Virus genome (UHGV): UHGV-0355499
Length of the DNA: 44,522 bases
Reading direction: 5' to 3' (one strand)
Source of the DNA: a virus
Shown here: positions 1 to 44,522 of the stretch, one piece after another
How the letters are laid out: each line of letters begins with the position of its first letter
Numbering within the stretch: position 1 is the stretch's first letter
The notes under the pieces: generated by a model
Seen by the model: the letters and a program-made list of their open reading frames with translations, nothing else
Told to the model about the DNA's origin: nothing
The model's database searches: none
Translations under genes and position numbers: made by a program

Positions 1-90
1 TCAGCGCCCTGCGCTGGCTCAGTACTGAACAGGCAAGCAGTGTTATTGAGAAACTGAAGAAGTGGCAGCGCAGAGCTGCGGGAGTCAAAC

Positions 91-477
91 ATGAGCGACC
101 TGAATCAGTTTCGAAGTAAAGGGCCGGAACTCCTGGTGGAGCTGGCACAGCATACCTCTGAGACCGTTCGCGAGATTATTGATATTGAGCCCGAAGTTGC
201 CGACCAGATTGGTCAGGCCGTCGCGAACCGCATGATGCAGGTCTGGGGCGGGCAAAACGTTTATTTTCCTATGGGGATGAGATGGAAGATAAGCCAGCGT
301 GACCGTGAAATCTATGAGGCGTTTAACGGACGTAACCACCACGAACTGTCCCGCAGATTCAGGGTTTCAGTTCCCTGGATTTACAACCTGGTGAAGCGCG
401 TAAGAAAGGAAGAAATCAGCCGGTTGCAGGGGCAGTTATTCGAAGACGATGATGAACCGGATGACAGCCGGGATTAA
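91..477 (+). CDS. Mor-family transcriptional activator
   Basis: 128-aa ORF; C-terminal half (GGQNVYFP...FNGRNHHELSRRFRVS...IYNLVKR) matches the conserved core of phage Mu Mor/C-type activators as recalled from memory. Confidence 0.7.
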   Translation: MSDLNQFRSKGPELLVELAQHTSETVREIIDIEPEVADQIGQAVANRMMQVWGGQNVYFPMGMRWKISQRDREIYEAFNGRNHHELSRRFRVSVPWIYNLVKRVRKEEISRLQGQLFEDDDEPDDSRD

Positions 478-488
478 TCAAAAGCGAG

Positions 489-731
489 GTGATAATGCGC
501 TATAAAACCCCCAACAGCGCCCCCCTGAAGAAGGCAGACCATGCAGATATGGCGATGGAAATTATCCGGCATTTTTTTGACGGTCTGACTTCTGCTGAGG
601 CGAGATATGTTCTCCGGGAATGCGACAGGCTGATTGACAACTCGCGCCTGCATATCGGGCCTGATGAAAATTGTGTTTTGTATTACGGGAAAGTTTTACG
701 TAACCCACCACCACCGCCACCAAAGTGTTAA
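489..731 (+). CDS. hypothetical small protein (poly-proline C-terminus)
   Basis: 80-aa ORF 11 nt after the Mor-like gene, followed by an intrinsic terminator; no domain recognised. Confidence 0.4.
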   Translation: MIMRYKTPNSAPLKKADHADMAMEIIRHFFDGLTSAEARYVLRECDRLIDNSRLHIGPDENCVLYYGKVLRNPPPPPPKC

Positions 732-757
732 CGAACGTCAATAAATTCCCGGTTTAT

Positions 758-793
758 GAAAAGCGCAATGGATAACCTGTTGCGCTTTTTTTA
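758..793 (+). terminator. rho-independent terminator
   Basis: Stem AGCGCAA / TTGCGCT with ~12-nt loop followed by a T-run, directly after ORF 489-731. Confidence 0.6.
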
Positions 794-825
794 TTCTGGC
801 AGAAAAACATATCACCGGAGGAAAT

Positions 826-1470
826 ATGTTTGATGCATCCTTGCTGAATCTGCCATGGGCAACGCTGGTGACGCTCACCAGTGGTTATATCGGCTATTTT
901 ATTGCGAACGTGGGGCTGAAGAACCATCACAAACCCATTGAGGTGACGTTTTCGACGCTGATTTTTGGTTTGCTGTCAATGATGGTTTACCAGGCTGTTA
1001 TGTGGGCAGGTCTGAATTCGTGGCTGGCGACACCTCCAACACTTCTTTGCGCTTTTGCATACGCTGCATTATGGAGAAAATATGGGCGTAAATGGATGTA
1101 CAGATTCCTCAGAAATAAGGATATATCATGGTCTGATGATACCCCCTCTGCCTGGATGCGTATGTTTGATCAACATGGATACTATATCAGCGAGGCGTAT
1201 GTCTATCTGAAGAATGGTACTGTGCTGCTTTCTGAAAATCCGGGGAAATTTGAAGGCCAGGCCAGCGGTTCTTTTGTGTTAGGAGTGGAAAAAGACATAG
1301 TGATGTATGTCACTCATGAAAAAAAACCGGGGCGCGATGAATGGATTGAAAAAGATGTTGAAAGTAAAAGCTGGGGAGCGATGGCAACCTATATCCCTGC
1401 AGATCAGATTGCCATGGTGAGGATCAGACGAACCAGAAATAAAGCTATTAGCGCACGGCAGAAAGATTAG
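826..1470 (+). CDS. hypothetical integral membrane protein (N-terminal TM helices plus soluble C-terminal domain)
   Basis: 214-aa ORF with GGAGGA RBS ~7 nt upstream; hydrophobic segments in first ~85 aa; no family recognised. Confidence 0.55.
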   Translation: MFDASLLNLPWATLVTLTSGYIGYFIANVGLKNHHKPIEVTFSTLIFGLLSMMVYQAVMWAGLNSWLATPPTLLCAFAYAALWRKYGRKWMYRFLRNKDISWSDDTPSAWMRMFDQHGYYISEAYVYLKNGTVLLSENPGKFEGQASGSFVLGVEKDIVMYVTHEKKPGRDEWIEKDVESKSWGAMATYIPADQIAMVRIRRTRNKAISARQKD

Positions 1471-2068
1471 TCCCGTGGTGGCGGTGCATCGTCATCAGAC
1501 TGAGAAGAACGGTTATCTGATGAATCGCCTGATGGTCCATAACGTTCTGACTCAAAGGTAACGCATCCTTTCATATCTTCGGAAAAGTCAGATGGGTTGC
1601 TATTTTTATCGGGCATGGGCAATATTTCTCCATTCACGGAACACGGATTAGAAATTTTACCACTCATATTCTCTGTTTTTTGTGAACTGCTACCGTTTCA
1701 CATACAGCAAAACAATTTCATAAAATTATTCGGTAGCATTCGTTTTAACCCACTCCCGTTCGAAATTATCTCACGAATCACCATTCATTTATCTCACGTC
1801 CCTTCACCTCATAGAAGGTTTTCATAATTACCTCGAATAATAAAAACTGCACTATTTGCACAATTTATTATTCGTTTTCACGCCGCTGAGTTCTATAAAA
1901 AAGAAAAAACCTCCGAGGCAGGGTTTTGTTATGGCTCGTTAAATCATCATCCAACTTTTTAGACTGAACGGTGATACTTGCAAATATTTGAAAATATGGG
2001 CTGGAACCCTATCTTATGATGTGCCTGGTAATTTATATTGTTGGGTCTTTATATCATGAGGAATCACT

Positions 2069-2302
2069 ATGGGTACGTTAGGCAACCAGCCGTGCAGAAG
2101 TCGTTATGAGTTCGATGATTTTAATTTAGCCAATCGAGCTGCGGCTCTTACTAAGTTAGCAAAAGAAACTGGTGTATCGGTGGATACCTTAATCAAACTT
2201 GAAATTGCTATGCAACTGAATCGGCTCAACTCCATCCTTATCGAAAACGGTGACAAGATGGACGAGAATCTGGCAGGTATTGGCGAGATACTGCAGAAGT
2301 GA
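2069..2302 (+). CDS. small putative HTH DNA-binding protein
   Basis: 77-aa ORF; segment LTKLAKETGVSVDTLIKLE resembles an XRE-type helix-turn-helix; GAGGAA RBS upstream; weak call. Confidence 0.35.
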   Translation: MGTLGNQPCRSRYEFDDFNLANRAAALTKLAKETGVSVDTLIKLEIAMQLNRLNSILIENGDKMDENLAGIGEILQK

Positions 2303-2611
2303 GAGTAGCCCCTCTTCTGAGGGGTTGCACATTTAAAATATTAAGGGCGGTCTTCTTCACGTACACAGTCACCTGGTCGAATCGTTCACGCATACTGAGT
2401 ACAAAAAATCTCAACGATAAGATCAGGTTAGACCTGTATTTTCCAGAAACATATAGACGCCTAAAAAAACACTAAACTCATGATTATCATGTATGTTTTT
2501 ACTGGAAACATTGAACCATCCACAATACAGCGTAAAAAGCAAGCAATTCACAAGATTTTAAAGTGATTTATCTGGAAGACTTTACTACTAACAGTTAATA
2601 TCGTACCAGAA

Positions 2612-2626
2612 GTGCAGAATTTGCAC
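2612..2626. promoter_or_regulatory. palindromic operator-like site GTGCA-N5-TGCAC upstream of the peptidase gene (similar 15-mer at ~1847-1861)
   Basis: GTGCAGAATTTGCAC ~75 nt upstream of ATG 2701; related CTGCACTATTTGCAC at ~1847-1861. Confidence 0.3.
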
Positions 2627-2700
2627 TTTTACAGGAATGTGGTACGGAACATGCTGTCTATATTTCAACCAATAATCGTAATGCAGTAACTGGAGGAGCT

Positions 2701-3189
2701 ATGGCTACCAACCCAAGAGAGCACGCCCGGCGAGTGCTGGACACGTTCTGGTGCGGGCGTGGTTTCCCTGTTGATCCAGCGAAAATTGCTCACGACATGG
2801 GATTAGATGTTTTTATTACCGATCTTCCTGGGAAAGTTTCTGGCGCACTGATTAAACAAAAAGATCAAGATCCAGCGATCTTTCTAAACAGTGATGACAA
2901 CAAAGTTCGTCAACGTTTTTCATGTGGGCATGAGTTGGGGCATTACATCGCCCGGCAAGCATCGCATAGCGATGAATATGAGTACGTTGATTTACGTGGC
3001 GAAACCGCAAGCGCCGGAACGCATCCTGATGAAATTTTTGCAAACAAGTTCGCAGCAGAACTTCTGATGCCGGTAGATGAGGTCAGAAAACTGCACGCTG
3101 ACGGTCAACCAAGTTATATAATGGCGCATTATTTTGGCGTATCTGACGATGCGATGACTTATCGTTTAAAGAACTTGAGGTTGGGGTAA
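2701..3189 (+). CDS. ImmA/IrrE-family (COG2856-type) zinc metallopeptidase
   Basis: 162-aa ORF with HEXXH motif (CGHELGHYI) and downstream conserved Glu (AAELLMP) typical of ImmA/IrrE peptidases; GGAGGAG RBS. Confidence 0.8.
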   Translation: MATNPREHARRVLDTFWCGRGFPVDPAKIAHDMGLDVFITDLPGKVSGALIKQKDQDPAIFLNSDDNKVRQRFSCGHELGHYIARQASHSDEYEYVDLRGETASAGTHPDEIFANKFAAELLMPVDEVRKLHADGQPSYIMAHYFGVSDDAMTYRLKNLRLG

Positions 3190-3198
3190 CGCTTTAAA

Positions 3199-3804
3199 AT
3201 GCCATCGGATGACGATTTTAACAGCCGTTTCAAACAGGAAGTAGCACGCAGACTGAAGGATTCCCTCAACCTACACCGTCAGTTAGCAGAAGAGGTTGAG
3301 CCGGAGGACGATGAAACTCCGGTTCAGTCTCCTGACGAAGCTTCACCTCAGCCAAAGGTTTCGCACGCCCCCAAAAAAACGGCTGTCCGTATTCGCGGAA
3401 TAGCCAGAAAAAGAGCTGCCGAAGCTCGCAAAATGGCTGTAGCTGCGTCTAGCAAAAGAATTCCAACTGCTACACCCTCTCAACAAGTCACCCGTACTGA
3501 GAGTAAAATCTTGACCGAGTTCACATCTGTGAAACAGGTGAATTCACTTGATACCGAGCATGAGCGCAAACAACTCAACAACAAAGATTTTGAAGCAGAA
3601 ATCGCTCTAAAAAAACGATACGGGAAATGGTTCCTGATTATCCTTGCTTTCCAACTTCTGATAATGAATGGTGTATTTATTGCCGACGGCGCAGGTAAGC
3701 TGGAATTTGAGGATTTAACACTACAGTTGTACATGGGCGGTACTTTGACAGAGGTATTCGGCCTCGTGCTGGTCGTGACAAAATACCTTTTTAAACGCAA
3801 GTAA
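3199..3804 (+). CDS. hypothetical protein with charged N-terminal region and C-terminal double transmembrane segment
   Basis: 201-aa ORF 10 nt downstream of the peptidase gene (likely co-transcribed); last ~60 aa strongly hydrophobic; its last ~72 nt are duplicated at ~7155-7226. Confidence 0.55.
   Translation: MPSDDDFNSRFKQEVARRLKDSLNLHRQLAEEVEPEDDETPVQSPDEASPQPKVSHAPKKTAVRIRGIARKRAAEARKMAVAASSKRIPTATPSQQVTRTESKILTEFTSVKQVNSLDTEHERKQLNNKDFEAEIALKKRYGKWFLIILAFQLLIMNGVFIADGAGKLEFEDLTLQLYMGGTLTEVFGLVLVVTKYLFKRK
3732..3803 (+). repeat. direct repeat copy 1 (3' end of ORF 3199-3804)
   Basis: ~72 bp, ~90% identical to 7155-7226 (ATGGGCGGTACTTTGACAGAGGTATTCGG...AAATACCTTTTTAA). Confidence 0.8.
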
Positions 3805-4266
3805 CTCTCTCGGTCCAACAGTCTTTCGAAGGCCCTGATCAAAGGGCCTTGATAAATTAGCAGTGCGTTGAAAACAGATAGTTATTCCCATCAGTTCCAA
3901 CGTAATACACATCAAAAAAATCACCATTCTTTTGCTCTAACGTCAACACCTACCCTTAAAAAAATAATTCTCCAAGAATGAGAAAGTTATTGTGTGTATT
4001 AGATAAGATATGAGCTGACACATCTATGGCGTGGAGCCAAATTTAATATGACAGTCCGCTCTGTGCCATAAGCGGACTGTCAATAAACAGATTCACTTGT
4101 AAATCTTGAAGCTATACATATTTACTTTCAATGATAAATAAAAGAACTATCCAAAAATCACTGAGAGCATATTTTAACTAACCCTCCGCTACTATTAACA
4201 TAAATTTCACCCAACCATAATTAAATTGATACATATAGCAACTTACCTTGATACGAATCATCTGGG

Positions 4267-4965
4267 TTATATTTTTCCATATTTTTTTCCGTCAAATCGA
4301 ATCATGCCAGGATCAAGAAAATTAATTAAATCGATTAACGCGTGCTGTATTCTGATTAGCCTTTCTTTATAAATTCCGATATCTCTTGTCATATTTATCA
4401 CTTCATTGTTTAAATCTAAAAAAAATGGCTCATTGATAAAGCAATTTTCCTTTGTGAAACTGCCGTAACCTATGCAATCAAATCCAGTATCTGTTGATAT
4501 CAGCATCTTTTCTGCAATAGCTCTCTGCTCTCCTATGAAAAACATAAAATACTGACCAAAGACGTCTGTTTGGATTAATGAGTTAATATTGTTCTGTAAT
4601 CTAATAAACTCCCTCATTTTTTTATTTTTTTCTAGGCTAAGGTATTGAATGTCTATGCGGGCAGCTTCTGTCCATGCAAAAAACTGGGAAAAAAGAAAAA
4701 CAGTATTGTTGATAACATAATCTTGTTGGCGCTTATTCCCATTATGATAAAACTCTTCAATGAACCCCAATTCTAATATATTATAAATACGGCTTTGTAA
4801 GTCTGAAGCTGAGCGAATTAACGGTTCAATATAGTACTGATGTTTTCTCCTTACATCCAGTGATTCATTGAGCTTGTTTATTCTATTCTGATTATAAGTA
4901 GATATAGCAATAGAGATTATAGCTATTGCACCACTAATAAAGCTTGAAATTAATGCCGTACCCAT
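4267..4965 (-). CDS. hypothetical membrane-anchored protein (single N-terminal TM helix), AT-rich cargo gene
   Basis: 232-aa ORF; N-terminal hydrophobic helix (LISSFISGAIAIISIAIS); compositionally distinct low-GC region; no family recognised. Confidence 0.5.
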   Translation of the reverse strand: MGTALISSFISGAIAIISIAISTYNQNRINKLNESLDVRRKHQYYIEPLIRSASDLQSRIYNILELGFIEEFYHNGNKRQQDYVINNTVFLFSQFFAWTEAARIDIQYLSLEKNKKMREFIRLQNNINSLIQTDVFGQYFMFFIGEQRAIAEKMLISTDTGFDCIGYGSFTKENCFINEPFFLDLNNEVINMTRDIGIYKERLIRIQHALIDLINFLDPGMIRFDGKKYGKI

Positions 4966-6152
4966 CTAAAAGTCCTTTGATTCTTGCTTGGTTAACAAAA
5001 TGACATAATTTTATTTAATGCCATAACAACTTAACAATATATCATAATATGATTATTATGGTGTAGCTTGTCGCATCTACGCTCCATTACAAACAGATGT
5101 AAGATATAACCTATATGTTTTAGCCAGCAAATTCGAAAGCATTCAAAGTAGTCTCATCGAACTCTCGAAACCCTATGTCTTCGGGTATAAAATATTTAAA
5201 TCCATTTGCATAATATCGACTCATGTTTATTATATTCTCCCCATTCACCATTAAGATTTGACATTATTTTCAACAATCGGTTATTGCAAGATTGAAATAT
5301 ATTTTTACTTGACACAATATTCCATGTAGCCCAGCGATTCGACTTACCCCCAACTATACGGACAATCTAAATTAAATCGATGATTTTTTGATACATTCTC
5401 CTCTCTCCATTACTTTATGTTTTTGTTCCCCAAAAATACCTTGCTCTCTAAAAAATAATTGTTCTTTAAGTTCAAAATCGAGATCTACATGAGCGTTAGA
5501 TACAAAGCTAATATGTTGAAATGTCTTTCCCCCCCCATAACGGCATTGTTATCTAAACTATGTTACACAAATATAATATTACCCTTTCAACGTAATCCAA
5601 GAATAAGATTAATGCCATTATATATATCATAAATATGATATTTTGTATATTTTTATCATTTAGCCTTGATTGTACTAGGTGTACTCTCAACGAAGTAGGG
5701 AAAGTCTGTTCCTCGCTCACAGCTGCCCTTCAGTAAGCGAAAAAATGCCTACTCGGTGCCATATACAGCCATTGTTATTAACAGCAGGGAATAATTCAAA
5801 ACTGAAATTAAATATCTACCTTTTACAGTAGAAATAGTTCCTCCAGGACACTATCCATTGCCGGGCACAATCACTCGGGGTATAACGATATAAAATATGT
5901 TCATGATAGTGCAGGTTCGTATATTAAGTTCAGCAGCGAAAACATGCCTTACAGGTTTCCGGTTTTGGGAGCGTCGTTACAGGATCCTGCGCATACCGTT
6001 CCCATCTGTTGAATTAAAGGTTTCACAGCCTTTGCCGATATCACCTTTTACCTTACCTGTGATGCGTTCAGTGCTCAGCGTTGTTTACTGTAGCTCTCGG
6101 GACTGATTACAGACCGCGTCTTAAAAACCAATCCTTACTCTAAAGGGAATTC

Positions 6153-7076
6153 ATGAGATTAAAATACTCAGTACTCTTACTCGCCATTGCCCTTACAGGC
6201 TGTGATAACAAAAAAGATGAGATCGGTTGTTCTTCGGAAATAACCCAGTCAGCTCTCATGGATTTATTAAAAAAATCTGCTTATGAAGGACTCTCTGAAC
6301 AGGTCGATAAATACCCTGATGTCACTAATCAGACCAAACGAAGCACACTGGACAAGATCAAACTAGCCATCTCTGAGATCTCCACAACATCAAGTGACAC
6401 GGGCAGCACAATGAAAACTTGTGAAGGGACCGTGACGATGACTCTATCTGCGAACGAGTACGTCCAGCTTTCAGATGCTTACAGAAAGAATTTTAATCGT
6501 AATCTCGATAAGCAAATGGAAAGCCTGTTTTTGGAGAACAACGCAAACGCCTTTTCAAAACGTATCACCTACACCGTGCAGGCGACCGACGATCAGAAAA
6601 ACGTTTTTGTAAAAACCTCTACTGATAATCCGATATCAGTGGGCGCCGCTTTACTGACATCGCTTTCCATTATCACCCCGATCGTTGAGCAGCAGAAAAT
6701 CCAGCAGGCTAAGGATGCCCAACAGAGTCAAATTGAAGCGGAACAACAGGTGCAACTCAGGGCGCAAGAACAGGCTAAGTATGAGGCGGAGAAGCAAATA
6801 GAGAGACAGGCACAACTTCAGCCGCAAAAAGCTGACAACCTTGATCAGTCCCGAATGGCATTTGCGAATGCCGACTCTGATTTGAGTACCGTCTGGAGCA
6901 AGTTAACCCCGGCGAAGAAAAAAGATTTGCTGCCTTCTCAGCGTCAGTGGATCAAAACTAAGGATGCTATGTGCGGTAAAGTTTCAATGCAGGGAACAGA
7001 TGCTGAAGTCAAGAAAATGGTCGACTGCCAGACGCAAATGACCCTTTCAAGAATCGCTTTCCTCAGAAACCAATAA
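6153..7076 (+). CDS. lipoprotein with Gln-rich coiled-coil linker and C-terminal DUF1311/LprI-like domain
   Basis: Signal peptide with lipobox LTGC; QQ-rich coiled coil; C-terminal pattern QRQW..KD..C...(14)...C....R as in LprI/DUF1311 proteins; hairpin terminator at ~7090-7123. Confidence 0.6.
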   Translation: MRLKYSVLLLAIALTGCDNKKDEIGCSSEITQSALMDLLKKSAYEGLSEQVDKYPDVTNQTKRSTLDKIKLAISEISTTSSDTGSTMKTCEGTVTMTLSANEYVQLSDAYRKNFNRNLDKQMESLFLENNANAFSKRITYTVQATDDQKNVFVKTSTDNPISVGAALLTSLSIITPIVEQQKIQQAKDAQQSQIEAEQQVQLRAQEQAKYEAEKQIERQAQLQPQKADNLDQSRMAFANADSDLSTVWSKLTPAKKKDLLPSQRQWIKTKDAMCGKVSMQGTDAEVKKMVDCQTQMTLSRIAFLRNQ

Positions 7077-7154
7077 CTGAAGTCTCCTTCAAGCTGGCGC
7101 CAGGTGTTAACCTGGTGCCAGCTTAGTCATCAAGTGCATATGTAACTGTTTTAT

Positions 7155-7226
7155 ATGGGCGGTACTTTGACAGAGGTATTCGGTCTCGTGCTGGTCGTGG
7201 TCAAATACCTTTTTAAGCGCAAATAG
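7155..7226 (+). repeat. direct repeat copy 2 (orphan duplicate of the 3' end of ORF 3199-3804)
   Basis: Matches 3732-3803 with ~7 mismatches, including the same stop context; no upstream ORF body. Confidence 0.8.
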
Positions 7227-7250
7227 AGTATTTCCGCCCCAAACAACCTG

Positions 7251-8069
7251 TCAAAATGCTGAATTAGCAACGGATATAGCCGACTTTTTCCCCATTACCA
7301 TCAATTTATCCAGTGTCATACTTCGCAGATTGTCGCTGTGGATCACCAGATACCCTGCCCGCTCAGCGATCTCTTTGAAAGCGTCAAAGGTCATCAGATG
7401 TTCGCCTTTGGCAACATGGCGCATCCCGGTCACTTTTCCATTTTTGATAGTGGTGATAAAAGAAAAATCTGGAATGGTTGGGTGATTTTCATCGAGTAGC
7501 AGGCAGTGGATGTATTCAATCGCCTCTAACATTTGCGTCTGTGACAGTTGTTCTATGTGAGAGACGGCGAAGCGTTGATGAATCATGGTGTAGGCATCGG
7601 GATACATCATGCCTTTCTTGCCGACCAGTATATTAACGGCATCACGCAAGGGAGTACGGTCATCGGTAGTTGTACTCCGCCTCTCTGGACGCTGGCTAAA
7701 ATAACAATCTTCCAGCTTTTCGAAAACTTCCCAGGCCTGTTCTGTTTCCAGCATTTTGGCATGGCGAGCTGCGCCGCGTTCTGTCCAGAGAATGAGGGAT
7801 CGGGTATGTTTAGCAACTGACTGACTATCTGTCAGTCTGTTTTTGAAGTCGCGTAATTCATTACCTTCCAGCTTAAAAAAATGCTTTCCTACGACAAATC
7901 TGGCGATGTTGCGCTTGAAGTTTTGCTGGATACCATTTACTTCCGTGCCATACAAACTGGCAAGCAATTCAGTAGTGATGACGGGAAGTTGGTTATGATG
8001 TAGCGGAGAAAGGGATTCCGCAGATATTTGGACTGTCATCGCAGTGGCCTCACTTAGTGTTTTTTTCAT
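7251..8069 (-). CDS. phage antirepressor (Ant-like)
   Basis: N-terminal region (LPVITTELLASLYGTEVNGIQQNFKRNIARFVVGKHFFKLEGNELRDFKN) resembles phage antirepressor N-terminal domains; ORF-track start at 8087 is TTG, first ATG at ~8069. Confidence 0.7.
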   Translation of the reverse strand: MKKTLSEATAMTVQISAESLSPLHHNQLPVITTELLASLYGTEVNGIQQNFKRNIARFVVGKHFFKLEGNELRDFKNRLTDSQSVAKHTRSLILWTERGAARHAKMLETEQAWEVFEKLEDCYFSQRPERRSTTTDDRTPLRDAVNILVGKKGMMYPDAYTMIHQRFAVSHIEQLSQTQMLEAIEYIHCLLLDENHPTIPDFSFITTIKNGKVTGMRHVAKGEHLMTFDAFKEIAERAGYLVIHSDNLRSMTLDKLMVMGKKSAISVANSAF

Positions 8070-8311
8070 CACCACCAGCGACGCCAATCATCTGGTGGTG
8101 AGCTGTGCAGGGTTGGCGTAACCGGCTAAGTGAACCCGGCGCTTCCACAGAAGCCCCCACACAGCCCACCATAATGCGAATGTGGCCGTGCCTAACACAT
8201 AAAAAAACCGCTAACGCGGCTATGCGTCACTTAGATATCCGGGACGCCAATCCCGGCAACCGATTTTGCGGCTGCGCGGAAACTATAGCCCCGGACTTTT
8301 TCTAAGTCAAT

Positions 8312-8533
8312 TCAATCAACTTCAAACCTCCGGTGTTCACATTCCATACACTCAACGGGAACATCATCGCGATGCAAGTCCACATATCCGACCCGCTTAT
8401 ACAACTCAATAATGTCCGGTAACGTGACCAGATGTTTTTCCGGTTCCAACACCTCAGCCCGGGTTACTTTGTAATCTGAAATATAGAGCACTATCCGCCC
8501 GTTCCGTGGTAACTCCAGTTTATCGCCAAACAT
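8312..8533 (-). CDS. hypothetical phage protein
   Basis: 73-aa ORF in the early-right gene string; no domain recognised. Confidence 0.35.
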   Translation of the reverse strand: MFGDKLELPRNGRIVLYISDYKVTRAEVLEPEKHLVTLPDIIELYKRVGYVDLHRDDVPVECMECEHRRFEVD

Positions 8534-8720
8534 GTCCTTTCCCTCCGGGAAACCAATGATATTGACGATATTACACCCACAACGATTCGTTTTACGTCAC
8601 TCCGCAATCACCATACATCCGTACCAATCCGTACATTCCCACCACAAAAACGATATTTGACAGGCACTGGTAATAGATTTTTAACGCGTGCTATTGCCTT
8701 GCGACGTATTTTCAATTCAC

Positions 8721-8945
8721 TCATACAGCCTCCCTGCTCTCAAACGGACGAATATTGGTTGGTTCTCCACACGGAATAGCCCAACCCAGCCAGGTAAATA
8801 TTTTCAGGTCACACATCGCGTCATACCGTTCGCCAGGATTCACATCCACCATGCTGCAGGCAATTTCATATTGTTCACCATTATCAGTCAGTGCGATCTG
8901 GTCATTAATAAACCGGGGCACAAATGCAAGAAAAAGTTCTTTCAT
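8721..8945 (-). CDS. hypothetical phage protein
   Basis: 74-aa ORF, stop/start overlap with the upstream gene suggests translational coupling. Confidence 0.4.
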   Translation of the reverse strand: MKELFLAFVPRFINDQIALTDNGEQYEIACSMVDVNPGERYDAMCDLKIFTWLGWAIPCGEPTNIRPFESREAV

Positions 8946-9253
8946 GAAATTCTCCGCTCAAAATAAACAAACTGATTCACCGCTCCGATCGGCATTTCGA
9001 GTTTTTCTGCGATATCCTGGCGATTAATACCCGACTGATGTAATTCCCTTGCCAGCTCGATATCTTCCTGGAGGTATTTCACTGACTGGTGATAATTACC
9101 CCGCAGATACATACAGATTTTCAGCTCGCGCGCTTTTGTGCGTACCGCTGCACCGGTTCTGCCAATAAGCTGCCCTATACGTTCAACTGTCATGCTGCCC
9201 GCACATTGTTTGATGATTACGACTTCCGCACGCACCCACCGTTTGTATTTCAT
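8942..9253 (-). CDS. putative DNA-binding (HTH) phage protein
   Basis: 103-aa ORF with HTH-like segments (MTVERIGQLIGRTGAAVRTKAREL; INRQDIAEKLEMPIGAVNQF); overlaps neighbours by 4 nt. Confidence 0.45.
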   Translation of the reverse strand: MKYKRWVRAEVVIIKQCAGSMTVERIGQLIGRTGAAVRTKARELKICMYLRGNYHQSVKYLQEDIELARELHQSGINRQDIAEKLEMPIGAVNQFVYFERRIS

Positions 9254-9486
9254 TGTTCCATCACCCCTCTCCAGTAGTTCAGACGCTCTCTGAAAAATTC
9301 CCGGTACGTATCTGGCGTCATTCCGATTTGCTCAATCACGCTTCCCCTCGGAATACGTTTCTCAAAGAGTTGGCGGATCAGCGCCGCCGCTCGCATGTCG
9401 TAGTGCTCTTTAAGCTGGTATTCCTGGGGCCATTTGGCGCGGTTGTGTGGTAAGCCGGGCGGCAGGTAATCTGATTGCCCGGCCAT
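9250..9486 (-). CDS. hypothetical phage protein
   Basis: 78-aa ORF in tightly packed operon downstream of helicase gene. Confidence 0.4.
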   Translation of the reverse strand: MAGQSDYLPPGLPHNRAKWPQEYQLKEHYDMRAAALIRQLFEKRIPRGSVIEQIGMTPDTYREFFRERLNYWRGVMEQ

Positions 9487-9487
9487 A

Positions 9488-9898
9488 TCACGCCCCTTTC
9501 TTTGCTATCGGAGTGATGGAACTCAGCAGCAGGCGGCAGCGACCAGGCGCGCCAATGCGCTGCCCGGTTATCTTGTCGTAAGTTTCATGCGGTGAGGCAC
9601 ACCAGGTTGTCGCTGTTTCGTGGAGTTTCACTTGCCGCTCACCATTTCTGCGAATCGCGATCCCGGTGTGCGTTTTGCCCTTACGTTTCACTGCTGGCGC
9701 TGCGGCTACGGATGCCTGACGGGCAGGCTTAGCAGGGGTTGAAAAATTGCCTGCTTTAGGTCTTGGCACAAAAACCGCGCGAGTGCGCGCACGTGGCCCG
9801 ACGTTCATATTCCACAAAATGACGTCGAGATAGTTTTTACCGTCGTCTATGTGTCCTTTGTCCGACGGGTACTCTAATTTGCCTGGAGTGGTGGTCAT
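9488..9898 (-). CDS. hypothetical phage protein
   Basis: 136-aa ORF between helicase gene and small early genes; no domain recognised. Confidence 0.4.
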   Translation of the reverse strand: MTTTPGKLEYPSDKGHIDDGKNYLDVILWNMNVGPRARTRAVFVPRPKAGNFSTPAKPARQASVAAAPAVKRKGKTHTGIAIRRNGERQVKLHETATTWCASPHETYDKITGQRIGAPGRCRLLLSSITPIAKKGA

Positions 9899-9936
9899 TG
9901 GTCTTTCCTCGGTTATTTCACGCTGGTCAGGCGTGG

Positions 9937-11379
9937 TTAAAATTCATTTGTGCGAGAATTATCGCTACGGGAATAACGTTTATTTTTTTCTGAGCGGTCG
10001 TTGGTAAGGCGATAAACCTCCTCATCGCTGATATCAATAACTGAGCCATTTTTCATCAGGGCATAGGCTGTTCCCGATGGTCCTTCGCGGTTCAGACGTA
10101 GCAACATTTCCATGAGATTTGGGTCGGCATTTTCGTTATAAACAGCATCACGATAGAGGCCAATCCAGACATCGCAATCTTGTTCGATCTGCCCGGTATC
10201 TTTACTGTCGCTCGGGTTAGGCCGCTTATCGGCACGTTCTTCAAGCTTTCGGTTGAGTTGCGTCAGCAGGACCACAACACAATCCAGCTCTTTTGCCAGG
10301 TTCTTCAAACCGGTTGTGATATCGCCATACGCAATATCCCTACGCTCTGCCGATTCGGTCTTCATCAGCGTCAAATAGTCAATTGCCACCAGGCCAACCG
10401 AGCCACGCATCCGTTTAACTTTTCGACATTCAGCGACAATATGCGCAAGGGTTACACCTGCCGTGCTGTCAATCATCATGTTGGATTCGGCAATCTCCCC
10501 CGCCTTTGCTATTGCGAGACTCAATTCAGATTCATCGTTAGGGCCAAGATAAAAAATCTCCGAATTGACCTTTGCTTCCTGCGCAACCATGCGTTCAATG
10601 AGACTTCTGTCAGTCATTTCCAGGCTAAATACCAGCGTCGGCAAACGATGATTCAGAGCAAAATGCACCGCAATTTTATTAAACGCGGCTGTCTTGCCCA
10701 TTTTTGGCCGGGCACCAATAACGACCAATGAACCTCTTAACGCCTGCTTTGGTGCCATTAAGCGATCAAGGCTTTCGATTCCGAGCGTTAGTCCGGCTGC
10801 ATGTGCTGGATCATTGAAACGGCGCTCAAGGTCATCTATCCAGTCATCGACGACTTCACTTGCCGGACGCAAACCGCCCTTATGCCCGGTACGGGAATGT
10901 TCGGCCACCTGCCCAATCACTTGCTGAACGGCGGTGATCCTGTCAGTAGCAGTCATATCTGCAGGCTGGATCATAATCTCCAGACAAGAATTCAACTTTT
11001 CCACGGCATAACGAAGAATGGCTTTTTCACGTACAATTTTCGCGTAGTTGACCATTGAGGCCGGAATCGCCGCCTTACTCATTTCAGCCAGGTATGCGAA
11101 TCCCCCCACGCGCTCATACAGCCCCTTCGATTCCATCAGTTCGGTCAGTGTTATCAGGTCAGTTGGTTTATCAGCTTGAAATAATCCTTTGATCTCCCGG
11201 TAGATAACCTGATGCGCATTGATATAAAACGTTTCCGGTTTCAGTAACGCAAATACCGCATTGGTTCTGTCGTGGTCGGTATTCAGCATCAGACAGCCCA
11301 GAACAGCCTGTTCTGCGTCAACGCTGTACAGTGCAATCGCGTTATTTATCATTTGCGCGTTCTTCCTTGACCGAAACAT
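9937..11379 (-). CDS. replicative DNA helicase (DnaB family), phage-encoded
   Basis: 480-aa ORF with DnaB N-terminal domain and Walker A (GARPKMGKTAF), Walker B-like DYLTLM and LLTQLNR motifs. Confidence 0.9.
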   Translation of the reverse strand: MFRSRKNAQMINNAIALYSVDAEQAVLGCLMLNTDHDRTNAVFALLKPETFYINAHQVIYREIKGLFQADKPTDLITLTELMESKGLYERVGGFAYLAEMSKAAIPASMVNYAKIVREKAILRYAVEKLNSCLEIMIQPADMTATDRITAVQQVIGQVAEHSRTGHKGGLRPASEVVDDWIDDLERRFNDPAHAAGLTLGIESLDRLMAPKQALRGSLVVIGARPKMGKTAAFNKIAVHFALNHRLPTLVFSLEMTDRSLIERMVAQEAKVNSEIFYLGPNDESELSLAIAKAGEIAESNMMIDSTAGVTLAHIVAECRKVKRMRGSVGLVAIDYLTLMKTESAERRDIAYGDITTGLKNLAKELDCVVVLLTQLNRKLEERADKRPNPSDSKDTGQIEQDCDVWIGLYRDAVYNENADPNLMEMLLRLNREGPSGTAYALMKNGSVIDISDEEVYRLTNDRSEKNKRYSRSDNSRTNEF

Positions 11380-12097
11380 AGCAGCGTTCGGTAATCAGAT
11401 AATCAAGATTTTTACGCCGCCAGAATCCTCCCCTGCCATTTGGCCTGTCCTCCAGCATCCAGCGACAATTGCCACCGATAAATTCCAGATAGGCCCGCCA
11501 ACGGGACTCATTGAAATTGAATTTTTTCCAGAAAGTGCGAAGGTGTTTTTTTCTGCCGTCAGTGAGGATTTTCACTGGTGGCATCTCTGGCAAAATCTCG
11601 TGATAGGTATCGAGTATCACCTGATAATTTATTCTCTGGTCGGCAGGTTGTTGGGTGTCGGCGTCAGCCGATTCACCATCAGTAATAATCTCTGTAGTAT
11701 TCTCTGTAAGAATGTTTGTTGGTTTTCCACGTACAGGCCTGGTGGTTTTCCCCTCACCTGTATGTGGTTTTTCCGCATCCTTGTATGCGGACGTAAGTAG
11801 CTGGCACAACACATCATTATCGATTTTGTAGTACAGCCTGGCAGGCAAGCCCTGTTTACGTTCCAGCAAGACGCCGAGACCACGTAGTTTTTTGCGCGCG
11901 CCCTCCTGCTCGTATCGTGAAAGCCCTGTTTCCTCTTCCCACTCATCCTGGGTTTTATATACCCAGCCGTCGTCAGTTGTTCTGTTTGTCCAGTACGTCA
12001 ACTGCGACAGAAACAATGCGGCAGTCACGCCCATTTCAAGACGGATAAAACTTCTCTGGAAGGCTATGGGTCTATCAAGTAACGGGAGGATGTTCAT
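11342..12097 (-). CDS. phage replication initiation protein (O-like / replisome organiser)
   Basis: 251-aa ORF immediately upstream of and overlapping the DnaB-like gene; N-terminal HTH-like region; position matches lambda O / Rac YdaU slot. Confidence 0.55.
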   Translation of the reverse strand: MNILPLLDRPIAFQRSFIRLEMGVTAALFLSQLTYWTNRTTDDGWVYKTQDEWEEETGLSRYEQEGARKKLRGLGVLLERKQGLPARLYYKIDNDVLCQLLTSAYKDAEKPHTGEGKTTRPVRGKPTNILTENTTEIITDGESADADTQQPADQRINYQVILDTYHEILPEMPPVKILTDGRKKHLRTFWKKFNFNESRWRAYLEFIGGNCRWMLEDRPNGRGGFWRRKNLDYLITERCYVSVKEERANDK

Positions 12098-12318
12098 ATG
12101 CCCAAAGCCTCTGAGAGAACGCGACAGCCAGCCTCATAGGCAGCGCCAGAGAGATTTTGCTCACGCAGTTTCGCTTTTTCTTCTTCGTACTTTTCCCATA
12201 CAGAACGTGCAGCTGCGACGCGGCCATCGAATATGGGGCGGATCTCTGCAACATGTGCCGGGCGTCCATTCAGGTGCCAGCCGTTACGCCAGGTAATGCG
12301 GTCAATATGTCTTAACAT
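12094..12318 (-). CDS. hypothetical phage protein
   Basis: 74-aa ORF, 4-nt overlap with replication gene. Confidence 0.4.
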   Translation of the reverse strand: MLRHIDRITWRNGWHLNGRPAHVAEIRPIFDGRVAAARSVWEKYEEEKAKLREQNLSGAAYEAGCRVLSEALGI

Positions 12319-12357
12319 CGGTCTTTCCTCGGTATAAGTTAAACGCTGGTCAGGCGC

Positions 12358-12834
12358 TCATGCATGGTGGTCTTGCGCAGTGCGTATCACTGCTCCTCGC
12401 GTCGCTACCAGCGCCGCTATTGCTTCGTCAATTTCCTGAATAGTTAACTCTGGCGCGAAGTGGAGATGTACAGCGTTAATCGCTTCCACCCCTTCTTTTG
12501 CCGCCAGCGTTGCCAGCAAAACGGGATCGCCCGGCGACTCCAGACGTGCCCGCCGTTCTGCGGGTAGCACGGCTTTCATCACACTGGCCAGCACCTGAGT
12601 TTTTCGGCGCGCCGCCGTTGTCTCGCCACGTAACCAGCGAAAGATTTTCTGCCGATTGTTGTTGATGGCTCTCCAGTCCACGTTGCCGTCCGCGTCCTCA
12701 AATTCATGTAGTCTCAACTCATCATTGCGTCCCTGACTGAACCAGGCCCGGCAGATTTCAATCGTGACGAGTTCCTGCCCTGCCCTTGCCGCCCAGGTCA
12801 AAATCTCTTTTTGTAATTCCTCTTGGTTTTCCAT
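12358..12834 (-). CDS. YdaT-like protein (CII-position regulator of Rac-type prophages)
   Basis: 158-aa ORF directly downstream of Cro-like gene; segment KIFRWLRGETTAARRKTQVL...LPAERRARL resembles YdaT family as recalled from memory. Confidence 0.45.
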   Translation of the reverse strand: MENQEELQKEILTWAARAGQELVTIEICRAWFSQGRNDELRLHEFEDADGNVDWRAINNNRQKIFRWLRGETTAARRKTQVLASVMKAVLPAERRARLESPGDPVLLATLAAKEGVEAINAVHLHFAPELTIQEIDEAIAALVATRGAVIRTAQDHHA

Positions 12835-12892
12835 AGCGTCTCCTGTCGCTAAAAATTGATTACGCTTAATCAGATTTGGGGCTCACCAACAG

Positions 12893-13124
12893 TTAAGCTG
12901 CTTCCGTTTTAGGCAAGCTGTCATCTGGGTTTGGGTAAAGATCCGGTCTAAGATCATGAGGGGTCACGCGCCATTCAAGAGCTTCAGATGTGCGCAAAAC
13001 CTCTTCACCGGGAACCCGTCCTTTGAACCAGAGGCTTACCGTTTGTGGTTTTTTCCCTAATCGCCGCCCTAACTCGGATTGACTCATTACGGAAAGAATT
13101 TTGTCTTGCAGTTGTTTATCCATA
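12893..13124 (-). CDS. Cro-like HTH regulator
   Basis: Small HTH protein (SQSELGRRLGKKPQTVSLWFKG) divergent from the CI-like gene; AAGGAG RBS before ATG at ~13124 (ORF track extends to 13159). Confidence 0.55.
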
Positions 13125-13221
13125 TGGACTCCTTGTGTCCGCGTCATCATTACAAACAATAACTGTAATTACAAATTATATTTGCAATGCTCCCTACAAT
13201 TAAACCTTGTATCCTTACGGT
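13125..13221. promoter_or_regulatory. divergent cro / cI promoter-operator region
   Basis: Intergenic region between divergent Cro-like and CI-like genes with repeated TTACAAA half-sites (ATTACAAACAATAACTGTAATTACAAATTATATTTGCAA). Confidence 0.4.
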
Positions 13222-13635
13222 ATGAACACAAAAACGAAAAACATGGCTTTTGCTAGCCGACTACAACGGATTCTAAAAGACTTAGGCTGGTCTCAATCTG
13301 AGTTAGCTCGCCATATTGGGGTTACGGCTCAATCAGTTCAGGCATGGTGTAATGGGGTAACTCCAAGAAAAGATAAATTAGACAAGCTAGCAAAAGTGAC
13401 CGGATACCCTGTTCATTTTTTCTTCATGAATGAAGGGGAATATTTGGATGAATCCACACTACACCCGGGTAATTACAATCAAGAACTAACCCCGCAAGAA
13501 CAGGCTCTACTGCAACTATTCAGAGGACTGCCTGAGAGCGAAAAAAATAAATTAATCAATGAGCTAAAAGAAAAAAGAGAGCACTTCGATCTACTGCTAA
13601 AAGAACTACTTGAAGCCAAAAACCAGACAAAATAG
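13222..13635 (+). CDS. CI-like XRE-family repressor (HTH only, no S24 peptidase domain)
   Basis: HTH LQRILKDLGWSQSELARHIGVTAQSVQAWCNG; ~140 aa without LexA-like C-terminal protease domain; start ambiguous (13207 TTG, 13222 or 13243 ATG, possibly leaderless). Confidence 0.7.
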   Translation: MNTKTKNMAFASRLQRILKDLGWSQSELARHIGVTAQSVQAWCNGVTPRKDKLDKLAKVTGYPVHFFFMNEGEYLDESTLHPGNYNQELTPQEQALLQLFRGLPESEKNKLINELKEKREHFDLLLKELLEAKNQTK

Positions 13636-13753
13636 TTCAGTTCAAATTTCCAGGCCAGCCGCTGCTGGCATGCAACTTTCCCCTAACACAAAAACACCTT
13701 TACACAGTGAATATTTTTTTGCCCCTCACTACAAATTATTTTTTAAAAACACA

Positions 13754-13782
13754 TTGACCATTACAAATACAAATTGTAAAGT
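13754..13782 (+). promoter_or_regulatory. PL-like promoter with operator-type inverted repeat TTACAA-N7-TTGTAA
   Basis: TTGACC (-35-like), 17-nt spacer, TAAAGT (-10-like); inverted repeat shares the TTACAA half-site with the cro/cI intergenic region. Confidence 0.3.
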
Positions 13783-14645
13783 CACTTTCATCAACAACGC
13801 TTACCCAGCGGCAGTTGTTCAGAAACACGTTCTGACAGCCGGAAAGACGGCACCAAATTTTGCGCGTCGGCGCCAACACGGTGACAGAGGGAAAGACTTC
13901 ACCGGCATATGGCACATGTGTCGAAGCGGTCTGGATGGAAGCGGAGCCTTAACGCGTTGTCTCCATAGCAGGTAGCCGGAATGTGCAAGCCACAGCCAGG
14001 TATGAGCGATTGATTCACCATCAAGGCGATACGGTGTGACCACCAGGGAAGAGTCCTGGCTACAACACGAGAGCGCACTTCATCGACTCAACTTTGAGCT
14101 TTGTCGTTAAATTTTGAAATGGCGGAGTGCGCTCCCGGTTGTGGTGAACAGGTGTTTAACGGGAACTCCCTGCCCGTTACCCGGTTCGATTCCGGGCGCC
14201 CATCATCAATTTGCTGTGTTTAGTCTTTGCCCAGTCCGCACGATGGGCCATTTTTTCACACAGCCAGGTTTTATCGCTGTGCCTGAGTCCCCAACAGGAG
14301 AGGCCAAACCCGCAGCGTGACACCAGGGAAAGACCGGAGGAAGTACCACGCCTGACCAGCGTTGACCATGAGCCTGACCAGCTCAAAACAGGAAAGACCA
14401 GCCCGGGCCTGACCAGCCCTGTACGGTCGTAATGGAAACATAACGACGCCGGAAACGTAACCGGCACCCTTTAGATAGCAAAAGACCCGCACAAGGCGGG
14501 CCAGTTACCCCGAACGGCGACCAAACCATTCGGATTTATCACAAGTGACCAAACTTGTGATGAGGAAAGACCAACGACACTGACGCTATGGAAGCTGATC
14601 AATATTCGCTGATCGGCTCTGAGTATACATTACCAAGGAGTCGCT

Positions 14646-14966
14646 ATGGAAGCGCGCACCATCCCAGTAACACTCTTTATTCATTATGCAACTTCAACTT
14701 TCAGCCACGAAAAGCTGCTTGTTGCGACTGTTGATATGTCAAAAAATTTTCCAGACAGGTACATCCTTCTGGAAAGCCGCGAAATTGAAATTACCGTTAA
14801 CCAGCCCGAGCCAATCGACATCATCGGTTTACAGGTCGAGCAACTGCGTGAACAAAAACAGAAAACAGTCGCCGACGCCCAACAGCGTATTGCTGCTATC
14901 GATGACAAAATCCAGCAGTTACTTTGCATCGAATACACGCCAGATACCGATGAGCTCCCCTACTAA
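14646..14966 (+). CDS. hypothetical phage early protein
   Basis: 106-aa ORF with AAGGAG RBS; first ORF of the rightward operon after the long leader. Confidence 0.5.
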   Translation: MEARTIPVTLFIHYATSTFSHEKLLVATVDMSKNFPDRYILLESREIEITVNQPEPIDIIGLQVEQLREQKQKTVADAQQRIAAIDDKIQQLLCIEYTPDTDELPY

Positions 14967-14996
14967 AAACCACTGACCTGTAATGAGGAAAGACCA

Positions 14997-17213
14997 ATGA
15001 CCATTTTTAACGGCTTGTTAGAAGCGAAAAAAGGCGCGCTCAAAAACGGCGCGATCCCGGCGCTGGCCATCGCCATCGCCGCCCCTAACAAAAAAGTTGC
15101 CGAGAACATCATCATCGGCAAATTGTGGGAAGCCTACCCTGACCACGGCGACAACTATTTCAAACCTAAAATCTGGGAAGATGCCCCGGGCCAACCGCGC
15201 CCAGGCGTCGGTGAGTTTGATGAGACGTTTGCCACAGAACACAGTTTTGATGGCGAAAAATGGGTAGTTAACACTCCTGTTGATTCAGATTGCAGTTCAG
15301 CAGATATCTCACAGGTTAGCGACCTGATGAAACTGCCGGCTCGTGAACGATTCGCCGCCGTTCTGCTGTTCAGCCACGACGCCAACGAAGTCGACAGTGA
15401 ATTGCTTGTGCAGACGCGTGAATACCTGGAGATGCTCGATAACAGTGATACTGACAGTGAGGATGAGGTTGACGCGTTTAACCGCATCGTTCTTGATGCC
15501 ATGGTGGCGTGTAAGCCCATCGAGTACATGCATATTGCTGGATTGAATAATCTGGTACATGCAATTTTGGCAAGTTGCGATACCCAGGAACAAAACCCGA
15601 CCAGTTGGACTATCTCCAAATTTATAAAAAAATGGGTAGAGAATCCCGGTAAACGAGATGAAATGCTGCCGGAGGTAAAACCAGAAACAGCATCCGCACG
15701 TCCTTACAAACAGACTCACGCCACTCTGGATCGTGAAATTGCCTGCGCCCTGTTACCTGTTGCCCCGGAAAAAATCACCCCCAGCATCCTGAAAGCGGCA
15801 GACGAAATAATCAGTCAGGACAGGGAAGATTTTAAACGCTGGTCAATGGCCTTGCGCACAACGGATCAGATCCTTGCCTATGACCGCGCATCAGTATTCG
15901 GTGTTATTCAGAGCGCCCCCGCAAAAGACACGTACCACTTCCCACAATCCCTGCGCAGTCACATCGACAACTGGCTGCAAGCTAACGGGCAGCGTGATGC
16001 AAATGCTGTTGAAGAGAAGCCAAAGGAAGCAGCACCCAAGGATGATGTAAAAGTCACCAACCACGGCGGCGGACGATTCTCAATTGATGGGATGATGTCA
16101 GAAACACCCTCAAATCAGGGCGAAAAAAGCGAAGCTGCAAATGCTGGAGAACGTAGTTTGCAGCAGTTGCGTGAGCAGTTTGTCACGCCTCGCCATGTGT
16201 ATGACGTACCTGAAAATAACGCCGTATCACAGAGGGAACCTGCAGCTATTACCCTGGCAGAAGAGACTCCTCCACAAGAACAACTTAGCGAGCAGGTAAA
16301 GGATCTGGTGCAGAACGTTGACGCGCTGGTTGAGCGGATCCATGCCGAAGAGCACAAGCGGCAGAATGCAATCTCAGCTATCGAAACGGAGTTAAAGGAC
16401 TCAGATGACACGGATAACCTGGCATTGTGGAAGAACGTATTCAAAACCGATGAGCGCTTCACCAGTGCTTTCTCTCAGAATGGCGGCGGCACATCCATCA
16501 ACGGCACTTATATAGCGATGAAAGCGACTCGCGAATTTGGGCCATTTGGTATTGGCTGGGGGGTAGAGGTGCTGGAGGAGCGCTTTGATAAAGGCGCACC
16601 AATAGTTCGCAAAAAACAGGTTGGTGAAAAAATAGAATGGGATCTGATTCAAGACGGTGTTGGCGGGTACCTATGTGAAATGCACCACACCATGAAAGTG
16701 AGAGTCTGGTACATATTGAATGGGGTACGCGGTGAGTCCGAGGCTTACGGATGCACACCTTATATCTACGACACTAAATACGGACCAACAAGCGACGGCG
16801 AAGCACCGAAGAAATCCTGGACGGATGCTGTTAAGAAAGCGCTATCCCCTCTCGGATTCAGCGCCGATATTTTCATGGGCCTGTACGACAATCCGGAATA
16901 CCGCCAGAGGAATAAAGCTGAGTTTGATATCAAGAATGCCAGCGAGAATGCGGAAGATGCTACCCGTCTGCGTAAGGAACTGGATGAGAAGCTTATCAAC
17001 GTTGCCAATACGCTGGCCGCCGCGGTAACCGCCAACGAAGTAAACAAGGTATTTGGCCTCATCGCCCGCGAAGTGGATGTACACAGGAAAGCAGCGGAAA
17101 CCAAAGGCGATAAAGAATATTCATCGTATCTGGGATCACGTCTGCGCCGTATCACCGACATTAAAACTGAACGCCTCGCCGCCCTTACCGCTGCACAGGA
17201 GCAAACAGCATGA
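14997..17213 (+). CDS. large early protein with C-terminal Rad52/Erf-like single-strand annealing domain
   Basis: 738-aa ORF; C-terminal region (...YGCTPYIYDTKYGP...KKSWTDAVKKALSPLGFSADIFMG) resembles the Rad52/Sak signature (VTDxLKRAL..FGNALG); N-terminal ~450 aa acidic, unrecognised. Confidence 0.6.
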   Translation: MTIFNGLLEAKKGALKNGAIPALAIAIAAPNKKVAENIIIGKLWEAYPDHGDNYFKPKIWEDAPGQPRPGVGEFDETFATEHSFDGEKWVVNTPVDSDCSSADISQVSDLMKLPARERFAAVLLFSHDANEVDSELLVQTREYLEMLDNSDTDSEDEVDAFNRIVLDAMVACKPIEYMHIAGLNNLVHAILASCDTQEQNPTSWTISKFIKKWVENPGKRDEMLPEVKPETASARPYKQTHATLDREIACALLPVAPEKITPSILKAADEIISQDREDFKRWSMALRTTDQILAYDRASVFGVIQSAPAKDTYHFPQSLRSHIDNWLQANGQRDANAVEEKPKEAAPKDDVKVTNHGGGRFSIDGMMSETPSNQGEKSEAANAGERSLQQLREQFVTPRHVYDVPENNAVSQREPAAITLAEETPPQEQLSEQVKDLVQNVDALVERIHAEEHKRQNAISAIETELKDSDDTDNLALWKNVFKTDERFTSAFSQNGGGTSINGTYIAMKATREFGPFGIGWGVEVLEERFDKGAPIVRKKQVGEKIEWDLIQDGVGGYLCEMHHTMKVRVWYILNGVRGESEAYGCTPYIYDTKYGPTSDGEAPKKSWTDAVKKALSPLGFSADIFMGLYDNPEYRQRNKAEFDIKNASENAEDATRLRKELDEKLINVANTLAAAVTANEVNKVFGLIAREVDVHRKAAETKGDKEYSSYLGSRLRRITDIKTERLAALTAAQEQTA

Positions 17214-17779
17214 GCACTGCTATCGCTATTGCAAAAGAATATGCCAGTCTGATTGACCTGTTAGAAACCGCCGATGAACTGACGCCAGAGATGATCGCCG
17301 ACACGCTTGAAGGCATGGAAGGAGAACTGGGAGACAAACTGGACGCCATGATGGTCATCTGCCGTAATTTACAGGGCAATGCCAATACCTGCGCTGAAGA
17401 AATGTCTCGCCTGGCAACCCGTAAGACGTCCTTTGAAGGCAAGGAAAAAGCAATTCGAAAGCATATGCTCACCTGCCTGCAAGCTGCTGGCCTGGATAAA
17501 CTGAAAACCGCAAAAAACACATTTACTGATGCACAGGGGGCTATCCGGGTAATTATCGATAGCAAAGATAAGATCCCGGATGAGTATGAGGGCGTGTCAC
17601 TTGTTGATGTAGAAACGGTTATTACACCAAACAAGCGAGCCATTAAAGAAGTGATTGAATCTGCGGAGGCGGTTGCCGCCGAAATACTGGCGCGTGGAGA
17701 AACACCACCAGCCGAGTTATTAAACCCGGTACCAGGCGCACATCTGGAACGCGGCGAACGGTCACTGAGGATACGCTAA
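17210..17779 (+). CDS. Gp157-family phage protein
   Basis: 189-aa ORF; pattern DTLEGMEGELGDKLDAMMVICRNLQ...KIPDEY matches siphovirus Gp157 family, commonly adjacent to annealase genes. Confidence 0.6.
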   Translation: MSTAIAIAKEYASLIDLLETADELTPEMIADTLEGMEGELGDKLDAMMVICRNLQGNANTCAEEMSRLATRKTSFEGKEKAIRKHMLTCLQAAGLDKLKTAKNTFTDAQGAIRVIIDSKDKIPDEYEGVSLVDVETVITPNKRAIKEVIESAEAVAAEILARGETPPAELLNPVPGAHLERGERSLRIR

Positions 17780-17961
17780 TGCTTAAACTCACATTAAAGC
17801 GTGGTGACGCGGTTCACCTGGTACTTGCCGATGGTACCAATGGCATTATTGAAGCACGGAGCCGCTGCGAACTTGGGCTACACCTGCCAGAAAACATTAA
17901 GGTCACTCGGGAGAAATCGGCATTCACCCCACAAGAACTGATTACGCCTAATCAGAAATAA
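17779..17961 (+). CDS. CsrA/RsmA-like small RNA-binding protein (putative)
   Basis: 60-aa ORF, start overlaps stop of upstream gene (TAATG); aligns end to end with CsrA (MLxLT.+.G N-terminus, LG..LP, V-x-RE near residue 44). Confidence 0.5.
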   Translation: MLKLTLKRGDAVHLVLADGTNGIIEARSRCELGLHLPENIKVTREKSAFTPQELITPNQK

Positions 17962-18010
17962 AAACTCACCATCGCTAGCATTGCGATTCACCAGACACCG
18001 GAGGATCACA

Positions 18011-18235
18011 ATGCTGCGATGGCAACCGGGAGCAACTCTGCTCTCCGCATTTGATATCAAAATTGGTCGACTGTCGGCCAGCGTCAGGAAACAGACTTTG
18101 ACCGAGTCTGATATTGCCCGTGCCTGCCAGAAGGCAGATGACGCAATAAGCTACATAATGAGGAAAGACCATGAAAAGCGATCACGACATAATCACCAGA
18201 GAAGAAATGGTCGAGCTGACGGGAAGCCCACTTAA
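18011..18235 (+). CDS. hypothetical small protein (uncertain)
   Basis: ATG at ~18011 preceded by GGAGGA RBS; overlaps the Xis-like gene in another frame. Confidence 0.25.
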   Translation: MLRWQPGATLLSAFDIKIGRLSASVRKQTLTESDIARACQKADDAISYIMRKDHEKRSRHNHQRRNGRADGKPT

Positions 18236-18434
18236 ATCAAAGCAATGTGAGGCTCTTCGCCGGGCTGGAATTTTCTTCATGGAAAGGGCTGACGGACACC
18301 CAAAAACAACCTGGGGCCATTTCATGAACCCAATAAAATTTCGCAATTTACAGGAGGTGACGACGCGAAAAGATGATGAACCTGATTTTGGAGCAATATT
18401 TAATGGCCGGAAAGAGAAAGAACCCAGCAGATAA
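18171..18434 (+). CDS. excisionase-like (Xis) DNA-binding protein
   Basis: 87-aa ORF immediately upstream of and overlapping int; segment ITREEMVELTG...CEALRRAGIFF resembles lambda/HK022 Xis winged-helix region. Confidence 0.45.
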   Translation: MKSDHDIITREEMVELTGSPLKSKQCEALRRAGIFFMERADGHPKTTWGHFMNPIKFRNLQEVTTRKDDEPDFGAIFNGRKEKEPSR

Positions 18435-19419
18435 CTGGATGCCGCCTCGTGTTTACCAGGGCAAAGCGGCCTACGAATTCAGGAATAAAGATAACAAAGC
18501 GATACGCCTGTGCGCATTGGATGCACCACGATCAGCCGTATGGCTGGCATATGAAAAAGCGGTCGGTGACGAAAAAGAAAGAAATACTTTTCAGGCGCTC
18601 ACGGAACAATTCATGACCTCCCCTGATTTTATGGATTTGGCAGTCGAAACCCGGAAAGACTACACAAAATATTCCGGAAAAGTTCTGCCTGTCTTCGGGA
18701 AGATCGACCCGGATAAAATCAAACCTGAACATATTCGGCGCTATATGGATCAACGCGGTTTATCAAGCCGAACTCAGGCAAACAGGGAAAAAAGCTTTAT
18801 GTCCCGGGTATTCCGTTGGGGTTATGAACGAGGTTATGTTCAGAGGAATCCTTGTCAGGGAGTTAAACAGTTTAAAGAGAAAGCTCGCGAACGTTATATT
18901 ACGGATGAAGAATATCAGGCCGTTTATGAAGTGTCTCCTGATGTTGTTCGCGTAGCAATGGAGATTGCCTACTTATGCGTGGCCAGACAGAGTGATGTAC
19001 TTTCATTGCAGAAAGACCAGCTGTTCGATTCCGGGATCTACATTCGTCAGGGAAAAACCGGCGTTAAGCAAATCAAAGCCTGGTCGCCTCGTCTGCAGAA
19101 AGCGATAGCTCTGGCTCGTTCTCTGCCATTAAAAACGGGAATCAGTAGCCTGTTTGTGATTCATCAAACTACCGGTGGCAAGTATACCCGTGATGGTTTT
19201 AACTCTCGTTGGCGTGATGTCAAAGCGGCAGCACAGGAAAAATATCCTCATCTGCAAATAGACTTCACATTTCATGATCTGAAAGCAAAAGGTATCTCTG
19301 ATCTGGAAGGCAGCCTGGAAGAGAAGCAAGCAATTTCCGGGCATAAGAACCCGCGACAGACAGCAGCATATGACCGGAAAGTTAAAGTAGTGCCCGTAGT
19401 TGGTGGCCAGAGAAAATGA
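18403..19419 (+). CDS. tyrosine-type site-specific integrase
   Basis: Phage integrase family; C-terminal catalytic region with HDLKAKG and GHKNPRQTAAYDR; adjacent to tRNA-derived att core; ORF-track start 18373, likely ATG ~18403 (MAGKRKNPADN). Confidence 0.85.
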   Translation: MAGKRKNPADNWMPPRVYQGKAAYEFRNKDNKAIRLCALDAPRSAVWLAYEKAVGDEKERNTFQALTEQFMTSPDFMDLAVETRKDYTKYSGKVLPVFGKIDPDKIKPEHIRRYMDQRGLSSRTQANREKSFMSRVFRWGYERGYVQRNPCQGVKQFKEKARERYITDEEYQAVYEVSPDVVRVAMEIAYLCVARQSDVLSLQKDQLFDSGIYIRQGKTGVKQIKAWSPRLQKAIALARSLPLKTGISSLFVIHQTTGGKYTRDGFNSRWRDVKAAAQEKYPHLQIDFTFHDLKAKGISDLEGSLEEKQAISGHKNPRQTAAYDRKVKVVPVVGGQRK

Positions 19420-19481
19420 ATGATGATGCGTCCAGAGAAAAATCATCTTCGGACGCATCTTCGGAAATGAGAAAGAAGATA

Positions 19482-19506
19482 CAAAAAAACCACCCGAAGG
19501 TGGTTT
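19482..19506 (-). terminator. intrinsic terminator positioned as tRNA terminator
   Basis: Hairpin ACCACC-CGAA-GGTGGT followed on the - strand by a U7 run, ~45 nt downstream of the tRNA 3' CCA end. Confidence 0.4.
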
Positions 19507-19549
19507 CACGACACTGCTTATTGCTTTGATTTTATTCTTATCTTTCCCA

Positions 19550-19604
19550 TGGTACCCGGAGCGGGACTTGAACCCGCACAGCGCGAACGCCGAGGGATTT
19601 TAAA
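19550..19604 (-). other. tRNA-Leu(UAA)-like 3' fragment (~55 nt, anticodon loop to CCA): phage attachment core at the junction of the two prophages
   Basis: Minus-strand sequence TTTAAAATCCCTCGGCGTTCGCGCTGTGCGGGTTCAAGTCCCGCTCCGGGTACCA matches the 3' part of a class II tRNA-Leu; the 5' half (D-arm, acceptor 5' strand) is absent. Confidence 0.75.
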
Positions 19605-19825
19605 TTGGTCGCTTTGTGCAATAAATTCAAATAATTATGGCAAATTATCCGGACATAATGGTGTGTATGAATATCAAATAATCATATAGTTACGACGCGT
19701 CTTACTCATCGTCTTCTGAAGGTTTTTGGCAAAAATGGTGATGTTCTGCGCCTTTATGTGACCAAACTGTCAGGAGCAAAGCGAGGTAAAGGGGTATGAG
19801 AAAAACTCACATACCCCAACACAAA

Positions 19826-20245
19826 TTAAAACGCGGTTGGGTGAATTCCATATTCACCGTTTGATCCATACCCTATGCGATACATCAAAGTACGATCTGT
19901 TGTCACCTTGCCCGCTTGTTCGCTCATGCCACCACCACATACTCCTTTTGGCCACGCGCTGAAGACATGATCACCAATCGTTGGGTATACAACGACTTTC
20001 TGAGCTGTACCTAAATCTGCCACCTCTTTACCATCAACATAAACACGGGAAAAACACGCGCTTCCAAAGAAACCCGAGTCACGCTTGATGATCACCTCTC
20101 CCGTACCGTCTCGTTTTTCGAGTAACGCGGTACTGATAATTTGTTTTTCAGGAACAGGAGTGGCTTGTTCATTTGAGACAGGTTTTGTAGCACAACCGAC
20201 AAGAGCAAGCATAATCCCACAGGCAAGACCATTTTTAACGACCAT
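19826..20245 (-). CDS. hypothetical lipoprotein (cargo gene at prophage end)
   Basis: 139-aa ORF with signal peptide and lipobox (LALVGC); between tail gene D and the att core. Confidence 0.5.
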   Translation of the reverse strand: MVVKNGLACGIMLALVGCATKPVSNEQATPVPEKQIISTALLEKRDGTGEVIIKRDSGFFGSACFSRVYVDGKEVADLGTAQKVVVYPTIGDHVFSAWPKGVCGGGMSEQAGKVTTDRTLMYRIGYGSNGEYGIHPTAF

Positions 20246-20682
20246 GTTTGAAAACTCCCAATATTAAAAATATGTCAGCATCTAACGATAACAACGTTCA
20301 GCACCAGAGACTCTTCGTTCTCCGGCTTACGCCTAAAAATATCGCAGGTGCCGTTTGCAGTCGACATCTGTTAATACTAAATTCATACCGCCACCGGCTC
20401 GCCGAGCCCATTTACTCCAGAGACAGCCGAACCGAAAAACCGTTTTCAGCGAGCGTCAGACTCAGTGTGTTGATAGTCCAGTCCCGGTCCTCCTCGGTCC
20501 CGAAACCTTGAGTTGTGACTTTGCATTCTGCTGTCAGCGACACTAAATCGAGCGTCGCTGGCGTCGTGTACGTCATAGAGAACTCTTTTTTAGCTGCACC
20601 GCCCTTGAGCCCTGGTGCAGCTTCTTTCGCTGCGTCGAGCGACGGCTCAACTGCCGGCCATTCAATGACAGGATCGCCGCCA

Positions 20683-21456
20683 CTACCTTGTCCGCAATTC
20701 TTTGATCTGCCCAGTTGCTGTGTCGTGATATTTAATCAGATACGTCGGTTCCGGATTTTCGCCACCGCTACCACTATCGCCACTTTGTCCATTTCTCGAA
20801 TAGCCCCAGCTGGAGTTATCACGACGAGTTAGCGTGTAGTGCTGGAGCGGAGCACCGCTAACAGATTCGCCCGCGCCGCGCGGCAGGAATATCCAGTACC
20901 CGCCCGCGGGTTTACTCACCGCATCGAATCTCGTTGCGAGCCGCGACATCAGGTGCATATCTGACTCGCCGACCTGATCGAGTTGCGTGATAACATTGTC
21001 TGCAAACCGCTTTGATACGCGTGGTTTTAGCCCATTATCGCTCGCTATTGTCGCAACGATATCGCTGACAGTGACGTCGCTCCAGGAACGAGTCTTTTTG
21101 CTCTGAACTGTCGGAGATCCTTTTGCTGCGTTCATCGGAGCCGCTTTTGCTGTGAAATCAACTACCCGGGGTTCACCGCCACTGCTAGCACCGTCAACGA
21201 TGTATATCCCTTTATCAATTATCTGATTACCGAAACCGAGCCCAATACTGATTTTTACTCCGCGGGCCGGAATTTTCAGAGTTTCAGAAACTATTGCTAC
21301 GCGGAGTTCGTCTGTCTGTTTACTGGAGCCGCCGTAATCTGTCAGCGTGATATTGATCAAACCTTTTCTTATTTTATCCGTGATGTTTTTATTATCAGCA
21401 GATATATAAAAATTAGGTTTCCACGCCTCCACGCCAGTATTTACGTAATCACTCAT
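20683..21456 (-). CDS. P2 gpD-like tail protein (late control D family), possibly C-terminally truncated
   Basis: N-terminal similarity to P2 gpD (LINITLTDYGG...DELRVAIV); 257 aa versus ~390 aa recalled for P2 gpD; ~430 nt without ORF follows. Confidence 0.65.
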   Translation of the reverse strand: MSDYVNTGVEAWKPNFYISADNKNITDKIRKGLINITLTDYGGSSKQTDELRVAIVSETLKIPARGVKISIGLGFGNQIIDKGIYIVDGASSGGEPRVVDFTAKAAPMNAAKGSPTVQSKKTRSWSDVTVSDIVATIASDNGLKPRVSKRFADNVITQLDQVGESDMHLMSRLATRFDAVSKPAGGYWIFLPRGAGESVSGAPLQHYTLTRRDNSSWGYSRNGQSGDSGSGGENPEPTYLIKYHDTATGQIKELRTR

Positions 21457-21459
21457 TCA

Positions 21460-21684
21460 TCAATCCCATAATTGCGTTTCTTTTTTAACCGGCTCTGGTT
21501 CGATATCTGGTAAAACAATTTTTTCTCCAGCACGAAACACGGCACACATATCCGTTACGCCGTAATTCGAAACCTGATATAAAACAGTCTCTGTCGTTTT
21601 TGACGCTCTCCCGTAGACCGCAAGGCAGATCTGATCGAGACGGTCACCGTCCCGTGTAGTGTATGTAATCATTTGGGGCCCCAT
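21460..21684 (-). CDS. P2 gpX-like tail protein X
   Basis: 74-aa ORF; RLDQICLAVYGR...TETVLYQ...IVLPDIEP...TQLWD parallels P2 gpX. Confidence 0.75.
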   Translation of the reverse strand: MGPQMITYTTRDGDRLDQICLAVYGRASKTTETVLYQVSNYGVTDMCAVFRAGEKIVLPDIEPEPVKKETQLWD

Positions 21685-21845
21685 TAATTAAAAGGATTTC
21701 ATAATGAGAATTAATTTTAGTAGTCGGAGAGGTATTAGTATTTCGGCGTCAAAAAAAATACCATCAGGTTGTTTTACATTTATGTTCGTAGTTTTTTTTA
21801 TTATTTTTATACTTGTTAAGTGCTCTGGTAGCGCTTGATTTTGTA

Positions 21846-22274
21846 TTAATCTAGCGAAGCTCCATAATATTCGAGCGTGAGTGAAAAGTCCTGCGATTTA
21901 GGTGTTCCGCCCATCAAAAAGCTGTTTTGCGTTTCAGTTAGTTCTCGCAGCACCCAGTACCCTTTCACCTCCCCGGTCCCCAGCACTAGCTGCTGGGGTT
22001 CTCCCGTGTTCCCGAGCGCTCGCAAATCTGTCAACAGGCCGACGCCGCACCCGTCAAGAAATAAAGCGTTTATCTTTCCATCGATAGTAATTGTGGGGTT
22101 CGGTCGTCCGGTTATCTGCAACGCGTCGTTTTTCCCGAATCGTGTTTGCTGAGCCCAGCGCCAGGCGTCACTACGTTGCAGTTTGTTGTACGCTACTGTT
22201 GATATAGCAAAAATGAAATCACCCAGGCCGAGCATGATATCCTCAGCACCGTTTATTGCATCACTCATTGTCAC
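21846..22274 (-). CDS. P2 gpU-like tail protein
   Basis: 142-aa ORF between tape-measure and X/D genes; size and position match P2 gpU. Confidence 0.6.
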   Translation of the reverse strand: MTMSDAINGAEDIMLGLGDFIFAISTVAYNKLQRSDAWRWAQQTRFGKNDALQITGRPNPTITIDGKINALFLDGCGVGLLTDLRALGNTGEPQQLVLGTGEVKGYWVLRELTETQNSFLMGGTPKSQDFSLTLEYYGASLD

Positions 22275-23911
22275 CCCGCCGCAGCTGGTTTATCAAACAT
22301 CGCGCCACGATTGTACGAACTCGCAGCCTGTCTCAGTCCATCGAGCACCCCCGACGCTGCAGATTGTTGTATTGACTGCGGATCTGTCGCACCGACAATA
22401 TTGATTTCGATTTTATTGTTTTGCTCCGGCGCAGGTGTCGAGACTGCCTGCTTCAACGTATCAATATTTAACGTCGACGAATCCAGTGCTGCAGGCGCGG
22501 TATTTTTATTTACCATCCCGGATAATGGATTAACAAACGCGAGCATTGATTCTGCCTGAGATTTTGCCTGTTCTTGCCGTTCTGGATGCCGCATATTTTC
22601 GACAGCCTCTTCGGCTTTTGCCTTCGCAATATTATCAGCAGTCAATCCAGCGTTCGGTGAATATTTACCTCCCGAATCCATAAACTCTTGATATGCCCGA
22701 TTATATTCGTCATTATAAGTTTTCTGTTCTTCATCTGATTTTTCATCCGGAATAAGCCACTCCAGTTTCTTTACGACAGCCCATATAATCTTCCCGAATT
22801 TGACGCAACCTTCTCCAAAATTGACGATGCCATCCCACATTTTTTTCATATTTTCTGGTTTTACCCACTCAGTAATTGTGCTGACAAAACCACCCTGATT
22901 ATCCTTAAACCAGGATGTAAATGTTTCACGTACTGAGTCAAACGTCGGCGCGAGTTCCCCCCCGATTTTACCGAGTGTATCTGCAAGTCCCGACGTAATA
23001 GAGCCCCACAGATTTGTCACTGATACATGCGCACGCGCCGCCCCTTCCGCACCCTCTTTTGTTAACAAATTCGACTTTTGCGCGTCAGACATTGTCTGTT
23101 CCCAGCTTTTACCCGTCGCCTTCATATACGTCATGATCTTATTAGCCTCGCCCCCCATGAGCTGGTCAGCGAGGCTCGCCGCTTGCTTCTCATCTTTCAT
23201 TTCAGAGATGCGACGCATAACCTCATTAAACTGTTTTTCCCGATCCCAGCCAGCCATTCGTTTTTTCGTCAGGCCAATTTGAAATAACATGGGATTCAGG
23301 CTTTTTTCGTTTCCGATTTCGCCGATTTTATTTGTAAGTTCTTCAGACAAATCCCCGATATTTTCGCCGTTCAGGCCCGCGGCTTTACCAATATTTTCCC
23401 ACGCAGCGTATTTTTCGACGCCAACGCCGTAGGACTTCGCCAGACCGAGTTTTTCTGACGTCTCTGCATTCATTGCCAGCGCACCAGCTGCAGCACCGCC
23501 AATGAGCCCTGCCGCGCCAAGTGTCCCCCATTTGATACCCCGCCCCGTAGCCCTCACCGCACCTGCGGCGGCTCGTCCGCCCCATTTTGCAGCTCCTTTT
23601 GCGCGACCCGTCCACTTCTCCAGCCGCTGTTTTTTAGCAAGTTGAGTATTCAGCGCCTCCTGGTCCTGCGTTGTCGCTTTTATTCGACGGTCCAGCTTTT
23701 GATACTGAGCAGATAAATCAGAAACGTCTTTACCTGCCAGTTTCATTGCTGCGATTTTGTCTTTTAATTTATCCTGACTTTTCGTTAATTTCCCGACAGT
23801 AGACGACGTCTGCCGAATCGCATCATTGAGTTCTGTTGTACCGCGACGAAACGACGGGTCTATTCGCCCACCGAATACAACCTGCGTTTTAAAGTTTTGA
23901 GAAATAGCCAT
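22271..23911 (-). CDS. tail tape measure protein
   Basis: 546-aa ORF, coiled-coil and Gly/Ala-rich segments, located after tail assembly chaperone gene. Confidence 0.7.
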   Translation of the reverse strand: MAISQNFKTQVVFGGRIDPSFRRGTTELNDAIRQTSSTVGKLTKSQDKLKDKIAAMKLAGKDVSDLSAQYQKLDRRIKATTQDQEALNTQLAKKQRLEKWTGRAKGAAKWGGRAAAGAVRATGRGIKWGTLGAAGLIGGAAAGALAMNAETSEKLGLAKSYGVGVEKYAAWENIGKAAGLNGENIGDLSEELTNKIGEIGNEKSLNPMLFQIGLTKKRMAGWDREKQFNEVMRRISEMKDEKQAASLADQLMGGEANKIMTYMKATGKSWEQTMSDAQKSNLLTKEGAEGAARAHVSVTNLWGSITSGLADTLGKIGGELAPTFDSVRETFTSWFKDNQGGFVSTITEWVKPENMKKMWDGIVNFGEGCVKFGKIIWAVVKKLEWLIPDEKSDEEQKTYNDEYNRAYQEFMDSGGKYSPNAGLTADNIAKAKAEEAVENMRHPERQEQAKSQAESMLAFVNPLSGMVNKNTAPAALDSSTLNIDTLKQAVSTPAPEQNNKIEINIVGATDPQSIQQSAASGVLDGLRQAASSYNRGAMFDKPAAAG

Positions 23912-24019
23912 CGATTTTCATGACCTCGTTTACATAGAAATTAAAAACCCGGTACGGCAGGTCCATTTGCGTATCGGGCGGGATGGCAAGTTTTTTCGCA
24001 ATAAACGGAATCAGAATAA

Positions 24020-24301
24020 CTATATCTGATGTCGGTCTTTCGGAGGCTTTACCAGTTCGTTAAATGCGGCCTCCATTTGATCGTAATCGCACGCAGGCAG
24101 TGCATATAAATCCTCACGCTCCAGATTTGCCAGGCGCGCCAGCATTGTCGCTGTCCGCTCTTCAAGACCACTTTTATCGTTACTGAACATAATGCGGTCG
24201 CGTAATTTTGGTTCGCGAATAGTAATTGTATCGCGGCTCTCCCCCTTAATAATAAACGGGCGAGAGAGCGTAATAGTCATACTGTCTAATAATGATTCCA
24301 T
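24020..24301 (-). CDS. tail assembly chaperone (P2 gpE-like)
   Basis: 93-aa ORF between tail tube and tape measure genes; ~108-nt gap downstream could hold a frameshift extension (E'). Confidence 0.55.
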   Translation of the reverse strand: MESLLDSMTITLSRPFIIKGESRDTITIREPKLRDRIMFSNDKSGLEERTATMLARLANLEREDLYALPACDYDQMEAAFNELVKPPKDRHQI

Positions 24302-24313
24302 TTTATTTGCCTT

Positions 24314-24826
24314 TTAATATACATGGAGAATACGAGCAACGCCCGCAAGAACGTCAACACCATTAATTACTCGTTTCATTTTTGCAGGATGAATCTCGTA
24401 AATAATTTTTCCATTTTGAACTCGTTTATAATAGCTCGGCGCAATCGTTACTGATTGCCCAACTGCTGATTTTGAATCAGTCCCCTGCGCGTCATCAGTA
24501 ATCGCCGTAATAAGCCCCTCATATGTATCAATACGTTCAAAATTGACACCGTAATTGTCAGTATATGCACTTCGAATTTCGAACCTTGTTTTAGCACCTG
24601 GTATTAATCCCAAATACCCCATCACACCAGAATCGGAGCCAGAGACTTTAAAACTGGCTGACATTTTCTCCATTCCCCCGTCCAGAGTGATAGCTGTATC
24701 CATAGCGCCCGTCTTAAAATCATCTTCGATTATTTTCATATCGACGGGAGTGTATTCAGTGCAATTTAAAACTCGTTCTCCCTGGACGAACAACGCAAAT
24801 GCACGATAGGTGTTACTATCTGCCAT
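24314..24826 (-). CDS. major tail tube protein (P2 FII-like)
   Basis: 170-aa ORF immediately downstream of sheath gene; size and position match P2 FII. Confidence 0.75.
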   Translation of the reverse strand: MADSNTYRAFALFVQGERVLNCTEYTPVDMKIIEDDFKTGAMDTAITLDGGMEKMSASFKVSGSDSGVMGYLGLIPGAKTRFEIRSAYTDNYGVNFERIDTYEGLITAITDDAQGTDSKSAVGQSVTIAPSYYKRVQNGKIIYEIHPAKMKRVINGVDVLAGVARILHVY

Positions 24827-24843
24827 ATCAATTCTCCAGATTA

Positions 24844-26346
24844 TTAGACTGTTTCTTTAAAAAGAGAGGCCAGAGCTTCAACTGTGTAATCATTATTAAT
24901 GCGGTACATTAACGTAATTGTTTGTGCCGGGGATTTCGGTCCAAAGTCAACATTAATATAAAGATTACCAGCGGCCAGACTTTCTTTTGTATTTAACTCT
25001 TCATCTAACCACGCCCGTCCTCCGTTAATCGCGCCCTGCTCCTCTAATTTATGCAGATACGCGTTTATCGACTCTACAACGTCTGTTCCGAGGTGCAGGT
25101 CTATCGGGCGATCAATAAAATCGGTCATCATTGCCCGGGCTATTGAATCCTCAATTACGTCAGCTGTCCGACGAACGCATTCAAAGGACCATTGGGGACT
25201 GAGGCTACACAGATAGTTACCCCAGTGTCTGAATCCATCATAGCGAATAATTGTGCTGACCTGGCTGGCGTTCAGCAGATTTGCTGTGCAGTTCGTTTCA
25301 CCGATTATAAAATCATCGACTTGTTCGAGTCCTGTAATTCCGTAGATATTTTGATTCGATTTGCTCCACCAAAACCCTTTTTCGTTATCAATTCTGGCTC
25401 GTAAACCAGCAGCGATAGCTGAATACGGACGAGATAAACCACTAACATCACTCGTAGAATAAACACGAGGGCGCAGAATTTCCATTCTGCCGCCGTACCT
25501 CTGACGACGATTTACAACGTCAGCAGGCGTAGCGCCTCGCGGTGAATCGATATATCCAACGCCTCGTAATTTATTTGTCACCACTTCAAGTTGTTCTGCA
25601 ATATAATCGTTAGCACTATAATCTGGAGCGATTAAAATTCTCGGCGTTACTTGATTTATTTGCGCAGACGTCAACAATGCGTTAATCCCGTTAACGACGT
25701 TCTGCCGCATTTTTGTTTCGTCGCTGTCCTCTTCGACGCGGACAACAACAATAATGGCATCCTCCTGATTTAGTATTTCAGATACAGCGGGAGGAAGGGT
25801 TCCAGACCCACCGAGCAATCCAGCTTTTTTTTGACTGCCTGCAATTAACGTCGGAACATTATATTTGAACGATTCGTCTTTACCACCGGATAAATTTGTT
25901 GGGGGGAGCGCGAATACAGTCCCCGTTCCTGCGTGATCACCACCGAATGTGACGTTAATATATTCTCCAATCTGGAGTCCTTCTTTATACTGCTGGTTCT
26001 GATCGTACATTTTTGACGGGGTCATGGCACCGTCCGTGATCATTGTTAATTTTCTCGAACCGTCGGGCAGTGTGCTGTATCCTGGAGTTGCTACATTCCC
26101 GTTAATTCCCAAATCAACAATTTCAACAATCCAGTTGTTTCCGTCGGCCCCTGGCATGACAGTCGAAAACTCAACAAGATTGTCTGCGAGCTCTGATCCC
26201 CATAATAGTGATGCACAAGTTGGGTAGCTGGAATCGGGAGCAGTACCAACAATCCCAATCACGGAAATATCTACTGTGTTGATCTCTTTTGTGCCGTCGT
26301 CGTATTCGAGCGTGCGAATACCGTGTAAAAAATTAGTTACGCTCAT
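24844..26346 (-). CDS. contractile tail sheath protein (P2 FI-like)
   Basis: 500-aa ORF; C-terminal conserved sheath region (PRILIAPDYS...GFWWSK...RYDGFRHWGN...YINVDF). Confidence 0.8.
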   Translation of the reverse strand: MSVTNFLHGIRTLEYDDGTKEINTVDISVIGIVGTAPDSSYPTCASLLWGSELADNLVEFSTVMPGADGNNWIVEIVDLGINGNVATPGYSTLPDGSRKLTMITDGAMTPSKMYDQNQQYKEGLQIGEYINVTFGGDHAGTGTVFALPPTNLSGGKDESFKYNVPTLIAGSQKKAGLLGGSGTLPPAVSEILNQEDAIIVVVRVEEDSDETKMRQNVVNGINALLTSAQINQVTPRILIAPDYSANDYIAEQLEVVTNKLRGVGYIDSPRGATPADVVNRRQRYGGRMEILRPRVYSTSDVSGLSRPYSAIAAGLRARIDNEKGFWWSKSNQNIYGITGLEQVDDFIIGETNCTANLLNASQVSTIIRYDGFRHWGNYLCSLSPQWSFECVRRTADVIEDSIARAMMTDFIDRPIDLHLGTDVVESINAYLHKLEEQGAINGGRAWLDEELNTKESLAAGNLYINVDFGPKSPAQTITLMYRINNDYTVEALASLFKETV

Positions 26347-26732
26347 TTTATTCCTTCTCTATTTTCACCAATTCGCGTCGCTATTGCTTCTTTAAGCTCG
26401 GCCAAATTTTCGATTTGCGCGTCAGATGCGGTTCCGGCATCTACTGCACACTGAATTGAGAATGCCTCAATTGACAGATCGCCAACAGTCCGTAATGTAG
26501 TCTGGAGTTTTTGCGTCTGCTCTTTTTTTACAAATTTAGAAATGCTCCCATAATCCCCGCTCAGCGCTCTTTCATATAAAACCCTACCGTGTTCCTCGCA
26601 ATCATTTTTCATTGCGGTGAATGGAATGTCGTTTCCAATCCCGTCAATATCGCAAATAATATTTATAGATAACCCATGCTCGTCATTAAAAACAGGGTTT
26701 GTTATTTTTCTAAATGAATCAACGCTTATCAT
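26343..26732 (-). CDS. putative tail fibre assembly protein
   Basis: 129-aa ORF immediately downstream of tail fibre gene. Confidence 0.4.
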   Translation of the reverse strand: MISVDSFRKITNPVFNDEHGLSINIICDIDGIGNDIPFTAMKNDCEEHGRVLYERALSGDYGSISKFVKKEQTQKLQTTLRTVGDLSIEAFSIQCAVDAGTASDAQIENLAELKEAIATRIGENREGIK

Positions 26733-27916
26733 TACGCAATCCTAATAGCTAAAAAACAGGCAGTCCCAATATCACCGACTCCACCGGGTGAATACGCCAT
26801 GGCTCGCCATGAGCCAATAAGTGGTGTGTCATAAAATGGTTTTGTGGCAATATCCGTGTTATATGAACCGGTATTATTTATACTAGCGTAATATAAATCC
26901 CCTCCAGCCCATATGGAGCCCGGGAGTATTTGTGGTGCATGATTAATAGCGACAAGCGCATAAGTACCAACCGCGCCAACAACACCTATTTCCGGTGATG
27001 GGTCCGGTGAAAGACTTATATCTATGTTGCCATTTTCATCCGGCGACTCCCCGTTAATCGTTTTAACCGGTTTAAGATTAGCCTCATTCCAGTATTTATA
27101 CGTCTGCCCGCCGCACAGTAACACCAGGCCATCATAGTGAACTCCGCGTAATCTATAAAAAACCTTCTGATTGTTTTCTCCACGGGTCGAAAAATCTAAA
27201 TAATCGCCCGACACATCTGATAAACCAGCAAATGAAAACAACGTCAAATCAGTGCCCGGTTTGTTTATATTTATTTGTTTTTTAGAGGATAAAACGTCTT
27301 CAAAAATCACATCATCTTTAAAAGTATTTGGATGAGTAAATGCATTACCCTTATCTCTATATGCAACGTCCCCATCTATACCAATATTTTTCCGCGCAGC
27401 CTGCTGAGCAGTTTCACCATTTGCGGGAATTTCAGATAAGTTTTTACTTATCTGCAAATATTTTTTGTCAGCTTCCTCGGGAGTTACGTAGTTGTCATAT
27501 ACTACAACATTAACCGTAGATGTGCTGGACACCGCGAGTGTGTATTTATACGTGATTGAAATCAGCGCACCGTTGCTGTCCGTAGGTTTTAAAATGTCCG
27601 GCGAGCGCGCCACAGAGTACAGCTCGCCTTTATCTGTTAATATCCCCACCTCACGGATAGTATAGCCCCCAGTGTCTGGCGGTACGTAAAGTGTAAAGAT
27701 AACCTGGTTACCGCTATTTTCTGCGGATTTAATATCCCCACGATACGTCTCGTGAATTAATGCAGTTCGTGCCGGGTCCGGTGTTACGTCGTCGTTTCCG
27801 TTTGCGTCGCCAATAACGAATTTATTCAGCACCACGGGTACACCCGATGCCAGCGCAGCGGCTTCAAGTTGTGCGCCACGGTCTGTCAGTACTGCGTAAA
27901 TTTTATTTTCAGCCAT
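26732..27916 (-). CDS. tail fibre protein (P2 gpH-like N-terminus)
   Basis: 394-aa ORF; N-terminal region (IYAVLTDRGAQLEAAALASG...LIHETYRG) resembles conserved gpH N-terminal domain. Confidence 0.65.
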   Translation of the reverse strand: MAENKIYAVLTDRGAQLEAAALASGVPVVLNKFVIGDANGNDDVTPDPARTALIHETYRGDIKSAENSGNQVIFTLYVPPDTGGYTIREVGILTDKGELYSVARSPDILKPTDSNGALISITYKYTLAVSSTSTVNVVVYDNYVTPEEADKKYLQISKNLSEIPANGETAQQAARKNIGIDGDVAYRDKGNAFTHPNTFKDDVIFEDVLSSKKQININKPGTDLTLFSFAGLSDVSGDYLDFSTRGENNQKVFYRLRGVHYDGLVLLCGGQTYKYWNEANLKPVKTINGESPDENGNIDISLSPDPSPEIGVVGAVGTYALVAINHAPQILPGSIWAGGDLYYASINNTGSYNTDIATKPFYDTPLIGSWRAMAYSPGGVGDIGTACFLAIRIA

Positions 27917-28535
27917 TTGGCCCTATCTCCACATTTAAACTAACAATTGGTGAGCCCGATATATATAGCCCGCCGTTAATTTTTACACCGCCGTCGCCGT
28001 CTGCTGGGACGTTTACGCCTATTTTCGCGTAAGGTGTACCGGCTATAAAAAACTCACCATCGACACCCGTTTCGAAATTTATTTCTTTTAATAAGGAACG
28101 ACAATTTTTTGCATCAAATATTTGTGCAATAAATGTATTCAATAGTTCTAAATCTAACCCCATGCTTTTTAGCAGATATATTTTAATTGCGAATGTATAC
28201 GGGTCGTCCCTGGGCGTGGCTTCAAACCACTCTCTCATTTTGCTCTCAAAGCCAACAGTTAATAACGCTCGTTCAACAGCTCCACGCGTTCCGCGGTGCT
28301 TATTCTGCCACGCAGCTGCTTTAATAATTTCGCGTTTTTGCTGCTCACTCCAGTCGGGGTTCCAGTAGGTGACCGCGTACTCCCACGCCAGCCACGGCAA
28401 CAGATTTGCAGGGCACAAATCGGGATTTTTAATAATTCGAATATCGCCAGGCAGATCGCCGACGTGAGATAAAACAACCTCAAGCGCCCTCTCAGGGGTT
28501 ATTGCGTTCGGAGGCAGTACGCTTTGACTTGTCAT
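27909..28535 (-). CDS. P2 gpI-like baseplate/tail protein
   Basis: 208-aa ORF between baseplate J and tail fibre genes. Confidence 0.65.
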   Translation of the reverse strand: MTSQSVLPPNAITPERALEVVLSHVGDLPGDIRIIKNPDLCPANLLPWLAWEYAVTYWNPDWSEQQKREIIKAAAWQNKHRGTRGAVERALLTVGFESKMREWFEATPRDDPYTFAIKIYLLKSMGLDLELLNTFIAQIFDAKNCRSLLKEINFETGVDGEFFIAGTPYAKIGVNVPADGDGGVKINGGLYISGSPIVSLNVEIGPNG

Positions 28536-28537
28536 GG

Positions 28538-29458
28538 CTACCCCATTTGCACGCTGAGTTTGATTTCTGTGCAGTACGGAGCCTGCCCGACGCCAGCGAT
28601 CACATCCTCTGTTGGCGATATCAGAATCACACGTTCAGTGCCGTCACGATGTATCGCGTCGTAAATTCCTGACAGAGCTGCCGTCGCTCCGATTTTATGT
28701 TGCGTATCCACATATATCGCCAAATCGCTCTGAGCACCGTTAAGCAAAACGTTCTGGTCGGGTCCGAGCCCGGCTACGATAACGGCCTCAACCCGGTAAT
28801 TCAGGTTCGACGCAGGTTTTACAGTCACGAAATCAGTCAGCGGTCGAGTATCGTCAGGAGACAGGGCCGCATTCACTGTATTCAGTAGTGATTGAGGCGG
28901 AGTGCCGTCGCCGGTTCGCGACAAGACATACATATCGACGTATCCAGGCTGGGTCACCGGCGGGCCGTACGCCTGAGCTGACAGAACGTCGGGATCACTC
29001 GACAGCGCGAAATAGTTATAGGCGTTCGTACTGCCGGCAGTATTCCGCGCATACCATGATAGCTGTATTCGGTGTCGATACTCGTCGTCACTCTCGTAAA
29101 CAGCCTCAGTCGGGGGAATTACATCGGGATTAGCTGGCGTTATCAACAGCCGCAGGCAGTCAAAATTAGCGCCAATCTGGTCGAGGTCACTCCCCTTTGC
29201 AAACGCGAGCAATACAGCGAGCATCCCCTGATTTACCCGAGCTGTAATAATGATTTCTCTGTATGCAACTATTTCCAGCAGTTTAACGGCCGGGTCTGAC
29301 TCCAGGAGTGCGTTAAATTGTGGATATAATATCTGCAGCTCTGACAGTAGATTAGATTTAACATCTGAAAATAACGGGGTTTTAACGAATGCTGGCGGCG
29401 GCAGCAGACTCATATCAATAGTTTTCACTATCGAATTCTGAACTGTTGATGTTATCAA
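28538..29458 (-). CDS. baseplate assembly protein J
   Basis: 306-aa ORF following the W-like gene; size and synteny match P2 gpJ. Confidence 0.75.
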   Translation of the reverse strand: MITSTVQNSIVKTIDMSLLPPPAFVKTPLFSDVKSNLLSELQILYPQFNALLESDPAVKLLEIVAYREIIITARVNQGMLAVLLAFAKGSDLDQIGANFDCLRLLITPANPDVIPPTEAVYESDDEYRHRIQLSWYARNTAGSTNAYNYFALSSDPDVLSAQAYGPPVTQPGYVDMYVLSRTGDGTPPQSLLNTVNAALSPDDTRPLTDFVTVKPASNLNYRVEAVIVAGLGPDQNVLLNGAQSDLAIYVDTQHKIGATAALSGIYDAIHRDGTERVILISPTEDVIAGVGQAPYCTEIKLSVQMG

Positions 29459-29844
29459 AATATCAGCTCCATATTATTAAACTCTAATCGCTGTTGTGTT
29501 TCGATATCTGTTGCGATAATTAATATTGTTATTTTCCCGATATCCACTGCTAACACATTTATTCTGTCAATTCTGACGCGTGGTTCCCATCGTGCTATTG
29601 CGCCAGCGCTTTCCATGATTATTCGCATAGCAAGCGACGGATCTGTGGGATTATCAACAAGATCAAATAATTTGCTGCCATATTCCGGCAGCATTACACG
29701 CGTCCCCAGCGGGGTCGTTAAAATATCAACGATAGACTGACGAATGTGATCAGTCCCCGATAAAAGTTTACCGGTGTTACGGTCCATTCCAAGCATCTTT
29801 ACGCCATTGGTTGGTTCGGTTGTTGAGTTTCCCCGTCCGGACAT
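29455..29844 (-). CDS. baseplate assembly protein W (GPW/gp25 family)
   Basis: Small ORF between V and J genes (...DILTTPLGTRVMLPEYGSKLFDLVDNP). Confidence 0.7.
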   Translation of the reverse strand: MSGRGNSTTEPTNGVKMLGMDRNTGKLLSGTDHIRQSIVDILTTPLGTRVMLPEYGSKLFDLVDNPTDPSLAMRIIMESAGAIARWEPRVRIDRINVLAVDIGKITILIIATDIETQQRLEFNNMELIF

Positions 29845-30716
29845 ATATGAGTGTGTCCGTTATACGTTGTGCGGACTTCAGTTATTGTGCCTTGTCGGTC
29901 CTGCACCTCTTGCCCTGCTAACACACTACCGCGAGTTGTGATATTACCTGTTCCACCGTTATCTCCAGTGACAGAAATATCGTTACGGAATGTCGCTAAT
30001 TTATCTACTACTAATGTCTCGGTAATATGCGTTGGACCAGCTAGTGTTATACCACCCGGAGCCCACGCGCTGATTGTTTGAGCTGTCAGCGATATTCTGT
30101 TCGCAGCAGTAACACTAACAGAACTCGTTGCTATAACGTTCACTAAATCAGCATGTGCGTTAATTGTATCTGTCGCTGTGACATTAATAATATCAGCGTC
30201 TGCGTTAATTAATTTCCCACCATGGATATTAACTACATTTTCGCTATTAATAGTAACATCTGCGCGTCCAAATATTTCTATTTCAGACTCACCGAGTATT
30301 TTTACCACGCCGTCCGGTACGCCCTGCCATGTCAGAGTGTGATTTTTTGTGTTATACGTCATCGTAGCCCCGTCACAGTATGCAGTGACATGATCATGGG
30401 GGTCATTGCTTGGCGGAGCTTTGTCGTCAATGTGCAGCCCGAGCATAACTACACCGTTCCGCGTATCCCCACCCTCAGAAACAACAGTAACGGGATCGCC
30501 CACTGATGGTGCGCTCCAGTCGACGCGTTCTGAGGTGGCGTGAGTAAACCACTGCAGCCAGCCTGACTGGTGTTCGCCACCAAATGAGACTCGGCAGCGT
30601 GGAGGATTCATTTTAACTGCAGCTATCGTGCCGCGTTTAACTGCGTCACGCAGCCTGCGCGCGTTCTCCGCTGCAGCATATTCATCGTCCGATTGGGCCA
30701 TAATAGTCGCCCTCAT
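29799..30716 (-). CDS. baseplate assembly protein V (central spike)
   Basis: 305-aa ORF; N-terminal V-like region (SGWLQWFTHATSERVDWSAPSVGDPVTVV), repetitive beta-rich C-terminus. Confidence 0.7.
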   Translation of the reverse strand: MRATIMAQSDDEYAAAENARRLRDAVKRGTIAAVKMNPPRCRVSFGGEHQSGWLQWFTHATSERVDWSAPSVGDPVTVVSEGGDTRNGVVMLGLHIDDKAPPSNDPHDHVTAYCDGATMTYNTKNHTLTWQGVPDGVVKILGESEIEIFGRADVTINSENVVNIHGGKLINADADIINVTATDTINAHADLVNVIATSSVSVTAANRISLTAQTISAWAPGGITLAGPTHITETLVVDKLATFRNDISVTGDNGGTGNITTRGSVLAGQEVQDRQGTITEVRTTYNGHTHICPDGETQQPNQPMA

Positions 30717-31218
30717 GTTCTGCGCCGATATCTGGTGCTATTCCGACGTATATATTTTTCAGGGTCCCCTGTGAGGGATAATCGAAAATATCTGGACCAA
30801 CGCCTACAACCTGCGTGAACGACACGCACTGAACTGAATGCGAACCGACTGACTGCCCGTTTTTAATCCAGTCGCACGGTTCCGCGTCGCTGAATTTTGC
30901 CGGTTTAGTTCCGGGACCGAACATTCGCCCATTGATCCAGCTCGTCATATAGAGCGCTGCATTCTGCGATTTCAGTCCGTACTGATCAGCTGCAAATTCA
31001 CGCAGCAAATACAAATTACACGACAGCTCGACTGACTGAATTGAGCCTGGAACCGATTCGTCACTCTGTGACCAGTTGCTGATTTCCAGGAACAGAGCTG
31101 GCGTTTCAAATCCAGCCGGAATTTCCGGATAAATTCCGAATGTTTTGATGAACGGTATTTGTAAAACCGCGCCTTTAACGCGATCAAGATATTCGTCAAA
31201 TGCATCCAGTCCGCTCAT
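30682..31218 (-). CDS. putative tail completion / virion morphogenesis protein
   Basis: 178-aa ORF between head-tail joining genes and baseplate V, the slot of P2 R/S. Confidence 0.35.
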   Translation of the reverse strand: MSGLDAFDEYLDRVKGAVLQIPFIKTFGIYPEIPAGFETPALFLEISNWSQSDESVPGSIQSVELSCNLYLLREFAADQYGLKSQNAALYMTSWINGRMFGPGTKPAKFSDAEPCDWIKNGQSVGSHSVQCVSFTQVVGVGPDIFDYPSQGTLKNIYVGIAPDIGAEHEGDYYGPIGR

Positions 31219-31895
31219 AATCGTTTACCTGTTTTTGGGTCTACGTGGACATTACCTTTCACGCGACCGCGCAAATCTTTCTCAAAAAAGCCCATAAAAA
31301 CAGGGCCAATGTTTTCAAAAATATAATCATCGATAGCATCCTCCAGCGCGTCGTGCACAGGTACGCGAGCCTCTTCGATTCCTCCGCGATCCAGTCGAAT
31401 CCAGACACTTTTCGCACCGTAGCGTTTCGCTACGAATGAATCGGGCCAACTCATCATCGCCAGCCCTGCACTTTTGGGTGTAAAAGTTGCCCCTCTAGCG
31501 CCTTTTTTGGTTTTCAAAAACAGGCCGGTCTCAAGATCGCGAGGCTGTTTTTGCCTCCGTGGATTTTGTAATCGCCCCTTTAGCTCAGATACCCGGAAAT
31601 CATTCAGACCGTACCAGAGCTTGGCGCTGCTCAGGTCTCCTGCCCCTTCTTTTGTAAAATTACGGCGCTTAATGAACGGCTTGATTCGTTTATCTACGGC
31701 CTTATGATTTTTAGCTGCCAGTGCAGTCAAAATCATTCCTGCTGAAATTCGGTGCATATGTTTTGCAGTTCGGTTCAGCGCCCTGTTGTATACCATTAAC
31801 ATTTGATGTTGCGTCGCGCTGATTTCGACTCTGAGCTGCTCCAGCGCCGAAACATCGATATCGAACATCTGCGCGTTACTACGTAAATCGGCCAC
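31215..31895 (-). CDS. putative tail completion / virion morphogenesis protein
   Basis: 226-aa ORF in the P2 R/S slot; 4-nt overlap with downstream gene. Confidence 0.35.
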   Translation of the reverse strand: MADLRSNAQMFDIDVSALEQLRVEISATQHQMLMVYNRALNRTAKHMHRISAGMILTALAAKNHKAVDKRIKPFIKRRNFTKEGAGDLSSAKLWYGLNDFRVSELKGRLQNPRRQKQPRDLETGLFLKTKKGARGATFTPKSAGLAMMSWPDSFVAKRYGAKSVWIRLDRGGIEEARVPVHDALEDAIDDYIFENIGPVFMGFFEKDLRGRVKGNVHVDPKTGKRL

Positions 31896-31926
31896 GGTTC
31901 CCCCTTAAGTGGGACCGAGGTCCCAC

Positions 31927-32307
31927 TTAGTATTTTGAATACTCGCTGTTTTCGCTGGACGTGTGAGGCTCTAAAAAAATATTCGTGAGCCCTGTGCCAT
32001 CAGGTTGAGGCTCTTTAACCACGTAATCGGTCCAGCCAGACCAGGTAACAGAGCCGTCAGGTTCGATGCTGCGCTGCTTTGGAACCTGGACGACGTCACG
32101 CGCAACAACGCCAGCGACGTCGTCCGAGAGCGCCGTCAGGCTCGTTACTGTACCGGTAATAAAACCAGCGTGAGGAACGTCAACGCGCGCGTAAGGCTCG
32201 TTGAAAATAGCGATAATGGGGTCGGTTTTACCGCGTAATTTAACGGGCCGTCCCCACTCACGGATCATCTCCTCGTCGCCGGCCCGGAGGTCATCGTAGT
32301 AGCTCAT
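31927..32307 (-). CDS. head-tail joining protein (lambda FII-like)
   Basis: 126-aa ORF two genes downstream of the major capsid gene, the lambda FII slot. Confidence 0.4.
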   Translation of the reverse strand: MSYYDDLRAGDEEMIREWGRPVKLRGKTDPIIAIFNEPYARVDVPHAGFITGTVTSLTALSDDVAGVVARDVVQVPKQRSIEPDGSVTWSGWTDYVVKEPQPDGTGLTNIFLEPHTSSENSEYSKY

Positions 32308-32723
32308 AGAGCGTAAACGTGATCAGCTGCGATAAGGTCTGCGACCTCCGGTGAATCAACAACAATTTCACGGCCTGCGGCAACAATCTCGCGAACGCGA
32401 CGCCCGTTCACGTAGTGATAAACGTCCAGCGTGTTACGCAACTTGACGCGGCGCGTAGCCGGTGCGAGCTCCTGCTCTTGTGACTGTGAAACGATAGCGC
32501 TCGCGATTGATTGAGCGAGTTCATTATCGGTCCCGGACGCAGTATTCACTGTAATCTCGATGCCTCCCGCGTCACCGGATTGCTCGTTCAGAATATCGAG
32601 CTCTGACTCAGCGCCGGCAACGATTGATTCCAGTTCCGCAATAGTCCCGCTGCGCGGTAATTCGCGACCGAGCTGAGCGCTCAGATCGTCAATACGCGCC
32701 AGCAATTCTGTTTTTGTGCTCAT
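32304..32723 (-). CDS. putative DNA packaging / head completion protein (lambda FI slot)
   Basis: 139-aa acidic ORF immediately downstream of major capsid gene. Confidence 0.3.
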   Translation of the reverse strand: MSTKTELLARIDDLSAQLGRELPRSGTIAELESIVAGAESELDILNEQSGDAGGIEITVNTASGTDNELAQSIASAIVSQSQEQELAPATRRVKLRNTLDVYHYVNGRRVREIVAAGREIVVDSPEVADLIAADHVYAL

Positions 32724-32757
32724 GTTGATTCCTTAACAAAAAAGAGCCTTTCGACTC

Positions 32758-33792
32758 TTACGCGATTTTTACGACAACGAACGCGTCGGCGTCCGTGAGG
32801 ACCATTGCTGGCGCGGATTGCGTCATTGTTTGCGTCACTGCCGGATCACCGGTAGTGGTCCAGACTTTTGGATAGCGCGTCGCTTCGGAAATACCCTCTT
32901 TCAGCGCGTCTTCGTCCTGAATTGCGCCATAAGTGCGGAGCCCGCGGTTTTTTGTGTTGCCAAGGATCATCGTGTTATCCGGCATATAACGCGTTTCAGT
33001 GTCTGTTACCGGGTCGAGGTATTGCCCTTTGTAGACAAACAGCGCAGTGTCGCCGTAGTAGCCTTTAAAGCTGACAACGTCGCCCAGGTTTTTCAGCGCG
33101 ACCTCGAGCTGGCTGTTTGAGCCACGGCGCGTATCCAGTGCCGTCCAGAATTTTTTAAAACGCTTCAACTGCTTCCAGGCTTTACCATCCATGATGATCA
33201 CGTTAACCGCACCGGAGGCGAGGTCCGCGTAGGATTCAATATCGTCGCTCGGGTCATACGTTTCCGCGTCCTGAGTCGACCAGGCTGTCGAACCGGACTG
33301 AGTGACGTTATTCGTCGCGCTGCGGCTCATGTCGATCTCATAGGTCTCGATATTGCTGCCGGAAACAGTGTATTTACCGTACAGAACAGCCTGTACCGCC
33401 TGGAACTCTTCGAGCTGGCTGATGCTCAGTTCCTCATCAAGCAGGTTCTGCATGATGATTTTTGCACGACGTTCGACCGGCGTTTCCGGCTGGCCAATCT
33501 GCTCACCGGCTGCGCGCTTGATGCTCATATTCGGATTGATCGTGTGCTTGGGTTTCGTGTAACCCGGTTTGAAATGGTTCGTTGAATAGCCGCGAGTGCG
33601 GTCAACTTTGCCGGTGATCATCGGCGCGCAGTACACGGCCATGTTCACTTTTCCCGGGATTTTATCCAGAAAAACCTCTTCGCTCGTAAACGTGTAGGTC
33701 TCACGGAAAAACAGCTTTAAAAACAACGGATTGAACTTAAATACCTGCTGTGTCGCGGTAATCAGTTCTGACGTAGTAAACGAATCGCTCAT
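32758..33792 (-). CDS. major capsid protein (lambda gpE family)
   Basis: 344-aa ORF; synteny terminase-portal-protease-decoration-capsid and strong AGGA RBS. Confidence 0.8.
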   Translation of the reverse strand: MSDSFTTSELITATQQVFKFNPLFLKLFFRETYTFTSEEVFLDKIPGKVNMAVYCAPMITGKVDRTRGYSTNHFKPGYTKPKHTINPNMSIKRAAGEQIGQPETPVERRAKIIMQNLLDEELSISQLEEFQAVQAVLYGKYTVSGSNIETYEIDMSRSATNNVTQSGSTAWSTQDAETYDPSDDIESYADLASGAVNVIIMDGKAWKQLKRFKKFWTALDTRRGSNSQLEVALKNLGDVVSFKGYYGDTALFVYKGQYLDPVTDTETRYMPDNTMILGNTKNRGLRTYGAIQDEDALKEGISEATRYPKVWTTTGDPAVTQTMTQSAPAMVLTDADAFVVVKIA

Positions 33793-33805
33793 TTATATAT
33801 CCTGT

Positions 33806-33831
33806 TATAAAAAAACCGCCCGGAGGCGGCT
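33806..33831 (-). terminator. intrinsic terminator-like hairpin between decoration and capsid genes
   Basis: CCGCC-CGGA-GGCGG stem-loop followed by a U7 run on the - strand, ~25 nt upstream of capsid start. Confidence 0.45.
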
Positions 33832-33850
33832 TGTTTTGAGTTTTTTGCTA

Positions 33851-34180
33851 TCAGCCGACGCTGATCGGCGTACCCGCAAATGCTGATTTGCGTTTAGCTA
33901 CGTCGGTAACCGTACCCCAGTTAATCGCCGTGTAACGGAACGAGCCTGATTTATAGTACGAGCAGTCTGCAGAACTGGAGCCAGTATTAACTGCGGTGGC
34001 AGTGAGGCCAATAGCTTTACCGACTGAGCCGTCCCAAACCTTAAACGTCCCGACAGTAGCGTCGAGCATAATCGGTGTCAGCCGGGGTACGTTGATCCCG
34101 CCCTGAAAATGACCGACGGTCGTGACAACAAGGTCAGGCCCAAGAATAAAATCGTCCGGGCTATACGTTTCTGTAGTCAT
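33851..34180 (-). CDS. head decoration protein (lambda gpD family)
   Basis: 109-aa ORF between protease/scaffold and capsid genes. Confidence 0.75.
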   Translation of the reverse strand: MTTETYSPDDFILGPDLVVTTVGHFQGGINVPRLTPIMLDATVGTFKVWDGSVGKAIGLTATAVNTGSSSADCSYYKSGSFRYTAINWGTVTDVAKRKSAFAGTPISVG

Positions 34181-35487
34181 TATTCATCCCCTAAAATTGA
34201 ACGCCCTGCAGCAACCAGCATCGAGACGTTTGCGGTTGTTCCTGTTGCCGTAGTACTGCCAGCATCCTGAATAGTCGCTGGTGATTCAGTGCTCATTAGT
34301 GTATCGAGCGCCGTTTCTGTCCGCGCCTGCGCCGTTTTAGGTGCTGCAGCGAGGACTACCTGCGCCTGCCCGACCGTCATCCCGGGGACGCCAGCGAGCG
34401 CTTTTGCCTGCGCCTCGCGCCCAACAGCTTCGGGACAATTGATGATGGCCATCACACGCGCCAGTTCGCTTGATGCGGCGTCCGCGCGAATCTGCTCCGT
34501 GTTAAACTCAACCTGCGCGACAGTAGTCGTGGTCGCGGTTTGTTCTGTGGTCGTGGTCTCCGCCGTGGTTTCTGTACCAGACATAAAGCGCTCCATTTTT
34601 GGTTTCAGTGCGTCGGCCATCACTGCGATAGCGTCCGCGTAATTAACGAGTTGATCAGCGAGACCAGATTTAATCGCGTCCGCGCCGATAAATACTGCAG
34701 CTTCCGTGGCCAGCACCCTGGATTTTTTCAGCCCGGTATAATCCGAGACTTTTTGCGCGAACTGCTCGCGCGTGCTGTTAATACTCAGCTGGAATTCGTC
34801 GCGAACGTCGCCTGGCAGCTGGGAATACGGGTTCCCGTCAACTTTGTGCGCGCCGGCGTAAATCAGCGTCACGTCGACGCCAGCAATCTCCAGCGCTTTT
34901 TCGACGCAGCGGTGAGCCATCAGGACACCGATTGAACCAACTGTGCCTGTCTGCGTTATCAGCCGGCGCGAACACGCTGACGCCAGCAAATAGGCAGCGC
35001 TGCAGGCCGTATCGCTGGCCAGCGCCCACACAGGTTTTTGCTCTCGCGCCCGGGCGATTAAATCAGCAGTATCAAACGCGCCGGCGACTTCACCGCCAGG
35101 GGAGTCAATATCAAGCAGGACCCCTCTTACATCGGGATCAGAAATCGCCTGCTGCAGGCGTTTTGCGATTCCGTTGTAACCGCTCATCCCGCTAACTGGG
35201 TTGATATAACCCAATTTATGAACCAGCGTCCCGGTAACCGGCAGAACGGCTATACCACGCTCCACGCGATACGATTTCTGGCGTGTTCGCTCGCTGCTGT
35301 CCCACCCCATCGCGAGCGCGTTCATTTCGTCGCTGTTCATTACCTCTCCAGACGCTGTATCAATCAGTCGCCCGGTACCGAACCGGTCGCTCAGCGCCGA
35401 AAAAAATACCCGCGCGTAGGTGGGCTCCAGCAAAAGCGGTTGATTGAACGCCCTGGCGGCGAGGTGCGGAAAATTGTTCCACGGCAT
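34180..35487 (-). CDS. head maturation protease / scaffold (lambda gpC-like, S49 peptidase family)
   Basis: 435-aa ORF; S49/ClpP-like core (VLLDIDSPGGEV...ASDTACSAAYLLASAC) with Ala/Thr-rich C-terminal region. Confidence 0.8.
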   Translation of the reverse strand: MPWNNFPHLAARAFNQPLLLEPTYARVFFSALSDRFGTGRLIDTASGEVMNSDEMNALAMGWDSSERTRQKSYRVERGIAVLPVTGTLVHKLGYINPVSGMSGYNGIAKRLQQAISDPDVRGVLLDIDSPGGEVAGAFDTADLIARAREQKPVWALASDTACSAAYLLASACSRRLITQTGTVGSIGVLMAHRCVEKALEIAGVDVTLIYAGAHKVDGNPYSQLPGDVRDEFQLSINSTREQFAQKVSDYTGLKKSRVLATEAAVFIGADAIKSGLADQLVNYADAIAVMADALKPKMERFMSGTETTAETTTTEQTATTTTVAQVEFNTEQIRADAASSELARVMAIINCPEAVGREAQAKALAGVPGMTVGQAQVVLAAAPKTAQARTETALDTLMSTESPATIQDAGSTTATGTTANVSMLVAAGRSILGDE

Positions 35488-37061
35488 CAGTTACCTCCCC
35501 AGCCGTTATCGTTGGTATTTGAGGGGTGAGATACAGACCATGACGGTTCGCTCAGCCCCATTTCACGCCGGCGCTGAATTTCGTATTCCTGCTGCTCCAT
35601 AACCTCCTCGTAATCCTGTCCCTGCAGCGCCAGTTCGTTCTGATACGTGCTGAGGCCAGTTGTGATGCGCATGGCGCTCTCCTGAACCTCTTTCAGCCCA
35701 TCAATCGCCATGCGACCAGCGCCGATCCAGAGCGCGTTCGTCCAGGAGTTCCGCGCCTCATAAAACGACCGGACAGCTGAGCGTGGCAGGGTGATAATTC
35801 CGCGTGCCAGCGCCTCTTCAAACCAGCAGCAGAACATCAGCGACGCCTGTCGCGCGGCGATAAAACGTCGACGCCCCATGAAAAATCGCCAGCTGACGTT
35901 AGCACTGGCCCGGGCGCTGGAGTAACTGACCTGGCTGTAGTCCCGGCTAAGTTCTTCGTATGACGCGCCAACGCCAGCTGCAACGTAACGCAGGAGTGAT
36001 TTTTCCAGTGAACTAAAACCAGCATCAGCATTCTGAGCGGTCTGTAAACTGAGTTTGTCGCCGGGATGCAGGTGGGGAACTTTCACACCACCGAGCTTGA
36101 TATTTGCGCCGTTGTAGTACGTCACGTAACTCTGAATAAACGAATTCAGCGGGTTCGAGTCGATATCAGTACCCGCGCCGGCGATATATTCAAACGCCTG
36201 CTGGCTGTCGAGCTCTGATTCGATTGTCGCGGCATACATCGCCTTCACAATGGCGCTCTGCAGTTGTGTTTGCTGCAGTGTGTCGAGCATTTTCAGGCGC
36301 TCCATGACGCTGTAAAAAATATTGTCCCCGCGGGTCTGTCCGTCCTCGAGCGGCTCGAATATGTGGATGAATGCGTGTCTGCCGCTGCTGAGCTGTGCTG
36401 GGATACGCCGGCATTTACCGACTCCGCCGAGAGGGTAAGTATCCTCGGCTATCCAGTACCCGACCGCGGCCCCGTTTTTATCGATATCAACACCGGCGCG
36501 GCGAAATTGAGTGTCAGCTGCGTAACCCGGATTTCGAATCCGTTTCGGTGAGACCATTTTGAATCGCGTCCGAAAAACGCTGCCGGCACTACTCTCCCAG
36601 ACTGGTTGTACGCAGGTTTCACCGTTGAAAGCGTGAGTAGCCACGCCCTCGCGGATCATCATTGTGAACGTCCGTTTCCGCTCGATATCAATCGTGCAGT
36701 GAGGGTCCTCGGCGTATTCAGTCCACGCTACCTCGACGTCACGCGCCAGCGCCCTGGCGTCCTCGCGAGATATGCCGAGGTAACGCCAGTTAGGGCGATA
36801 ACTCAACTTAAACAGATTGCCGACGATATGATCCTGGTGCAGCTGCACGGCGTTCGACGCGACGCCGTTATTGCGAACGAGATCGTCTGCTCGCGCGTTA
36901 CCGCGATAAAAATTCGGCAACAGTGCTGCGTCGGCGCTCTGCTGTGGTGCGTTCCAGTCAATCAGCTGGCCACCGAAACCGGGACCGCCGCCGTTATACC
37001 CCGCGTAACGGCGTAGTGGCGTTTTACCGTCAGGCCCGAGCAGCTGCTGCGGAGCAGTCAT
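35487..37061 (-). CDS. portal protein (lambda gpB family)
   Basis: 524-aa ORF immediately downstream of W-like and terminase genes. Confidence 0.85.
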   Translation of the reverse strand: MTAPQQLLGPDGKTPLRRYAGYNGGGPGFGGQLIDWNAPQQSADAALLPNFYRGNARADDLVRNNGVASNAVQLHQDHIVGNLFKLSYRPNWRYLGISREDARALARDVEVAWTEYAEDPHCTIDIERKRTFTMMIREGVATHAFNGETCVQPVWESSAGSVFRTRFKMVSPKRIRNPGYAADTQFRRAGVDIDKNGAAVGYWIAEDTYPLGGVGKCRRIPAQLSSGRHAFIHIFEPLEDGQTRGDNIFYSVMERLKMLDTLQQTQLQSAIVKAMYAATIESELDSQQAFEYIAGAGTDIDSNPLNSFIQSYVTYYNGANIKLGGVKVPHLHPGDKLSLQTAQNADAGFSSLEKSLLRYVAAGVGASYEELSRDYSQVSYSSARASANVSWRFFMGRRRFIAARQASLMFCCWFEEALARGIITLPRSAVRSFYEARNSWTNALWIGAGRMAIDGLKEVQESAMRITTGLSTYQNELALQGQDYEEVMEQQEYEIQRRREMGLSEPSWSVSHPSNTNDNGWGGN

Positions 37062-37291
37062 AATCGAACTCCCACGGGCCGACGGCGTCCCGTACTCAGA
37101 CCGAGCTGTGATTTCAGCTCGATAATGTACGTTCGGAGCTGCTCAATACTCGCCTGCGAGTATTGATAGCTCCGGTTATTTCCTGCTGAATCGCCGTGAG
37201 ACAGCGACACGGTCGATTTACCCGTTAATAATTTGTGCAGAGCGATTTCCGCTTCCAGCAGTCGTTCTGTTAAAACCTCGCGCGACGTCAT
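37058..37291 (-). CDS. head-to-tail joining protein (lambda gpW-like)
   Basis: 77-aa ORF between terminase large subunit and portal genes. Confidence 0.65.
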   Translation of the reverse strand: MTSREVLTERLLEAEIALHKLLTGKSTVSLSHGDSAGNNRSYQYSQASIEQLRTYIIELKSQLGLSTGRRRPVGVRL

Positions 37292-39252
37292 TAGCTCCCT
37301 CCGAGCATTCTGGCCATCTCCTCGAGAGACAGTTTGTTTTGTGATTTTTTCCGTTGCTCAGCGAGCGTCTCGAGATTGAGCTGGAAACGAATTTTACTGA
37401 TACGCAGCGCTGCCAGTCCGTACACCCAGCAGTCGAGCGCCTCATTTCGCCGGCCCTGGTTGTCCCAACGATAAACGACGCGACCGTTAATGAGTTTCGG
37501 GATCAGAACCTCGGAGACGAGCTGTTTTGCCTCTGTCGTGCTGAATATTTCGTCGTCGTTGGGAAAATGAATCGCACCTGGTGTCGCCGATTTGGAGTCG
37601 GGTTCCAGCTGCAGGCGCATTGCGAGCAGGTCTTTCGCTGTATCTGTCCCAATCAACGACAAATACACTTTATTCGCGTTACGGGTACGAGGCATATTTA
37701 CGACCGGCTGGCCGTATGAGCTCGCGCCCTTGATTGGAATGACCCACAGCGGACCGAGTTTCAGCGAGCGGTTATAAACGACCTGCGCATCTATACCACC
37801 GGTATCCCACGCCCAGCGACTGACGCCGATTGTGGTCCCGTCGCTGCGCCGGTATTGTTTGCGAATCACTCCGTCGACGCGCTGCAGCGTGTCCTCCTCG
37901 TCGTAGCGACCGAGGACGATTGTTTTATCAATCAGCCAGCACTCCTCCTCGGCTCCCCAGCCCCACACATAACACTCGTAGCGCCCGGACGTCTGAGAGT
38001 CGATGCCGCCGGTTATATAAACAACACCGTCAGGAACCTGGCTGGCGTATTTTTCCCGGCGATTAACCAGAATATCGTGCTCCAGCTGCTCGCTGGCCAC
38101 GTCGCTCCAGAGTTCGCCGAGCGTCGTGTTATGAAACGTCTTTTCCTTGAGCGGGTCGCCTTTCGCTTTCAGCCACTCGCTGACAATCTCGCCCCATCCA
38201 TCGAGGTTTAGTGAATACAGGGCGTTTATCACGATCGCAGCGTGTTTCGGCGCGCGAACGACGCCACCGTCATGATCAAAAAAATGAATGCCGTCTCGGG
38301 TCCAGGTGCAGTCCTCGGCTATCCAGCGCCCCCCGAACTCCATTTTTTCGAGATCGCGATAGTAAAAATGTTCCGGGCAGTGGCAGCACTGGTAATACGC
38401 GGACGACGATTTCGCCTCATTGGTCTGCAGGCTGTTATCCCATTTGAGGCCGTATTCGATACCGTCGAAACCAAATACCAGGACCTGCTCCTCGCCACAA
38501 TGCGGACATGTCAGGTAAAAACGAAACGTCAGATCGGCAGCGTCTTCGAGCATTTCGATATGACTTTTGCCGGTAACGGTCGGCGTCGAACCAAAAATCG
38601 CCTTCGGGTACGCTGCCCCTTTAATTCGAACGAGCGCCAGTTCGATGGGCGAGCCCTCGCCTTTGCCTTTTTTGGCAACTTCCAGCGGCCAGCCGTCAAC
38701 TTCGTCACCCTCGACAACCTGTTTCGTTAGTCGCCGGAAATTTCCTGGTGCACTCGCGCCGCGAAAATCAAGAATCGCGCCGCTCATTTCTTTACGCTGG
38801 AGATTGTTACGCTCGTTGCTTTTATCCCAGTCGGGGAAAATTTTCTGAATCACTGGCATTTCGGCGATAGCGGGGTCAACCTCGTCGGCGACAAATCCAT
38901 CCGATTCGTCATCGATAGGCTGATAGACCACGGCACTACGTTTTTTGTGCTCAGCGAAATAGAGCAGCGCCGCGACGAGTATTTTTGTATAACCGAGACG
39001 AGCTGATTTGCGAACAGACACGATTTTTATCGCGTCGTTCGTCATCATATTGAGCATCACTACCTGGACCGGCTGAGTCGTCCAGTGCCCAGCGATGTGG
39101 CTGGAGCCCTCAGGGAGATAAAAATATTTATCAGCCCACTCAACACCCGTCATCGGTATCGTCACGCGCAAGGGATTCAACCCTGTCGAGATCGCGTTCG
39201 ATATCGCTGACATCGTAATCGCTGAAGTCGATTCGTATGTCTGACAACTCAT
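37291..39252 (-). CDS. terminase large subunit (lambda gpA family)
   Basis: Extended similarity to lambda gpA (VEWADKYFYLPEG, LTCPHCGEEQVLVFG, VYITGGIDSQ, RNEALDCWVYGLAALRIS); true start probably internal (~39153 or ~39213). Confidence 0.9.
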   Translation of the reverse strand: MSCQTYESTSAITMSAISNAISTGLNPLRVTIPMTGVEWADKYFYLPEGSSHIAGHWTTQPVQVVMLNMMTNDAIKIVSVRKSARLGYTKILVAALLYFAEHKKRSAVVYQPIDDESDGFVADEVDPAIAEMPVIQKIFPDWDKSNERNNLQRKEMSGAILDFRGASAPGNFRRLTKQVVEGDEVDGWPLEVAKKGKGEGSPIELALVRIKGAAYPKAIFGSTPTVTGKSHIEMLEDAADLTFRFYLTCPHCGEEQVLVFGFDGIEYGLKWDNSLQTNEAKSSSAYYQCCHCPEHFYYRDLEKMEFGGRWIAEDCTWTRDGIHFFDHDGGVVRAPKHAAIVINALYSLNLDGWGEIVSEWLKAKGDPLKEKTFHNTTLGELWSDVASEQLEHDILVNRREKYASQVPDGVVYITGGIDSQTSGRYECYVWGWGAEEECWLIDKTIVLGRYDEEDTLQRVDGVIRKQYRRSDGTTIGVSRWAWDTGGIDAQVVYNRSLKLGPLWVIPIKGASSYGQPVVNMPRTRNANKVYLSLIGTDTAKDLLAMRLQLEPDSKSATPGAIHFPNDDEIFSTTEAKQLVSEVLIPKLINGRVVYRWDNQGRRNEALDCWVYGLAALRISKIRFQLNLETLAEQRKKSQNKLSLEEMARMLGGS

Positions 39253-39706
39253 TTAAGGCTATCGCCAGCTCCTCTCGTAATACACTGCTCGCCTCTTGCG
39301 GCATCTCCGGCCAGACCTTTTTCAGGCGTGGTGGCCACGACTCGACGCGGGTACGTAATTCAACGGCGACGCGAGATACAGCGACGCTAATTAATTCAAT
39401 TGGCGCGTAGCGTTTAGCGAGAATGCGGCGTTTTACTCGTGCCATCAGGATTCGCTCCTGTCGTTCCTCATTTTTCAGCCACTGCTCGCGATTTTTTTCG
39501 GGAGAATTGTCCCCCGCTTCCGGTTCGTCATTACTAGTTGTGTCGCGTCTATTGCTCCGGAGATAACGAATATAAAAATGGCGCCATGCGTCTAGCTCCC
39601 AATCACCACGTCCTTGTGGGACTGGTGCTCCCGGAAGTTTTGCGAGATCGCGCAGACGACGATCAGATAGCAGTAAATGTGCTGCAACCTCAGCCTGACT
39701 TGCCAT
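39140..39706 (-). CDS. terminase small subunit (lambda Nu1-like)
   Basis: 188-aa ORF overlapping the large subunit start; N-terminal HTH-like region. Confidence 0.6.
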   Translation of the reverse strand: MASQAEVAAHLLLSDRRLRDLAKLPGAPVPQGRGDWELDAWRHFYIRYLRSNRRDTTSNDEPEAGDNSPEKNREQWLKNEERQERILMARVKRRILAKRYAPIELISVAVSRVAVELRTRVESWPPRLKKVWPEMPQEASSVLREELAIALNELSDIRIDFSDYDVSDIERDLDRVESLARDDTDDGC

Positions 39707-40059
39707 TAAAAATCCTCACCGGAACCGGAAATACCCAAAATGAAAAAATACTAAAAACGAGCGAGTTTTTGCGCGTCTACCGACCCTCGGTGTTTTGGAT
39801 TTCGGAAAGGACCCGCGACCAGGGGGCTATCTCCCTTTCAGGACAGGAATTAGGGGCTCGCATCAGGTTCATCAAACTCAACTGTAGCCTCGCGGCGTAC
39901 TTGTTTGCATACATCAGCTTTGTGTATCTGATTATCAGCGTAAGCTTTCACTTTGGCAGCGAGCCATCCTTTTGTGCTGTATCGATAGACTACCGAACAA
40001 GTTTTCCATATATGTATATATCTTGAACTTATTGATATCATTACAGAAAAACAACAACC

Positions 40060-40320
40060 ATGAGAACGCAAAAAATGAACAGAGAAAAAATTGAAGCCTT
40101 AATGAGCGTAATATTAAAAGAAGCTGACCCAAAAAAGTTTCCTGAGAAGTTATCAGAGGACGCCATCGTATCTTTTTATCGTGCGAACTCCTCTTATCTA
40201 AATTGTTCAACTTTAAGAGAATGGCTAAGCGGCGAAGCAGAGCCTTCAGATGAGATACTTCAGAAGATTATGGTTCAGAACAACTGGCGCGCAACAAAAT
40301 GGTCAAATCAGTTACCTTAA
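40060..40320 (+). CDS. hypothetical protein (opposite-strand cargo gene between lysis and packaging modules)
   Basis: 86-aa ORF on + strand in an otherwise minus-strand late region; AT-rich upstream region; hairpin downstream. Confidence 0.4.
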   Translation: MRTQKMNREKIEALMSVILKEADPKKFPEKLSEDAIVSFYRANSSYLNCSTLREWLSGEAEPSDEILQKIMVQNNWRATKWSNQLP

Positions 40321-40334
40321 TCTGTTGAATGTGT

Positions 40335-40359
40335 GCCGCCTTAAAACAAAAAGGCGGCC
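40335..40359. terminator. hairpin between convergent genes (possible bidirectional terminator)
   Basis: CCGCCTT-loop-AAGGCGG stem-loop between ORF 40060-40320 (+) and lipoprotein gene (-); no clear U-run. Confidence 0.3.
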
Positions 40360-40379
40360 TCTCGTTAAAGTAAATTACC

Positions 40380-40574
40380 CTATTTTCCACCAAGGCATGA
40401 AGCCTCTGCCCCGGTTGAATCAATACAACCACCGTTCGCAGTAGTAATCTTCGTACCCGGCGCGATCATCACGTGTTTAATACTGCTGCCGTCAGCGCGA
40501 GTCGCTTCGGTGTATGTCGAATGTGTGCAGCCTGCCAGCGTGAAGAACGCGACAGCTAAGAGAAGTTTTTTCAC
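40380..40574 (-). CDS. small lipoprotein (possible spanin component)
   Basis: 64-aa ORF with lipobox LAGC, directly downstream of endolysin gene. Confidence 0.45.
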   Translation of the reverse strand: MKKLLLAVAFFTLAGCTHSTYTEATRADGSSIKHVMIAPGTKITTANGGCIDSTGAEASCLGGK

Positions 40575-40581
40575 GTTTTAC

Positions 40582-41061
40582 CTACGCTTCTGAGATAGAT
40601 TTCTCAGCATTCACCAATGGAAGTGATTGTGGAACATCCGTTTGACCTGCTGGCCAGCGGTAGCCTGTTACGCGGGAACGAGGAAAAGCTTTGATATTTA
40701 CTTCATCTGCCTGGTTGCCCCCCAAAATCATTAAATCCCCGGCGGCATTTTTCCCGACAACAAAGCCGACGTGACCACCGCCAGACCGAGACAGAATAGC
40801 AATGCATCCATAGGCGGGTTCCTTCAGTTCATTACCCCAATCGAGATAAGAATTCGCAGACTCAAAACGCGTTGAGCGAATACCCGCACGTTCCAGCATT
40901 GCCCCGGTGAAAGCAGCGCACCACGGTGTTTCGTCATCCTTAATGCCGCCGCGTTTGATATCTTTCCAGTACTGCACAATTTCTGCAGCATGTTGCTTCC
41001 CTTTCATTTCCCGAATGCCGAGGTTTTTTCGAGCCTCGATTAGCCATTTAGGATCCGTCAT
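40582..41061 (-). CDS. putative endolysin (Cys-His peptidase-like)
   Basis: 159-aa ORF in lysis cassette; candidate catalytic Cys (PWCAAF) and His (GGGHVGF). Confidence 0.55.
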   Translation of the reverse strand: MTDPKWLIEARKNLGIREMKGKQHAAEIVQYWKDIKRGGIKDDETPWCAAFTGAMLERAGIRSTRFESANSYLDWGNELKEPAYGCIAILSRSGGGHVGFVVGKNAAGDLMILGGNQADEVNIKAFPRSRVTGYRWPAGQTDVPQSLPLVNAEKSISEA

Positions 41062-41333
41062 TACCTGTCTCCTGTTATTTTTGAAATATTCCCTCGTGCC
41101 CGCCAGACAGCAATACAGATGGTGAGGTTGAGAAAGAACTCTGCGGGATCAACCTGCGTATATTTCCCGTAAAAAATTCGTAGGGCTATCCACGCAGCAG
41201 ACAGAATCGCGAGGTAAGCAGTTAGTGAGATGAAAAAACGATAGCGGCCTGTTTTTTGAAAAAACATCAACCGTAGTGCCAACATCAGACAAATAATTGC
41301 ATTGGCATTGATGAGGACAGAGTGCAGGGTCAT
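41061..41333 (-). CDS. small membrane protein (holin/antiholin-like)
   Basis: 90-aa ORF with 2-3 hydrophobic helices, stop/start overlap with neighbours. Confidence 0.45.
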   Translation of the reverse strand: MTLHSVLINANAIICLMLALRLMFFQKTGRYRFFISLTAYLAILSAAWIALRIFYGKYTQVDPAEFFLNLTICIAVWRARGNISKITGDR

Positions 41334-41797
41334 TATTTCATCCCCTTATCTGATTTCCATAAACGAGCTTGTGACATGATCCGCAACAGTGATGTAACGC
41401 TGATTACTGATGCAACCAGTGCACCAATGGCGGGAGAGACTTTTACTGTTACGGGAGGGTTCAGGTGACTCAGCACCGCGTTCAGAATACCGGTAATGAT
41501 GGCTGACGCTGTCTCAGCGCAATACACACCGCCAACAAACGAAATGAGTGCGAAAATAACCTGCTTCCAGAATCGATGCTGCCCGGACGACAACACATAG
41601 AGAGCTGCGCCTGCCAGCGCACAGATCATCACTGCAGGTGTTGCCTCAGGAAATAACGCAGCAAACGTCACCCCCGCCGAGCCAGCAGCAACGCCAGCGG
41701 TTAGAGGTTCAGACATGATTTTTCCTGATTCAGAAACGACAAAACCCCGCCGTGGCGAGGTTCTTAGAAATTTGGCAACATACCAAATTAGCGTCAA
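41333..41797 (-). CDS. putative holin
   Basis: Membrane protein with multiple TM segments immediately downstream of Q-like gene; true start likely internal (MSEPLTAG...). Confidence 0.5.
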   Translation of the reverse strand: MTLIWYVAKFLRTSPRRGFVVSESGKIMSEPLTAGVAAGSAGVTFAALFPEATPAVMICALAGAALYVLSSGQHRFWKQVIFALISFVGGVYCAETASAIITGILNAVLSHLNPPVTVKVSPAIGALVASVISVTSLLRIMSQARLWKSDKGMK

Positions 41798-41828
41798 ATA
41801 TGGCCTATTTTGTTCGTTTTTGCAAGCA

Positions 41829-42500
41829 TTATACGCAAACGTCGTCTAAATGGTTCTGATAATGATGCAAAGTTGCAAGAAGTGCCACTTCATCAAGTGC
41901 TCTCACCGCCTCTTTCATTCCTACCCAGTGCAGGGAGTATGTTTCGCACCAGGTGGAACGAGAAACCGACAGCATTCCTGCTAGGGTAGATCCGGCCATC
42001 TCCTTAAAATCCTCGCGTTTATTTGCTGCTGCGACCGCCTGCACGGACAACCACACCAACGAAAGCAGGCGCTTAACTACTTTTCTCTGAGTTGACGCGG
42101 GGATGTTTCCTTTATAGCGACTCCAGACAGCCTCACAAATAGCTGTTTGGTGTTTGAATGCCAGGTTACCACCGTAGCAATAACGCAACCACGCTTGCTG
42201 ACTTGCATCCAGCGAGTTCACAGAACGCCGCCAGGATGAATCAGCAAATTCAAAATCACTCATCGGCGGCGCGGGGCGACGTCTGCTGAAACTTTCCAGA
42301 GCGTAAACTGGCGTAACCAGAGCATCAACGGTCCGGTCCTCCAGCTGCACACGGTGAATATGTTTGCGTGGGTATGCGTTTTTGTCTGCCGGTGGGTGCT
42401 CACACAATGCTTCCAGTTGCCCCTTAGAACCACCAGACAAATCCCGCAATGCAGCGCGCAGTTTTATGCGGGTATATTCCAATAAATACTCGTTACTCAT
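41829..42500 (-). CDS. putative late-gene antiterminator (Q-like)
   Basis: 223-aa ORF between nin-region genes and the lysis cassette; assignment mainly positional. Confidence 0.5.
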   Translation of the reverse strand: MSNEYLLEYTRIKLRAALRDLSGGSKGQLEALCEHPPADKNAYPRKHIHRVQLEDRTVDALVTPVYALESFSRRRPAPPMSDFEFADSSWRRSVNSLDASQQAWLRYCYGGNLAFKHQTAICEAVWSRYKGNIPASTQRKVVKRLLSLVWLSVQAVAAANKREDFKEMAGSTLAGMLSVSRSTWCETYSLHWVGMKEAVRALDEVALLATLHHYQNHLDDVCV

Positions 42501-42793
42501 CAGATAAACTCCTCATCGCGCCAGATAGCCAGTGTTCTGAAAACTCCCTCAGCGTGCATCAACAACAATGAGTCGTGCTCGTAATCCGTTTTTGTACGTC
42601 CGTCGATGGCATCGTGACACGCACTGCAGGCGATAGCGCCCTGCATATCGTGAGGTTTGATGGCTGTGCCGCACGTTCCGGCGAGACGATAATGAGCCAG
42701 TACGCTGGTTTCAGGATTGTGATTGCACACACCGGGGATACGCACAGTACAAGCGCGACTGCGTGCAGCTTTTCTCAGGTCGATTTTTTTCAT
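42500..42793 (-). CDS. YbcO-like (DUF1364) nin-region protein, putative nuclease
   Basis: 97-aa ORF; DLRKAARSRACTVRIPGVCNHNPETSVLAH...IACSACHD closely resembles DLP12 YbcO as recalled from memory. Confidence 0.65.
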   Translation of the reverse strand: MKKIDLRKAARSRACTVRIPGVCNHNPETSVLAHYRLAGTCGTAIKPHDMQGAIACSACHDAIDGRTKTDYEHDSLLLMHAEGVFRTLAIWRDEEFI

Positions 42794-43386
42794 GATGTGT
42801 AATCCAGCAGCTGCGCGGCGGCATTTTCAGCGGCCTCCTGAGAGGCAAATGTGCGGAACAAAATATAATTCCACAGCACATCTAAAACGGCTGAATACAG
42901 TTGACCGAACTCAAGATCGTCCATCGCTGCAAACGAGATTGAACGAGGTACGCGCATCAAACTGCCGTCTGGCATCTGATGAACGTCATAAAACCCAGCT
43001 TCCATAATCGCCCATGCGCGAAACGCCTCGAACGACTTCACCGCACTGATACTCCCCGCGCGCTTTTCCGACTCATCGAGAAGATACTGATCAGCCAGCT
43101 CTGCCATGACATCACCGTGTCCACCGTAATACGCCAGTAACTTAACGTAGCCGTGAACCAGTTCGCGCTCCGCAGGAGAAATAGCCCCTCCGGACGGATG
43201 CCAGTAATCAAAGCCCAGGTTGAGAAGTGAGAAAAATTTACGATGAAACGCGGGATTACGCGCCTGTTTGAAATCTGCATACACAACAGCACCTGGTTTG
43301 ACTCGTTCAGTCAACCAGCGTTGCGTGTCTGGTGTCGCGGGTATTAGCGAACCGCCGGATACCCTGATAAATGAATGCTGCGCCAT
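42790..43386 (-). CDS. nin-region protein (NinB/YbcN-like, uncertain)
   Basis: 198-aa ORF upstream of YbcO-like gene with 4-nt overlap; family not confirmed. Confidence 0.4.
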   Translation of the reverse strand: MAQHSFIRVSGGSLIPATPDTQRWLTERVKPGAVVYADFKQARNPAFHRKFFSLLNLGFDYWHPSGGAISPAERELVHGYVKLLAYYGGHGDVMAELADQYLLDESEKRAGSISAVKSFEAFRAWAIMEAGFYDVHQMPDGSLMRVPRSISFAAMDDLEFGQLYSAVLDVLWNYILFRTFASQEAAENAAAQLLDYTS

Positions 43387-43463
43387 GGTTAACTCCAGGT
43401 GGCGCGGCAGTGTTCAGAAAATGATGCCGGGTGTTCAATCCAGCACCGATATTATACCGTGTT

Positions 43464-43643
43464 TTACGCGTCAGGGGGTGTAATAGTATATCCAGCTATT
43501 TCTGCCAACTCGAGAAACGCCATCAGGCTGGCAATCCGCTCATCATCGGTCAGAACACGCACACCAACGATGTGTCCGTCCTTACGCTTGATAACAGCCC
43601 GGCATGTTTCCGGTAGTTCGCCTATAGATTCTTGAATATTCAT
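43464..43643 (-). CDS. small hypothetical protein under a LexA-box promoter
   Basis: 59-aa ORF from ATG ~43643 (ORF-track start 43664 is TTG); SOS box ~20 nt upstream. Confidence 0.4.
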   Translation of the reverse strand: MNIQESIGELPETCRAVIKRKDGHIVGVRVLTDDERIASLMAFLELAEIAGYTITPPDA

Positions 43644-43665
43644 GTCTTCCCCCCAATGCCACAAC

Positions 43666-43681
43666 CTGTATATTTATACAG
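43666..43681. promoter_or_regulatory. LexA box (SOS operator)
   Basis: CTGTATATTTATACAG = CTGT-N8-ACAG with AT-rich spacer, matching the enterobacterial LexA consensus. Confidence 0.65.
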
Positions 43682-43794
43682 TATTTTATGGCATTTGTCA
43701 TAACGCCAAATACAATGAGGGAATAATGAACAATTATATTCACGTCGTGAATTTTATTAAACGGTTTTATAGGGGATTAAACCGTTTATGGTCA

Positions 43795-44385
43795 TTATTT
43801 ATCACTCCTGTAAATTGGAATTAACCATTTTCTAATCGTCGACGCTGCAGGTGGGTCAGAGTATTTCGCCACAAAAATACCGGATATGTATTGCACGCCA
43901 CGCGATAATGGCGCTGTCGGGTTTTCAGTAAAAAAACGATCAGCCAGTTCAATGGCTTCGCTTTTTAATCTGTGCTGTGGTCGTCCTCCGCCCTTTGTTC
44001 CCAGGTATCGCGCCAGTTGTTTGAAACGGTAGGCGATGATTAACGGTCGCATCATCATATTGAAAAAATCGCGGGCATCGTTGTCAGCGCCTTGCGCTAT
44101 CAACAGTGCAAAAAACAGATACGGGATTATGTACACTTCAGGAGATATACGAACCCGTTCACAAGTTGGTGGAGCCAACTCAATAAGTAAGTCAGCCAGC
44201 GGATTCCCCTTTTCTCCACGTTTGTAATAGCGATACAGCGGCCCGATATCAAGTTCACTCACGTCGATTTCAGGATGCCCGGCAACGACTGTACGTATCT
44301 CTTCTGCCAGAGCGTCAAATATTGCCCCGGTCCGTTCAAGATAGAGCCTCCGGGTCGAACCGCGATCATCCAACGCCCGTAACAT
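43795..44385 (-). CDS. hypothetical phage protein
   Basis: 196-aa ORF upstream of the LexA-box gene; no domain recognised. Confidence 0.4.
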   Translation of the reverse strand: MLRALDDRGSTRRLYLERTGAIFDALAEEIRTVVAGHPEIDVSELDIGPLYRYYKRGEKGNPLADLLIELAPPTCERVRISPEVYIIPYLFFALLIAQGADNDARDFFNMMMRPLIIAYRFKQLARYLGTKGGGRPQHRLKSEAIELADRFFTENPTAPLSRGVQYISGIFVAKYSDPPAASTIRKWLIPIYRSDK

Positions 44386-44522
44386 ATCTAACCGGCTAAC
44401 GAAAGTTTCAGGCCAGTCCTCATTGATGCGCCGCGCGATAAATGCACTCTATCTTGTGCGATAAATGGCATCCACGCGGCGTTTCATTATTTGAAAAAGA
44501 ATTACATTTCAGGTTGCGTTAT

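What the first reader, a model, noticed from the sequence alone, without database searches (positions are those of the whole stretch)
2069..3804. ImmA/IrrE-type metallopeptidase paired with a small C-terminally membrane-anchored protein (candidate toxin-antitoxin/abortive-infection or stress-triggered switch)
An HEXXH metallopeptidase without a fused HTH (2701-3189) is followed 10 nt later by a 201-aa protein with a disordered charged N-terminus and two C-terminal TM helices; a small putative HTH gene lies upstream (2069-2302). Peptidase plus HTH pairs act as damage-responsive derepression switches (ImmR/ImmA, CapH/CapP), and COG2856 peptidases occur as antitoxin-type partners of toxins. Here the partner is a membrane protein, a plausible membrane-disrupting effector. 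A related palindrome (TGCAC-N5-TGCAC) sits upstream of both the HTH and peptidase units.
Basis: partly seen in the sequence, partly recalled or inferred. Interest (0 to 1): 0.65.

Follow-up and report, generated by a model that had tools for sequence, protein, structure and literature searches.

The report
Phage peptidase paired with membrane protein
A small zinc peptidase gene and the gene for a tiny two-helix membrane protein form a tightly linked pair that moves between temperate phages of many bacteria; the pair is real, widespread and functionally uncharacterised, but the neighbouring small "HTH" gene is not part of it.

Summary
All three ORFs exist at the stated coordinates. The peptidase (2701-3189) is a minimal, catalytically intact M78 (ImmA/IrrE) enzyme. 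The 201-aa protein (3199-3804) has a cytoplasmic tail and a C-terminal two-helix membrane hairpin.

The real unit is only this two-gene operon. In 21 of 21 related loci, from Escherichia to Desulfuromonas and a Rhodococcus MAG, the peptidase lies immediately upstream of the membrane-protein gene. The two proteins co-diverge (r=0.89). About 58 of 80 phage loci with a short M78 peptidase carry a small TM protein directly downstream.

The 77-aa gene is a narrow E. coli ORFan with no detectable HTH. It is absent from the other pair loci and occurs with different cargo elsewhere. The palindromes exist but are statistically weak and not conserved.

The pair sits in phage cargo hotspots, where it is allelic with GmrSD-like genes, lies in the P2 gpA-Q hotspot, or sits beside RM and TA genes. 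This suggests a conflict module in which the membrane protein replaces the HTH repressor as the peptidase's partner.

Function is unproven. Rousset et al. 2022 cloned a distantly related "Peptidase + TM" pair and did not list it among their validated defences. I rate it a new variant of a known kind, of moderate interest.

The parts
2701..3189 (+). Minimal M78 (ImmA/IrrE-type) zinc peptidase, 162 aa; HELGH at aa 77-81, third ligand E111
   Evidence: Pfam PF06114 at 7.7e-18. PADLOC capP at 2.4e-25, covering only positions 3-151 of the 242-position profile. PDB profile hits to CapP 7t5t (1.3e-9) and IrrE 3dte (1.5e-6). H77, E78, H81 and E111 are invariant in 9 distant orthologues.
3199..3804 (+). 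201-aa inner-membrane protein: N-terminal helix, hypervariable disordered linker, conserved juxtamembrane segment and a two-TM hairpin
   Evidence: AlphaFold2 model. Alignments A1, A2 and A7. The family has 659 clusters at 50% identity, with no Pfam, PADLOC or PDB match. The peptidase lies immediately upstream in 21 of 21 loci.
2692..2698 (+). Shine-Dalgarno GGAGGAG for the peptidase gene
   Evidence: Read from the sequence. GGAGGA is invariant in the alignment of five upstream regions.
2659..2664 (+). -10-like hexamer TATATT (inferred promoter). It aligns with the -10 of the TTGTCA/TTGACA-17-nt promoters of orthologous cassettes; the -35 here is degenerate.
   Evidence: Alignment A4. The consensus scan did not call it. 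Inference only.
2602..2647 (.). Nested inverted repeat, CGTACCA...TGGTACG enclosing GTGCA-GAATT-TGCAC, overlapping the -35 region. Possible operator or 5' hairpin. Specific to the E. coli-type cassette.
   Evidence: Fold at -18 kcal/mol, z=-3.3. Present with every E. coli-type cassette. Absent from L003, L004 and L019.
3826..3852 (+). Terminator-like GC hairpin after the membrane-protein gene
   Evidence: Fold at -15.5 kcal/mol, z=-1.0, so weak on its own. An IS1 inserts just beyond it in some genomes without touching the genes.
2069..2302 (+). 77-aa gene. It is a neighbour and is NOT part of the conserved module. It is a separate transcription unit with its own terminator.
   Evidence: Homologues only in E. 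coli-type phages, plus two at 53-55% identity. Absent from L002-L011. Present with different cargo in L023/L024. No HTH detected.
2305..2328 (+). Strong hairpin directly after the 77-aa gene; separates it from the peptidase operon
   Evidence: Fold at -19 kcal/mol, z=-4.3, with 0 of 200 shuffles as stable.
1834..1874 (+). 41-nt AT-rich hairpin followed by TTTT. The first 'palindrome' is its apex. Likely a terminator or boundary element rather than an operator.
   Evidence: Fold z=-7.1. Inverted repeat I2. Lies just inside the start of the block shared with ST131 prophages.

Best explanation
The functional unit is a two-gene operon (2701-3804). A minimal, catalytically intact ImmA/IrrE-type (M78) zinc peptidase is translationally coupled to a small inner-membrane protein. 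That protein has a cytoplasmic N-terminal tail, and its C-terminal two-helix hairpin is by far its most conserved part.

The operon is an autonomous, horizontally mobile cassette. Temperate phages carry it as a 'moron' in variable cargo hotspots, and it occasionally sits in chromosomal islets. Here it lies between the nin/Q and replication modules of an E. coli lambdoid phage, on the opposite strand.

Most likely it is an inter-element conflict module (phage exclusion, abortive infection or addiction). In this reading the membrane hairpin is the effector. Its conserved polar residues Q152, N157, T182, E185 and T194 suggest an oligomeric ion-conducting or depolarising assembly. The peptidase would control it by docking on and cutting the cytoplasmic tail. 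The membrane protein would thus occupy the place that the HTH repressor holds in ImmA-ImmR, IrrE-DdrO and CapP-CapH.

Because the hairpin is conserved and the tail is hypervariable, cleavage more probably releases or activates the hairpin than destroys it.

Shown: the anatomy, an intact catalytic motif, obligate adjacency, co-divergence, mobility, hotspot context and absence of an HTH partner.

Inferred: that the tail is the substrate, the direction of control, the trigger, and any phage-related phenotype.
For: Adjacency. The peptidase is immediately upstream, on the same strand, in 10 of 10 genome loci. These run from Escherichia, Leclercia, Buttiauxella, Thalassotalea, Gallibacterium and Microbulbifer to a Desulfuromonas MAG and a Rhodococcus MAG. 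The same holds in 11 of 11 viral loci with a full-length membrane gene. Gaps range from -16 to +12 nt.

Co-divergence. Pairwise identities of the peptidases and the hairpins correlate at r=0.89, with 0 of 2000 Mantel permutations reaching that value.

Generality. About 58 of 80 phage loci with a short M78 peptidase have a small ORF with 1-3 predicted TM segments directly downstream. Of these, 29 belong to this family and the rest have the same layout. Examples include Mycobacterium phage Che9c gp32/gp33 and a P2-like phage.

Catalysis. The HExxH motif and E111 are invariant.

No HTH partner. Only 1 of 47 upstream neighbours is an HTH protein.

Membrane family. There are 659 clusters at 50% identity. 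All members are small, and the match is always at the C-terminal hairpin. L137, Q152, L153, T182, E185, L197 and F198 are invariant or nearly so.

Conflict context. GmrSD_N/NsnA/PD-T4-2_A-like cargo (4.6e-41) replaces the pair at the same lambdoid hotspot and leaves a 28-aa remnant of the membrane gene. In L040 the pair lies directly after P2 gpA, which is the Rousset hotspot. In L009 it lies next to a Type IIG RM gene. PIN, ParE and HicAB genes are neighbours in L005, L006 and Che9c.

Precedent for docking. CapP docks a substrate helix on a hydrophobic surface of the peptidase domain and cuts F82/R83 (PMC13228613). The corresponding strands (VSGALIK, PxIxL) are conserved here. A nearly invariant L137-K/R138 sits just before TM1.
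Against: No experiment bears on this cassette.

A distantly related 'Peptidase + TM' pair from the P2 hotspot (pFR104) was cloned and tested against eight phages. Its peptidase is 36.9% identical and its membrane partner belongs to a different family. It is not among the three validated P2 systems (PMC9122126).

Neither protein matches any PADLOC model as a system.

A complex could not be modelled, so proteolysis of the tail is unsupported by structure.

The L-K/R motif before TM1 may simply reflect the positive-inside rule.

The trigger is unknown. The GAF domain and Cys-switch that confer ssDNA sensing on CapP and IrrE are absent.

Natural variants are uninformative. One allele carries ATG>ATA at the membrane-gene start with an intact peptidase (L112/L113). 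The other apparent frameshifts may be sequencing errors: those in L116 lie in homopolymer runs, and L114 was not examined at the DNA level.
Confidence: 0.45

Rival explanations
1. Classical addiction or toxin-antitoxin logic with the opposite direction of control. The membrane protein is a constitutive toxin. The upstream-encoded peptidase is an enzymatic antitoxin that continuously clips or neutralises it. Loss of the prophage, or phage-induced shut-off, lets the toxin accumulate.
For: The gene order (neutraliser first), overlapping or coupled ORFs, small size and patchy mobile distribution are typical of type II TA pairs. A full-length membrane gene was never found without the peptidase (21 of 21). 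One allele has lost the membrane gene's start codon while the peptidase is intact. TA genes are frequent neighbours.
Against: Cutting a cytoplasmic tail would leave the highly conserved hairpin in the membrane, so it is unclear how that would detoxify it. The tail is hypervariable in length, 31-129 aa, which is odd for the functional part of a toxin. The related pFR104 pair was clonable under its native promoter without comment on toxicity.
Confidence: 0.2
2. The peptidase is an ImmA-type anti-repressor that cleaves an XRE-type repressor encoded elsewhere, for example the phage's own short CI at 13207-13635. The membrane protein tethers or gates it, linking membrane or envelope perturbation to prophage induction.
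For: The phage CI is HTH_3 only, 142 aa, with no S24 autocleavage domain. That is the ImmR/DdrO/CapH architecture. The peptidase has ImmA's minimal size. All characterised family members cleave XRE repressors (PMC13228613; PMC2701414).
Against: The cassette moves between unrelated phage types (lambdoid, P2-like, Mu-like, actinophage). It also occurs in islets with no phage genes within 6 kb (L005, L006, L009). It is about 10 kb from the CI here, whereas ImmA genes sit next to their substrate gene. This phage already has two other induction devices: a perfect LexA box in front of a small ORF (43666-43681) and a C4 RNA plus ORF6N antirepressor. Only 1 of 47 pair loci has an adjacent HTH gene.
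Confidence: 0.13
3. One reading: a three-part switch in which the 77-aa protein is a DNA-binding repressor acting at the shared palindromes and is cleaved by the peptidase, de-repressing a membrane toxin after DNA damage.
For: The 77-aa protein contains a GVSVDTLIK stretch faintly resembling a MerR-type HTH (E=0.13). Non-significant Foldseek hits include RHH repressors CopG and Arc. Similar 14-mers lie upstream of both units. The inverted repeat overlaps the peptidase promoter's -35 region.
Against: No significant HTH or RHH match was found by sequence or fold. The gene is absent from all other pair loci, including E. whittamii L002 with a 91%-identical membrane protein. It is found with unrelated cargo in L023/L024. 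The first site is missing in some loci that keep the 77-aa gene. The motif statistics are weak. A strong terminator separates the units. There is no LexA box, GAF domain or Cys-switch.
Confidence: 0.05
4. The peptidase is the effector, in the manner of the Lit protease of e14. It would cleave an essential host or phage protein on infection, and the membrane protein would be its anchor, inhibitor or sensor.
For: Lit is a prophage-encoded, membrane-associated zinc metalloprotease that causes phage exclusion (own knowledge; references listed). COG2856 was originally predicted to be a 'toxin' (PMC2701414). One source names an orthologue 'toxin'.
Against: Invariant polar residues inside both TM helices across 130 representatives argue for more than an anchor. 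No M78 member is known to act on a non-repressor target.
Confidence: 0.1
5. It serves the phage's own lytic cycle. The hairpin would be a holin, antiholin or pinholin-like lysis-timing factor processed by the peptidase.
For: The protein is small with two TM helices and an N-in/C-in topology. In some phages the pair sits next to lysis genes: after Rz in L019, and between Mor and the endolysin in the Mu-like L010/L022. A Mor-family activator lies 2.2 kb upstream in this window.
Against: In this window the pair is far from the lysis cassette (about 40.5-41.8 kb by correspondence with the holin and lysin genes annotated in L001) and on the opposite strand. It has its own terminator-bounded unit. 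The pair occurs outside phages (L005, L006, L009). Most loci are not next to lysis genes.
Confidence: 0.07

Closest known systems
ImmA-ImmR (ICEBs1, phage phi105-type anti-repressor protease)
   Same: A stand-alone M78 peptidase of about 160-170 aa with HExxH plus a downstream Glu. It is carried by temperate or mobile elements and works with one dedicated partner encoded next to it.
   Different: The partner here is a two-TM membrane protein encoded downstream, not an XRE-type HTH repressor encoded upstream. No integrase or repressor operon context. No known trigger.
CapP-CapH (CBASS and other immune operon regulators) and IrrE/PprI-DdrO
   Same: The best sequence and solved-structure relatives of the peptidase domain are CapP (PADLOC 2.4e-25; 7t5t, 1.3e-9) and IrrE (3dte). 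The strands that form CapP's substrate-docking surface and the loop corresponding to the switch loop are conserved.
   Different: The central-HTH/GAF half of those proteins is missing (162 aa against about 290). There is no cysteine in the switch loop, no HTH substrate and no adjacent immune operon. ssDNA sensing as described for CapP and IrrE cannot apply.
'Peptidase + TM' candidate of the P2 gpA-Q hotspot (pFR104; Rousset et al. 2022, PMC9122126)
   Same: Same architecture: a short Peptidase_M78 followed by a small TM protein, carried in a phage defence hotspot in E. coli. A family member of the present pair also sits right after P2 gpA (L040).
   Different: The peptidase is only 36.9% identical. 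The membrane partner belongs to a different family, with a long inter-TM loop and a C-terminal tail, and the family HMM does not detect the partner of this type in L090. pFR104 was tested and is not among the validated systems. The present family has not been tested.
RosmerTA (RmrT/RmrA) and PD-lambda-2
   Same: Toxin-antitoxin-like anti-phage systems that contain an M78 peptidase domain.
   Different: In those systems the peptidase is fused to an Xre HTH (RmrA, 357-400-position profiles). The window protein matches only the peptidase part (5.8e-12). The partner matches no RmrT model.
Protease-activated membrane effectors (bacterial gasdermin with its associated protease); Lit protease of e14
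   Same: Mechanistic analogy only. A protease gates a membrane-damaging protein by removing an inhibitory segment (gasdermin). Alternatively, a prophage zinc protease at the membrane executes phage exclusion (Lit).
   Different: No sequence or fold relationship. The gasdermin pore former is a large beta-rich protein released from the cytoplasm. Lit is a single protein of peptidase family U49 that cuts EF-Tu.

Membership tests
Peptidase_M78 / ImmA-IrrE family (the 162-aa protein) | Profile match above the curated threshold | tested here: met
   PF06114 at 64.9 bits against a cutoff of 22, E=7.7e-18, covering 3-123 of 123 profile positions.
Peptidase_M78 / ImmA-IrrE family (the 162-aa protein) | HExxH zinc motif plus a downstream Glu ligand in ExxAN | tested here: met
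   H77, E78, H81 and E111 (EIFAN) are invariant in 9 orthologues from distant taxa.
ImmA-ImmR type anti-repressor module | XRE-family HTH repressor (the substrate) encoded adjacent to the peptidase | tested here: not met
   Only 1 of 47 upstream neighbours has HTH_3. The 77-aa neighbour has no HTH hit and is not conserved with the pair.
ImmA-ImmR type anti-repressor module | Site-specific cleavage of the repressor | not testable with these tools
   Needs biochemistry.
CapH-CapP | CapP architecture: peptidase, central HTH and C-terminal GAF domain forming the ssDNA groove | tested here: not met
   The protein is 162 aa. The PADLOC capP match covers profile positions 3-151 of 242. The PDB match to the 291-aa CapP covers only its residues 65-175. 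Architecture as described in PMC13228613.
CapH-CapP | Cysteine-switch loop; CapH HTH partner; adjacent regulated immune operon | tested here: not met
   There is no Cys between H81 and E111 in any orthologue. No HTH partner. The downstream gene is the 2TM protein, followed by a terminator-like hairpin.
RosmerTA | RmrA is an Xre HTH fused to an M78 peptidase, and is paired with an RmrT toxin | tested here: not met
   RmrA models match only residues about 48-160 of the protein, against the C-terminal half of 357-400-position profiles. The 201-aa protein and 130 family representatives hit no RmrT model.
Type II-like toxin-antitoxin pair | Two small co-directional, coupled genes with a patchy distribution on mobile elements | tested here: met
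   Gaps of -16 to +12 nt. Found in phages of several types and in chromosomal islets.
Type II-like toxin-antitoxin pair | One product is toxic and the other neutralises it | not testable with these tools
   Natural variants are inconclusive.
Known or candidate anti-phage systems (PADLOC-DB v2.0.0) | Both proteins match the models of one catalogued system | tested here: not met
   The membrane protein has no relevant hit. Of 130 representatives, only three have noise-level TM-effector hits, all with E>0.005.
'Peptidase + TM' P2-hotspot candidate (Rousset 2022) | A short Peptidase_M78 gene followed by a small TM-protein gene in a phage hotspot | tested here: met
   The architecture is shared. 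The pFR104 protein sequences are identical or near-identical to those translated from L109. Family member L040 lies directly after gpA.
'Peptidase + TM' P2-hotspot candidate (Rousset 2022) | Homology of the membrane partner | tested here: not met
   The partner of this type in L090 is not detected by the family HMM at 1e-3. tblastn of the 201-aa protein finds nothing in phage records that include this P2-like phage. The partner also has a different layout. The peptidase is 36.9% identical.
Class II holin / pinholin | A small two-TM protein encoded in the lysis cassette that triggers lysis | tested here: inconclusive
   A two-TM hairpin is present. It is not in the lysis cassette here and is next to lysis genes only in some loci. 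Function is not testable.

The most novel reading that the evidence does not exclude
An ImmA/IrrE-family peptidase whose dedicated substrate is not a repressor but a membrane protein. This would be a protease-gated, pinholin-like effector. On an infection or stress cue, the minimal peptidase would cut the cytoplasmic tail, possibly at the near-invariant L137-K/R138 just before TM1. That would free a highly conserved two-helix hairpin to oligomerise and depolarise the cell. This would define a widespread, phage-borne exclusion or abortive-infection module, with hundreds of sequence clusters from Proteobacteria to Actinobacteria. It would also give a new output branch for the ImmA/IrrE/CapP signalling family.
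Probability: 0.25. Interest if true: 0.75.

Novelty: new variant of a known kind. Interest (0 to 1): 0.55.

Why it matters
Characterised M78 (ImmA/IrrE/CapP) peptidases work by cutting an HTH repressor. Here the same enzyme is locked, across phyla, to a small membrane protein instead. If the membrane protein is the substrate or effector, a well-known transcriptional switch has been rewired into a direct post-translational trigger at the membrane.

The module is common in temperate phages, and about 8% of complete E. coli genomes carry it, mostly the ST131 lineage. It occupies the same hotspots as validated defence genes. Yet it is absent from Pfam (membrane partner) and from the defence catalogues searched.

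It would also give a minimal, two-protein model for an unanswered question: how stand-alone ImmA-type peptidases, which lack a GAF domain, are activated.

If it has no conflict function, the strict pairing still needs an explanation.

Tried and rejected
1. Modelling a peptidase-membrane protein complex. There is therefore no structural test of docking or cleavage.

2. HTH test of the 77-aa protein. Pfam, NCBIfam, a PDB sequence search and AlphaFold2 plus Foldseek gave nothing significant. A ribbon-helix-helix reading, suggested by the G-x-S turn and weak CopG/Arc hits, is not supported statistically.

3. Shared operator. The motif count, a derived 14-mer search (circular by construction), conservation in orthologues and distribution in loci are all weak.

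4. The promoter and terminator consensus scan was not enriched and missed the obvious hairpins.

5. An Rfam scan of 1-8200 found nothing in the locus.

6. The membrane family has no hit in Pfam, PADLOC or the PDB. tblastn against deposited phages also found none.

7. Natural knock-outs as a toxicity test. L111 and L116 look like homopolymer sequencing errors. L114 has a frameshift of uncertain reliability. Only L112/L113 (ATG>ATA in the membrane gene) looks reliable. This is too few to use.

8. SOS control. The only LexA box in the window is far from the operon.

9. Literature searches by accession, by M78, COG2856 or ImmA with membrane or anti-phage terms, and in the DefensePredictor paper found no characterisation. 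The only mention is the untitled 'Peptidase + TM' candidate in Rousset 2022.

10. I did not run a fold search on the 201-aa model, because its pTM of 0.28 would give meaningless matches.
Full report
**What is in the sequence.** ORFs lie at 2069-2302 (77 aa), 2701-3189 (162 aa) and 3199-3804 (201 aa), all on the + strand. RefSeq annotates all three in E. coli prophages as WP_000536919.1, WP_000224749.1 (ImmA/IrrE family metallo-endopeptidase) and WP_001138663.1.

The 162-aa protein matches Pfam Peptidase_M78 at 7.7e-18, over the whole profile. It carries H77-E78-L-G-H81 and the third zinc ligand E111 in EIFAN. A strong Shine-Dalgarno (GGAGGAG, 2692-2698) precedes it. Only 9 nt separate its stop codon from the next ATG.

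The AlphaFold2 model of the 201-aa protein (20-sequence alignment, mean pLDDT 62) has four features. There is an N-terminal helix (4-32) and a low-confidence stretch (34-118). A long helix (119-164) contains the first hydrophobic segment, and a second helix (172-199) packs back on it as a hairpin. The basic flanks KKRYGK and KRK, together with an acidic 7-10-residue loop, fit an N-in/C-in topology. That topology is my inference from the sequence.

The descriptive core of the finding is therefore correct.

**The window and the position of the locus.** The window is a temperate E. coli phage genome. It has a Q antiterminator, nin genes, a DnaB-type replication module, a short HTH-only CI, an integrase followed directly by tail genes, and P2-like tail and lambda-like head genes.

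The locus lies between the nin/Q side and the replication genes, on the opposite strand. It sits in a stretch of independently terminated accessory cassettes:
- a Mor activator with a 214-aa multi-TM protein,
- the 77-aa gene,
- the peptidase pair,
- a 232-aa protein on the - strand,
- an LprI-like lipoprotein,
- a C4-RNA/ORF6N antirepressor unit.

The pair region is present in 431 of 5,426 complete E. coli genomes, and 410 of these are at least 99% identical. Named strains include JJ1886 and O25b:H4-ST131 isolates, so these copies are largely one lineage and not independent observations.

**The unit is a two-gene cassette.** A word-indexed search found homologues of the 201-aa protein only in Enterobacterales, with lengths of 123-239 aa. 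The alignment shows four regions: a conserved N-terminal helix, a linker that varies from almost nothing to about 120 residues, a conserved juxtamembrane segment, and an almost invariant second TM helix, LTLQLYMGGTLTEVFGLVLVVTKYLFKRK.

Scanning one genome per species returned ten loci. They came from Escherichia whittamii, Leclercia, Buttiauxella, Thalassotalea, Gallibacterium, Microbulbifer, two unclassified MAGs, a Desulfuromonas MAG and a Rhodococcus MAG. In all ten, a homologue of the window peptidase (phmmer 1e-34 to 1e-113) lies immediately upstream on the same strand, often overlapping the start of the membrane gene.

A viral-contig scan gave eleven more loci with a full-length membrane gene, and all eleven have the peptidase upstream.

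Across 28 pairs, the pairwise identities of the peptidases and of the C-terminal 95 residues of the partners correlate at r=0.89. None of 2000 Mantel permutations reached that value. The two genes have therefore been inherited as a unit without partner swapping.

An exhaustive profile search of 1.84 billion representatives found 659 clusters at 50% identity at E<=1e-3, of which 182 are at <=1e-10. All members are small, and the match always lies at the C-terminal hairpin. In 130 representatives, L137, Q152, L153, T182, E185, L197 and F198 are invariant or nearly so. None of these representatives has a real Pfam, PADLOC or PDB match.

**The pairing is broader than this family.** I anchored a second scan on the peptidase, which returned 80 viral loci with short M78 proteins (most 157-211 aa). 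About 58 of them have a small ORF of 64-234 aa (most above 100 aa) with 1-3 predicted TM segments starting within a few bases of the peptidase stop codon. The family HMM recognises 29 of these. The others belong to different families with the same layout: an acidic or disordered N-terminal tail, two TM helices, and sometimes a C-terminal amphipathic tail.

Deposited examples are Mycobacterium phage Che9c gp32 (metalloprotease) and gp33, next to a HicAB pair. Another is a P2-like phage with the pair after gene A. Related Gordonia phages also carry a peptidase of this kind, annotated as metalloprotease; I did not check the gene downstream of it.

**The 77-aa gene is not part of the unit.** It has no Pfam, NCBIfam or PADLOC match. 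With a permissive threshold, the best Pfam hit is MerR at E=0.13, over 14 residues.

Its homologues are near-identical E. coli sequences plus two at 53-55% identity. The alignment shows protein-level conservation, so it is a real gene.

AlphaFold2 (pLDDT 82) gives two helices, 17-34 and 38-76. This is a helical hairpin rather than a compact three-helix HTH domain. Foldseek against the PDB gives nothing below E=5. The appearance of CopG and Arc among these weak hits is not evidence.

The gene has no homologue in any of the ten genome loci, not even in E. whittamii. In L023/L024 it is present (4.6e-47) while the peptidase pair is replaced by other cargo. A hairpin of -19 kcal/mol (z=-4.3) directly follows it.

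Among 47 non-redundant pair loci, the nearest upstream gene is an HTH protein only once. The others include integrases, a Mu portal, gpA, Mor, an amidase, sucD and so on.

**The palindromes.** They are TGCAC-TATT-TGCAC at 1848-1861 and TGCAG-AATT-TGCAC at 2613-2626.

TGCA-N5-TGCA occurs four times in the window against 1.3 expected, and 6 of 100 shuffles reach four. The 17-nt similarity is one of eleven comparable two-copy repeats in this kilobase.

Each site is the tip of a longer hairpin. The first, 1834-1874, has z=-7.1 and is followed by UUUU, so it looks like a terminator or boundary element. The second, 2602-2647, has z=-3.3.

In Leclercia, Buttiauxella and a viral orthologue, the peptidase gene is preceded by a recognisable TTGTCA/TTGACA -35 hexamer, a 17-nt spacer and a -10-like hexamer (best in Leclercia, CATAAT). 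In the window the aligned -10 is TATATT (2659-2664), but the -35 is degenerate and overlapped by the inverted repeat. Local regulation of the E. coli-type cassette by some DNA-binding protein is therefore possible. It is not a conserved feature of the module, and nothing links it to the 77-aa protein. The first site is missing from some loci that keep the 77-aa gene.

**What the peptidase is and is not.** Its closest catalogued relative is CapP (PADLOC 2.4e-25), but the match covers only profile positions 3-151 of 242. Against solved structures, the profile hits CapP 7t5t (1.3e-9) and IrrE 3dte (1.5e-6), again only in their peptidase halves.

According to Calloji et al. 2026 (PMC13228613), CapP and IrrE sense ssDNA in a groove between the peptidase and a C-terminal GAF domain. 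In CapP a cysteine-switch loop occludes the zinc. CapH docks a helix on a hydrophobic surface of the peptidase domain and is cut at F82/R83.

The window protein has no GAF domain and no cysteine between H81 and E111. It does keep the strands that build the docking surface (VSGALIK, PxIxL). It also keeps a conserved loop, YE(Y/F)VDLRG with D97 and R99 invariant, at the switch-loop position.

In size it resembles ImmA. RmrA (RosmerTA) models match only through the peptidase part, and the partner matches no RmrT model.

**Context.** At the same lambdoid hotspot, L023/L024 carry a DUF262/GmrSD_N protein that matches PADLOC NsnA (4.6e-41) and PD-T4-2_A (1.8e-19). A 28-aa remnant of the 3' end of the membrane gene is left behind there. 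Remnants also occur in L025-L027 and in strain E24377A.

In other loci:
- L040: the pair follows P2 gpA, the gpA-Q hotspot of Rousset et al.
- L009: it is next to an MmeI-type Type IIG restriction-modification gene (PADLOC E=0).
- L005 and L006: it lies in islets with PIN and ParE toxins and no phage genes nearby.
- L018 and L020: it abuts an integrase.
- L010/L022: it lies between Mor and the endolysin of a Mu-like phage.

This is the distribution expected of a self-contained accessory or conflict cassette.

**What is already known.** Full-text searches by accession and by topic found no characterisation.

Makarova et al. 2009 (PMC2701414) describe COG2856 only with Xre partners.

The one direct precedent is in Rousset et al. 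2022 (PMC9122126). Their hotspot table lists many 'Peptidase_M78 + hypothetical' arrangements. Their plasmid table lists pFR104 'Peptidase + TM' from E. coli TA280. Its peptidase sequence is identical to the one I found in the P2-like phage record, 36.9% identical to the window peptidase, and its TM partner matches that record's apart from two extra residues.

They cloned eight P2-hotspot systems. They report activity for three: DUF4238, three hypothetical proteins, and DprA-PRTase. By omission, then, the Peptidase + TM pair showed no defence against their eight phages. This counts against a broad defence role. It is limited, though, by the small panel, the use of one host, and the different membrane-partner family.

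**Mechanism.** I consider the following settled: a conserved, mobile, two-gene operon of an active M78 peptidase and a two-TM membrane protein, with no HTH partner.

The best-supported mechanism is that the membrane protein has replaced the repressor as the peptidase's dedicated partner. The peptidase would act on its cytoplasmic tail. The conserved hairpin would be the effector; its membrane-embedded Gln, Asn, Thr and Glu suggest oligomerisation or ion conduction. Because the hairpin is conserved and the tail is hypervariable, I favour activation by cleavage over inactivation. These steps are inference. My confidence in the whole statement is 0.45.

Five rivals remain:
- an enzymatic-antitoxin version (0.2);
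- an ImmA-like anti-repressor tethered to the membrane and acting on the phage's HTH-only CI (0.13). This is disfavoured by the cassette's presence in unrelated phages and in phage-free islets. It is also disfavoured because this phage already has a LexA-box-controlled small gene and a C4/Ant unit;
- a Lit-like model in which the peptidase is the effector (0.1);
- a lysis-timing role (0.07);

**Verdict.** The finding should be redrawn as the two-gene operon 2701-3804 with its local control region.

It is a new variant of a known kind: an ImmA/IrrE-type peptidase module with a membrane partner. Its architecture has been noticed once in the literature as an untested-positive candidate, but it is otherwise uncharacterised. 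Interest is moderate (0.55). It would be high if the membrane protein proves to be the peptidase's substrate.

Noticed in passing
window 8091-8176 (-), next to 7251-8087 (-): A C4 antisense RNA (Rfam RF01695, 75 bits against a gathering score of 45) lies directly upstream of the ORF6N-domain antirepressor gene. This is a P1 immI-like antirepressor control unit inside a lambdoid-type phage.
   Followed up: partly
window 43666-43681, with ORF 43464-43664 (-): A perfect LexA box, CTGTATATTTATACAG, is the only one in the window. It sits immediately upstream of a small ORF of 59-66 aa on the - strand. The phage CI (13207-13635) is HTH_3 only, with no S24 domain, so this may be an SOS-controlled small antirepressor.
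   Followed up: partly
window 91-477 (+) and 826-1470 (+): A Mor-family transcription activator (Pfam 5.2e-41) sits in a phage that also has a Q antiterminator. It is followed by a 214-aa multi-TM protein (weak DUF6338 match, phrog_12870). Both are absent from the otherwise collinear ST131 prophage, so they look like a separate inserted cassette. A Mor gene also lies directly upstream of the peptidase pair in the Mu-like loci L010/L022.
   Followed up: partly
window 4267-4965 (-): A 232-aa protein with an N-terminal TM segment lies convergent with the pair. It matches phrog_5606 (unknown function) and has a weak PADLOC hit to the DRT-associated RTasTM model (1.8e-5). It may be a single-gene accessory or defence candidate.
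   Followed up: no
L023/L024 5001-5084; L025-L027; E. coli E24377A (H74): Remnants of 26-28 aa from the 3' end of the membrane-protein gene (residues 174/176-201, 77-89% identical) persist in other E. coli prophages in which the pair has been replaced, in L023/L024 by GmrSD_N/NsnA-like cargo. These are footprints of cassette exchange at this hotspot.
   Followed up: partly
window 1834-1874: A 41-nt AT-rich perfect-stem hairpin (z=-7.1) is followed by TTTT. It lies just inside the left end of the block shared with ST131 prophages (the shared block starts at about 1807). It is probably a terminator or recombination boundary.
   Followed up: partly
L112/L113 (E. whittamii-like allele): The start codon of the membrane-protein gene is ATA instead of ATG in two independent assemblies, while the peptidase gene is intact. 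The gene caller therefore reports a 123-aa product from an internal Met.
   Followed up: partly
window 6153-7076 (+): A 307-aa lipoprotein with a C-terminal LprI (lysozyme-inhibitor) domain (4.1e-07) is conserved as the right-hand neighbour of the variable region in several related prophages.
   Followed up: no
window ends (43795-44522 and 1-90): The genes at the two ends of the window are neighbours in related prophages. The 196-aa ORF on the - strand corresponds to the 213/222-aa gene that abuts the 77-aa gene region elsewhere. The integrase is followed directly by tail genes. The window therefore looks like a circularly closed phage genome cut at an arbitrary point.
   Followed up: no

What the first reader, a model, noticed from the sequence alone, without database searches (positions are those of the whole stretch)
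3732..7226. AT-rich two-gene cargo cassette flanked by ~72-bp direct repeats of a gene 3' end
The last ~72 nt of ORF 3199-3804 recur at ~7155-7226 (~90% identity) as an orphan fragment just before the convergent antirepressor gene. The 3.35 kb in between is compositionally distinct (very AT-rich from ~3850 to ~6150) and carries two divergent cargo genes: a membrane-anchored 232-aa protein (4267-4965, -) and a lipoprotein with a DUF1311/LprI-like domain (6153-7076, +), each with its own terminator hairpin. This is the signature of cargo inserted at a recombination hotspot without an integrase or transposase of its own. Such cargo often encodes superinfection exclusion or anti-phage functions, and both products are envelope-located.
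Basis: partly seen in the sequence, partly recalled or inferred. Interest (0 to 1): 0.7.

Follow-up and report, generated by a model that had tools for sequence, protein, structure and literature searches.

The report
Hairpin-bounded gene cassettes in prophage hotspot
The interval is not one inserted cassette but a patchwork of two independently acquired single-gene cassettes in a variable cargo hotspot of an E. coli ST131 prophage; the repeat is a relic of a second gene copy, and the points where cargo is exchanged are small conserved DNA hairpins also found in unrelated phages.

Summary
An 81-nt direct repeat (3723-3803 / 7145-7225, 89%) brackets an AT-rich stretch and two cargo genes.

The single-insertion reading does not hold. 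The window is an E. coli ST131 (EC958) lambdoid prophage, and the interval lies in a hypervariable slot between the replication genes and Q. It has at least two modules:
- A 232-aa membrane-protein cassette (about 4054-5728), 86-87% identical to the insert deposited from the Z region of phage P2-EC58.
- An LprI/DUF1311 lipoprotein module (5924-7122), 88% identical to a chromosomal Citrobacter locus.

In relatives the same slot holds PD-T4-3, HEC-08, a GmrSD-like protein, a SMEK-domain protein or GIY-YIG nucleases.

The right repeat copy is a relic of a diverged allele of the 201-aa gene: four of five changed codons are synonymous. One genome (GPEC172) has lost all 3.4 kb through a crossover inside the repeat.

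Homology between cassettes in different contexts starts and stops at a 24-nt palindromic element, GTCCGCT-N10-AGCGGAC. It also flanks cassettes in the P2 Z/fun hotspot, another prophage family and genomic islands, and occurs in 44 proteobacterial species.

Neither cargo protein's function has been tested. An anti-phage or envelope-protection role is inferred.

The parts
2701..3189 (+). ImmA/IrrE (Peptidase_M78) metalloprotease gene, immediately upstream of the 201-aa gene
   Evidence: Pfam PF06114 E 7.7e-18. PADLOC capP E 2.4e-25. RefSeq annotation.
3199..3804 (+). 201-aa protein of unknown function with two C-terminal hydrophobic segments. Its last 81 nt are the left repeat copy.
   Evidence: ORF list. 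phrog_5346, function unknown. Hydropathy.
3723..3803 (+). Left (intact, in-gene) copy of the 81-nt direct repeat
   Evidence: the repeat finder family D1. A type I-E CRISPR spacer in strain 23CRST031 matches 3755-3786 with an AAG PAM.
3829..3850 (+). Terminator-like hairpin after the 201-aa gene
   Evidence: DNA fold dG -8, z -3.8. Conserved after both repeat copies in L004.
3857..4005 (-). 3' remnant of an 85-aa minus-strand gene. The gene is intact in relative L004, where it follows the RIGHT repeat copy.
   Evidence: blastn: window 3723-4005 matches L004 7453-7742 at 83%. L004 annotation WP_033814620.1. Sequence.
3985..4077 (+). About 90-nt left boundary element of the type found after gene G in the P2 Z/fun hotspot. 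It ends in hairpin B (GTCCGCT CTGTGCCATA AGCGGAC, 4054-4077; extended stem 4049-4082).
   Evidence: 81% identity to P2-EC58 33-128. Matched at 78-84% in about 300 other E. coli genomes, with matches ending at 4076-4077. Fold z -8.6. Breakpoints of L024, L027 and L040 fall here.
4267..4965 (-). 232-aa single-pass membrane protein ('lysogenic protein'), the cargo of cassette 1
   Evidence: 85% amino-acid identity to the family member P0002; the P2-EC58 ORF1 (CAD54907) lies in DNA 86-87% identical. 290 homologues with conserved motifs. AF2 pLDDT 87.7. No Pfam or NCBIfam family. Weak PADLOC RTasTM hit, E 1.8e-5.
4966..5704 (-). ORF-less AT-rich upstream region of the 232-aa gene (promoter region in the P2-EC58 annotation). 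It travels with the gene.
   Evidence: 71-88% identical to P2-EC58. -35/-10 annotated in AJ512683. No Rfam hit.
5705..5768 (+). Degenerate junction of the A-linker-B type: hairpin A (GTCTGTT CCTCGCTCAC AGCTGCC, 5705-5728), linker CTTCAG..., and a degenerate B' (5745-5768). This is the right end of cassette 1.
   Evidence: MAFFT of junctions. P2-EC58 homology ends at 5723. Homology with relatives resumes at 5710, 5717 or 5752. It no longer folds (z +0.9).
5924..7122 (+). LprI-family lipoprotein module: promoter region, gene 6153-7076, and terminator hairpin 7091-7125
7145..7225 (+). Right, orphan copy of the repeat: the relic 3' end of a diverged allele of the 201-aa gene
   Evidence: Present downstream of LprI in L002, L003, L004, L024, L026 and L040. 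Carries a 1-nt deletion in L002. Crossover partner in the GPEC172 deletion.
7251..8039 (-). ORF6N-domain anti-repressor-like gene, convergent with the cassette array
   Evidence: Pfam ORF6N E 8.9e-22. phrog_4792 anti-repressor E 2.7e-163.

Best explanation
The interval is part of a hypervariable accessory (moron / anti-phage defence) hotspot. It lies between the replication module and the Q antiterminator of a lambdoid prophage of E. coli ST131. It was assembled stepwise from separate modules.

Module 1 is an AT-rich single-gene cassette (about 4054-5728) encoding a 232-aa single-pass membrane protein with its own promoter region and terminator. The same cassette sits in the Z/fun hotspot (between genes G and FI) of phage P2-EC58.

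Module 2 is a promoter-gene-terminator unit (5924-7122) encoding an LprI/DUF1311 lipoprotein. Asp at +2 predicts that it stays in the inner membrane. The unit is shared with the Citrobacter chromosome and with Enterobacter prophages.

The 81-nt repeat is a recombination scar. The right copy is what remains of a second, diverged allele of the 201-aa gene, most of which was replaced when LprI-bearing DNA was recombined in. The two copies now act as substrates for homologous recombination that can delete the whole 3.4 kb.

Cargo turnover in the slot occurs at short palindromic elements (GTCCGCT-N10-AGCGGAC, present as inverted A and B versions) that bracket each cassette. Homology between the same cassette in different contexts switches on and off inside these elements.

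Shown here: the anatomy, the separate origins, the allelic nature of the repeat, the deletion event, the variability and defence content of the slot, and the breakpoints at hairpins.

Inferred: the 232-aa protein is a membrane effector or exclusion protein acting against incoming phages; the LprI-like lipoprotein protects the lysogen's envelope by inhibiting muramidases; the hairpins themselves are the recombination sites.
For: Identity and context:
- The window is 100% identical to the EC958 and JJ1886 prophage, and 403 genomes carry the whole 6 kb. The gene order Q ... ImmA-201aa-232aa-LprI-ORF6N ... DnaB is given.

Mosaic origin:
- blastn map of the modules.
- P2-EC58 AJ512683 at 86.7% over 4011-5723, with annotated inverted repeats.
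- The Citrobacter chromosomal context of LprI appears in 1006 index blocks. Enterobacter prophages carry it as well.

Hotspot content in relatives:
- PD-T4-3, E 1.7e-137 (L024).
- NsnA/PD-T4-2_A-like GmrSD_N protein (L004).
- SMEK_N protein with a methyltransferase (L027).
- T5orf172 GIY-YIG nuclease (L002).
- HEC-08, E 1e-173 (L040).
- Sources.

Neighbours of 232-aa homologues elsewhere: a P2-like hotspot in Providencia, an ORC/CDC6-like ATPase in Serratia, and SIR2-HerA in Xanthomonadaceae.

The repeat:
- Codon comparison of the two copies from the sequence.
- The L004 orphan is followed by the terminator and the intact 85-aa gene.
- Orphan copies are decaying in L002 and L004.
- GPEC172 has a chimeric single copy.

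The hairpins:
- Census and array grammar.
- Junction alignments.
- A second P2-to-lambdoid shared cassette: L040 9667-10687 matches L043 6731-7751 at 98.9%.
- All 60 listed E. coli hits to the A-linker-B element are intergenic.
- 44 species carry an exact 24-specified-base match.

Against: - No functional data exist for either cargo protein.
- The 232-aa protein matches no curated defence model apart from a weak RTasTM hit. Its predicted fold matches only generic helical bundles.
- LprI is conserved across relatives and is chromosomal in Citrobacter, so it may be a general envelope or fitness factor rather than an anti-phage gene.
- Breakpoints in the slot are not exclusively at hairpins. On the left they fall at 3826, about 4005, 4077 and 4081. 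On the right they fall at 5710, 5717, 5752, 6955 and 7214.
- The window's own right-hand hairpin is degenerate.
- No recombinase family is consistently linked to the hairpins.
- The order of the historical events is a parsimony inference.
Confidence: 0.72

Rival explanations
1. A single two-gene cassette was inserted into the 3' end of the 201-aa gene at a recombination hotspot, duplicating about 72-81 nt of target. The repeats therefore mark the two insertion boundaries.
For: The 81-nt direct repeat brackets the cargo. One genome (GPEC172) has the 201-aa gene directly abutting ORF6N with a single repeat copy.
Against: - The interval consists of modules with three different distributions.
- Relatives swap only the AT-rich part and keep LprI plus the orphan copy.
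- The copies differ at 9 of 81 positions, mostly synonymously, so they are alleles rather than a fresh duplication.
- L004 has two orphan copies, each followed by the same downstream block.
- The single copy in GPEC172 is chimeric (left-type 5' part, right-type 3' part). It sits in a prophage otherwise about 100% identical to the window, while relatives at 97% identity carry both copies. GPEC172 is therefore a derived deletion.
Confidence: 0.05
2. The hairpins are passive. They are transcription terminators or insulators, or REP-like extragenic palindromes, that happen to lie at the ends of transcription units. Cargo exchange would then occur by ordinary homologous recombination in shared flanks plus illegitimate joins, possibly helped by relaxed-fidelity phage recombinases. 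Selection would keep only recombinants whose junctions leave promoter-to-terminator units intact.
For: - The window hairpin is scored as a terminator for the 232-aa gene.
- Breakpoints are not exclusively at hairpins.
- No linked recombinase or transposase family was found.
- In Alphaproteobacteria and Nitrosomonadaceae the element lies next to ordinary accessory genes at high local density, as REP elements do.
- Rad52-like phage recombinases are known to recombine short diverged homologies (from memory: De Paepe et al. 2014; not checked here).
Against: - The 7-nt arms, part of the loop and an outward YKTCAG are conserved exactly across three proteobacterial classes.
- A and B are inverted copies of one element with conserved loop differences.
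- Compensatory arm changes occur: GTCTGCT/AGCAGAC and GTCTACT/AGTGGAT.
- Homology switches inside the 10-nt loop in four independent junctions. A crossover in the central region of a core site predicts this. A terminator does not.
- Most copies lack a T-run.
Confidence: 0.4
3. The two cargo genes are lysogenic-conversion or fitness genes unrelated to phage defence. For example, the LprI-like lipoprotein could protect ST131 against host lysozyme or T6SS muramidases, and the 232-aa protein could be a membrane stress or signalling factor.
For: - The LprI family is named after a mycobacterial lysozyme inhibitor (Pfam PF07007).
- The gene is chromosomal and widespread in Citrobacter.
- No PADLOC hit for LprI, and only a weak one for the 232-aa protein.
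- Hairpin-flanked cassettes in Nitrosomonadaceae carry non-defence genes.
Against: The 232-aa cassette occupies a slot that holds validated or candidate defence genes in relatives. Its homologues sit beside SIR2-HerA, OLD-like and ORC/CDC6-like ATPase genes.
Confidence: 0.3

Closest known systems
Foreign-DNA inserts in the Z/fun region of P2-like coliphages (GenBank AJ512683, 'P2-EC58 proviral Z-region, ORF1'; Nilsson, Karlsson & Haggard-Ljungquist, Mol Biol Evol 2004; paper not held in the library, content recalled from memory)
   Same: Window 3995-5723 is the same cassette at 86-87% nt identity. It includes the 232-aa ORF, its promoter region and the annotated left inverted repeat with its hairpin. 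Other P2-like prophages carry different cargo between the same hairpins.
   Different: Here the cassette sits in a lambdoid prophage between the replication genes and Q, not between tail genes G and FI. Only the inner roughly 20 nt of the right inverted repeat is retained, and it is degenerate.
[quoted passage not shown] 2022, PMC9122126; Moura de Sousa et al. 2026, PMC13586616)
   Same: A fixed locus between core genes. Cargo is swapped rapidly among near-identical elements. Known defence genes are present (PD-T4-3, HEC-08, GmrSD-like). Near-identical cargo is found in unrelated mobile elements.
   Different: This is a different phage type and locus. Those papers do not mention hairpins, stem-loops or inverted repeats, and the 2026 paper leaves the exchange mechanism open.
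PeSL 'mobile regulatory cassettes' of T4-type phages (Arbiol et al. 2010, PMC2839356; Comeau et al. 2014, PMC4122927)
   Same: Short conserved stem-loop-containing motifs flank single accessory ORFs in hyperplastic regions, and are proposed to mediate modular shuffling.
   Different: PeSLs combine an early promoter with a terminator stem-loop and are specific to T4-like lytic phages. The element here has a palindromic 7-10-7 core in inverted A/B versions, occurs in temperate phages, genomic islands and three proteobacterial classes, and no promoter component was shown.
Integron gene cassettes with attC sites, and Acinetobacter pdif modules (from general knowledge)
   Same: Arrays of mostly promoter-independent or single-gene units are separated by imperfect palindromes. 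The A-linker-B junction folds into one imperfect hairpin of about 66 nt. Crossovers map inside the element. As in pdif modules, the cargo is bracketed by inverted copies of a short site.
   Different: There is no IntI next to the arrays and no R''/R' GTTRRRY core. Genes lie in either orientation. Most cassettes carry their own promoter region. There is no similarity to dif or XerCD sites.
LprI/DUF1311 family (Pfam PF07007; crystal structure 3gi7 of P. putida PP0307)
   Different: The protein has an additional N-terminal alpha/beta domain (residues 29-155) and a 60-residue Q/E-rich helix not covered by the family model. Lysozyme inhibition was not tested.

Membership tests
Prophage accessory/defence hotspot | Fixed position between conserved core genes of related phages | tested here: met
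   The same flanks (Q, DUF1364, DUF1367 on one side; ORF6N or the 74-aa gene and DnaB on the other) are found in L001, L002, L004, L024, L026, L027, L040, L041 and L042.
Prophage accessory/defence hotspot | Gene content varies among otherwise closely related elements | tested here: met
   At least six different cargo sets lie between window-equivalent positions of about 3826/4077 and 5710-7214.
Prophage accessory/defence hotspot | Cargo includes known anti-phage systems | tested here: met
   PD-T4-3 E 1.7e-137. HEC-08 E 1.1e-173. NsnA/PD-T4-2_A-like E 4.6e-41. SMEK_N E 2.8e-23.
Known anti-phage defence protein (232-aa protein) | Significant match to a curated defence-system model | tested here: not met
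   PADLOC gives only RTasTM at E 1.8e-5 (22 bits, partial). No Pfam or NCBIfam family. phrog_5606 has unknown function.
Known anti-phage defence protein (232-aa protein) | Protection against phage when expressed | not testable with these tools
   This needs plaque assays. Only guilt by association is available.
P2 Z/fun-region insert (P2-EC58 ORF1 cassette) | Nucleotide homology over ORF1 and its flanking non-coding DNA | tested here: met
   86.7% over 1713 nt. Windowed identity 71-99%.
P2 Z/fun-region insert (P2-EC58 ORF1 cassette) | Flanked by the left and right inverted repeats annotated in AJ512683 | tested here: inconclusive
   The left repeat is present (81% identity, hairpin intact). 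Of the right repeat only the inner roughly 20 nt remain. The window's left and right ends are not significantly inverted repeats: score 13 against a shuffle mean of 14.7.
Insertion with target-site duplication (IS/transposon-like) | Direct repeats generated at insertion, so initially identical and located exactly at the ends of the inserted unit | tested here: not met
   The copies are 89% identical with mostly synonymous differences. The boundaries of the exchanged unit lie elsewhere. Relatives show orphan copies in other arrangements.
Insertion with target-site duplication (IS/transposon-like) | Transposase or integrase within or beside the unit | tested here: not met
   There is none between 3199 and 8039.
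Integron cassette / attC | IntI integrase and attI adjacent to the array | tested here: not met
   No IntI was found in any array examined. A 200-aa Xer-like catalytic-domain protein occurs inside one cassette type only.
Integron cassette / attC | attC with R''/R' core sites (RYYYAAC / GTTRRRY) | tested here: not met
   The element is GTCCGCT-N10-AGCGGAC followed by YKTCAG, with no GTTRRRY.
Integron cassette / attC | Imperfect palindrome able to fold as a single strand | tested here: met
   A-linker-B composites fold as one long imperfect hairpin, z -5.6 and -4.5.
T4-type PeSL mobile regulatory cassette | Conserved motif combining an early promoter with a stem-loop, flanking accessory ORFs | tested here: inconclusive
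   The stem-loop flanking single ORFs is met. No promoter component was identified, and the promoter scan was not enriched over shuffles.
LprI/DUF1311 family | Match to PF07007 above the gathering score | tested here: met
   30.8 bits against a cut-off of 22, residues 225-304.
LprI/DUF1311 family | DUF1311 helical fold | tested here: met
LprI/DUF1311 family | Inhibition of lysozyme | not testable with these tools
   This is a biochemical assay.

The most novel reading that the evidence does not exclude
The GTCCGCT-N10-AGCGGAC element, with its outward YKTCAG and its inverted A and B versions, may be the core site of an unrecognised cassette-exchange system. Under this reading, single-gene cassettes (many of them anti-phage) are cut and pasted at these palindromes, with the crossover in the 10-nt centre, by a recombinase acting in trans. 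That would let the same cassettes shuttle between the P2 Z/fun hotspot, this lambdoid nin-region hotspot, a KpLE1/CPS-53-like prophage, GTPase-associated genomic islands, and islands in Alpha- and Betaproteobacteria. It would supply the mechanism that the 2026 P2/P4 study says is missing for defence-gene exchange between unrelated mobile elements. The 232-aa 'lysogenic protein' would then be one cassette of this pool and a new single-gene membrane defence or exclusion effector.
Probability: 0.3. Interest if true: 0.8.

Novelty: new member of a known kind. Interest (0 to 1): 0.5.

Why it matters
Taken as written, the finding is an ordinary prophage cargo hotspot. It is still useful for three reasons.

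1. It shows that the dominant ST131 prophage carries a P2-type cassette encoding a widespread, uncharacterised membrane protein family. That family keeps company with defence systems, which makes it a concrete candidate for plaque-assay testing.

2. It documents, with a natural deletion derivative, how a relic repeat makes 3.4 kb of cargo unstable.

3. It shows that cassette boundaries in at least three unrelated temperate-phage families and in genomic islands coincide with one conserved 24-30-nt palindrome. Recent work on P2/P4 hotspots states that the mechanism moving defence genes between unrelated mobile elements is unknown (PMC13586616). These elements give a specific hypothesis for that mechanism, and it can be tested by mutation.

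Tried and rejected
- Target duplication or ancestral empty site. A synthetic junction query found one genome (GPEC172), but its repeat is chimeric and its flanks are identical to the window. It was rejected as ancestral.
- Terminal inverted repeats for the window cassette. The window's left and right ends are not significantly inverted; only those of P2-EC58 are.
- A non-coding RNA in the ORF-less 740 nt upstream of the 232-aa gene. Rfam found nothing at E<=1, and this region is the least conserved part of the cassette.
- Sequence search against PDB for both proteins gave nothing significant.
- A recombinase linked to the hairpins. All-against-all clustering of ORFs in 44 loci found no recurrent recombinase or transposase.
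- Homology between the window's LprI upstream flank and the Citrobacter or Enterobacter upstream regions, which contain a hairpin in Citrobacter. None was found.
- Literature search for the hairpin sequence words returned only unrelated papers.
- The Nilsson 2004 paper is not in the library, so its content is cited from memory only.

Full report
**1. The observation**

The window is a prophage of E. coli ST131. Region 2500-8500 is 100% identical to EC958, JJ1886 and about 400 other complete genomes. RefSeq annotates, in order: Q antiterminator, DUF1364 and DUF1367 (minus strand); ImmA/IrrE and a 201-aa hypothetical protein (plus); a 232-aa hypothetical protein (minus); an 'LprI family' protein (plus); an ORF6N protein (minus); several small genes; then DnaB and the replication and immunity genes.

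The repeat finder gives one outstanding direct repeat, 3723-3803 versus 7145-7225, 81 nt at 89%. All other repeat families are 18 nt or shorter. The alignment shows that similarity starts abruptly about 10 nt before an ATG and ends at the stop codon.

GC content is 0.30-0.34 from about 3900 to about 5850, against 0.42-0.50 in the flanks and in the LprI gene. So the AT-rich block ends upstream of LprI, not at 6150. Both genes are followed by strong hairpins.

**2. The interval is a mosaic, not one cassette**

A blastn map against related loci divides the interval as follows.

| Segment | Content |
|---|---|
| 3805-~4005 | Terminator, plus the 3' remnant of an 85-aa minus-strand gene that is intact in relative L004 |
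| 5752-5923 | Shared only with relatives of this prophage |
| 5924-7122 | The LprI gene with about 230 nt upstream and its terminator |
| 7145-7225 | The orphan repeat copy |

The depositors of AJ512683 annotated a 'putitive lysogenic protein', a promoter, and left and right inverted repeats. That cassette lies between P2 tail genes G and FI.

The LprI segment is 87.7% identical to a chromosomal locus of Citrobacter freundii that lies between an iron ABC transporter and an MFS/amn region. The protein is indexed in 1006 blocks there. It is also 83% identical to lambdoid prophages of the Enterobacter cloacae complex, where it sits in the equivalent position between the replication genes and DinI/DUF1367/RusA/Q.

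**3. The slot is a hypervariable, defence-rich hotspot**

Close relatives keep the flanks but carry different cargo to the left of LprI.

| Relative | Cargo in the slot |
|---|---|
| L002 / L026 | T5orf172/MUG113 GIY-YIG nuclease plus two small ORFs |
| L004 | GmrSD_N (NsnA/PD-T4-2_A-like) protein plus a partner |
| L024 and L042 | Four single-gene cassettes, including PD-T4-3 (PADLOC E 1.7e-137) and DUF6650 |
| L027 | SMEK-domain protein, methyltransferase and an REase-like protein |
| L040 | HEC-08 (E 1.1e-173), a 200-aa Xer-like tyrosine-recombinase catalytic domain, an ETEC_3214 protein and a 269-aa protein |

Sources.

LprI plus the orphan copy is retained in L002, L004, L026 and L040. 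It is truncated in L024 and lost in L027.

**4. What the repeat is**

The two copies differ in five codons. Four changes are synonymous (GGC/GGT, AAA/AAG, AAG/AAA, TAA/TAG) and one is conservative (ACA to GTC, Thr to Val). This can be read directly. It is the pattern of two alleles that diverged while both were coding, not of an in-situ duplication.

In L004 the copy downstream of LprI is still followed by the terminator and the complete 85-aa gene. In the window that context follows the left copy. L004 also has a second orphan copy, with an internal stop, further left. In L002 the right copy has a 1-nt deletion.

The most economical history is therefore as follows. An ancestral arrangement of 201-aa gene, terminator and convergent small gene existed. 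Most of one such 201-aa gene was replaced by incoming DNA ending in the LprI terminator, which left the 81-nt stub. Later exchanges placed an intact ImmA-201aa pair and new cargo to the left.

**5. The 'empty site' test**

I built a synthetic junction (3400-3804 joined to 7226-7650) and searched all complete E. coli genomes. Of 462 matching genomes, one (GPEC172) has the junction in a single piece. Its prophage has the same protein accessions as EC958 on both sides.

Its single repeat copy is chimeric. It has left-type sequence up to the 28-nt stretch that is identical in both copies, and right-type variants after it. Relatives at about 97% identity carry both copies, whereas GPEC172's flanks are about 100% identical to the window.

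GPEC172 is therefore a deletion derivative produced by homologous recombination between the repeats. The repeat is a liability for the cargo, not the mark of its insertion.

**6. Where cargo is actually exchanged**

On the left, homology between the window and L024, L027 and L040 ends at 4077-4081. This is the end of hairpin 4054-4077, GTCCGCT CTGTGCCATA AGCGGAC. The roughly 90 nt ending in this hairpin (3985-4077) matches about 300 further E. coli genomes at 78-84%, and the matches stop at 4076-4077.

The contexts sampled were:
- Directly after gene G in the Z/fun hotspot of P2-like prophages, with various cargo (L005, L035, L037, L043, L044, L046).
- Between a DUF551 gene and the integrase of a KpLE1/CPS-53-like prophage, with two different cargos (UTI89 L038 and L039).

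Sources.

Aligning junctions revealed a recurrent inter-cassette element. It consists of hairpin A (GTCCGCT CCTCGCTCAC AGCGGAC), a linker starting CTTCAG, and hairpin B (GTCCGCT CTGTGCCAGG AGCGGAC). B is approximately the reverse complement of A, with 7 of 10 loop positions shared. So A and B are inverted copies of one element, and each has an outward-facing YKTCAG.

The array grammar is [B] cassette [A-linker-B] cassette [A]. Examples:
- L046: G | B | 461-aa gene | A-B | DUF3800 | A | FI.
- L024: four cassettes.
- Nissle (L045) and L047: genomic islands next to a GTPase-family gene.

Sources.

In the window, the 232-aa cassette has B at 4054 and a degenerate A at 5705, followed by a degenerate B' at 5745 ahead of the LprI segment. 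This junction no longer folds (z +0.9).

Three cassettes found in two contexts each show homology switching on or off inside the hairpin, usually within the 10-nt centre:
- The 269-aa-protein cassette, L040 versus P2-like L043, 98.9% identical, at both ends.
- The PD-T4-3 cassette, L024 versus L042, at the left end.
- The 232-aa cassette, window versus P2-EC58, at the right end.

Further properties of the element:
- Compensatory arm variants occur: GTCTGCT/AGCAGAC and GTCTACT/AGTGGAT.
- All 60 listed E. coli hits to A-linker-B are intergenic, and 363 of 5426 genomes have a detectable copy.
- An exact 30-nt pattern with 24 specified bases occurs in 44 species representatives. Far fewer than one match is expected by chance in 596 Gb. 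The species include many Enterobacterales, but also Alphaproteobacteria and Nitrosomonadaceae, where several copies flank miscellaneous accessory genes next to a P4-type integrase.
- No recombinase or transposase family recurs next to the element.

Breakpoints in this prophage family are not exclusively at hairpins (3826, ~4005, 5752, 6955, 7214). I therefore treat 'the hairpins are the recombination sites' as likely, and 'a dedicated site-specific system exists' as an open possibility of about 0.3.

**7. The cargo proteins**

*232-aa protein.* It has an N-terminal transmembrane helix. It belongs to a well-conserved family: 290 hits in Enterobacterales, Xanthomonadaceae and metagenomes. Invariant motifs include EPLxxxxxDLQSRxxN, WxExxR, FxGEQRA and LDP.

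Homologues sit in a P2-like hotspot in Providencia beside DUF2971 and OLD-like genes, beside an ORC/CDC6-like ATPase in Serratia, and beside SIR2-HerA in Xanthomonadaceae.

From this I infer a single-gene membrane effector or exclusion protein acting against incoming phages, with a probability of about 0.45. Nothing here shows how it works.

*LprI-like protein.* It has lipobox LTGC with Asp at +2. By the established Lol-avoidance rule, this predicts retention in the inner membrane, facing the periplasm. The architecture is an alpha/beta domain (residues 29-155), a 60-residue Q/E-rich helix, and a C-terminal DUF1311 three-helix domain.

I infer a periplasmic inhibitor of peptidoglycan hydrolases. 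The targets could be host lysozyme, T6SS effectors, or the cell-wall-degrading enzymes of superinfecting phages.

**8. Comparison with what is known, and novelty**

The cassette itself was sequenced from a P2-like phage in 2003-2004. Hotspots of this kind are well described for P2 and P4 (PMC9122126, PMC13586616). The closest mechanistic analogues are the PeSL cassettes of T4-type phages (PMC2839356, PMC4122927), integron attC sites, and pdif modules. The defining features of integrons (IntI, the GTTRRRY core) and of transposon insertion are not met.

Neither P2/P4 hotspot paper mentions hairpins or inverted repeats (the search covered 'inverted repeat' only), and the 2026 paper states that the mechanism of exchange with other mobile elements is unresolved.

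As a finding, the interval is a new member of a known kind. The hairpin grammar is the part that could prove new.

**9. Verdict**

Interest is moderate at 0.5: the finding is ordinary as a moron hotspot, but it yields a testable candidate defence gene and a specific, testable hypothesis for how cassettes shuttle between unrelated mobile elements.

Noticed in passing
window 6153-6184; 3755-3786; 2907-2941: Type I-E CRISPR arrays of other E. coli strains carry 32-nt spacers identical to this prophage. One matches the first 32 nt of the LprI ORF (PAM ATG); it is seen in strain 50579417 and at least 10 listed genomes, and probably accounts for the 138 records in the 90-95% band. A second matches the left repeat copy (PAM AAG; strain 23CRST031). 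A third lies in the ImmA gene (35/35 nt) and was not inspected.
   Followed up: partly
window 2701-3804: The ImmA/IrrE protease matches the CBASS regulator CapP in PADLOC (E 2.4e-25). It is followed 10 nt later by the 201-aa protein, which has two C-terminal hydrophobic segments. This could be a protease-plus-membrane-protein module with its own, possibly defence-related, function. In GPEC172 the module sits directly against ORF6N.
   Followed up: no
window 7155-7229: The orphan repeat begins with ATG and retains an open 24-codon frame (MGGTLTEVFGLVLVVVKYLFKRK), a hydrophobic helix with a basic tail. No obvious ribosome-binding site precedes it. The frame is broken in L002 and kept, with substitutions, in L004.
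   Followed up: partly
L003 (NZ_CM135813.1) 5288-6010; H64 (NZ_CM190132.1): IS-mediated rearrangements affect the hotspot. In FXCREC016 an IS1 joins P2-like tail genes directly to window position ~5880, upstream of LprI. In strain 23556 an ISEc52 is inserted in the region.
   Followed up: partly
L040 8020-8622; L045 2339-2941; L047 6607-7209: A 200-aa stand-alone tyrosine-recombinase catalytic domain (WP_001305361.1) sits inside hairpin-bounded arrays. It is Xer-like or invertase-like in NCBIfam, below the cut-offs. It lies divergent from HEC-08, in a prophage hotspot and in two genomic islands (including E. coli Nissle). It is either cargo or a candidate enzyme for the hairpins.
   Followed up: partly
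L056, L081, L084, L088 (Nitrosomonadaceae MAGs); L051, L052, L087, L091 (Alphaproteobacteria): The same GTCCGCT-TTTGGCACAA-AGCGGAC-ATTCAG hairpin occurs 3-4 times per 8 kb, often in one orientation. It flanks accessory genes (Sel1, DUF1254/1214, a hydrolase, a deacetylase, DUF2846) next to a P4-type integrase. Such exact conservation across bacterial classes is unexplained.
   Followed up: partly
L004 7268-7315: The LprI gene of strain HCP5S3_I2 carries a 24-nt in-frame tandem duplication (GGAACAGATGCTGAAGTCAAGAAA x2) in the DUF1311 domain, making the protein 315 aa long.
   Followed up: no
L015-L018 5612-5635: The chromosomal Citrobacter LprI locus has a hairpin of the same family (GTCCGCT CCTGGTACAC CGCGGGT in normalised orientation) about 370 nt upstream of the gene. 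This is a similar distance to the degenerate B' in the window. No flanking homology was detectable.
   Followed up: partly

What the first reader, a model, noticed from the sequence alone, without database searches (positions are those of the whole stretch)
13640..14645. ~1 kb ORF-poor leader densely packed with GGA and GACCA motifs (candidate CsrA sponge/target RNA, or iteron array)
Between the CI-like gene and the first ORF of the rightward operon lies ~1 kb with no convincing ORF (only mutually overlapping, low-complexity frames). It contains many CsrB-like motifs (CAGGGAAG, ACAGGAGAG, CAGGGAAAGACC, CGGAGGAAG, ACAGGAAAGACC) and at least eight GACCA copies within ~260 bp (14320-14580), including three CCTGACCAGC repeats. 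With a CsrA-like gene downstream, a sponge or CsrA-controlled leader is an attractive model. Alternatives are a protein-binding iteron array or a decayed N-like gene.
Basis: partly seen in the sequence, partly recalled or inferred. Interest (0 to 1): 0.6.

Follow-up and report, generated by a model that had tools for sequence, protein, structure and literature searches.

The report
Structured noncoding leader of phage operon
The gene-free 1 kb is the RNA leader of a prophage early operon, built from an RprA-like small RNA, an inserted widespread structured RNA that I could not find described, and orphan copies of the phage's own gene-start signals; it is not a CsrA sponge.

Summary
The ORF-poor gap and the GACCA/CCTGACCAGC repeats are real. 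GGA is not enriched over a composition-matched background, and the window has no CsrA-like gene.

The region is the untranslated leader of a repressor-controlled early operon (106-aa protein, exonuclease, Gam-like, xis-like, integrase). It has three layers:
- **Promoter:** sigma-70-like, 13754-13782, with a perfect operator palindrome in its spacer.
- **Terminated RNA:** about 465 nt, ending at an intrinsic terminator (14229-14256). Its last ~50 nt are 84% identical to the 3' (processed) part of host sRNA RprA. In about half of related leaders this RNA is only ~150 nt. Here it carries an inserted cassette with a conserved core (13903-14059; helices supported by covariation, two proposed pseudoknots). 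The core's invariant 21-mer occurs in >120 viral contigs, with one core copy per locus in the 86 loci searched. Rfam 15 has no match.
- **Hairpin segment (14259-14645):** hairpins present GACCA or GAAAGA in their loops and have covarying stems. They are orphan copies of the phage's own intercistronic cassette.

The best model is an attenuator that also produces an sRNA, as with StxS and IsrK. The core's function is unknown.

The parts
13754..13782 (+). Sigma-70-like promoter TTGACC-17-TAAAGT. A perfect operator palindrome TTACAA-N7-TTGTAA (13761-13779) lies in its spacer. This is the pL analogue.
   Evidence: The promoter scan finds it. The operator pattern has three more copies in the cro/repressor intergenic region 13150-13212, and 8 sites in the window against 2.3 expected. 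A promoter is conserved at the same place in syntenic homologues.
13793..13903 (+). 5' leader hairpins: AACAAC/GUUGUU, CAGAA/UUCUG, GCCG-GAAAGA-CGGC (13838-13851), GCGC/GCGC and GGUGA..GGGAAAGAC..UCACC.
   Evidence: They are conserved in all syntenic and core-less leaders, with a compensatory change GCCG/CGGC to GCCCG/CGGGC.
13903..14059 (+). Conserved structured core. It comprises P1, P2, the invariant GGUAGCCGGAAUGUGCAAGCC (13971-13991), P4, P5 with a GAAGAG loop, and two proposed pseudoknots (GCACAU:AUGUGC and CACC:GGUG).
   Evidence: The covariance model R1 scores 137 bits, E 7.6e-42, with a single copy in the window. In 54 non-redundant copies 98.8% of cells pair, against 29-43% when partners are slid. 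Ten pairs have changes on both sides, and 0 of 500 shuffles reach that. G-U pairs fix the + strand as the functional one. Of the two pseudoknots, one never varies and the other covaries in only 2 of 54 sequences.
14060..14144 (+). Closing helices P6 (CUACAAC/GUUGUGG) and P7 (GAGAGCGCACUUC/GGAGUGCGCUC) around a hypervariable insert.
   Evidence: In 41 loci the longest contiguous own 5'/3' helix has a median of 11 bp, with compensated variants and 32 distinct 5' strands.
14158..14196 (+). tRNA-derived fragment: a variable-arm-like hairpin and a T-arm-like hairpin CCCGG-UUCGAUU-CCGGG.
   Evidence: The sequence shows it directly. The only Rfam match is weak (tRNA-Sec, 19.3 bits against a gathering score of 47). 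ARAGORN finds no tRNA. Equivalent units in other phages are real tRNA-Arg genes, or in one case a PGAP 'pseudogenic tRNA'.
14210..14256 (+). RprA 3'-module paralogue: the single-stranded stretch UUUGCUGUGUUUAGUCUUU followed by an intrinsic terminator (14229-14256, with U tract).
   Evidence: It is 84% identical to the last ~50 nt of chromosomal rprA in essentially every E. coli genome, E 2e-5 (alignment). The Rfam RprA score is 37.4 bits, below the gathering score of 70. The terminator scan finds it. The terminator stems covary in homologues while the single-stranded stretch is kept.
14259..14281 (+). Post-terminator hairpin CACAGC..GCUGUG. Its CACAGC is also complementary to the pre-terminator GCUGUG.
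   Evidence: The sequence shows it directly. A U run followed by ACAG is found downstream of 44 of 111 core copies.
14323..14419 (+). Array of one hairpin with a GAAAGA loop (14323-14337), three hairpins with CUGACCA loops (ACGC/GCGU 14348-14362, GAGC/GCUC 14370-14384, GGGC/GCCC 14405-14419) and a ribosome-binding-site-like AGGAAAGACCAG (14389-14401).
   Evidence: Coordinates are. The hairpins are conserved in 26-36 distinct leaders. The same hairpin plus ribosome-binding cassette precedes real genes at 12352/12327(-), 9929/9907(-) and 14985(+).
14477..14502 (-). Conserved intrinsic terminator on the minus strand (GGCCCGCCUUGUGCGGGUC + UUUUGCU). In some homologues it is bidirectional.
   Evidence: The terminator scan finds it. 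The A run upstream on the + strand is kept in all 26 aligned distinct leaders, and the stem changes compensate (CCCGC/GCGGG to CCCAC/GUGGG).
14510..14561 (+). Two hairpins with GACCAA(A) in the loop: CCGAA..UUCGG (14510-14533) and AUCACAAG..CUUGUGAU (14538-14561).
   Evidence: The stems covary strongly. For example CACAAGC/GCUUGUG, CCGUAGG/CCUACGG and CUACAGGGG/CCCCGUAG all occur, as do CCGAA/UUCGG and CCGGG/CCCGG.
14562..14648 (+). Orphan ribosome-binding site GAGGAAAGACCAACG (ATG mutated to ACG in this phage), followed by a nearly invariant block, CUGAUCGGCUCUGAGUAUACAU followed by a less constant stretch that holds the Shine-Dalgarno sequence AAGGAG, ending at the start codon of the 106-aa gene.
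   Evidence: The block is invariant in homologues whose 106-aa protein is only 41% identical. There are 50 viral loci with the exact 21-mer. The frame of the upstream mini-ORF is not conserved.

Best explanation
The gap is the untranslated leader of the repressor-controlled early operon that encodes a 106-aa protein, an exonuclease, a Gam-like protein, an xis-like protein and the integrase. It works as RNA and is built from modules.

**Shown**
- An operator-overlapped promoter lies at 13754-13782.
- An intrinsic terminator lies about 465 nt downstream, at 14229-14256.
- The last ~50 nt before the U tract are a paralogue of the 3' part of host sRNA RprA, the part known as the processed form.
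- In about half of the homologous leaders this promoter-proximal RNA is only ~150 nt. In this lineage a cassette has been inserted just upstream of the RprA-like stretch. The cassette is a conserved structured core (helices supported by covariation, two proposed pseudoknots), closing helices around a hypervariable insert, and a tRNA-derived T-arm.
- The second half of the leader consists of conserved hairpins that display GACCA or GAAAGA in their loops. They are orphan copies of the phage's own intercistronic hairpin plus ribosome-binding-site cassette.

**Inferred**
- After derepression most transcripts stop at the terminator and yield an Hfq-type small RNA, probably trimmed to an RprA-processed-like 3' fragment. 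This would parallel StxS and IsrK.
- A fraction of transcripts reads through to express the recombination, excision and integration genes.
- The orphan hairpin and ribosome-binding-site array acts in cis on the read-through RNA. It would be a platform or decoy for whatever recognises the genuine cassettes, whether ribosomes or an RNA-binding factor.
- The core is an accessory RNA cargo whose partner is unknown.
For: **Promoter, operator and terminator.** The scans find the promoter and the terminator. A perfect operator palindrome lies in the promoter spacer.

**Conservation.** The leader aligns at about 72-85% nucleotide identity in phages whose flanking 106-aa protein is only 41% identical and whose exonuclease is 54% identical.

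**Core.**
- The covariance model gives one hit in the window, at 137 bits.
- It gives exactly one hit per locus in 86 loci.
- Covariation supports the helices. G-U pairs fix the strand.

**RprA module.**
- It is 84% identical to rprA in about 5400 E. coli genomes.
- Among core copies with at least 1 kb of downstream sequence, 46 of 111 have an RprA-like 13-mer downstream on the same strand.
- The processed form of RprA (last 47 nt) is known to be regulatory (PMC9262595).

**Cassette is optional.** Of 42 distinct leaders, 39 carry the RprA-like stretch but only 19 carry the core.

**Position.** 24 of 61 non-redundant core copies lie just downstream of a same-strand CI repressor gene. Stx phage 1720a-02 has the same layout.

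**GACCA hairpins.** Their stems covary. Genuine cassettes stand in front of real genes.

**Precedent.** StxS shows that promoter-proximal terminated phage RNAs can act as sRNAs (PMC7547250).
Against: - There is no expression, end-mapping or binding data. The promoter and terminator are consensus predictions.
- The terminator stem is short (5 bp plus irregular pairs) and a CA separates it from the U run.
- Similarity to RprA covers only the Hfq/terminator module, not RprA's main seed. I could show no target. The duplex predictions were uninformative.
- The core is absent from half of the homologous leaders, so it is not needed for the leader's basic role. Its function is unknown.
- The covariation set was gathered through an exact 21-mer, and the sequences are related to one another. 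Invariance of that 21-mer is therefore partly ascertainment.
- The orphan cassettes could be relics of lost genes, although their conservation argues against that.
Confidence: 0.55

Rival explanations
1. The region is a CsrA sponge or a CsrA-controlled leader. GGA motifs in hairpin loops would titrate or recruit host CsrA.
For: Several hairpins place GGA at the junction of stem and loop: GCCG-GAAAGA-CGGC, CCAGG-GAAGAG-, CCAGG-GAAAGA-CCGG. GGA density is about twice the + strand average of the window.
Against: - GGA and A.GGA are not above dinucleotide-matched shuffles (P = 0.15 and 0.14).
- The first G of each GGA is paired in the stem rather than centred in the loop.
- The window has no CsrA-like gene.
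- The conserved loop motifs are GAAAGA and GACCA(A), not ANGGA.
- The promoter is a repressor-controlled phage promoter.
Confidence: 0.05
2. The CUGACCA hairpins are nut-like sites (boxB analogues). They would load a phage antiterminator on RNA polymerase in both early operons.
For: - The hairpins resemble P22 boxB (GCGC-UGACAAA-GCGC, recalled from memory).
- They occur in the leader and also at two gene junctions of the opposite early operon.
- The leader occupies the place where lambdoid phages carry N and nutL.
Against: - No N or gp24 homologue and no arginine-rich small protein was found.
- No boxA element was seen by eye; this was not searched for systematically.
- The leader copies lie downstream of the only strong + strand terminator.
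- No further + strand intrinsic terminator is predicted in the operon.
- The hairpins are always coupled to a ribosome-binding site, which suggests a translational or processing role.
Confidence: 0.1
3. The conserved core is a cis-acting RNA that modifies RNA polymerase, a functional analogue of the HK022 put element. It would let transcription pass the leader terminator.
For: - The core is promoter-proximal in most contexts and often has its own promoter.
- It sits where N and nut would be in 24 of 61 copies.
- Terminators and then genes follow it at variable distance.
Against: - The core is missing from about half of otherwise homologous leaders that have the same terminator and operon.
- There is one copy only and none in the opposite early operon.
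- blastn against the phage collection gave no match to HK022. I did not confirm that HK022 is in that collection.
- At about 160 nt plus closing helices, the core is larger and more complex than the two-hairpin put element.
Confidence: 0.12
4. The second half of the leader is non-functional debris. It would be remnants of intercistronic junctions left after gene loss, and the repeats would have no role.
For: - The motifs are identical to genuine gene-start cassettes.
- The last copy has ATG mutated to ACG in this phage.
- The mini-ORF frames are not conserved.
Against: - The hairpins are retained in 26-36 distinct leaders with compensatory stem changes.
- The leader is more conserved than the neighbouring proteins.
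- Strand asymmetry is 10 to 0.
Confidence: 0.1
5. The repeats are DNA sites for a protein, either iterons of a replication origin or recombination-protein sites.
For: Short repeats are clustered in a non-coding region of a prophage.
Against: - The repeats are 10 nt or shorter and irregularly spaced.
- All are on one strand.
- They sit in hairpin loops with covarying stems.
- The replication genes lie in the other operon, 1.5-4 kb away.
- The same motif precedes start codons.
Confidence: 0.03

Closest known systems
StxS (Shiga-toxin phage pR'-tR' transcript) and IsrK (Gifsy-1): promoter-proximal, terminated phage transcripts that act as Hfq-dependent sRNAs
   Same: A phage promoter is followed by an intrinsic terminator ahead of an operon. 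The short RNA carries an Hfq-type 3' end. StxS takes over a function of host sRNAs that include RprA (PMC7547250).
   Different: This promoter is the repressor-controlled early one, not the constitutive late promoter. The RNA is much longer, about 465 nt, and carries an inserted structured cassette. It copies the 3' module of RprA rather than the rpoS-pairing seed. No target is known.
RprA (Rfam RF00034), in particular its processed 47-nt 3' form
   Same: The stretch UUGCUGUGUKUAGUCUUUGCCC and the terminator are 84% identical over about 50 nt.
   Different: The 5' two-thirds of RprA, including the central seed, are absent. The Rfam score is 37 bits against a gathering score of 70. The sequence is phage-borne and part of an operon leader.
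ROOL and GOLLD: large structured RNAs of phages and prophages that are often next to tRNA genes (comparison from my own knowledge)
   Same: The core is phage-borne, highly structured, frequently adjacent to tRNA genes or tRNA-like units, and of unknown function.
   Different: The hosts are Enterobacteriaceae. The conserved core is smaller, about 160 nt plus closing helices. Rfam gives no match. The core is fused to an sRNA-type 3' end.
Lambda nutL/N and the HK022 putL antitermination element
   Same: The genomic position is the same: just downstream of the early-left promoter, next to the repressor gene.
   Different: There is no N protein and no boxA was seen. blastn against the phage collection gave no match to HK022. 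The core is optional among homologous leaders.
CsrB/RsmZ-type protein sponges
   Same: A short motif is repeated and displayed in hairpin loops on one RNA.
   Different: The motif is GACCA(A) or GAAAGA, not GGA. The RNA is an mRNA leader, and the motifs copy the phage's own ribosome-binding cassettes.

Membership tests
CsrB/RsmZ-type CsrA sponge | Many GGA (ANGGA) motifs, above background, centred in hairpin loops | tested here: not met
   GGA is 20 against 16.3 +/- 3.1 (P = 0.15) and A.GGA is 7 against 4.4. The conserved loops are GAAAGA and GACCA.
CsrB/RsmZ-type CsrA sponge | Binding of CsrA or RsmA | not testable with these tools
   This needs a gel-shift or CLIP experiment. No CsrA-like gene is in the window.
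Iteron array (replication origin) | Direct repeats of about 17-22 bp, regularly spaced, next to an initiator gene, acting as double-stranded DNA | tested here: not met
   The repeats are 10 nt or shorter, on one strand only (10 to 0) and in hairpin loops with covarying stems. The replication genes are in the other operon.
Lambda-type N/nut antitermination | An N protein with an arginine-rich motif encoded in the early operon | tested here: not met
   tblastn with lambda N and P22 gp24 (sequences recalled from memory) gives E > 0.4. Pfam and PHROG annotate no antiterminator in the flanking genes.
Lambda-type N/nut antitermination | A boxB hairpin (5-bp stem, GNRA-like pentaloop) paired with boxA, present in both early operons | tested here: inconclusive
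   CUGACCA hairpins occur in the leader and at two junctions of the opposite operon. The loop differs from known boxB, and no boxA was seen by eye; it was not searched for systematically.
RprA (RF00034) | A full three-hairpin RNA that scores above the Rfam gathering threshold of 70 bits | tested here: not met
   The score is 37.4 bits, E 0.018. Only the 3' third aligns well.
RprA (RF00034) | Homology of the 3' processed module (last 47 nt) | tested here: met
   84% identity over 50 nt to annotated rprA in about 5400 E. coli genomes, E 2e-5.
Promoter-proximal terminated phage sRNA (StxS/IsrK type) | A phage promoter followed by an intrinsic terminator upstream of an operon | tested here: met
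   The promoter is at 13754-13782 and the terminator at 14229-14256. Both are conserved in homologues, with compensatory changes in the terminator stem.
Promoter-proximal terminated phage sRNA (StxS/IsrK type) | A stable small RNA that binds Hfq and acts in trans | not testable with these tools
   This needs Northern blots, Hfq co-immunoprecipitation, or RIL-seq.
tRNA | A cloverleaf recognised by ARAGORN or the Rfam tRNA models | tested here: not met
   ARAGORN finds no gene in the window. tRNA-Sec scores 19.3 bits against a gathering score of 47. Only a T-arm-like hairpin is present.
Any Rfam 15 family (including ROOL, GOLLD, YrlA, riboswitches and ribozymes) for the core 13903-14146 | A match at or near the gathering score | tested here: not met
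   Nothing is found at the gathering score. At E <= 10 only chance-level hits appear. Nothing is found on four other phage loci that carry the composite RNA.
HK022 put element | Two-hairpin RNA of about 70 nt just downstream of both early promoters (from my own knowledge) | tested here: not met
   blastn against the phage collection gave no match to an HK022 record; I did not confirm that HK022 is in the collection. The window has a single core copy and none in the opposite operon. The core is optional in homologous leaders.

The most novel reading that the evidence does not exclude
The core at 13903-14146 would define an undescribed class of mobile, pseudoknotted structured RNA of temperate Enterobacteriaceae phages, an 'RNA moron'. 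It travels as a cassette with a hypervariable insert. It is joined to tRNA genes or tRNA-like units and to an RprA-type Hfq module. It is inserted either in early-operon leaders in place of N/nut or as a unit with its own promoter among the structural genes. It would act in trans on a host or phage machine, such as tRNA processing, Hfq, an RNase or RNA polymerase. The variable insert would set its specificity.
Probability: 0.4. Interest if true: 0.85.

Novelty: new variant of a known kind. Interest (0 to 1): 0.72.

Why it matters
- A common prophage of E. coli ST131-type strains carries a copy of the active 3' part of the host stress sRNA RprA at the head of its early operon. The leader is present in 475 of 5426 complete genomes. 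Induction or infection could therefore feed into Hfq and RprA networks, as StxS does for RpoS.
- The inserted core is an abundant, strongly conserved RNA fold. Its invariant 21-mer occurs in more than 120 viral contigs and in 19 genome contigs from at least 16 Enterobacteriaceae species, and blastn finds core-like sequence on P1-like plasmids. It has no Rfam family and I found no description of it. That makes it a concrete new target for structural and functional work on phage non-coding RNAs.
- In many lambdoid phages the core occupies the place of N/nut. This raises a testable question about how those phages control early transcription.

Tried and rejected
- **Seed against GGAAAGAC motifs.** I predicted duplexes between the RprA-like stretch and the GGAAAGAC motifs or phage transcripts. 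The energies were no better than many chance sites. The commonest homologous stretch (GUCUUGGCC) pairs worse than the window's. I dropped the idea.
- **Pairing with the rpoS leader.** The result was uninformative, within the range of shuffles. Only the 3' module of RprA is shared.
- **Rho-utilisation site in 14340-14540.** The C/G ratio is only 1.3-1.4, which is not convincing.
- **Antisense-RNA promoter on the minus strand.** No promoter passes the scan. Only the conserved minus-strand terminator is solid.
- **Coding tests.** The internal ORFs have no Pfam or PHROG hits, and the upstream mini-ORF frames are not conserved.
- **blastn with a composite that included a real tRNA.** tRNA hits swamped the result, so it was not useful.
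- **Literature.** I searched for the 21-mer, for RprA-like phage RNAs, for structured phage RNAs next to tRNAs, and for put-like elements. None gave a description of this RNA. The paper on 50 bacterial genomes (PMC11109978) and the mEpimmI paper (PMC11893012) were read and are unrelated.
Full report
**Where the window comes from.** Positions 4641-19605 are 99.99% identical to a prophage of E. coli SA186. The 1006-nt region itself is found in 475 of 5426 complete E. coli genomes, in 416 of them at 99% identity or more. RefSeq annotates nothing under it. The order of features is:
- replication genes, a CII-like YdaT gene and a Cro-like YdaS gene on the minus strand;
- a 130-aa HTH repressor (13243-13635, +);
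- the gap;
- a 106-aa protein of unknown function (phrog_2479), a 738-aa exonuclease (phrog_2489), a Gam-like Gp157 protein, a 60-aa protein, a DUF4224 protein and the integrase.

The gap is therefore the leader of the early operon that corresponds to lambda's leftward operon.

**Check of the observation.**
- GACCA occurs ten times, all on the + strand. Shuffles give 1.9 +/- 1.3, and 0 of 1000 reach ten.
- CCTGACCAGC occurs three times and GGAAAGACC three times; both are far above chance.
- GGA (20 against 16.3 +/- 3.1) and A.GGA (7 against 4.4) are not enriched.
- No CsrA-like gene exists in the window.
- The internal ORFs have no family match. Homologous leaders differ by many indels that shift the frame.

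**Promoter, operator and terminator.**
- A TTGACC-17-TAAAGT promoter lies at 13754-13782.
- A perfect TTACAA-N7-TTGTAA palindrome (13761-13779) fills its spacer. Three related sites lie in the repressor/cro intergenic region. The promoter is therefore very probably repressor-controlled.
- The only convincing + strand intrinsic terminator lies at 14229-14256. None is predicted further down the operon.

**Comparative evidence that the leader is functional RNA.** Six syntenic phage loci have a 106-aa homologue that is only 41% identical, an exonuclease that is 54% identical, and a different repressor. One of them is the phage deposited as Stenotrophomonas phage BUCT709. Their leaders still align with the window along the whole length. 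The conserved features are:
- the promoter position;
- the 5' hairpins;
- the terminator, with compensatory stem changes;
- the single-stranded stretch in front of the terminator;
- the hairpins of the second half.

**The conserved core.**
- Positions 13903-14059 contain an invariant 21-mer, GGTAGCCGGAATGTGCAAGCC. It also has 19 hits among species-representative genomes, all Enterobacteriaceae except one metagenome bin.
- I aligned 54 non-redundant copies and read a structure by hand. It has P1, P2, P4 and P5 (with a GAAGAG loop), two short invariant helices, and two proposed pseudoknots (GCACAU:AUGUGC and CACC:GGUG).
- On that alignment 98.8% of cells pair, against 29-43% when partners are slid. 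Ten pairs change on both sides, and 0 of 500 shuffles reach that. One pseudoknot never varies and the other covaries in only 2 of 54 sequences. G-U pairs show that the + strand is the RNA.
- A covariance model finds one copy in the window (137 bits) and exactly one per locus in 86 loci.
- Two closing helices (P6 and P7, 14060-14144) enclose an insert that differs even between otherwise near-identical copies.
- Rfam 15 gives nothing, either here or on four other phages. Full-text searches found no description.

**Contexts of the core.**
- In 24 of 61 non-redundant copies the core lies 140-230 nt downstream of a same-strand CI-type repressor gene, which is the same position as here. Stx phage 1720a-02 is an annotated example.
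- Elsewhere it is a separate unit with its own promoter. It lies between the terminase and portal genes in SPN1S, in Klebsiella phage ST512-KPC3phi13.3 and in EPEC E2348/69. It lies next to tRNA genes in P1-like phages.
- Downstream of the core there is often a real tRNA-Arg(UCU), or a tRNA-like unit with an acceptor-like helix and D- and T-arm-like hairpins. PGAP calls one such unit a pseudogenic tRNA. Then come a small hairpin, a conserved single-stranded stretch and a terminator.
- The window keeps only a T-arm-like hairpin of this kind (14180-14196). ARAGORN and Rfam do not accept it as a tRNA.

**The RprA-like end.**
- Positions 14211-14260 are 84% identical to the last ~50 nt of chromosomal rprA in essentially every E. 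coli genome, E 2e-5 against 28 Gb. Rfam's RprA model scores 37 bits, below the threshold of 70, and the match is limited to the 3' part.
- That part corresponds to the processed RprA (last 47 nt). The processed form coexists with the full RNA and has regulatory activity of its own (PMC9262595).
- Among core copies with at least 1 kb of downstream sequence, 46 of 111 have the RprA-like 13-mer downstream on the same strand. These account for 46 of the 60 occurrences in 2.4 Mb.

**The core is an optional cassette.** I searched for the invariant block just upstream of the 106-aa gene and obtained 50 loci with 42 distinct leaders. Of these, 39 have the RprA-like stretch at about -400, but only 19 have the core. 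In core-less leaders the promoter-proximal RNA is about 150 nt: the 5' hairpins, then GGGAAAGACCGCAAC, then directly AUUGCUGUGUGUAGUCUUGG and the terminator. The basic element is therefore an RprA-like terminated leader RNA, and the core has been inserted into it.

**The GACCA part.**
- Five of the ten GACCA copies are in hairpin loops: three CUGACCA loops on 4-bp stems of different sequence, and two GACCAA(A) loops. Two more are in ribosome-binding-site-like GGAAAGACCA elements.
- Across 26 distinct leaders the stems covary. Hairpin D, for example, shows AU, GC, CG and UA at several pairs.
- The same pair of elements precedes real genes: a CUGACCA hairpin, then 10-14 nt, then GAGGAAAGACCAAUG(ACCA). 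It stands before a 74-aa gene and a 136-aa gene in the opposite operon. The ribosome-binding part alone stands before the exonuclease and DUF4224 genes.
- The leader therefore carries orphan copies of the phage's own intercistronic cassette, kept under selection. In this phage the last copy has ACG in place of AUG. In relatives it starts a mini-ORF whose frame is not conserved.
- A minus-strand terminator (14477-14502) is conserved in all the leaders compared (26 distinct sequences), with compensatory changes. I found no matching minus-strand promoter.

**Interpretation.** The anatomy best fits an attenuator that also produces an sRNA. Derepression fires the promoter. Most transcripts end at 14256 and give an RNA with an Hfq-type, RprA-like 3' end. 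Some read through into the recombination and integration genes, passing through an array of hairpins and decoy ribosome-binding sites that probably tunes translation, processing or stability. StxS and IsrK are the closest precedents (PMC7547250). The core is best regarded as accessory RNA cargo with an unknown partner. Its absence from half of the homologous leaders argues against an essential role in read-through.

**Limits.**
- There are no expression or binding data.
- The promoter and terminator are predictions.
- The covariation set is related by descent and was collected through an exact 21-mer.
- Pseudoknot PK1 never varies, so it is untested. PK2 rests on two related sequences.
- No RNA target could be shown.
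- The literature tools cover open-access text only.

Noticed in passing
window 8091-8288 (-): Rfam finds a P1/P7-type immunity module: C4 antisense RNA (75 bits), its a1/b1 target (53 bits) and isrK (80 bits). It lies just upstream of an ORF6N-domain (antirepressor-type) gene at 7251-8039 (-). Stx phage 1720a-02 has the same C4/isrK pair next to a putative antirepressor (L128 1128-1316).
   Followed up: partly
window 12338-12352 and 12320-12334 (-); 9915-9929 and 9893-9911 (-); 14985-15003 (+); 18160-18174 (+): A repeated intercistronic cassette precedes real genes in both early operons. It is a hairpin with a CUGACCA loop, then 10-14 nt, then GAGGAAAGACC(A/G)AUG(ACCA). This suggests a co-regulated translation or processing regulon. 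The factor that recognises it is unknown.
   Followed up: partly
window 14477-14502 (-), and the same place in 26 distinct homologous leaders: An intrinsic terminator on the minus strand is conserved inside the leader. The U run on the minus strand is kept in all variants, while the + strand U run is lost in many. An antisense RNA ending here would contain UUGGUC and CAUUGGUCUUUCCUC, which are complementary to the phage's ribosome-binding cassettes. No promoter for it was found.
   Followed up: partly
window 14368-14412 and 14588-14734 (+); L129 and other leaders: Mini-ORFs occur in the leader. (A/G)UGAGCCUGACCAGCUC.. (MSLTSS...) starts inside the second CUGACCA hairpin in this phage and in relatives. 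Another ORF overlaps the start of the 106-aa gene out of frame. Frames and lengths are not conserved, so I regard them as by-products, but translation was not tested.
   Followed up: partly
L089 2680-2810, L010 5375-5475, L128 3718-3850, L192 2730-2842 and others: In other phages the core is followed by tRNA-like units. These have an acceptor-like helix GUUGUGGUG/CACCACAAC, a D-arm-like hairpin, a long variable segment in place of the anticodon arm, and a T-arm, in some copies the canonical GCCGG-UUCGAUU-CCGGC. ARAGORN and Rfam reject them. PGAP calls one a pseudogenic tRNA-Gly. In some loci a real tRNA-Arg(UCU) takes their place, and its 5' acceptor strand overlaps the closing helix of the cassette.
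   Followed up: partly
window 14213-14218, 14261-14266 and 14276-14281 (+): CACAGC, right after the terminator's U run, is complementary both to the GCUGUG of the RprA-like stretch and to a second GCUGUG downstream. In read-through transcripts the RprA-like stretch could therefore be sequestered. A U run followed by ACAG recurs downstream of 44 of 111 core copies.
   Followed up: no
window 19550-19605 and beyond: The window matches strain SA186 only up to 19605, inside the tRNA-Leu attachment core. ARAGORN finds no intact tRNA in the window. The remaining ~25 kb differs from the SA186 flank (tRNA-Leu/Cys/Gly, pgsA, uvrC, uvrY) and was not examined.
   Followed up: no
L002 (OM816835, deposited as Stenotrophomonas phage vB_SmeS_BUCT709): This phage has the same repressor-leader-exonuclease-integrase layout as the enterobacterial prophages, with 71% nucleotide identity in the leader. 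All other carriers of the core are Enterobacteriaceae, so the stated host deserves a check.
   Followed up: no

What the first reader, a model, noticed from the sequence alone, without database searches (positions are those of the whole stretch)
14997..17213. Unusually large Rad52-like annealase: ~450-aa acidic N-terminal extension fused to the annealing domain
The C-terminal ~250 aa carry a Rad52/Sak-like signature (KKSWTDAVKKALSPLGFSADIFMG) and the gene is followed by a Gp157-family gene, a typical recombination-module arrangement. Annealases of this class are usually ~200-250 aa; here a single uninterrupted 738-codon frame adds a large acidic, partly low-complexity N-terminal region of unknown function.
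Basis: partly seen in the sequence, partly recalled or inferred. Interest (0 to 1): 0.45.

Follow-up and report, generated by a model that had tools for sequence, protein, structure and literature searches.

The report
Annealase fused to RecE-type platform
This prophage gene encodes a Rad52-type DNA-annealing protein joined to the same mysterious N-terminal region that RecE-type exonucleases carry, so databases mislabel it "exonuclease" and a recent survey listed its class as having no known role.

Summary
ORF 14997..17213 (+) encodes 738 aa, has a good Shine-Dalgarno and is under purifying selection along its whole length. It is followed, with an ATGA overlap, by a Sipho_Gp157 gene.

The acidic N-terminal ~340 aa is not an orphan. 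It is homologous to the N-terminus of DEDDh "exonuclease" proteins (HannyBb/PPompW/Tritos; hhalign 99.5%). Residues ~142-336 match true RecE proteins. A relative, P0288, has RecE residues 1-518 (49% identity) fused to this annealase in place of the nuclease.

So a portable RecE-type platform carries three alternative effectors: a 5'-3' exonuclease, a 3'-5' exonuclease, or an annealase. No nuclease domain is present, so the "exonuclease" labels are annotation transfer through the shared N-terminus.

The platform's function remains unknown; it has no structural match. A 2025 survey left "RecE-2" proteins (RecE-like, no nuclease domain) without a role and appears to score ZF40, which has a full-length orthologue, as lacking an annealase. 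I rate this a new variant of a known kind, of moderate interest.

The parts
14646..14966 (+). Conserved upstream ORF (106 aa, phrog_2479, function unknown). It precedes the large gene in the four other long-form loci compared.
   Evidence: PHROG E 6e-53. Homologues sit at the same position in L016 (51% identity), BUCT708 (41%) and ZF40 gp08 (32%). STEC434 has an ORF of the same size and position.
14985..14989 (+). Shine-Dalgarno GAGGA, 7 nt upstream of the ATG at 14997.
   Evidence: Read directly from the sequence.
14997..17213 (+). Whole gene: 738-aa protein made of a RecE-type N-terminal platform, a linker, a Rad52-fold annealase domain and a helical tail.
   Evidence: ORF. Full-length PHROG 2489 match. 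Found in 463 of 5426 complete E. coli genomes. More than 1000 homologues. dN/dS below 0.2 in the N-terminal and C-terminal parts.
14997..15269 (+). Platform sub-domain 1 (aa 1-91): small alpha/beta unit shared with the DEDDh-type 'exonuclease' proteins (HannyBb/PPompW).
15324..15665 (+). Platform sub-domain 2 (aa 110-223): acidic helical bundle. It is duplicated in the ~830-aa Salmonella variants. From aa ~142 onward it is shared with Gifsy/SPN3UB RecE.
   Evidence: SPN3UB gp44 166-375 against window 142-324, E 6e-15, and insert against aa 113-154, E 3e-4. Gifsy-1/2 hits covering 142-324.
15693..16004 (+). Platform sub-domain 3 (aa 233-336): helical segment shared with all RecE/exonuclease VIII proteins (RecE K-12 aa ~262-370).
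   Evidence: NCBIfam PRK09709, E 1.9e-12. PHROG 607 and 2082. BLASTP against K-12 RecE, E 0.007. Phage census.
16017..16415 (+). Acidic, poorly conserved linker (aa 341-473). It contains a conserved short motif G(R/M)FS(I/V)DG(L/M)M.E(T/S).SN.GEK and a helix just before the annealase domain. It is the mosaic breakpoint region.
   Evidence: Alignment. 29% identity to BUCT708 here, against 55-69% in the flanking domains, and STEC434 switches from 96.5% to 55.5% identity across it. The in-frame TAG in L016 falls in the equivalent region.
16416..16892 (+). Rad52-fold annealase core (aa 474-632). Stand-alone homologues start here.
16809..16880 (+). Signature helix and motif KKSWTDAVKKALSPLGFSADIFMG (aa 605-628). 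K613 and K614 align with the human RAD52 DNA-binding residues K152 and R153.
   Evidence: Invariant and near-invariant columns in A1. hhalign register. The RAD52 sequence was verified against 1KN0.
16893..17210 (+). C-terminal three-helix tail (aa 633-738). It is also present in the stand-alone forms and may be a partner-binding or oligomerisation element (inference).
   Evidence: AF2 helices 170-274 of the C-domain model. Alignment A1.
17210..17779 (+). Sipho_Gp157 gene (189 aa), coupled to the annealase gene by an ATGA overlap. It is the conserved partner of the annealase domain.
   Evidence: PF05565, E 9e-29. PHROG 253 'Mu Gam-like end protection'. The same adjacency is seen in BUCT708, STEC434, ZF40, PseuP_222, Vibrio D56, Yersinia, L016 and L018.
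17779..17961 (+). 60-aa ORF (phrog_2482) that completes the conserved operon before xis/int. It has a weak resemblance to CsrA.
   Evidence: PHROG E 2e-36. Pfam CsrA E 0.097. ORFs of similar size at the same position in BUCT708, STEC434 and L016.

Best explanation
The gene encodes a single-chain recombination protein of a temperate phage's early-left operon. Shown here: its C-terminal third (aa ~474-738) is a Rad52-superfamily single-strand annealing domain. Inferred: like RAD52, Mgm101 and Sak, this domain oligomerises, binds ssDNA in a basic groove that includes K613/K614, and anneals complementary strands, which would promote RecA-independent recombination of phage DNA. Shown: the downstream, translationally coupled Gp157 protein is its regular partner, because it also follows the short versions of the annealase. 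Inferred: Gp157 binds or protects DNA ends, or acts as a mediator for the annealase. Shown: the N-terminal ~340 aa is a three-sub-domain platform homologous to the N-terminal region of RecE-family proteins. That platform is combined in nature with three different effector domains: a PD-(D/E)XK 5'-3' exonuclease (RecE), a DEDDh 3'-5' exonuclease (HannyBb/PPompW/Tritos), or this annealase (the window protein, ZF40 gp07, and P0288 with the canonical RecE N-terminus). Inferred: the platform is effector-independent. It probably delivers or tethers whichever effector it carries to a common partner or substrate at DNA ends or replication forks. This would parallel the report that full-length RecE, but not its isolated nuclease domain, boosts linear-linear recombination. 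The module encodes no nuclease, so any resection would have to come from host enzymes, or the annealase acts on ssDNA exposed at forks.
Confidence: 0.78

Rival explanations
1. It is an exonuclease, as PHROG 2489/7838, some PGAP records ('exonuclease family protein', 'phage-associated endonuclease') and the ZF40 and Vibrio phage annotations say.
For: Full-length match to PHROG 2489 labelled 'exonuclease'. Annotations seen. A real but partial homology to exonuclease VIII profiles.
Against: The homology to RecE and to the DEDDh proteins lies only in their non-catalytic N-terminal regions. There is no PD-(D/E)XK (PF12684), DEDD (PF16473/PF00929) or other nuclease family hit, even at E up to 10. 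The C-domain, which PHROG 7838 also labels 'exonuclease', has the Rad52 fold. The platform has no nuclease-like structural match. The label is best explained as annotation transfer through the shared N-terminus.
Confidence: 0.03
2. Only the C-terminal annealase is the functional product, made from an internal start or by processing. The N-terminal 470 codons would be a decaying remnant or merely a translated leader.
For: Short stand-alone versions are the majority of the family and evidently suffice. One relative (L016) carries an in-frame stop exactly at the domain boundary. An in-frame GTG at codon 438 has an AAGGA a few nt upstream.
Against: dN/dS in the N-terminal part is 0.17 in two comparisons, with no stops or frameshifts. 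All 340 platform residues are conserved in ZF40 at ~29% identity, and in Salmonella, Klebsiella and Pectobacterium lineages. There is a good Shine-Dalgarno at the first ATG. The GTG438 codon is not conserved in homologues. The same platform is maintained on two other effector types.
Confidence: 0.05
3. The Rad52-fold domain has been recruited for a job other than strand annealing, for example as a DNA-binding scaffold in replication initiation or as a trigger or decoy in phage-host conflict. The acidic platform would then act as a DNA mimic or anti-nuclease.
For: The platform is strongly acidic (net -32, pI 4.8), as DNA-mimic inhibitors are (established knowledge for Ocr, ArdA and lambda Gam). 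The module lacks a nuclease. A natural CRISPR spacer targets the gene, which shows that hosts meet this phage.
Against: The gene sits in the canonical recombination-module position between the immunity region and xis/int, with Gp157. The DNA-binding Lys-Lys pair and other Rad52 core motifs are invariant. No PADLOC match. The platform is folded into three sub-domains rather than an elongated acidic helix bundle, and it accompanies bona fide recombination nucleases.
Confidence: 0.1

Closest known systems
Rad52-superfamily phage annealases (Sak of lactococcal phage ul36 and staphylococcal phage 80alpha; eukaryotic RAD52 N-terminal domain; yeast Mgm101)
   Different: Sequence similarity is below Pfam's threshold for the window protein. 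It carries a ~470-aa N-terminal RecE-type platform and linker that none of the characterised members has. It has a long three-helix C-terminal tail. Its regular partner is Gp157 rather than SSB.
RecE (exonuclease VIII) of the Rac prophage and its relatives (Gifsy-1/2, SPN3UB gp44)
   Same: It shares part of the non-catalytic N-terminal region: aa 233-336 with all RecE proteins and aa 142-336 with the Gifsy/SPN3UB type. The genomic position, size class and acidic character are the same. In relative P0288 the whole RecE N-terminal 518 aa is present.
   Different: There is no PD-(D/E)XK nuclease domain and no PF06630 domain in the window protein. There is no adjacent recT, because the annealing function is built into the same polypeptide.
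DEDDh-type 'exonuclease' of lambdoid phages HannyBb, PPompW, Tritos, mEp460 and CP-933P (the DnaQ-like nucleases of Rec modules in PMC12315714)
   Same: The whole platform, aa 3-339, is homologous (hhalign 99.5%). The position just upstream of xis/int is the same.
   Different: Their C-terminus is a 3'-5' exonuclease (PF16473) preceded by a RecE-like middle region. They have no Gp157 neighbour.
'RecE-2' proteins of Genome Res 2025 (PMC12315714)
   Same: They are described as distantly related to RecE, lacking a nuclease domain by AlphaFold 3, and of unknown role. ZF40, whose gp07 is a full-length orthologue of the window protein, is listed there with what appears to be only an anti-RecBCD function and no strand-annealing protein.
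   Different: The paper's supplementary tables are not held, so I could not confirm that ZF40 gp07 or this family is what the authors call RecE-2. The paper does not report an annealase domain in those proteins.

Membership tests
Rad52/Rad22/Sak annealase superfamily | Rad52-type core fold (beta-hairpin and sheet packed on a long helix) | tested here: met
Rad52/Rad22/Sak annealase superfamily | Sequence match to Pfam PF04098 above the gathering score | tested here: not met
   The window C-domain scores 13.6 bits (E 0.067) against a cut-off of 20.3. At family level, 18 of 25 members give sub-threshold or weak hits, best E 8.3e-5, and no competing family recurs.
Rad52/Rad22/Sak annealase superfamily | Conserved basic residues of the inner ssDNA-binding groove (RAD52 K152/R153) | tested here: met
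   hhalign aligns the near-invariant and invariant K613/K614 with K152/R153. RAD52 R156 corresponds to an invariant Ser.
Rad52/Rad22/Sak annealase superfamily | Ring or filament oligomerisation, and ssDNA annealing activity | not testable with these tools
   This needs biochemistry or EM. No multimer prediction was available.
RecE / exodeoxyribonuclease VIII | C-terminal PD-(D/E)XK nuclease domain (PF12684/DUF3799) | tested here: not met
   Absent from the window protein at E up to 10. Present in K-12 RecE and SPN3UB gp44 in the same kind of scan.
RecE / exodeoxyribonuclease VIII | N-terminal Exonuc_VIII domain (PF06630) | tested here: not met
   No hit in the window protein. Relatives P0288 and P0290, which have the same annealase domain, do carry it.
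RecE / exodeoxyribonuclease VIII | Full-length equivalog match (NCBIfam NF007259, cut-off 1269 bits) | tested here: not met
   46 bits, covering only aa 233-336 against profile positions 262-370. This is a shared segment, not membership.
RecE-type N-terminal platform (the window-type version probably corresponds to Pfam PF27430) | Homology across aa ~1-340 with the N-termini of other platform-bearing recombination proteins | tested here: met
   hhalign 99.5% to HannyBb. BLASTP E 6e-15 to SPN3UB RecE. All close homologues carry precomputed PF27430, which lies in the first ~230 aa. The definition of PF27430 could not be read, because it is absent from the local Pfam copy and from the literature search.
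PHROG 2489 ('exonuclease') | Full-length profile match | tested here: met
   E = 0, aa 1-737 against profile 1-728. The gene is a member of the cluster, but the functional label is not supported (see the rival explanations).
'RecE-2' class (PMC12315714) | Distant RecE relative in a lambdoid Rec module that lacks a nuclease domain | tested here: inconclusive
   The description fits and the ZF40 module type fits. The paper's member list is not available.
Sipho_Gp157 (neighbouring gene 17210..17779) | Pfam PF05565 above the gathering score | tested here: met
   101 bits against a cut-off of 28.6. The relationship to Mu Gam is not confirmed: one weak hit in five orthologues.

The most novel reading that the evidence does not exclude
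The RecE N-terminal region, unexplained for decades, is a portable and effector-independent platform. Phages attach it to a 5'-3' exonuclease, a 3'-5' exonuclease or an annealase so that the effector reaches one common partner or substrate, such as a host replisome or SSB component, or paired DNA ends. On this reading the window protein plus Gp157 is a complete nuclease-free recombination system, and it is the 'missing' annealase of Rec modules that were scored as lacking a strand-annealing protein (ZF40 type). If so, the platform's partner could be found by comparing three natural fusion contexts, and platform-annealase fusions could improve recombineering of linear DNA.
Probability: 0.35. 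Interest if true: 0.7.

Novelty: new variant of a known kind. Interest (0 to 1): 0.55.

Why it matters
First, it corrects a widespread annotation. The family has more than 1000 homologous database entries, occurs in about 8.5% of complete E. coli genomes including ST131, and is common in Salmonella. It is labelled "hypothetical" or "exonuclease", yet it is most likely the prophage's annealase.

Second, it offers a function for a class that the most recent survey of lambdoid recombination modules left without a role, and it would turn apparently annealase-less modules such as ZF40's into ordinary annealase-plus-accessory modules.

Third, it shows that the RecE N-terminal region occurs naturally on three unrelated effector domains. 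That makes its long-unknown function directly testable, because whatever it does cannot depend on nuclease activity. It is also relevant to recombineering and direct cloning, where full-length RecE is used precisely because of this region.

Rad52-type annealases drive relaxed recombination and mosaicism among temperate phages, so a very common one in pathogenic E. coli and Salmonella prophages matters for prophage evolution.

Tried and rejected
- Plain Pfam and NCBIfam scans of the whole protein gave no Pfam hit and only the partial exonuclease VIII segment.
- phmmer of the protein against PDB sequences gave noise only.
- A HMMER profile of the C-domain family against PDB sequences did not retrieve RAD52; the hits were coiled-coil noise from the helical tail.
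- The word-indexed homologue search with the N-terminal 340 aa returned mostly fragments and did not reach the RecE or DEDDh relatives. Those came from tblastn on phage genomes and from the exhaustive profile search instead.
- hhalign of the N-terminal family against single-sequence K-12 RecE was weak (probability 3.5%). The RecE link rests on profiles, on intermediates and on P0288.
- I considered and rejected the following: a sequencing or frameshift artefact fusing two genes (rejected by conservation in 439 genomes and in ZF40); a natural two-gene split in L016 (it is a single in-frame TAG); a defence system (no PADLOC hits); and a hidden RNA gene inside or next to the gene (Rfam found nothing in 14646-17961).
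- The first literature search was useless because 'rece' matches 'receptor'. Searches for PF27430 found nothing. The 2026 NAR paper on RecE in mammalian cells says nothing about the platform's function.
Full report
**1. The observation**

The ORF is real and lies exactly where it was reported: 14997..17213 on the + strand, ATG start, 738 aa. GAGGA lies 7 nt upstream of the ATG. The next gene (17210..17779) overlaps the stop codon (ATGA) and is a clear Sipho_Gp157 member (PF05565, E 9e-29). The N-terminal 473 residues are acidic, with net charge -32 and pI 4.8. The C-terminal 265 residues are neutral, with pI 7.0.

The window is an E. coli prophage or phage sequence. The gene is 100% identical in many complete genomes, including O25b:H4-ST131. 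It is present in 463 of 5426 complete E. coli genomes, always on the chromosome, and is annotated 'hypothetical protein', 'exonuclease family protein' or 'phage-associated endonuclease'. The operon context is typical of a lambdoid early-left arm: cro/YdaS and YdaT on the minus strand, a cI-like HTH gene, about 1 kb without ORFs, a 106-aa ORF, the large gene, Gp157, a 60-aa ORF, a DUF4224 excisionase and the integrase.

**2. Is the whole frame a gene?**

Yes. More than 1000 database proteins of 710-844 aa align end to end, from E. coli, Salmonella, Klebsiella and other Enterobacterales.

Codon-level comparison with E. coli L26 gives dN/dS of 0.17 for aa 1-340, 0.17 for the linker and 0.05 for the C-domain. 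Comparison with STEC434 gives 0.17 for aa 1-340. None of the three homologues compared (L26, STEC434, BUCT708) has an in-frame stop.

Pectobacterium phage ZF40, recorded as coming from an induced lysogen, has a 721-aa orthologue, gp07. It aligns over its full length at 36% identity (E 3e-128) and is followed by Gp157, xis and int. Stenotrophomonas phages BUCT708 and BUCT709 carry a 710-aa orthologue in the same gene order.

The only internal start codon with a nearby purine-rich box close to the domain boundary (GTG at codon 438) is not conserved in homologues. An internal isoform cannot be excluded, but nothing points to one.

**3. The C-terminal domain**

Residues ~474-738 form an autonomous unit. 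Stand-alone proteins of 240-280 aa from Pseudomonas, Vibrio, Yersinia and Pelagibacter phages begin exactly at 'NL.IW..V.KTD' (aa 474) and share the near-invariant block DGEAPKKS.TDA.KKALS.LGFSAD.F.G. A profile of this alignment finds 4309 cluster representatives among 1.84 billion proteins. Of the 144 representatives first returned by that search, 117 are shorter than 400 aa and 27 are longer, with the domain at the C-terminus.

Direct Pfam evidence is weak for the window protein (Rad52_Rad22, E 0.067, below threshold). However, the same family is hit by 18 of 25 members (best E 8.3e-5), and no other family recurs in more than two members.

hhalign places the family on RAD52 residues 47-161 (E 0.001). 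The GGG loop, the FG..GW motif and the signature helix are in register, and K613/K614 fall on RAD52 K152/R153. K152 and R153 are inner-site ssDNA-binding residues of RAD52; that is established knowledge and was not tested here.

A HMMER family profile did not retrieve RAD52 from PDB sequences. The relationship is therefore remote and rests chiefly on the predicted fold.

**4. The N-terminal 'extension'**

It is not an orphan.

(a) NCBIfam's exonuclease VIII model matches aa 233-336 (E 1.9e-12, profile positions 262-370 of 877). PHROGs 607 and 2082, which are RecE-like, match the same stretch. BLASTP against K-12 RecE finds it weakly (aa 243-308 against 263-332, E 0.007).

(b) RecE proteins of the Gifsy-1/2, SPN3UB and FSL SP-016 type align with aa 142-324 (E 6e-15 for SPN3UB gp44). 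SPN3UB gp44 has PF06630 and a PD-(D/E)XK domain and sits next to a RecT gene.

(c) The entire platform, aa 3-339, is homologous to the N-terminus of the 823-aa 'exonuclease' of phages HannyBb, PPompW, Tritos, Evi and mEp460 (hhalign probability 99.5%, E 1.7e-22). The C-terminus of that protein is a DEDDh 3'-5' exonuclease (PF16473, E 2e-67). Its middle region is 39% identical to RecE 278-592.

(d) Among the long members of the annealase family, most carry the window-type platform, but some do not. P0288 (775 aa) has the canonical RecE N-terminus: 49% identity to K-12 RecE residues 1-518 (E 6e-156), including PF06630, followed by the Rad52-like domain instead of the nuclease. P0290 also carries PF06630.

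The platform is thus a mosaic, portable module found with three unrelated effector domains. Mosaicism is visible even within the family. STEC434 is 96.5% identical in aa 1-340 but only 55.5% identical in the annealase domain. BUCT708 shows the reverse trend, and the linker is the least conserved part.

**5. No nuclease**

No nuclease family is detected anywhere in the protein at permissive thresholds. The two regions that attract 'exonuclease' labels are the non-catalytic platform and the Rad52-fold domain. PHROG 7838, also labelled 'exonuclease', matches the Rad52-fold domain itself. The labels are best explained as annotation transfer from RecE through the shared N-terminus.

**6. The partner**

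The annealase domain is followed by a Gp157 gene, usually with overlapping stop and start codons. This holds in the window, STEC434, BUCT708, ZF40, L016/L017, P0288 (L018/L019), Pseudomonas phage PseuP_222, Vibrio phage D56 and Yersinia prophages. The one exception seen is Vibrio phage VvAW1. The pairing holds for short and long forms, so Gp157 goes with the annealase domain and not with the platform. Consistent with that, the RecE and DEDDh platform proteins have no Gp157 neighbour.

PHROGs and some annotators call Gp157 'Mu Gam-like end protection'. Here only one of five orthologues gives a weak Phage_Mu_Gam hit (E 0.036). In L018 a genuine lambda Gam homologue coexists with it. Steczkiewicz et al. 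2021 noted that gam-like, DUF1351, DUF2483 and Gp157 genes occupy equivalent positions next to erf and sak4, which implies analogous functions (PMC8093625). I treat Gp157 as an accessory of the annealase with unproven biochemistry.

**7. Mechanism: what is shown and what is inferred**

Shown:
- The domain composition of the protein.
- Purifying selection along the whole frame.
- The Rad52 fold prediction, with conserved groove residues.
- The coupling to Gp157.
- The portability of the platform.
- The absence of a nuclease domain.

Inferred:
- The protein oligomerises through its Rad52 core and anneals complementary ssDNA.
- Gp157 assists at DNA ends.
- Resection is provided by host nucleases, or the protein acts on fork ssDNA.
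- The platform tethers or targets the effector. [quoted passage not shown] 2012).

**8. Comparison with what is known, and novelty**

The short form of this annealase has occasionally been annotated as RAD52-like (phage PseuP_222), so the domain family is not new. I found the long form recognised only in one place. [quoted passage not shown] Judging from the pattern of the lambda and P22 rows, its table lists ZF40's module as anti-RecBCD only, with no SSB, nuclease or strand-annealing protein (PMC12315714). The supplement is not held, so I cannot prove that ZF40 gp07 is one of their RecE-2 proteins.

I found no paper describing a RecE-platform::Rad52-annealase fusion. The literature held is incomplete, so absence is not proof. 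I therefore rate the finding as a new variant of a known kind: a Rad52-type annealase carrying the RecE-type platform. Its added value is as a natural experiment on the function of RecE's N-terminus.

**9. Verdict**

Two refinements apply: the extension is the RecE-type platform rather than an unknown acidic tail, and the database 'exonuclease' labels are wrong. Confidence that the C-domain is a functional annealase working with Gp157 is about 0.78. The platform's role remains open. Interest 0.55.

Noticed in passing
window 15485-15516 (inside the platform-coding part of the gene); L007 1501-1534: A 32-nt spacer in the type I-E CRISPR array of E. coli NCTC9112, next to cas1e/cas2e, is 100% identical to the gene. 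The flanking trinucleotide on the spacer-sense strand is ATG, which from general knowledge is an interference-proficient PAM for E. coli type I-E. Natural E. coli immunity has therefore recorded this phage family at this gene.
   Followed up: partly
window 13636-14645: About 1 kb between the cI-like repressor gene and the 106-aa ORF has no convincing ORF and is unannotated in related prophages. It is nevertheless 97% identical in STEC434 and 71% identical over 868 nt in BUCT708, and the similarity is independent of reading frame. G+C-rich hairpins lie at 14394-14502. The only Rfam match is a sub-threshold RprA-like hit at 14148-14258. By analogy with lambda one would expect pL/oL, nutL and an N-like gene here, but none was identified.
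   Followed up: partly
window 8091-8288 (-): Rfam gathering-level hits to isrK (Hfq-binding sRNA), C4 antisense RNA and its a1/b1 target. This is a P1/P7-type antisense immunity element in the same prophage.
   Followed up: no
window 17779-17961 (+): The 60-aa ORF after Gp157 (phrog_2482) has a weak CsrA-like hit (E 0.097). Vibrio phage VvAW1 has an annotated CsrA-like gene in the equivalent module (L011 6138-6350). It may be a phage-encoded CsrA-like RNA-binding regulator.
   Followed up: no
H1-H6 (for example NZ_CP107114.1 314737-318206): In at least six complete E. coli genomes the 738-aa gene is split by an ISEc52 (IS3-family) insertion.
   Followed up: no
P0006, P0012, P0013, P0016 (Salmonella, 804-844 aa); alignment A2 columns ~250-355: Longer variants carry a ~95-aa insert that resembles the helical sub-domain of the platform (insert against window aa 113-154, 40% identity, E 3e-4). 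This is an internal duplication of a platform sub-domain. P0014 lacks the first copy.
   Followed up: partly
L016 3684-5846: A syntenic prophage has the same ~720-codon frame interrupted by a single in-frame TAG at codon 430, in the helix just before the annealase domain. The gene callers therefore report a 429-aa platform protein and a 281-aa annealase.
   Followed up: yes
L018 149-3260 (P0288 locus, prophage next to icd): The gene order is lambda Gam homologue, then the RecE-N-terminus::Rad52-annealase chimera (775 aa), then Gp157, then Exc and Int. Gam and Gp157 coexist here, which argues that Gp157 is not simply a redundant RecBCD inhibitor.
   Followed up: partly
window 19420-21456: The integrase is followed by a small lipoprotein-like ORF (19826-20245, minus strand) and a P2 gpD-like tail gene (20683-21456, minus strand). 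No tRNA gene is found anywhere in the window, whereas in STEC434 the same integrase abuts tRNA-Ser. The window may represent the phage-form (attP) arrangement or tandem elements.
   Followed up: no
L011 (Vibrio phage VvAW1) 3489-6163: Here the short annealase is followed not by Gp157 but by a 383-aa hypothetical protein and a separate DEDD exonuclease. This shows the same three functions (annealase, 3'-5' exonuclease, accessory protein) as separate genes.
   Followed up: no

What the first reader, a model, noticed from the sequence alone, without database searches (positions are those of the whole stretch)
43464..43681. Consensus LexA box directly upstream of a small gene in prophage B
CTGTATATTTATACAG (CTGT-N8-ACAG) lies ~20 nt upstream of a 59-aa ORF on the - strand, next to the nin region. 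SOS-controlled small phage genes are typically antirepressors or induction modulators (Tum-like or DinI-like logic), so this could be the DNA-damage switch of prophage B or a modulator of host RecA/LexA.
Basis: partly seen in the sequence, partly recalled or inferred. Interest (0 to 1): 0.5.

Follow-up and report, generated by a model that had tools for sequence, protein, structure and literature searches.

The report
LexA-controlled small phage antirepressor gene
A near-perfect binding site for the DNA-damage repressor LexA sits on the promoter of a 59-residue phage gene that belongs to the known Gifsy/Fels-1/Qin family of small antirepressors, so this is most likely the phage's ordinary DNA-damage induction switch, so far labelled only "hypothetical protein".

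Summary
CTGTATATTTATACAG lies at 43666..43681, 22 nt upstream of the ATG (43643) of a 59-aa ORF (43464..43643, minus strand).

The bare CTGT-N8-ACAG motif is not significant (0.43 expected per window). The full 20-mer is: it scores 24.7 bits on a LexA matrix, the next best site in the window scores 9.8, and 0 of 200 shuffles reach it. The box is kept in every nin-region (small gene then DUF1367) relative examined, down to 40% protein identity.

The protein matches PHROG 340 (E=1.6e-20). So do Fels-1 FsoA, a close relative of Gifsy-1 GfoA, and Qin Rem; FsoA, GfoA and Rem are experimentally shown antirepressors. It sits where gftA/gfoA sit in Gifsy phages, just upstream of the irsA/DUF1367 gene, but without a dinI gene.

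The same phage genome encodes a 130-aa repressor with only a helix-turn-helix domain (13243..13635). It resembles GtgR and DicA over its full length and has no self-cleavage domain.

Best reading (about 0.85): DNA damage removes LexA, the antirepressor is made, it binds the repressor, and the phage is induced. This is a new member of a known kind, of modest interest.

In passing: "prophage A" and "prophage B" are one phage genome in circular order, opened by a Mu-like element.

The parts
43664..43683 (.). LexA (SOS) box, 20-mer ACCTGTATATTTATACAGTA; core CTGT-N8-ACAG at 43666..43681
   Evidence: Matrix score 24.7 bits, 0 of 200 shuffles reach it. Conserved in relatives.
43673..43701 (-). Inferred sigma-70 promoter: -35 ATGACA (43701..43696), 17-nt spacer, -10 TATAAA (43678..43673) inside the LexA box; predicted start near 43666
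   Evidence: Read from the sequence. Both hexamers are kept in alignment A1 and in L036. The -10 lacks the usual final T, so the scan does not list it. Not mapped experimentally.
43646..43654 (-). Ribosome-binding site GGGGGGAAG, ending 2 nt before the ATG (5 nt from the end of the G run)
   Evidence: a GGGGG run is kept in A1.
43464..43643 (-). 59-aa acidic soluble protein (pI 4.7): predicted antirepressor of the GfoA/FsoA/Rem family
   Evidence: phrog_340 E=1.6e-20. A separate profile links it to FsoA, a GfoA relative and Rem. dN/dS 0.17-0.19. AlphaFold model with a beta-hairpin and a helix, pLDDT 80.5.
42790..43386 (-). DUF1367 / NinB-like gene, homologue of Gifsy irsA (STM1020); next gene downstream, probably co-transcribed
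   Evidence: Pfam PF07105 E=6e-78. Similarity to the STM1020 translation seen by eye, not scored. The same pairing is seen in all nin-region relatives.
41829..42793 (-). YbcO (42500..42793) and antiterminator Q (41829..42500), packed directly behind DUF1367; no strong terminator before the end of Q
   Evidence: Only a weak 8-bp hairpin followed by UUUU lies in the 77-nt gap after the 59-aa gene.
13243..13635 (+). Predicted target: 130-aa phage repressor with an HTH_3 domain only and no S24 self-cleavage domain
   Evidence: Full-length similarity to Gifsy-2 GtgR (33%, E=5e-23) and to Qin DicA (31%, E=1e-15).
12893..13123 (-). Divergent Cro-like (YdaS-type) gene; the operator region lies between it and the repressor gene (13124..13242)
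43733..43760 (-). Second, better-matching promoter-like site (TTAATA-16-TATAAT) about 45 nt upstream of the box, with the palindrome TTCACGTCGTGAA (43739..43751) in its spacer
   Evidence: The factor that binds the palindrome is unknown. If this promoter is active, the LexA box lies about +43 to +62 on its transcript.
43795..44423 (-). Upstream gene (213 aa in intact relatives) cut at its 5' end by a Mu-like element

Best explanation
The 59-aa ORF encodes a small antirepressor of the GfoA/FsoA/Rem family, and its promoter is shut by host LexA. In a lysogen, LexA sits on the box at 43664..43683, which covers the -10 element and the predicted start of a promoter reading leftward, so the gene is silent. 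DNA damage activates RecA and LexA cleaves itself. The promoter then fires and the small acidic protein is made. It binds the phage's own short repressor (13243..13635), which cannot cleave itself, and takes it off its operators between 13124 and 13242. That opens the early promoters and starts lytic growth. The transcript probably runs on into DUF1367, YbcO and Q.

Shown here: the site, its statistical strength and its conservation; that the ORF is a conserved coding gene; family membership by sequence; the gene order; and the presence and type of the repressor. Inferred from the tested relatives (Lemire 2011; Ragunathan 2023): LexA binding, SOS-dependent expression, binding to the repressor, and induction.
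For: 1. The LexA site scores 24.7 bits and is unique in the 42.6-kb phage genome. It scores like the sites in front of tum and of dinI-gftA.
2. Among the close relatives fetched, 24 loci keep a box of 19.6-27.9 bits 18-20 nt from the ATG, in at least 8 sequence variants that all keep CTGT...ACAG; one further locus (L011) has a 2-bp deletion in the box, and one (L016) has no upstream sequence. The flanks vary and dS reaches 0.6-0.8.
3. Four deeper lineages at 58, 51, 49 and 40% identity each have one strong box (23.9-27.9 bits) upstream of the small gene. For the first three it is the only site of 15 bits or more in the locus. The gene is always followed by DUF1367.
4. phrog_340 is hit by this protein (1.6e-20), FsoA (1.1e-26), Rem (4.4e-21) and a GfoA relative (7.6e-21). 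FsoA was identified from the published primers.
5. A separate profile built from the hits finds FsoA (53 bits), the GfoA relative (31) and Rem (28), but not DinI (-1).
6. The gene order matches Gifsy-2 and SEN34: LexA box, (dinI), antirepressor, irsA/DUF1367, then Q.
7. The repressor in the same genome is of the GtgR/DicA type over its full length and has no S24 domain. GtgR is inactivated by GftA and FsoA, and DicA by Rem (PMC3121763, PMC10448788).
Against: There is no experimental datum for this gene. At 59 aa it is about 20 residues shorter at the N-terminus than GfoA, FsoA and Rem, although 60-66-aa forms dominate among its relatives. The inferred -10 (TATAAA) lacks the conserved final T, and a better promoter-like site lies upstream, so the way LexA represses (occlusion or roadblock) is not settled. 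Pairwise similarity to GfoA and FsoA is low (31-36%). The local Pfam copy holds no model for the family. The phage carries a second antirepressor-type module (isrK/C4 RNA plus an ORF6N protein at 7251..8288) that could also control induction. Family members are known to act on repressors of other phages, so the cognate target is inferred, not shown.
Confidence: 0.85

Rival explanations
1. The LexA-controlled promoter mainly serves the downstream genes DUF1367, YbcO and Q. SOS would then license late transcription or recombination functions directly, and the small protein would be an accessory or would do something else.
For: The genes are tightly packed on one strand, and no strong terminator lies between 43464 and the end of Q. 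In Gifsy phages the LexA operon also includes irsA (PMC3121763). The small gene is always paired with DUF1367.
Against: The small protein's own family has three members with shown antirepressor activity (PMC3121763; PMC10448788). Non-polar irsA and dinI deletions had no effect on Gifsy induction. A weak hairpin followed by UUUU after the gene may limit read-through. This reading can be true alongside the main one.
Confidence: 0.1
2. The protein acts mainly in trans on repressors of other resident prophages, or it is an orphan whose own phage no longer responds to it.
For: GfoA, GfhA and FsoA act on non-cognate repressors (PMC3121763). In the window a Mu-like element separates the gene from the early region.
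Against: A matching GtgR/DicA-type repressor lies in the same phage genome, and intact prophages of the same type exist in hundreds of E. coli genomes.
Confidence: 0.1
3. The product is a DinI-like or Tum-like modulator of RecA or LexA rather than an antirepressor.
For: SOS-controlled small phage genes include dinI homologues, and Gifsy operons carry one at this place.
Against: No Pfam DinI match at E up to 0.1. DinI scores -1 bit on the family profile. BLASTP against Tum gives E=13.
Confidence: 0.03
4. The palindrome is a chance AT-rich sequence with no LexA regulation, and the gene is expressed only by read-through from the early right operon.
For: The bare CTGT-N8-ACAG motif is expected 0.43 times per window.
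Against: The full site is reached by 0 of 200 shuffles. It is conserved in position across lineages down to 40% protein identity, while the surrounding sequence is not.
Confidence: 0.02

Closest known systems
[quoted passage not shown] 2011, PMC3121763)
   Same: Same sequence family (phrog_340, shown through the close GfoA relative SEN34_55). Similar C-terminus: GY-x-[IV]-TPP. Same position, just upstream of irsA/DUF1367 in the nin region and outside the immunity region. LexA box on the promoter. Partner repressor is short and has no cleavage domain.
   Different: Here the box directly precedes the antirepressor and there is no dinI gene between them. The protein is 59 aa rather than about 80 and starts with ATG rather than TTG. 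About 31% identity.
FsoA of Salmonella prophage Fels-1 (= STM0898.2n.Fels1, 78 aa)
   Same: Same family: 36% identity, phrog_340 E=1e-26, 53 bits on this family's profile.
   Different: FsoA lies in the early left operon under the phage repressor, has no LexA box, and plays no apparent part in Fels-1's own induction (PMC3121763).
Rem of the E. coli K-12 cryptic prophage Qin, antirepressor of DicA (Ragunathan et al. 2023, PMC10448788)
   Same: Same family (phrog_340 E=4e-21). It lies in the nin region upstream of Q. Its partner repressor DicA resembles the window's repressor.
   Different: No LexA box upstream of rem, and its inducing signal is unknown. 83 aa. Followed by ydfU (DUF968), not DUF1367.
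GftA of Gifsy-2 (STM1020.1n, 73 aa)
   Same: Same position, same LexA operon logic and same type of partner repressor.
   Different: A different PHROG (4847). Only marginal similarity to this family: E=0.23 to phrog_340 and 3.9 bits on the family profile.
Tum of coliphage 186 (also AntC of N15)
   Same: Works the same way: a LexA box overlaps the -10, lies about 18-22 nt before the start codon, and the product inactivates a repressor that cannot cleave itself.
   Different: No sequence similarity (E=13). Tum is 146 aa with a DinI-like C-terminal half. AntC was not compared here.

Membership tests
GfoA/FsoA/Rem small antirepressors (PHROG 340; Pfam PF27490 'Rem') | Significant match to the family profile | tested here: met
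   phrog_340 E=1.6e-20, residues 1-58. FsoA, Rem and a GfoA relative hit the same profile. A profile built from this protein's own relatives finds them at 53, 28 and 31 bits.
GfoA/FsoA/Rem small antirepressors (PHROG 340; Pfam PF27490 'Rem') | Match to the curated Pfam model PF27490 | tested here: inconclusive
   The local Pfam copy appears to lack the model, since Rem itself gets no hit. The relatives P0009 and P0012 carry precomputed faint or weak PF27490 hits.
GfoA/FsoA/Rem small antirepressors (PHROG 340; Pfam PF27490 'Rem') | Small soluble single-domain protein of about 60-85 aa | tested here: met
   59 aa, pI 4.7, no hydrophobic segment. Most relatives are 59-66 aa.
Gifsy-type SOS induction module | Antirepressor gene outside the immunity region, upstream of irsA/DUF1367 in the nin region | tested here: met
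Gifsy-type SOS induction module | LexA box on the operon promoter | tested here: met
   24.7 bits, overlapping the inferred -10, conserved. Binding itself was not tested.
Gifsy-type SOS induction module | dinI homologue as the first gene of the operon | tested here: not met
   The box lies 22 nt from the antirepressor ATG and there is no dinI. Non-polar dinI deletions had no significant effect on Gifsy induction, so I do not treat this feature as essential.
Gifsy-type SOS induction module | Phage repressor is short, of the GtgR/GfoR/DicA type, without an S24 cleavage domain | tested here: met
   130 aa, HTH_3 only. 33% identical to GtgR and 31% to DicA over the full length.
Gifsy-type SOS induction module | Antirepressor binds the repressor and releases it from DNA; SOS-dependent induction | not testable with these tools
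   Needs pull-down or gel filtration, EMSA and reporter assays.
DinI | Match to the DinI family | tested here: not met
   No Pfam hit at E up to 0.1. The SEN34 DinI scores -1 bit on this family's profile.
Tum (phage 186) | Sequence similarity to Tum | tested here: not met
   BLASTP E=13.

The most novel reading that the evidence does not exclude
The LexA-controlled promoter transcribes not only the antirepressor but also DUF1367, YbcO and Q. DNA damage would then feed directly into late-gene antitermination, in parallel with removal of the repressor. In this window a Mu-like element cuts the nin-Q-late block off from the early right operon, so this SOS promoter would be the only route to Q. 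The phage's lysis and virion genes would become a LexA-controlled unit, independent of the phage's own immunity.
Probability: 0.2. Interest if true: 0.5.

Novelty: new member of a known kind. Interest (0 to 1): 0.3.

Why it matters
It gives a function to a gene annotated as "hypothetical protein" in several hundred E. coli genomes (matches in 664 of 5,426 complete genomes, 419 of them nearly full length; the best-matching records shown are mostly human isolates). It also predicts how this prophage type responds to DNA-damaging antibiotics. The Gifsy scheme of a LexA-controlled small antirepressor extends to a set of E. coli and related phages that lack the dinI gene. The comparison offers a simple rule: family members in the nin region, upstream of DUF1367, carry a LexA box, while members in the early left operon, and Rem, do not. 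That contrast could help explain why the signal for Rem is still unknown. None of this would surprise a specialist.

Tried and rejected
1. Pfam and NCBIfam scans of the 59-aa protein found nothing. The local Pfam copy has no model for this family.
2. A sequence search of solved structures found nothing.
3. An AlphaFold model (pLDDT 80.5) searched with Foldseek against the PDB and viral models gave no match at E<=0.001. The domain is too small for the fold to inform.
4. The search for related loci with the wide alignment A2 failed for lack of a conserved stretch. With the narrow alignment it returned only close Escherichia relatives. L015 is a 279-nt low-coverage contig labelled Chryseobacterium, probably contamination.
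5. I tested whether the conserved palindrome TTCAC-N3-GTGAA upstream of the box matches the phage's own operators. It does not: the immunity region uses TTACA/TGTAA half-sites.
6. DinI-like and Tum-like identities were rejected.
7. An SOS-induced membrane toxin (TisB/DinQ/HokE type) was rejected: the protein is acidic and has no hydrophobic segment.
8. Literature searches found no paper on this particular gene or phage.

Full report
**1. The observation**

The plus strand reads CTGTATATTTATACAG at 43666..43681, the only CTGT-N8-ACAG in the window. On the minus strand an ORF runs from the ATG at 43643 to the stop at 43464 (59 aa). The tool lists its 66-aa form from an upstream TTG. That TTG would lie at the very 5' end of the predicted transcript, with no ribosome-binding site. 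The ATG is preceded by GGGGGGAAG (43654..43646). 22 nt separate the box from the ATG.

The bare 8-base motif is not significant: 0.43 are expected, and 35 of 100 shuffles have one. I therefore scored the full 20-mer with a matrix built from 26 E. coli LexA sites. These sites were recalled from the literature (Lewis 1994; Fernandez de Henestrosa 2000) and not re-verified here. The site scores 24.7 bits, above 23 of the 26 training sites. The next best site in the window scores 9.8 bits. None of 200 dinucleotide shuffles reaches 24.7; the highest is 20.1.

On the same matrix the annotated LexA site of phage 186 p95 scores 27.0 and the Gifsy-2 dinI-gftA site scores 24.0. This is the only LexA-type site in the whole phage genome.

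**2. The ORF is a real gene**

Two other alleles, 73-76% identical in protein, differ from the window allele mostly at synonymous sites. dN/dS is 0.17-0.19 at dS 0.6-0.8. The product is acidic (pI 4.7) and has no hydrophobic segment.

**3. What the protein is**

Pfam and NCBIfam give nothing. PHROG 340 ("unknown function") matches at E=1.6e-20. A weak tblastn hit in phage Fels-1 led to STM0898.2n.Fels1. Primers le154 and le162 in Table S1 of Lemire et al. 2011 encode exactly its N- and C-termini, so this ORF is FsoA. FsoA hits phrog_340 at E=1.1e-26.

Primer le163 gives the GfoA C-terminus as RRLGYRVTPPSDI. The window protein ends IAGYTITPPDA. The close GfoA relative in phages SEN34 and mEp237 hits phrog_340 at 7.6e-21, and Rem of Qin at 4.4e-21.

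As a second test I built a profile from the hits of a search of 1.84 billion representative proteins (38 hits, most of them 59-66 aa). It finds FsoA at 53 bits, the GfoA relative at 31 and Rem at 28. GftA scores only 3.9 bits and DinI -1.

GfoA, FsoA and Rem all have shown antirepressor activity: GfoA on GfoR and GfhR, FsoA on GtgR, Rem on DicA (PMC3121763; PMC10448788). Two deeper relatives carry precomputed weak or faint hits to Pfam PF27490 "Rem". That model is absent from the local Pfam copy, since Rem itself finds nothing there.

An AlphaFold model (pLDDT 80.5) shows a short helix, a beta-hairpin and a long helix. It has no significant structural neighbour.

**4. Gene order**

In Gifsy-2 and SEN34 the order is: LexA box, dinI, antirepressor, irsA homologue..., NinG, Q. 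By eye, the Gifsy-2 irsA homologue STM1020 is clearly similar to the window's DUF1367 protein at 42790..43386. In the window the order is: LexA box, 59-aa gene, DUF1367, YbcO, Q. The small gene therefore sits at the gftA/gfoA position, but with no dinI.

**5. Conservation of the box**

Among the close relatives fetched, 24 loci have a box of 19.6-27.9 bits 18-20 nt from the ATG. There are at least 8 sequence variants. All keep CTGT and ACAG, while the spacer and flanks change. One further locus, L011, has a 2-bp deletion in the box, and one (L016) has no upstream sequence.

Four deeper lineages have the same layout of small gene followed by DUF1367. Each has one strong box upstream:
- P0008 group, 58% identity, 27.9 bits, 20 nt from the start.
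- P0009 group, 51% identity, 23.9 bits, 75 nt from the start.
- P0012, 49% identity, 25.8 bits, 102 nt from the start.
- The phage labelled Stenotrophomonas BUCT708, 40% identity, 24.8 bits.

In the P0008, P0009 and P0012 loci this is the only site of 15 bits or more.

By contrast, family members in the early left operon (Fels-1 FsoA, ASU11, KPP5665-2, phi467) have no box. Nor does rem. LexA control is therefore a conserved property of the nin-region branch of the family.

**6. Promoter**

On the minus strand, ATGACA (43701..43696), a 17-nt spacer and TATAAA (43678..43673) form a promoter-like site. Its -10 lies inside the box and its predicted start is near 43666. Both hexamers are kept in relatives. 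The -10 lacks the usual final T, so the consensus scan does not list this site.

The scan does list a better site upstream, TTAATA-16-TATAAT (43760..43733). A conserved palindrome, TTCACGTCGTGAA, lies in its spacer. For that promoter the box would lie about +43 to +62. Either way, bound LexA would block transcription of the gene. Which promoter is used is not known. Phage 186 p95-tum has the same layout, with the box over the -10 and 18 nt before the start codon.

**7. The likely target**

Intact prophages of this type, such as the one in E. coli THO-003, show an immunity region about 12 kb upstream: a 130-aa repressor, a divergent YdaS-type Cro and a YdaT gene. The same region is in the window, with the repressor at 13243..13635.

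The repressor has an HTH_3 domain and no S24 peptidase domain. It aligns end to end with Gifsy-2 GtgR (33%, E=5e-23) and with DicA (31%, E=1e-15), including the C-terminal L-F-x-x-LPE-x-E motif. Repressors of this type are not cleaved on induction; antirepressors remove them (PMC3121763).

**8. Mechanism**

The most likely chain is: LexA cleavage after DNA damage; transcription of the 59-aa gene; binding of its product to the repressor dimer; release of the repressor from the operators at 13124..13242; early transcription.

No strong terminator lies between the gene and the end of Q. There is only a weak hairpin followed by UUUU. The SOS transcript may therefore also reach DUF1367, YbcO and Q. 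These steps are inferred from homologues. None was tested here.

**9. Comparison and novelty**

This is a new member of a known kind, the Gifsy-type LexA-controlled small antirepressor. It differs in three ways: there is no dinI, the protein is a short 59-aa form, and the box lies directly in front of the gene. It is related to neither Tum nor DinI. Every public annotation I looked at calls it a hypothetical protein.

**10. Architecture of the window (a side result)**

- Window 1..1806 is the "Mor end" of a Mu-like transposable prophage. The same 1,806 bases abut different chromosomal genes in other genomes.
- Window 44424..44522 is that element's "gin end".
- Between the two ends lies one complete phage genome of about 42.6 kb, in circular order. 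1807..13815 is the early region, and 13805..19605 is the left operon and integrase. An attP-type junction follows, with a 125-bp core at 19481..19605. Then come the tail genes, the head and lysis genes, Q, the nin genes and the antirepressor, up to 44423.
- The 6-bp target CCTCAT flanks both junctions. The copy of the element in strain A20 is flanked by TGCCGG in the same way.
- No complete E. coli genome and no phage record holds the attP junction.

This fits a Mu-mediated cointegrate, a circular phage-plus-Mu molecule, a tandem array or a misassembly.

Noticed in passing
window 1..1806, 1807..44423 and 44424..44522: The window runs from one end of a Mu-like transposable prophage (Mor, gp16; ends ...CCCTTCA) to the other end (TGATGCGCC..., next to a Gin-like recombinase). 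Between them lies one complete ~42.6-kb phage genome in circular order (early region, int, attP, tail, head, lysis, Q, nin). The 6-bp target CCTCAT is at both junctions. This fits a Mu-mediated cointegrate, a circular phage-plus-Mu molecule, a tandem array or a misassembly.
   Followed up: yes
window 19481..19605: A 125-bp att core (includes the 3' part of tRNA-Leu) joins the integrase side to the tail side. This is an attP-type junction, as in an excised phage. No complete E. coli genome (5,426) and no phage record covers it.
   Followed up: yes
window 8091..8288 (-) and 7251..8087 (-): Rfam finds isrK (80 bits), C4 antisense RNA (75 bits) and its a1/b1 target (53 bits) directly upstream of an ORF6N-domain gene. 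From my own knowledge, this is the P1 immI / Gifsy-1 isrK-anrP type of antirepressor module controlled by an RNA. It is a second possible input to induction that does not depend on LexA.
   Followed up: partly
window 43733..43795 (-): A conserved palindrome TTCACGTCGTGAA (43739..43751) lies in the spacer of a good promoter-like site (TTAATA-16-TATAAT) about 45 nt upstream of the LexA box, next to the direct repeat AAACGGTTTAAT / AAACCGTTTAAT. It is unlike the phage's own operators, and its binding factor is unknown.
   Followed up: partly
window 43795..44423 (-) and 1807..~1825: The gene upstream of the antirepressor (213 aa in intact relatives, phrog_5215, function unknown) is split by the Mu-like insertion about 17 codons after its start.
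   Followed up: partly
L011 ~9960 (E. coli GCA_030013595.1): One relative has a 2-bp deletion inside the LexA box (CTG--TATATATACAG; score falls to 13.4 bits). Its prophage also carries IS insertions. This could be a derepressed or decaying copy, or a sequencing error in the TA run.
   Followed up: no
window 2701..3804 (+): An ImmA/IrrE-type metallopeptidase gene (Peptidase_M78, 162 aa) with a 201-aa partner lies in the accessory region between the antirepressor and the replication genes. The content of this region varies between relatives (SMEK_N, GmrSD_N, methyltransferase, LprI), so it may be a hotspot for defence or accessory genes.
   Followed up: no
L015 (NZ_MVAG01000097.1, 279 nt): A 279-nt contig with coverage 0.73, in an assembly labelled Chryseobacterium, carries the E. 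coli LexA box and the start of the gene at 100% identity. It is probably contamination.
   Followed up: no
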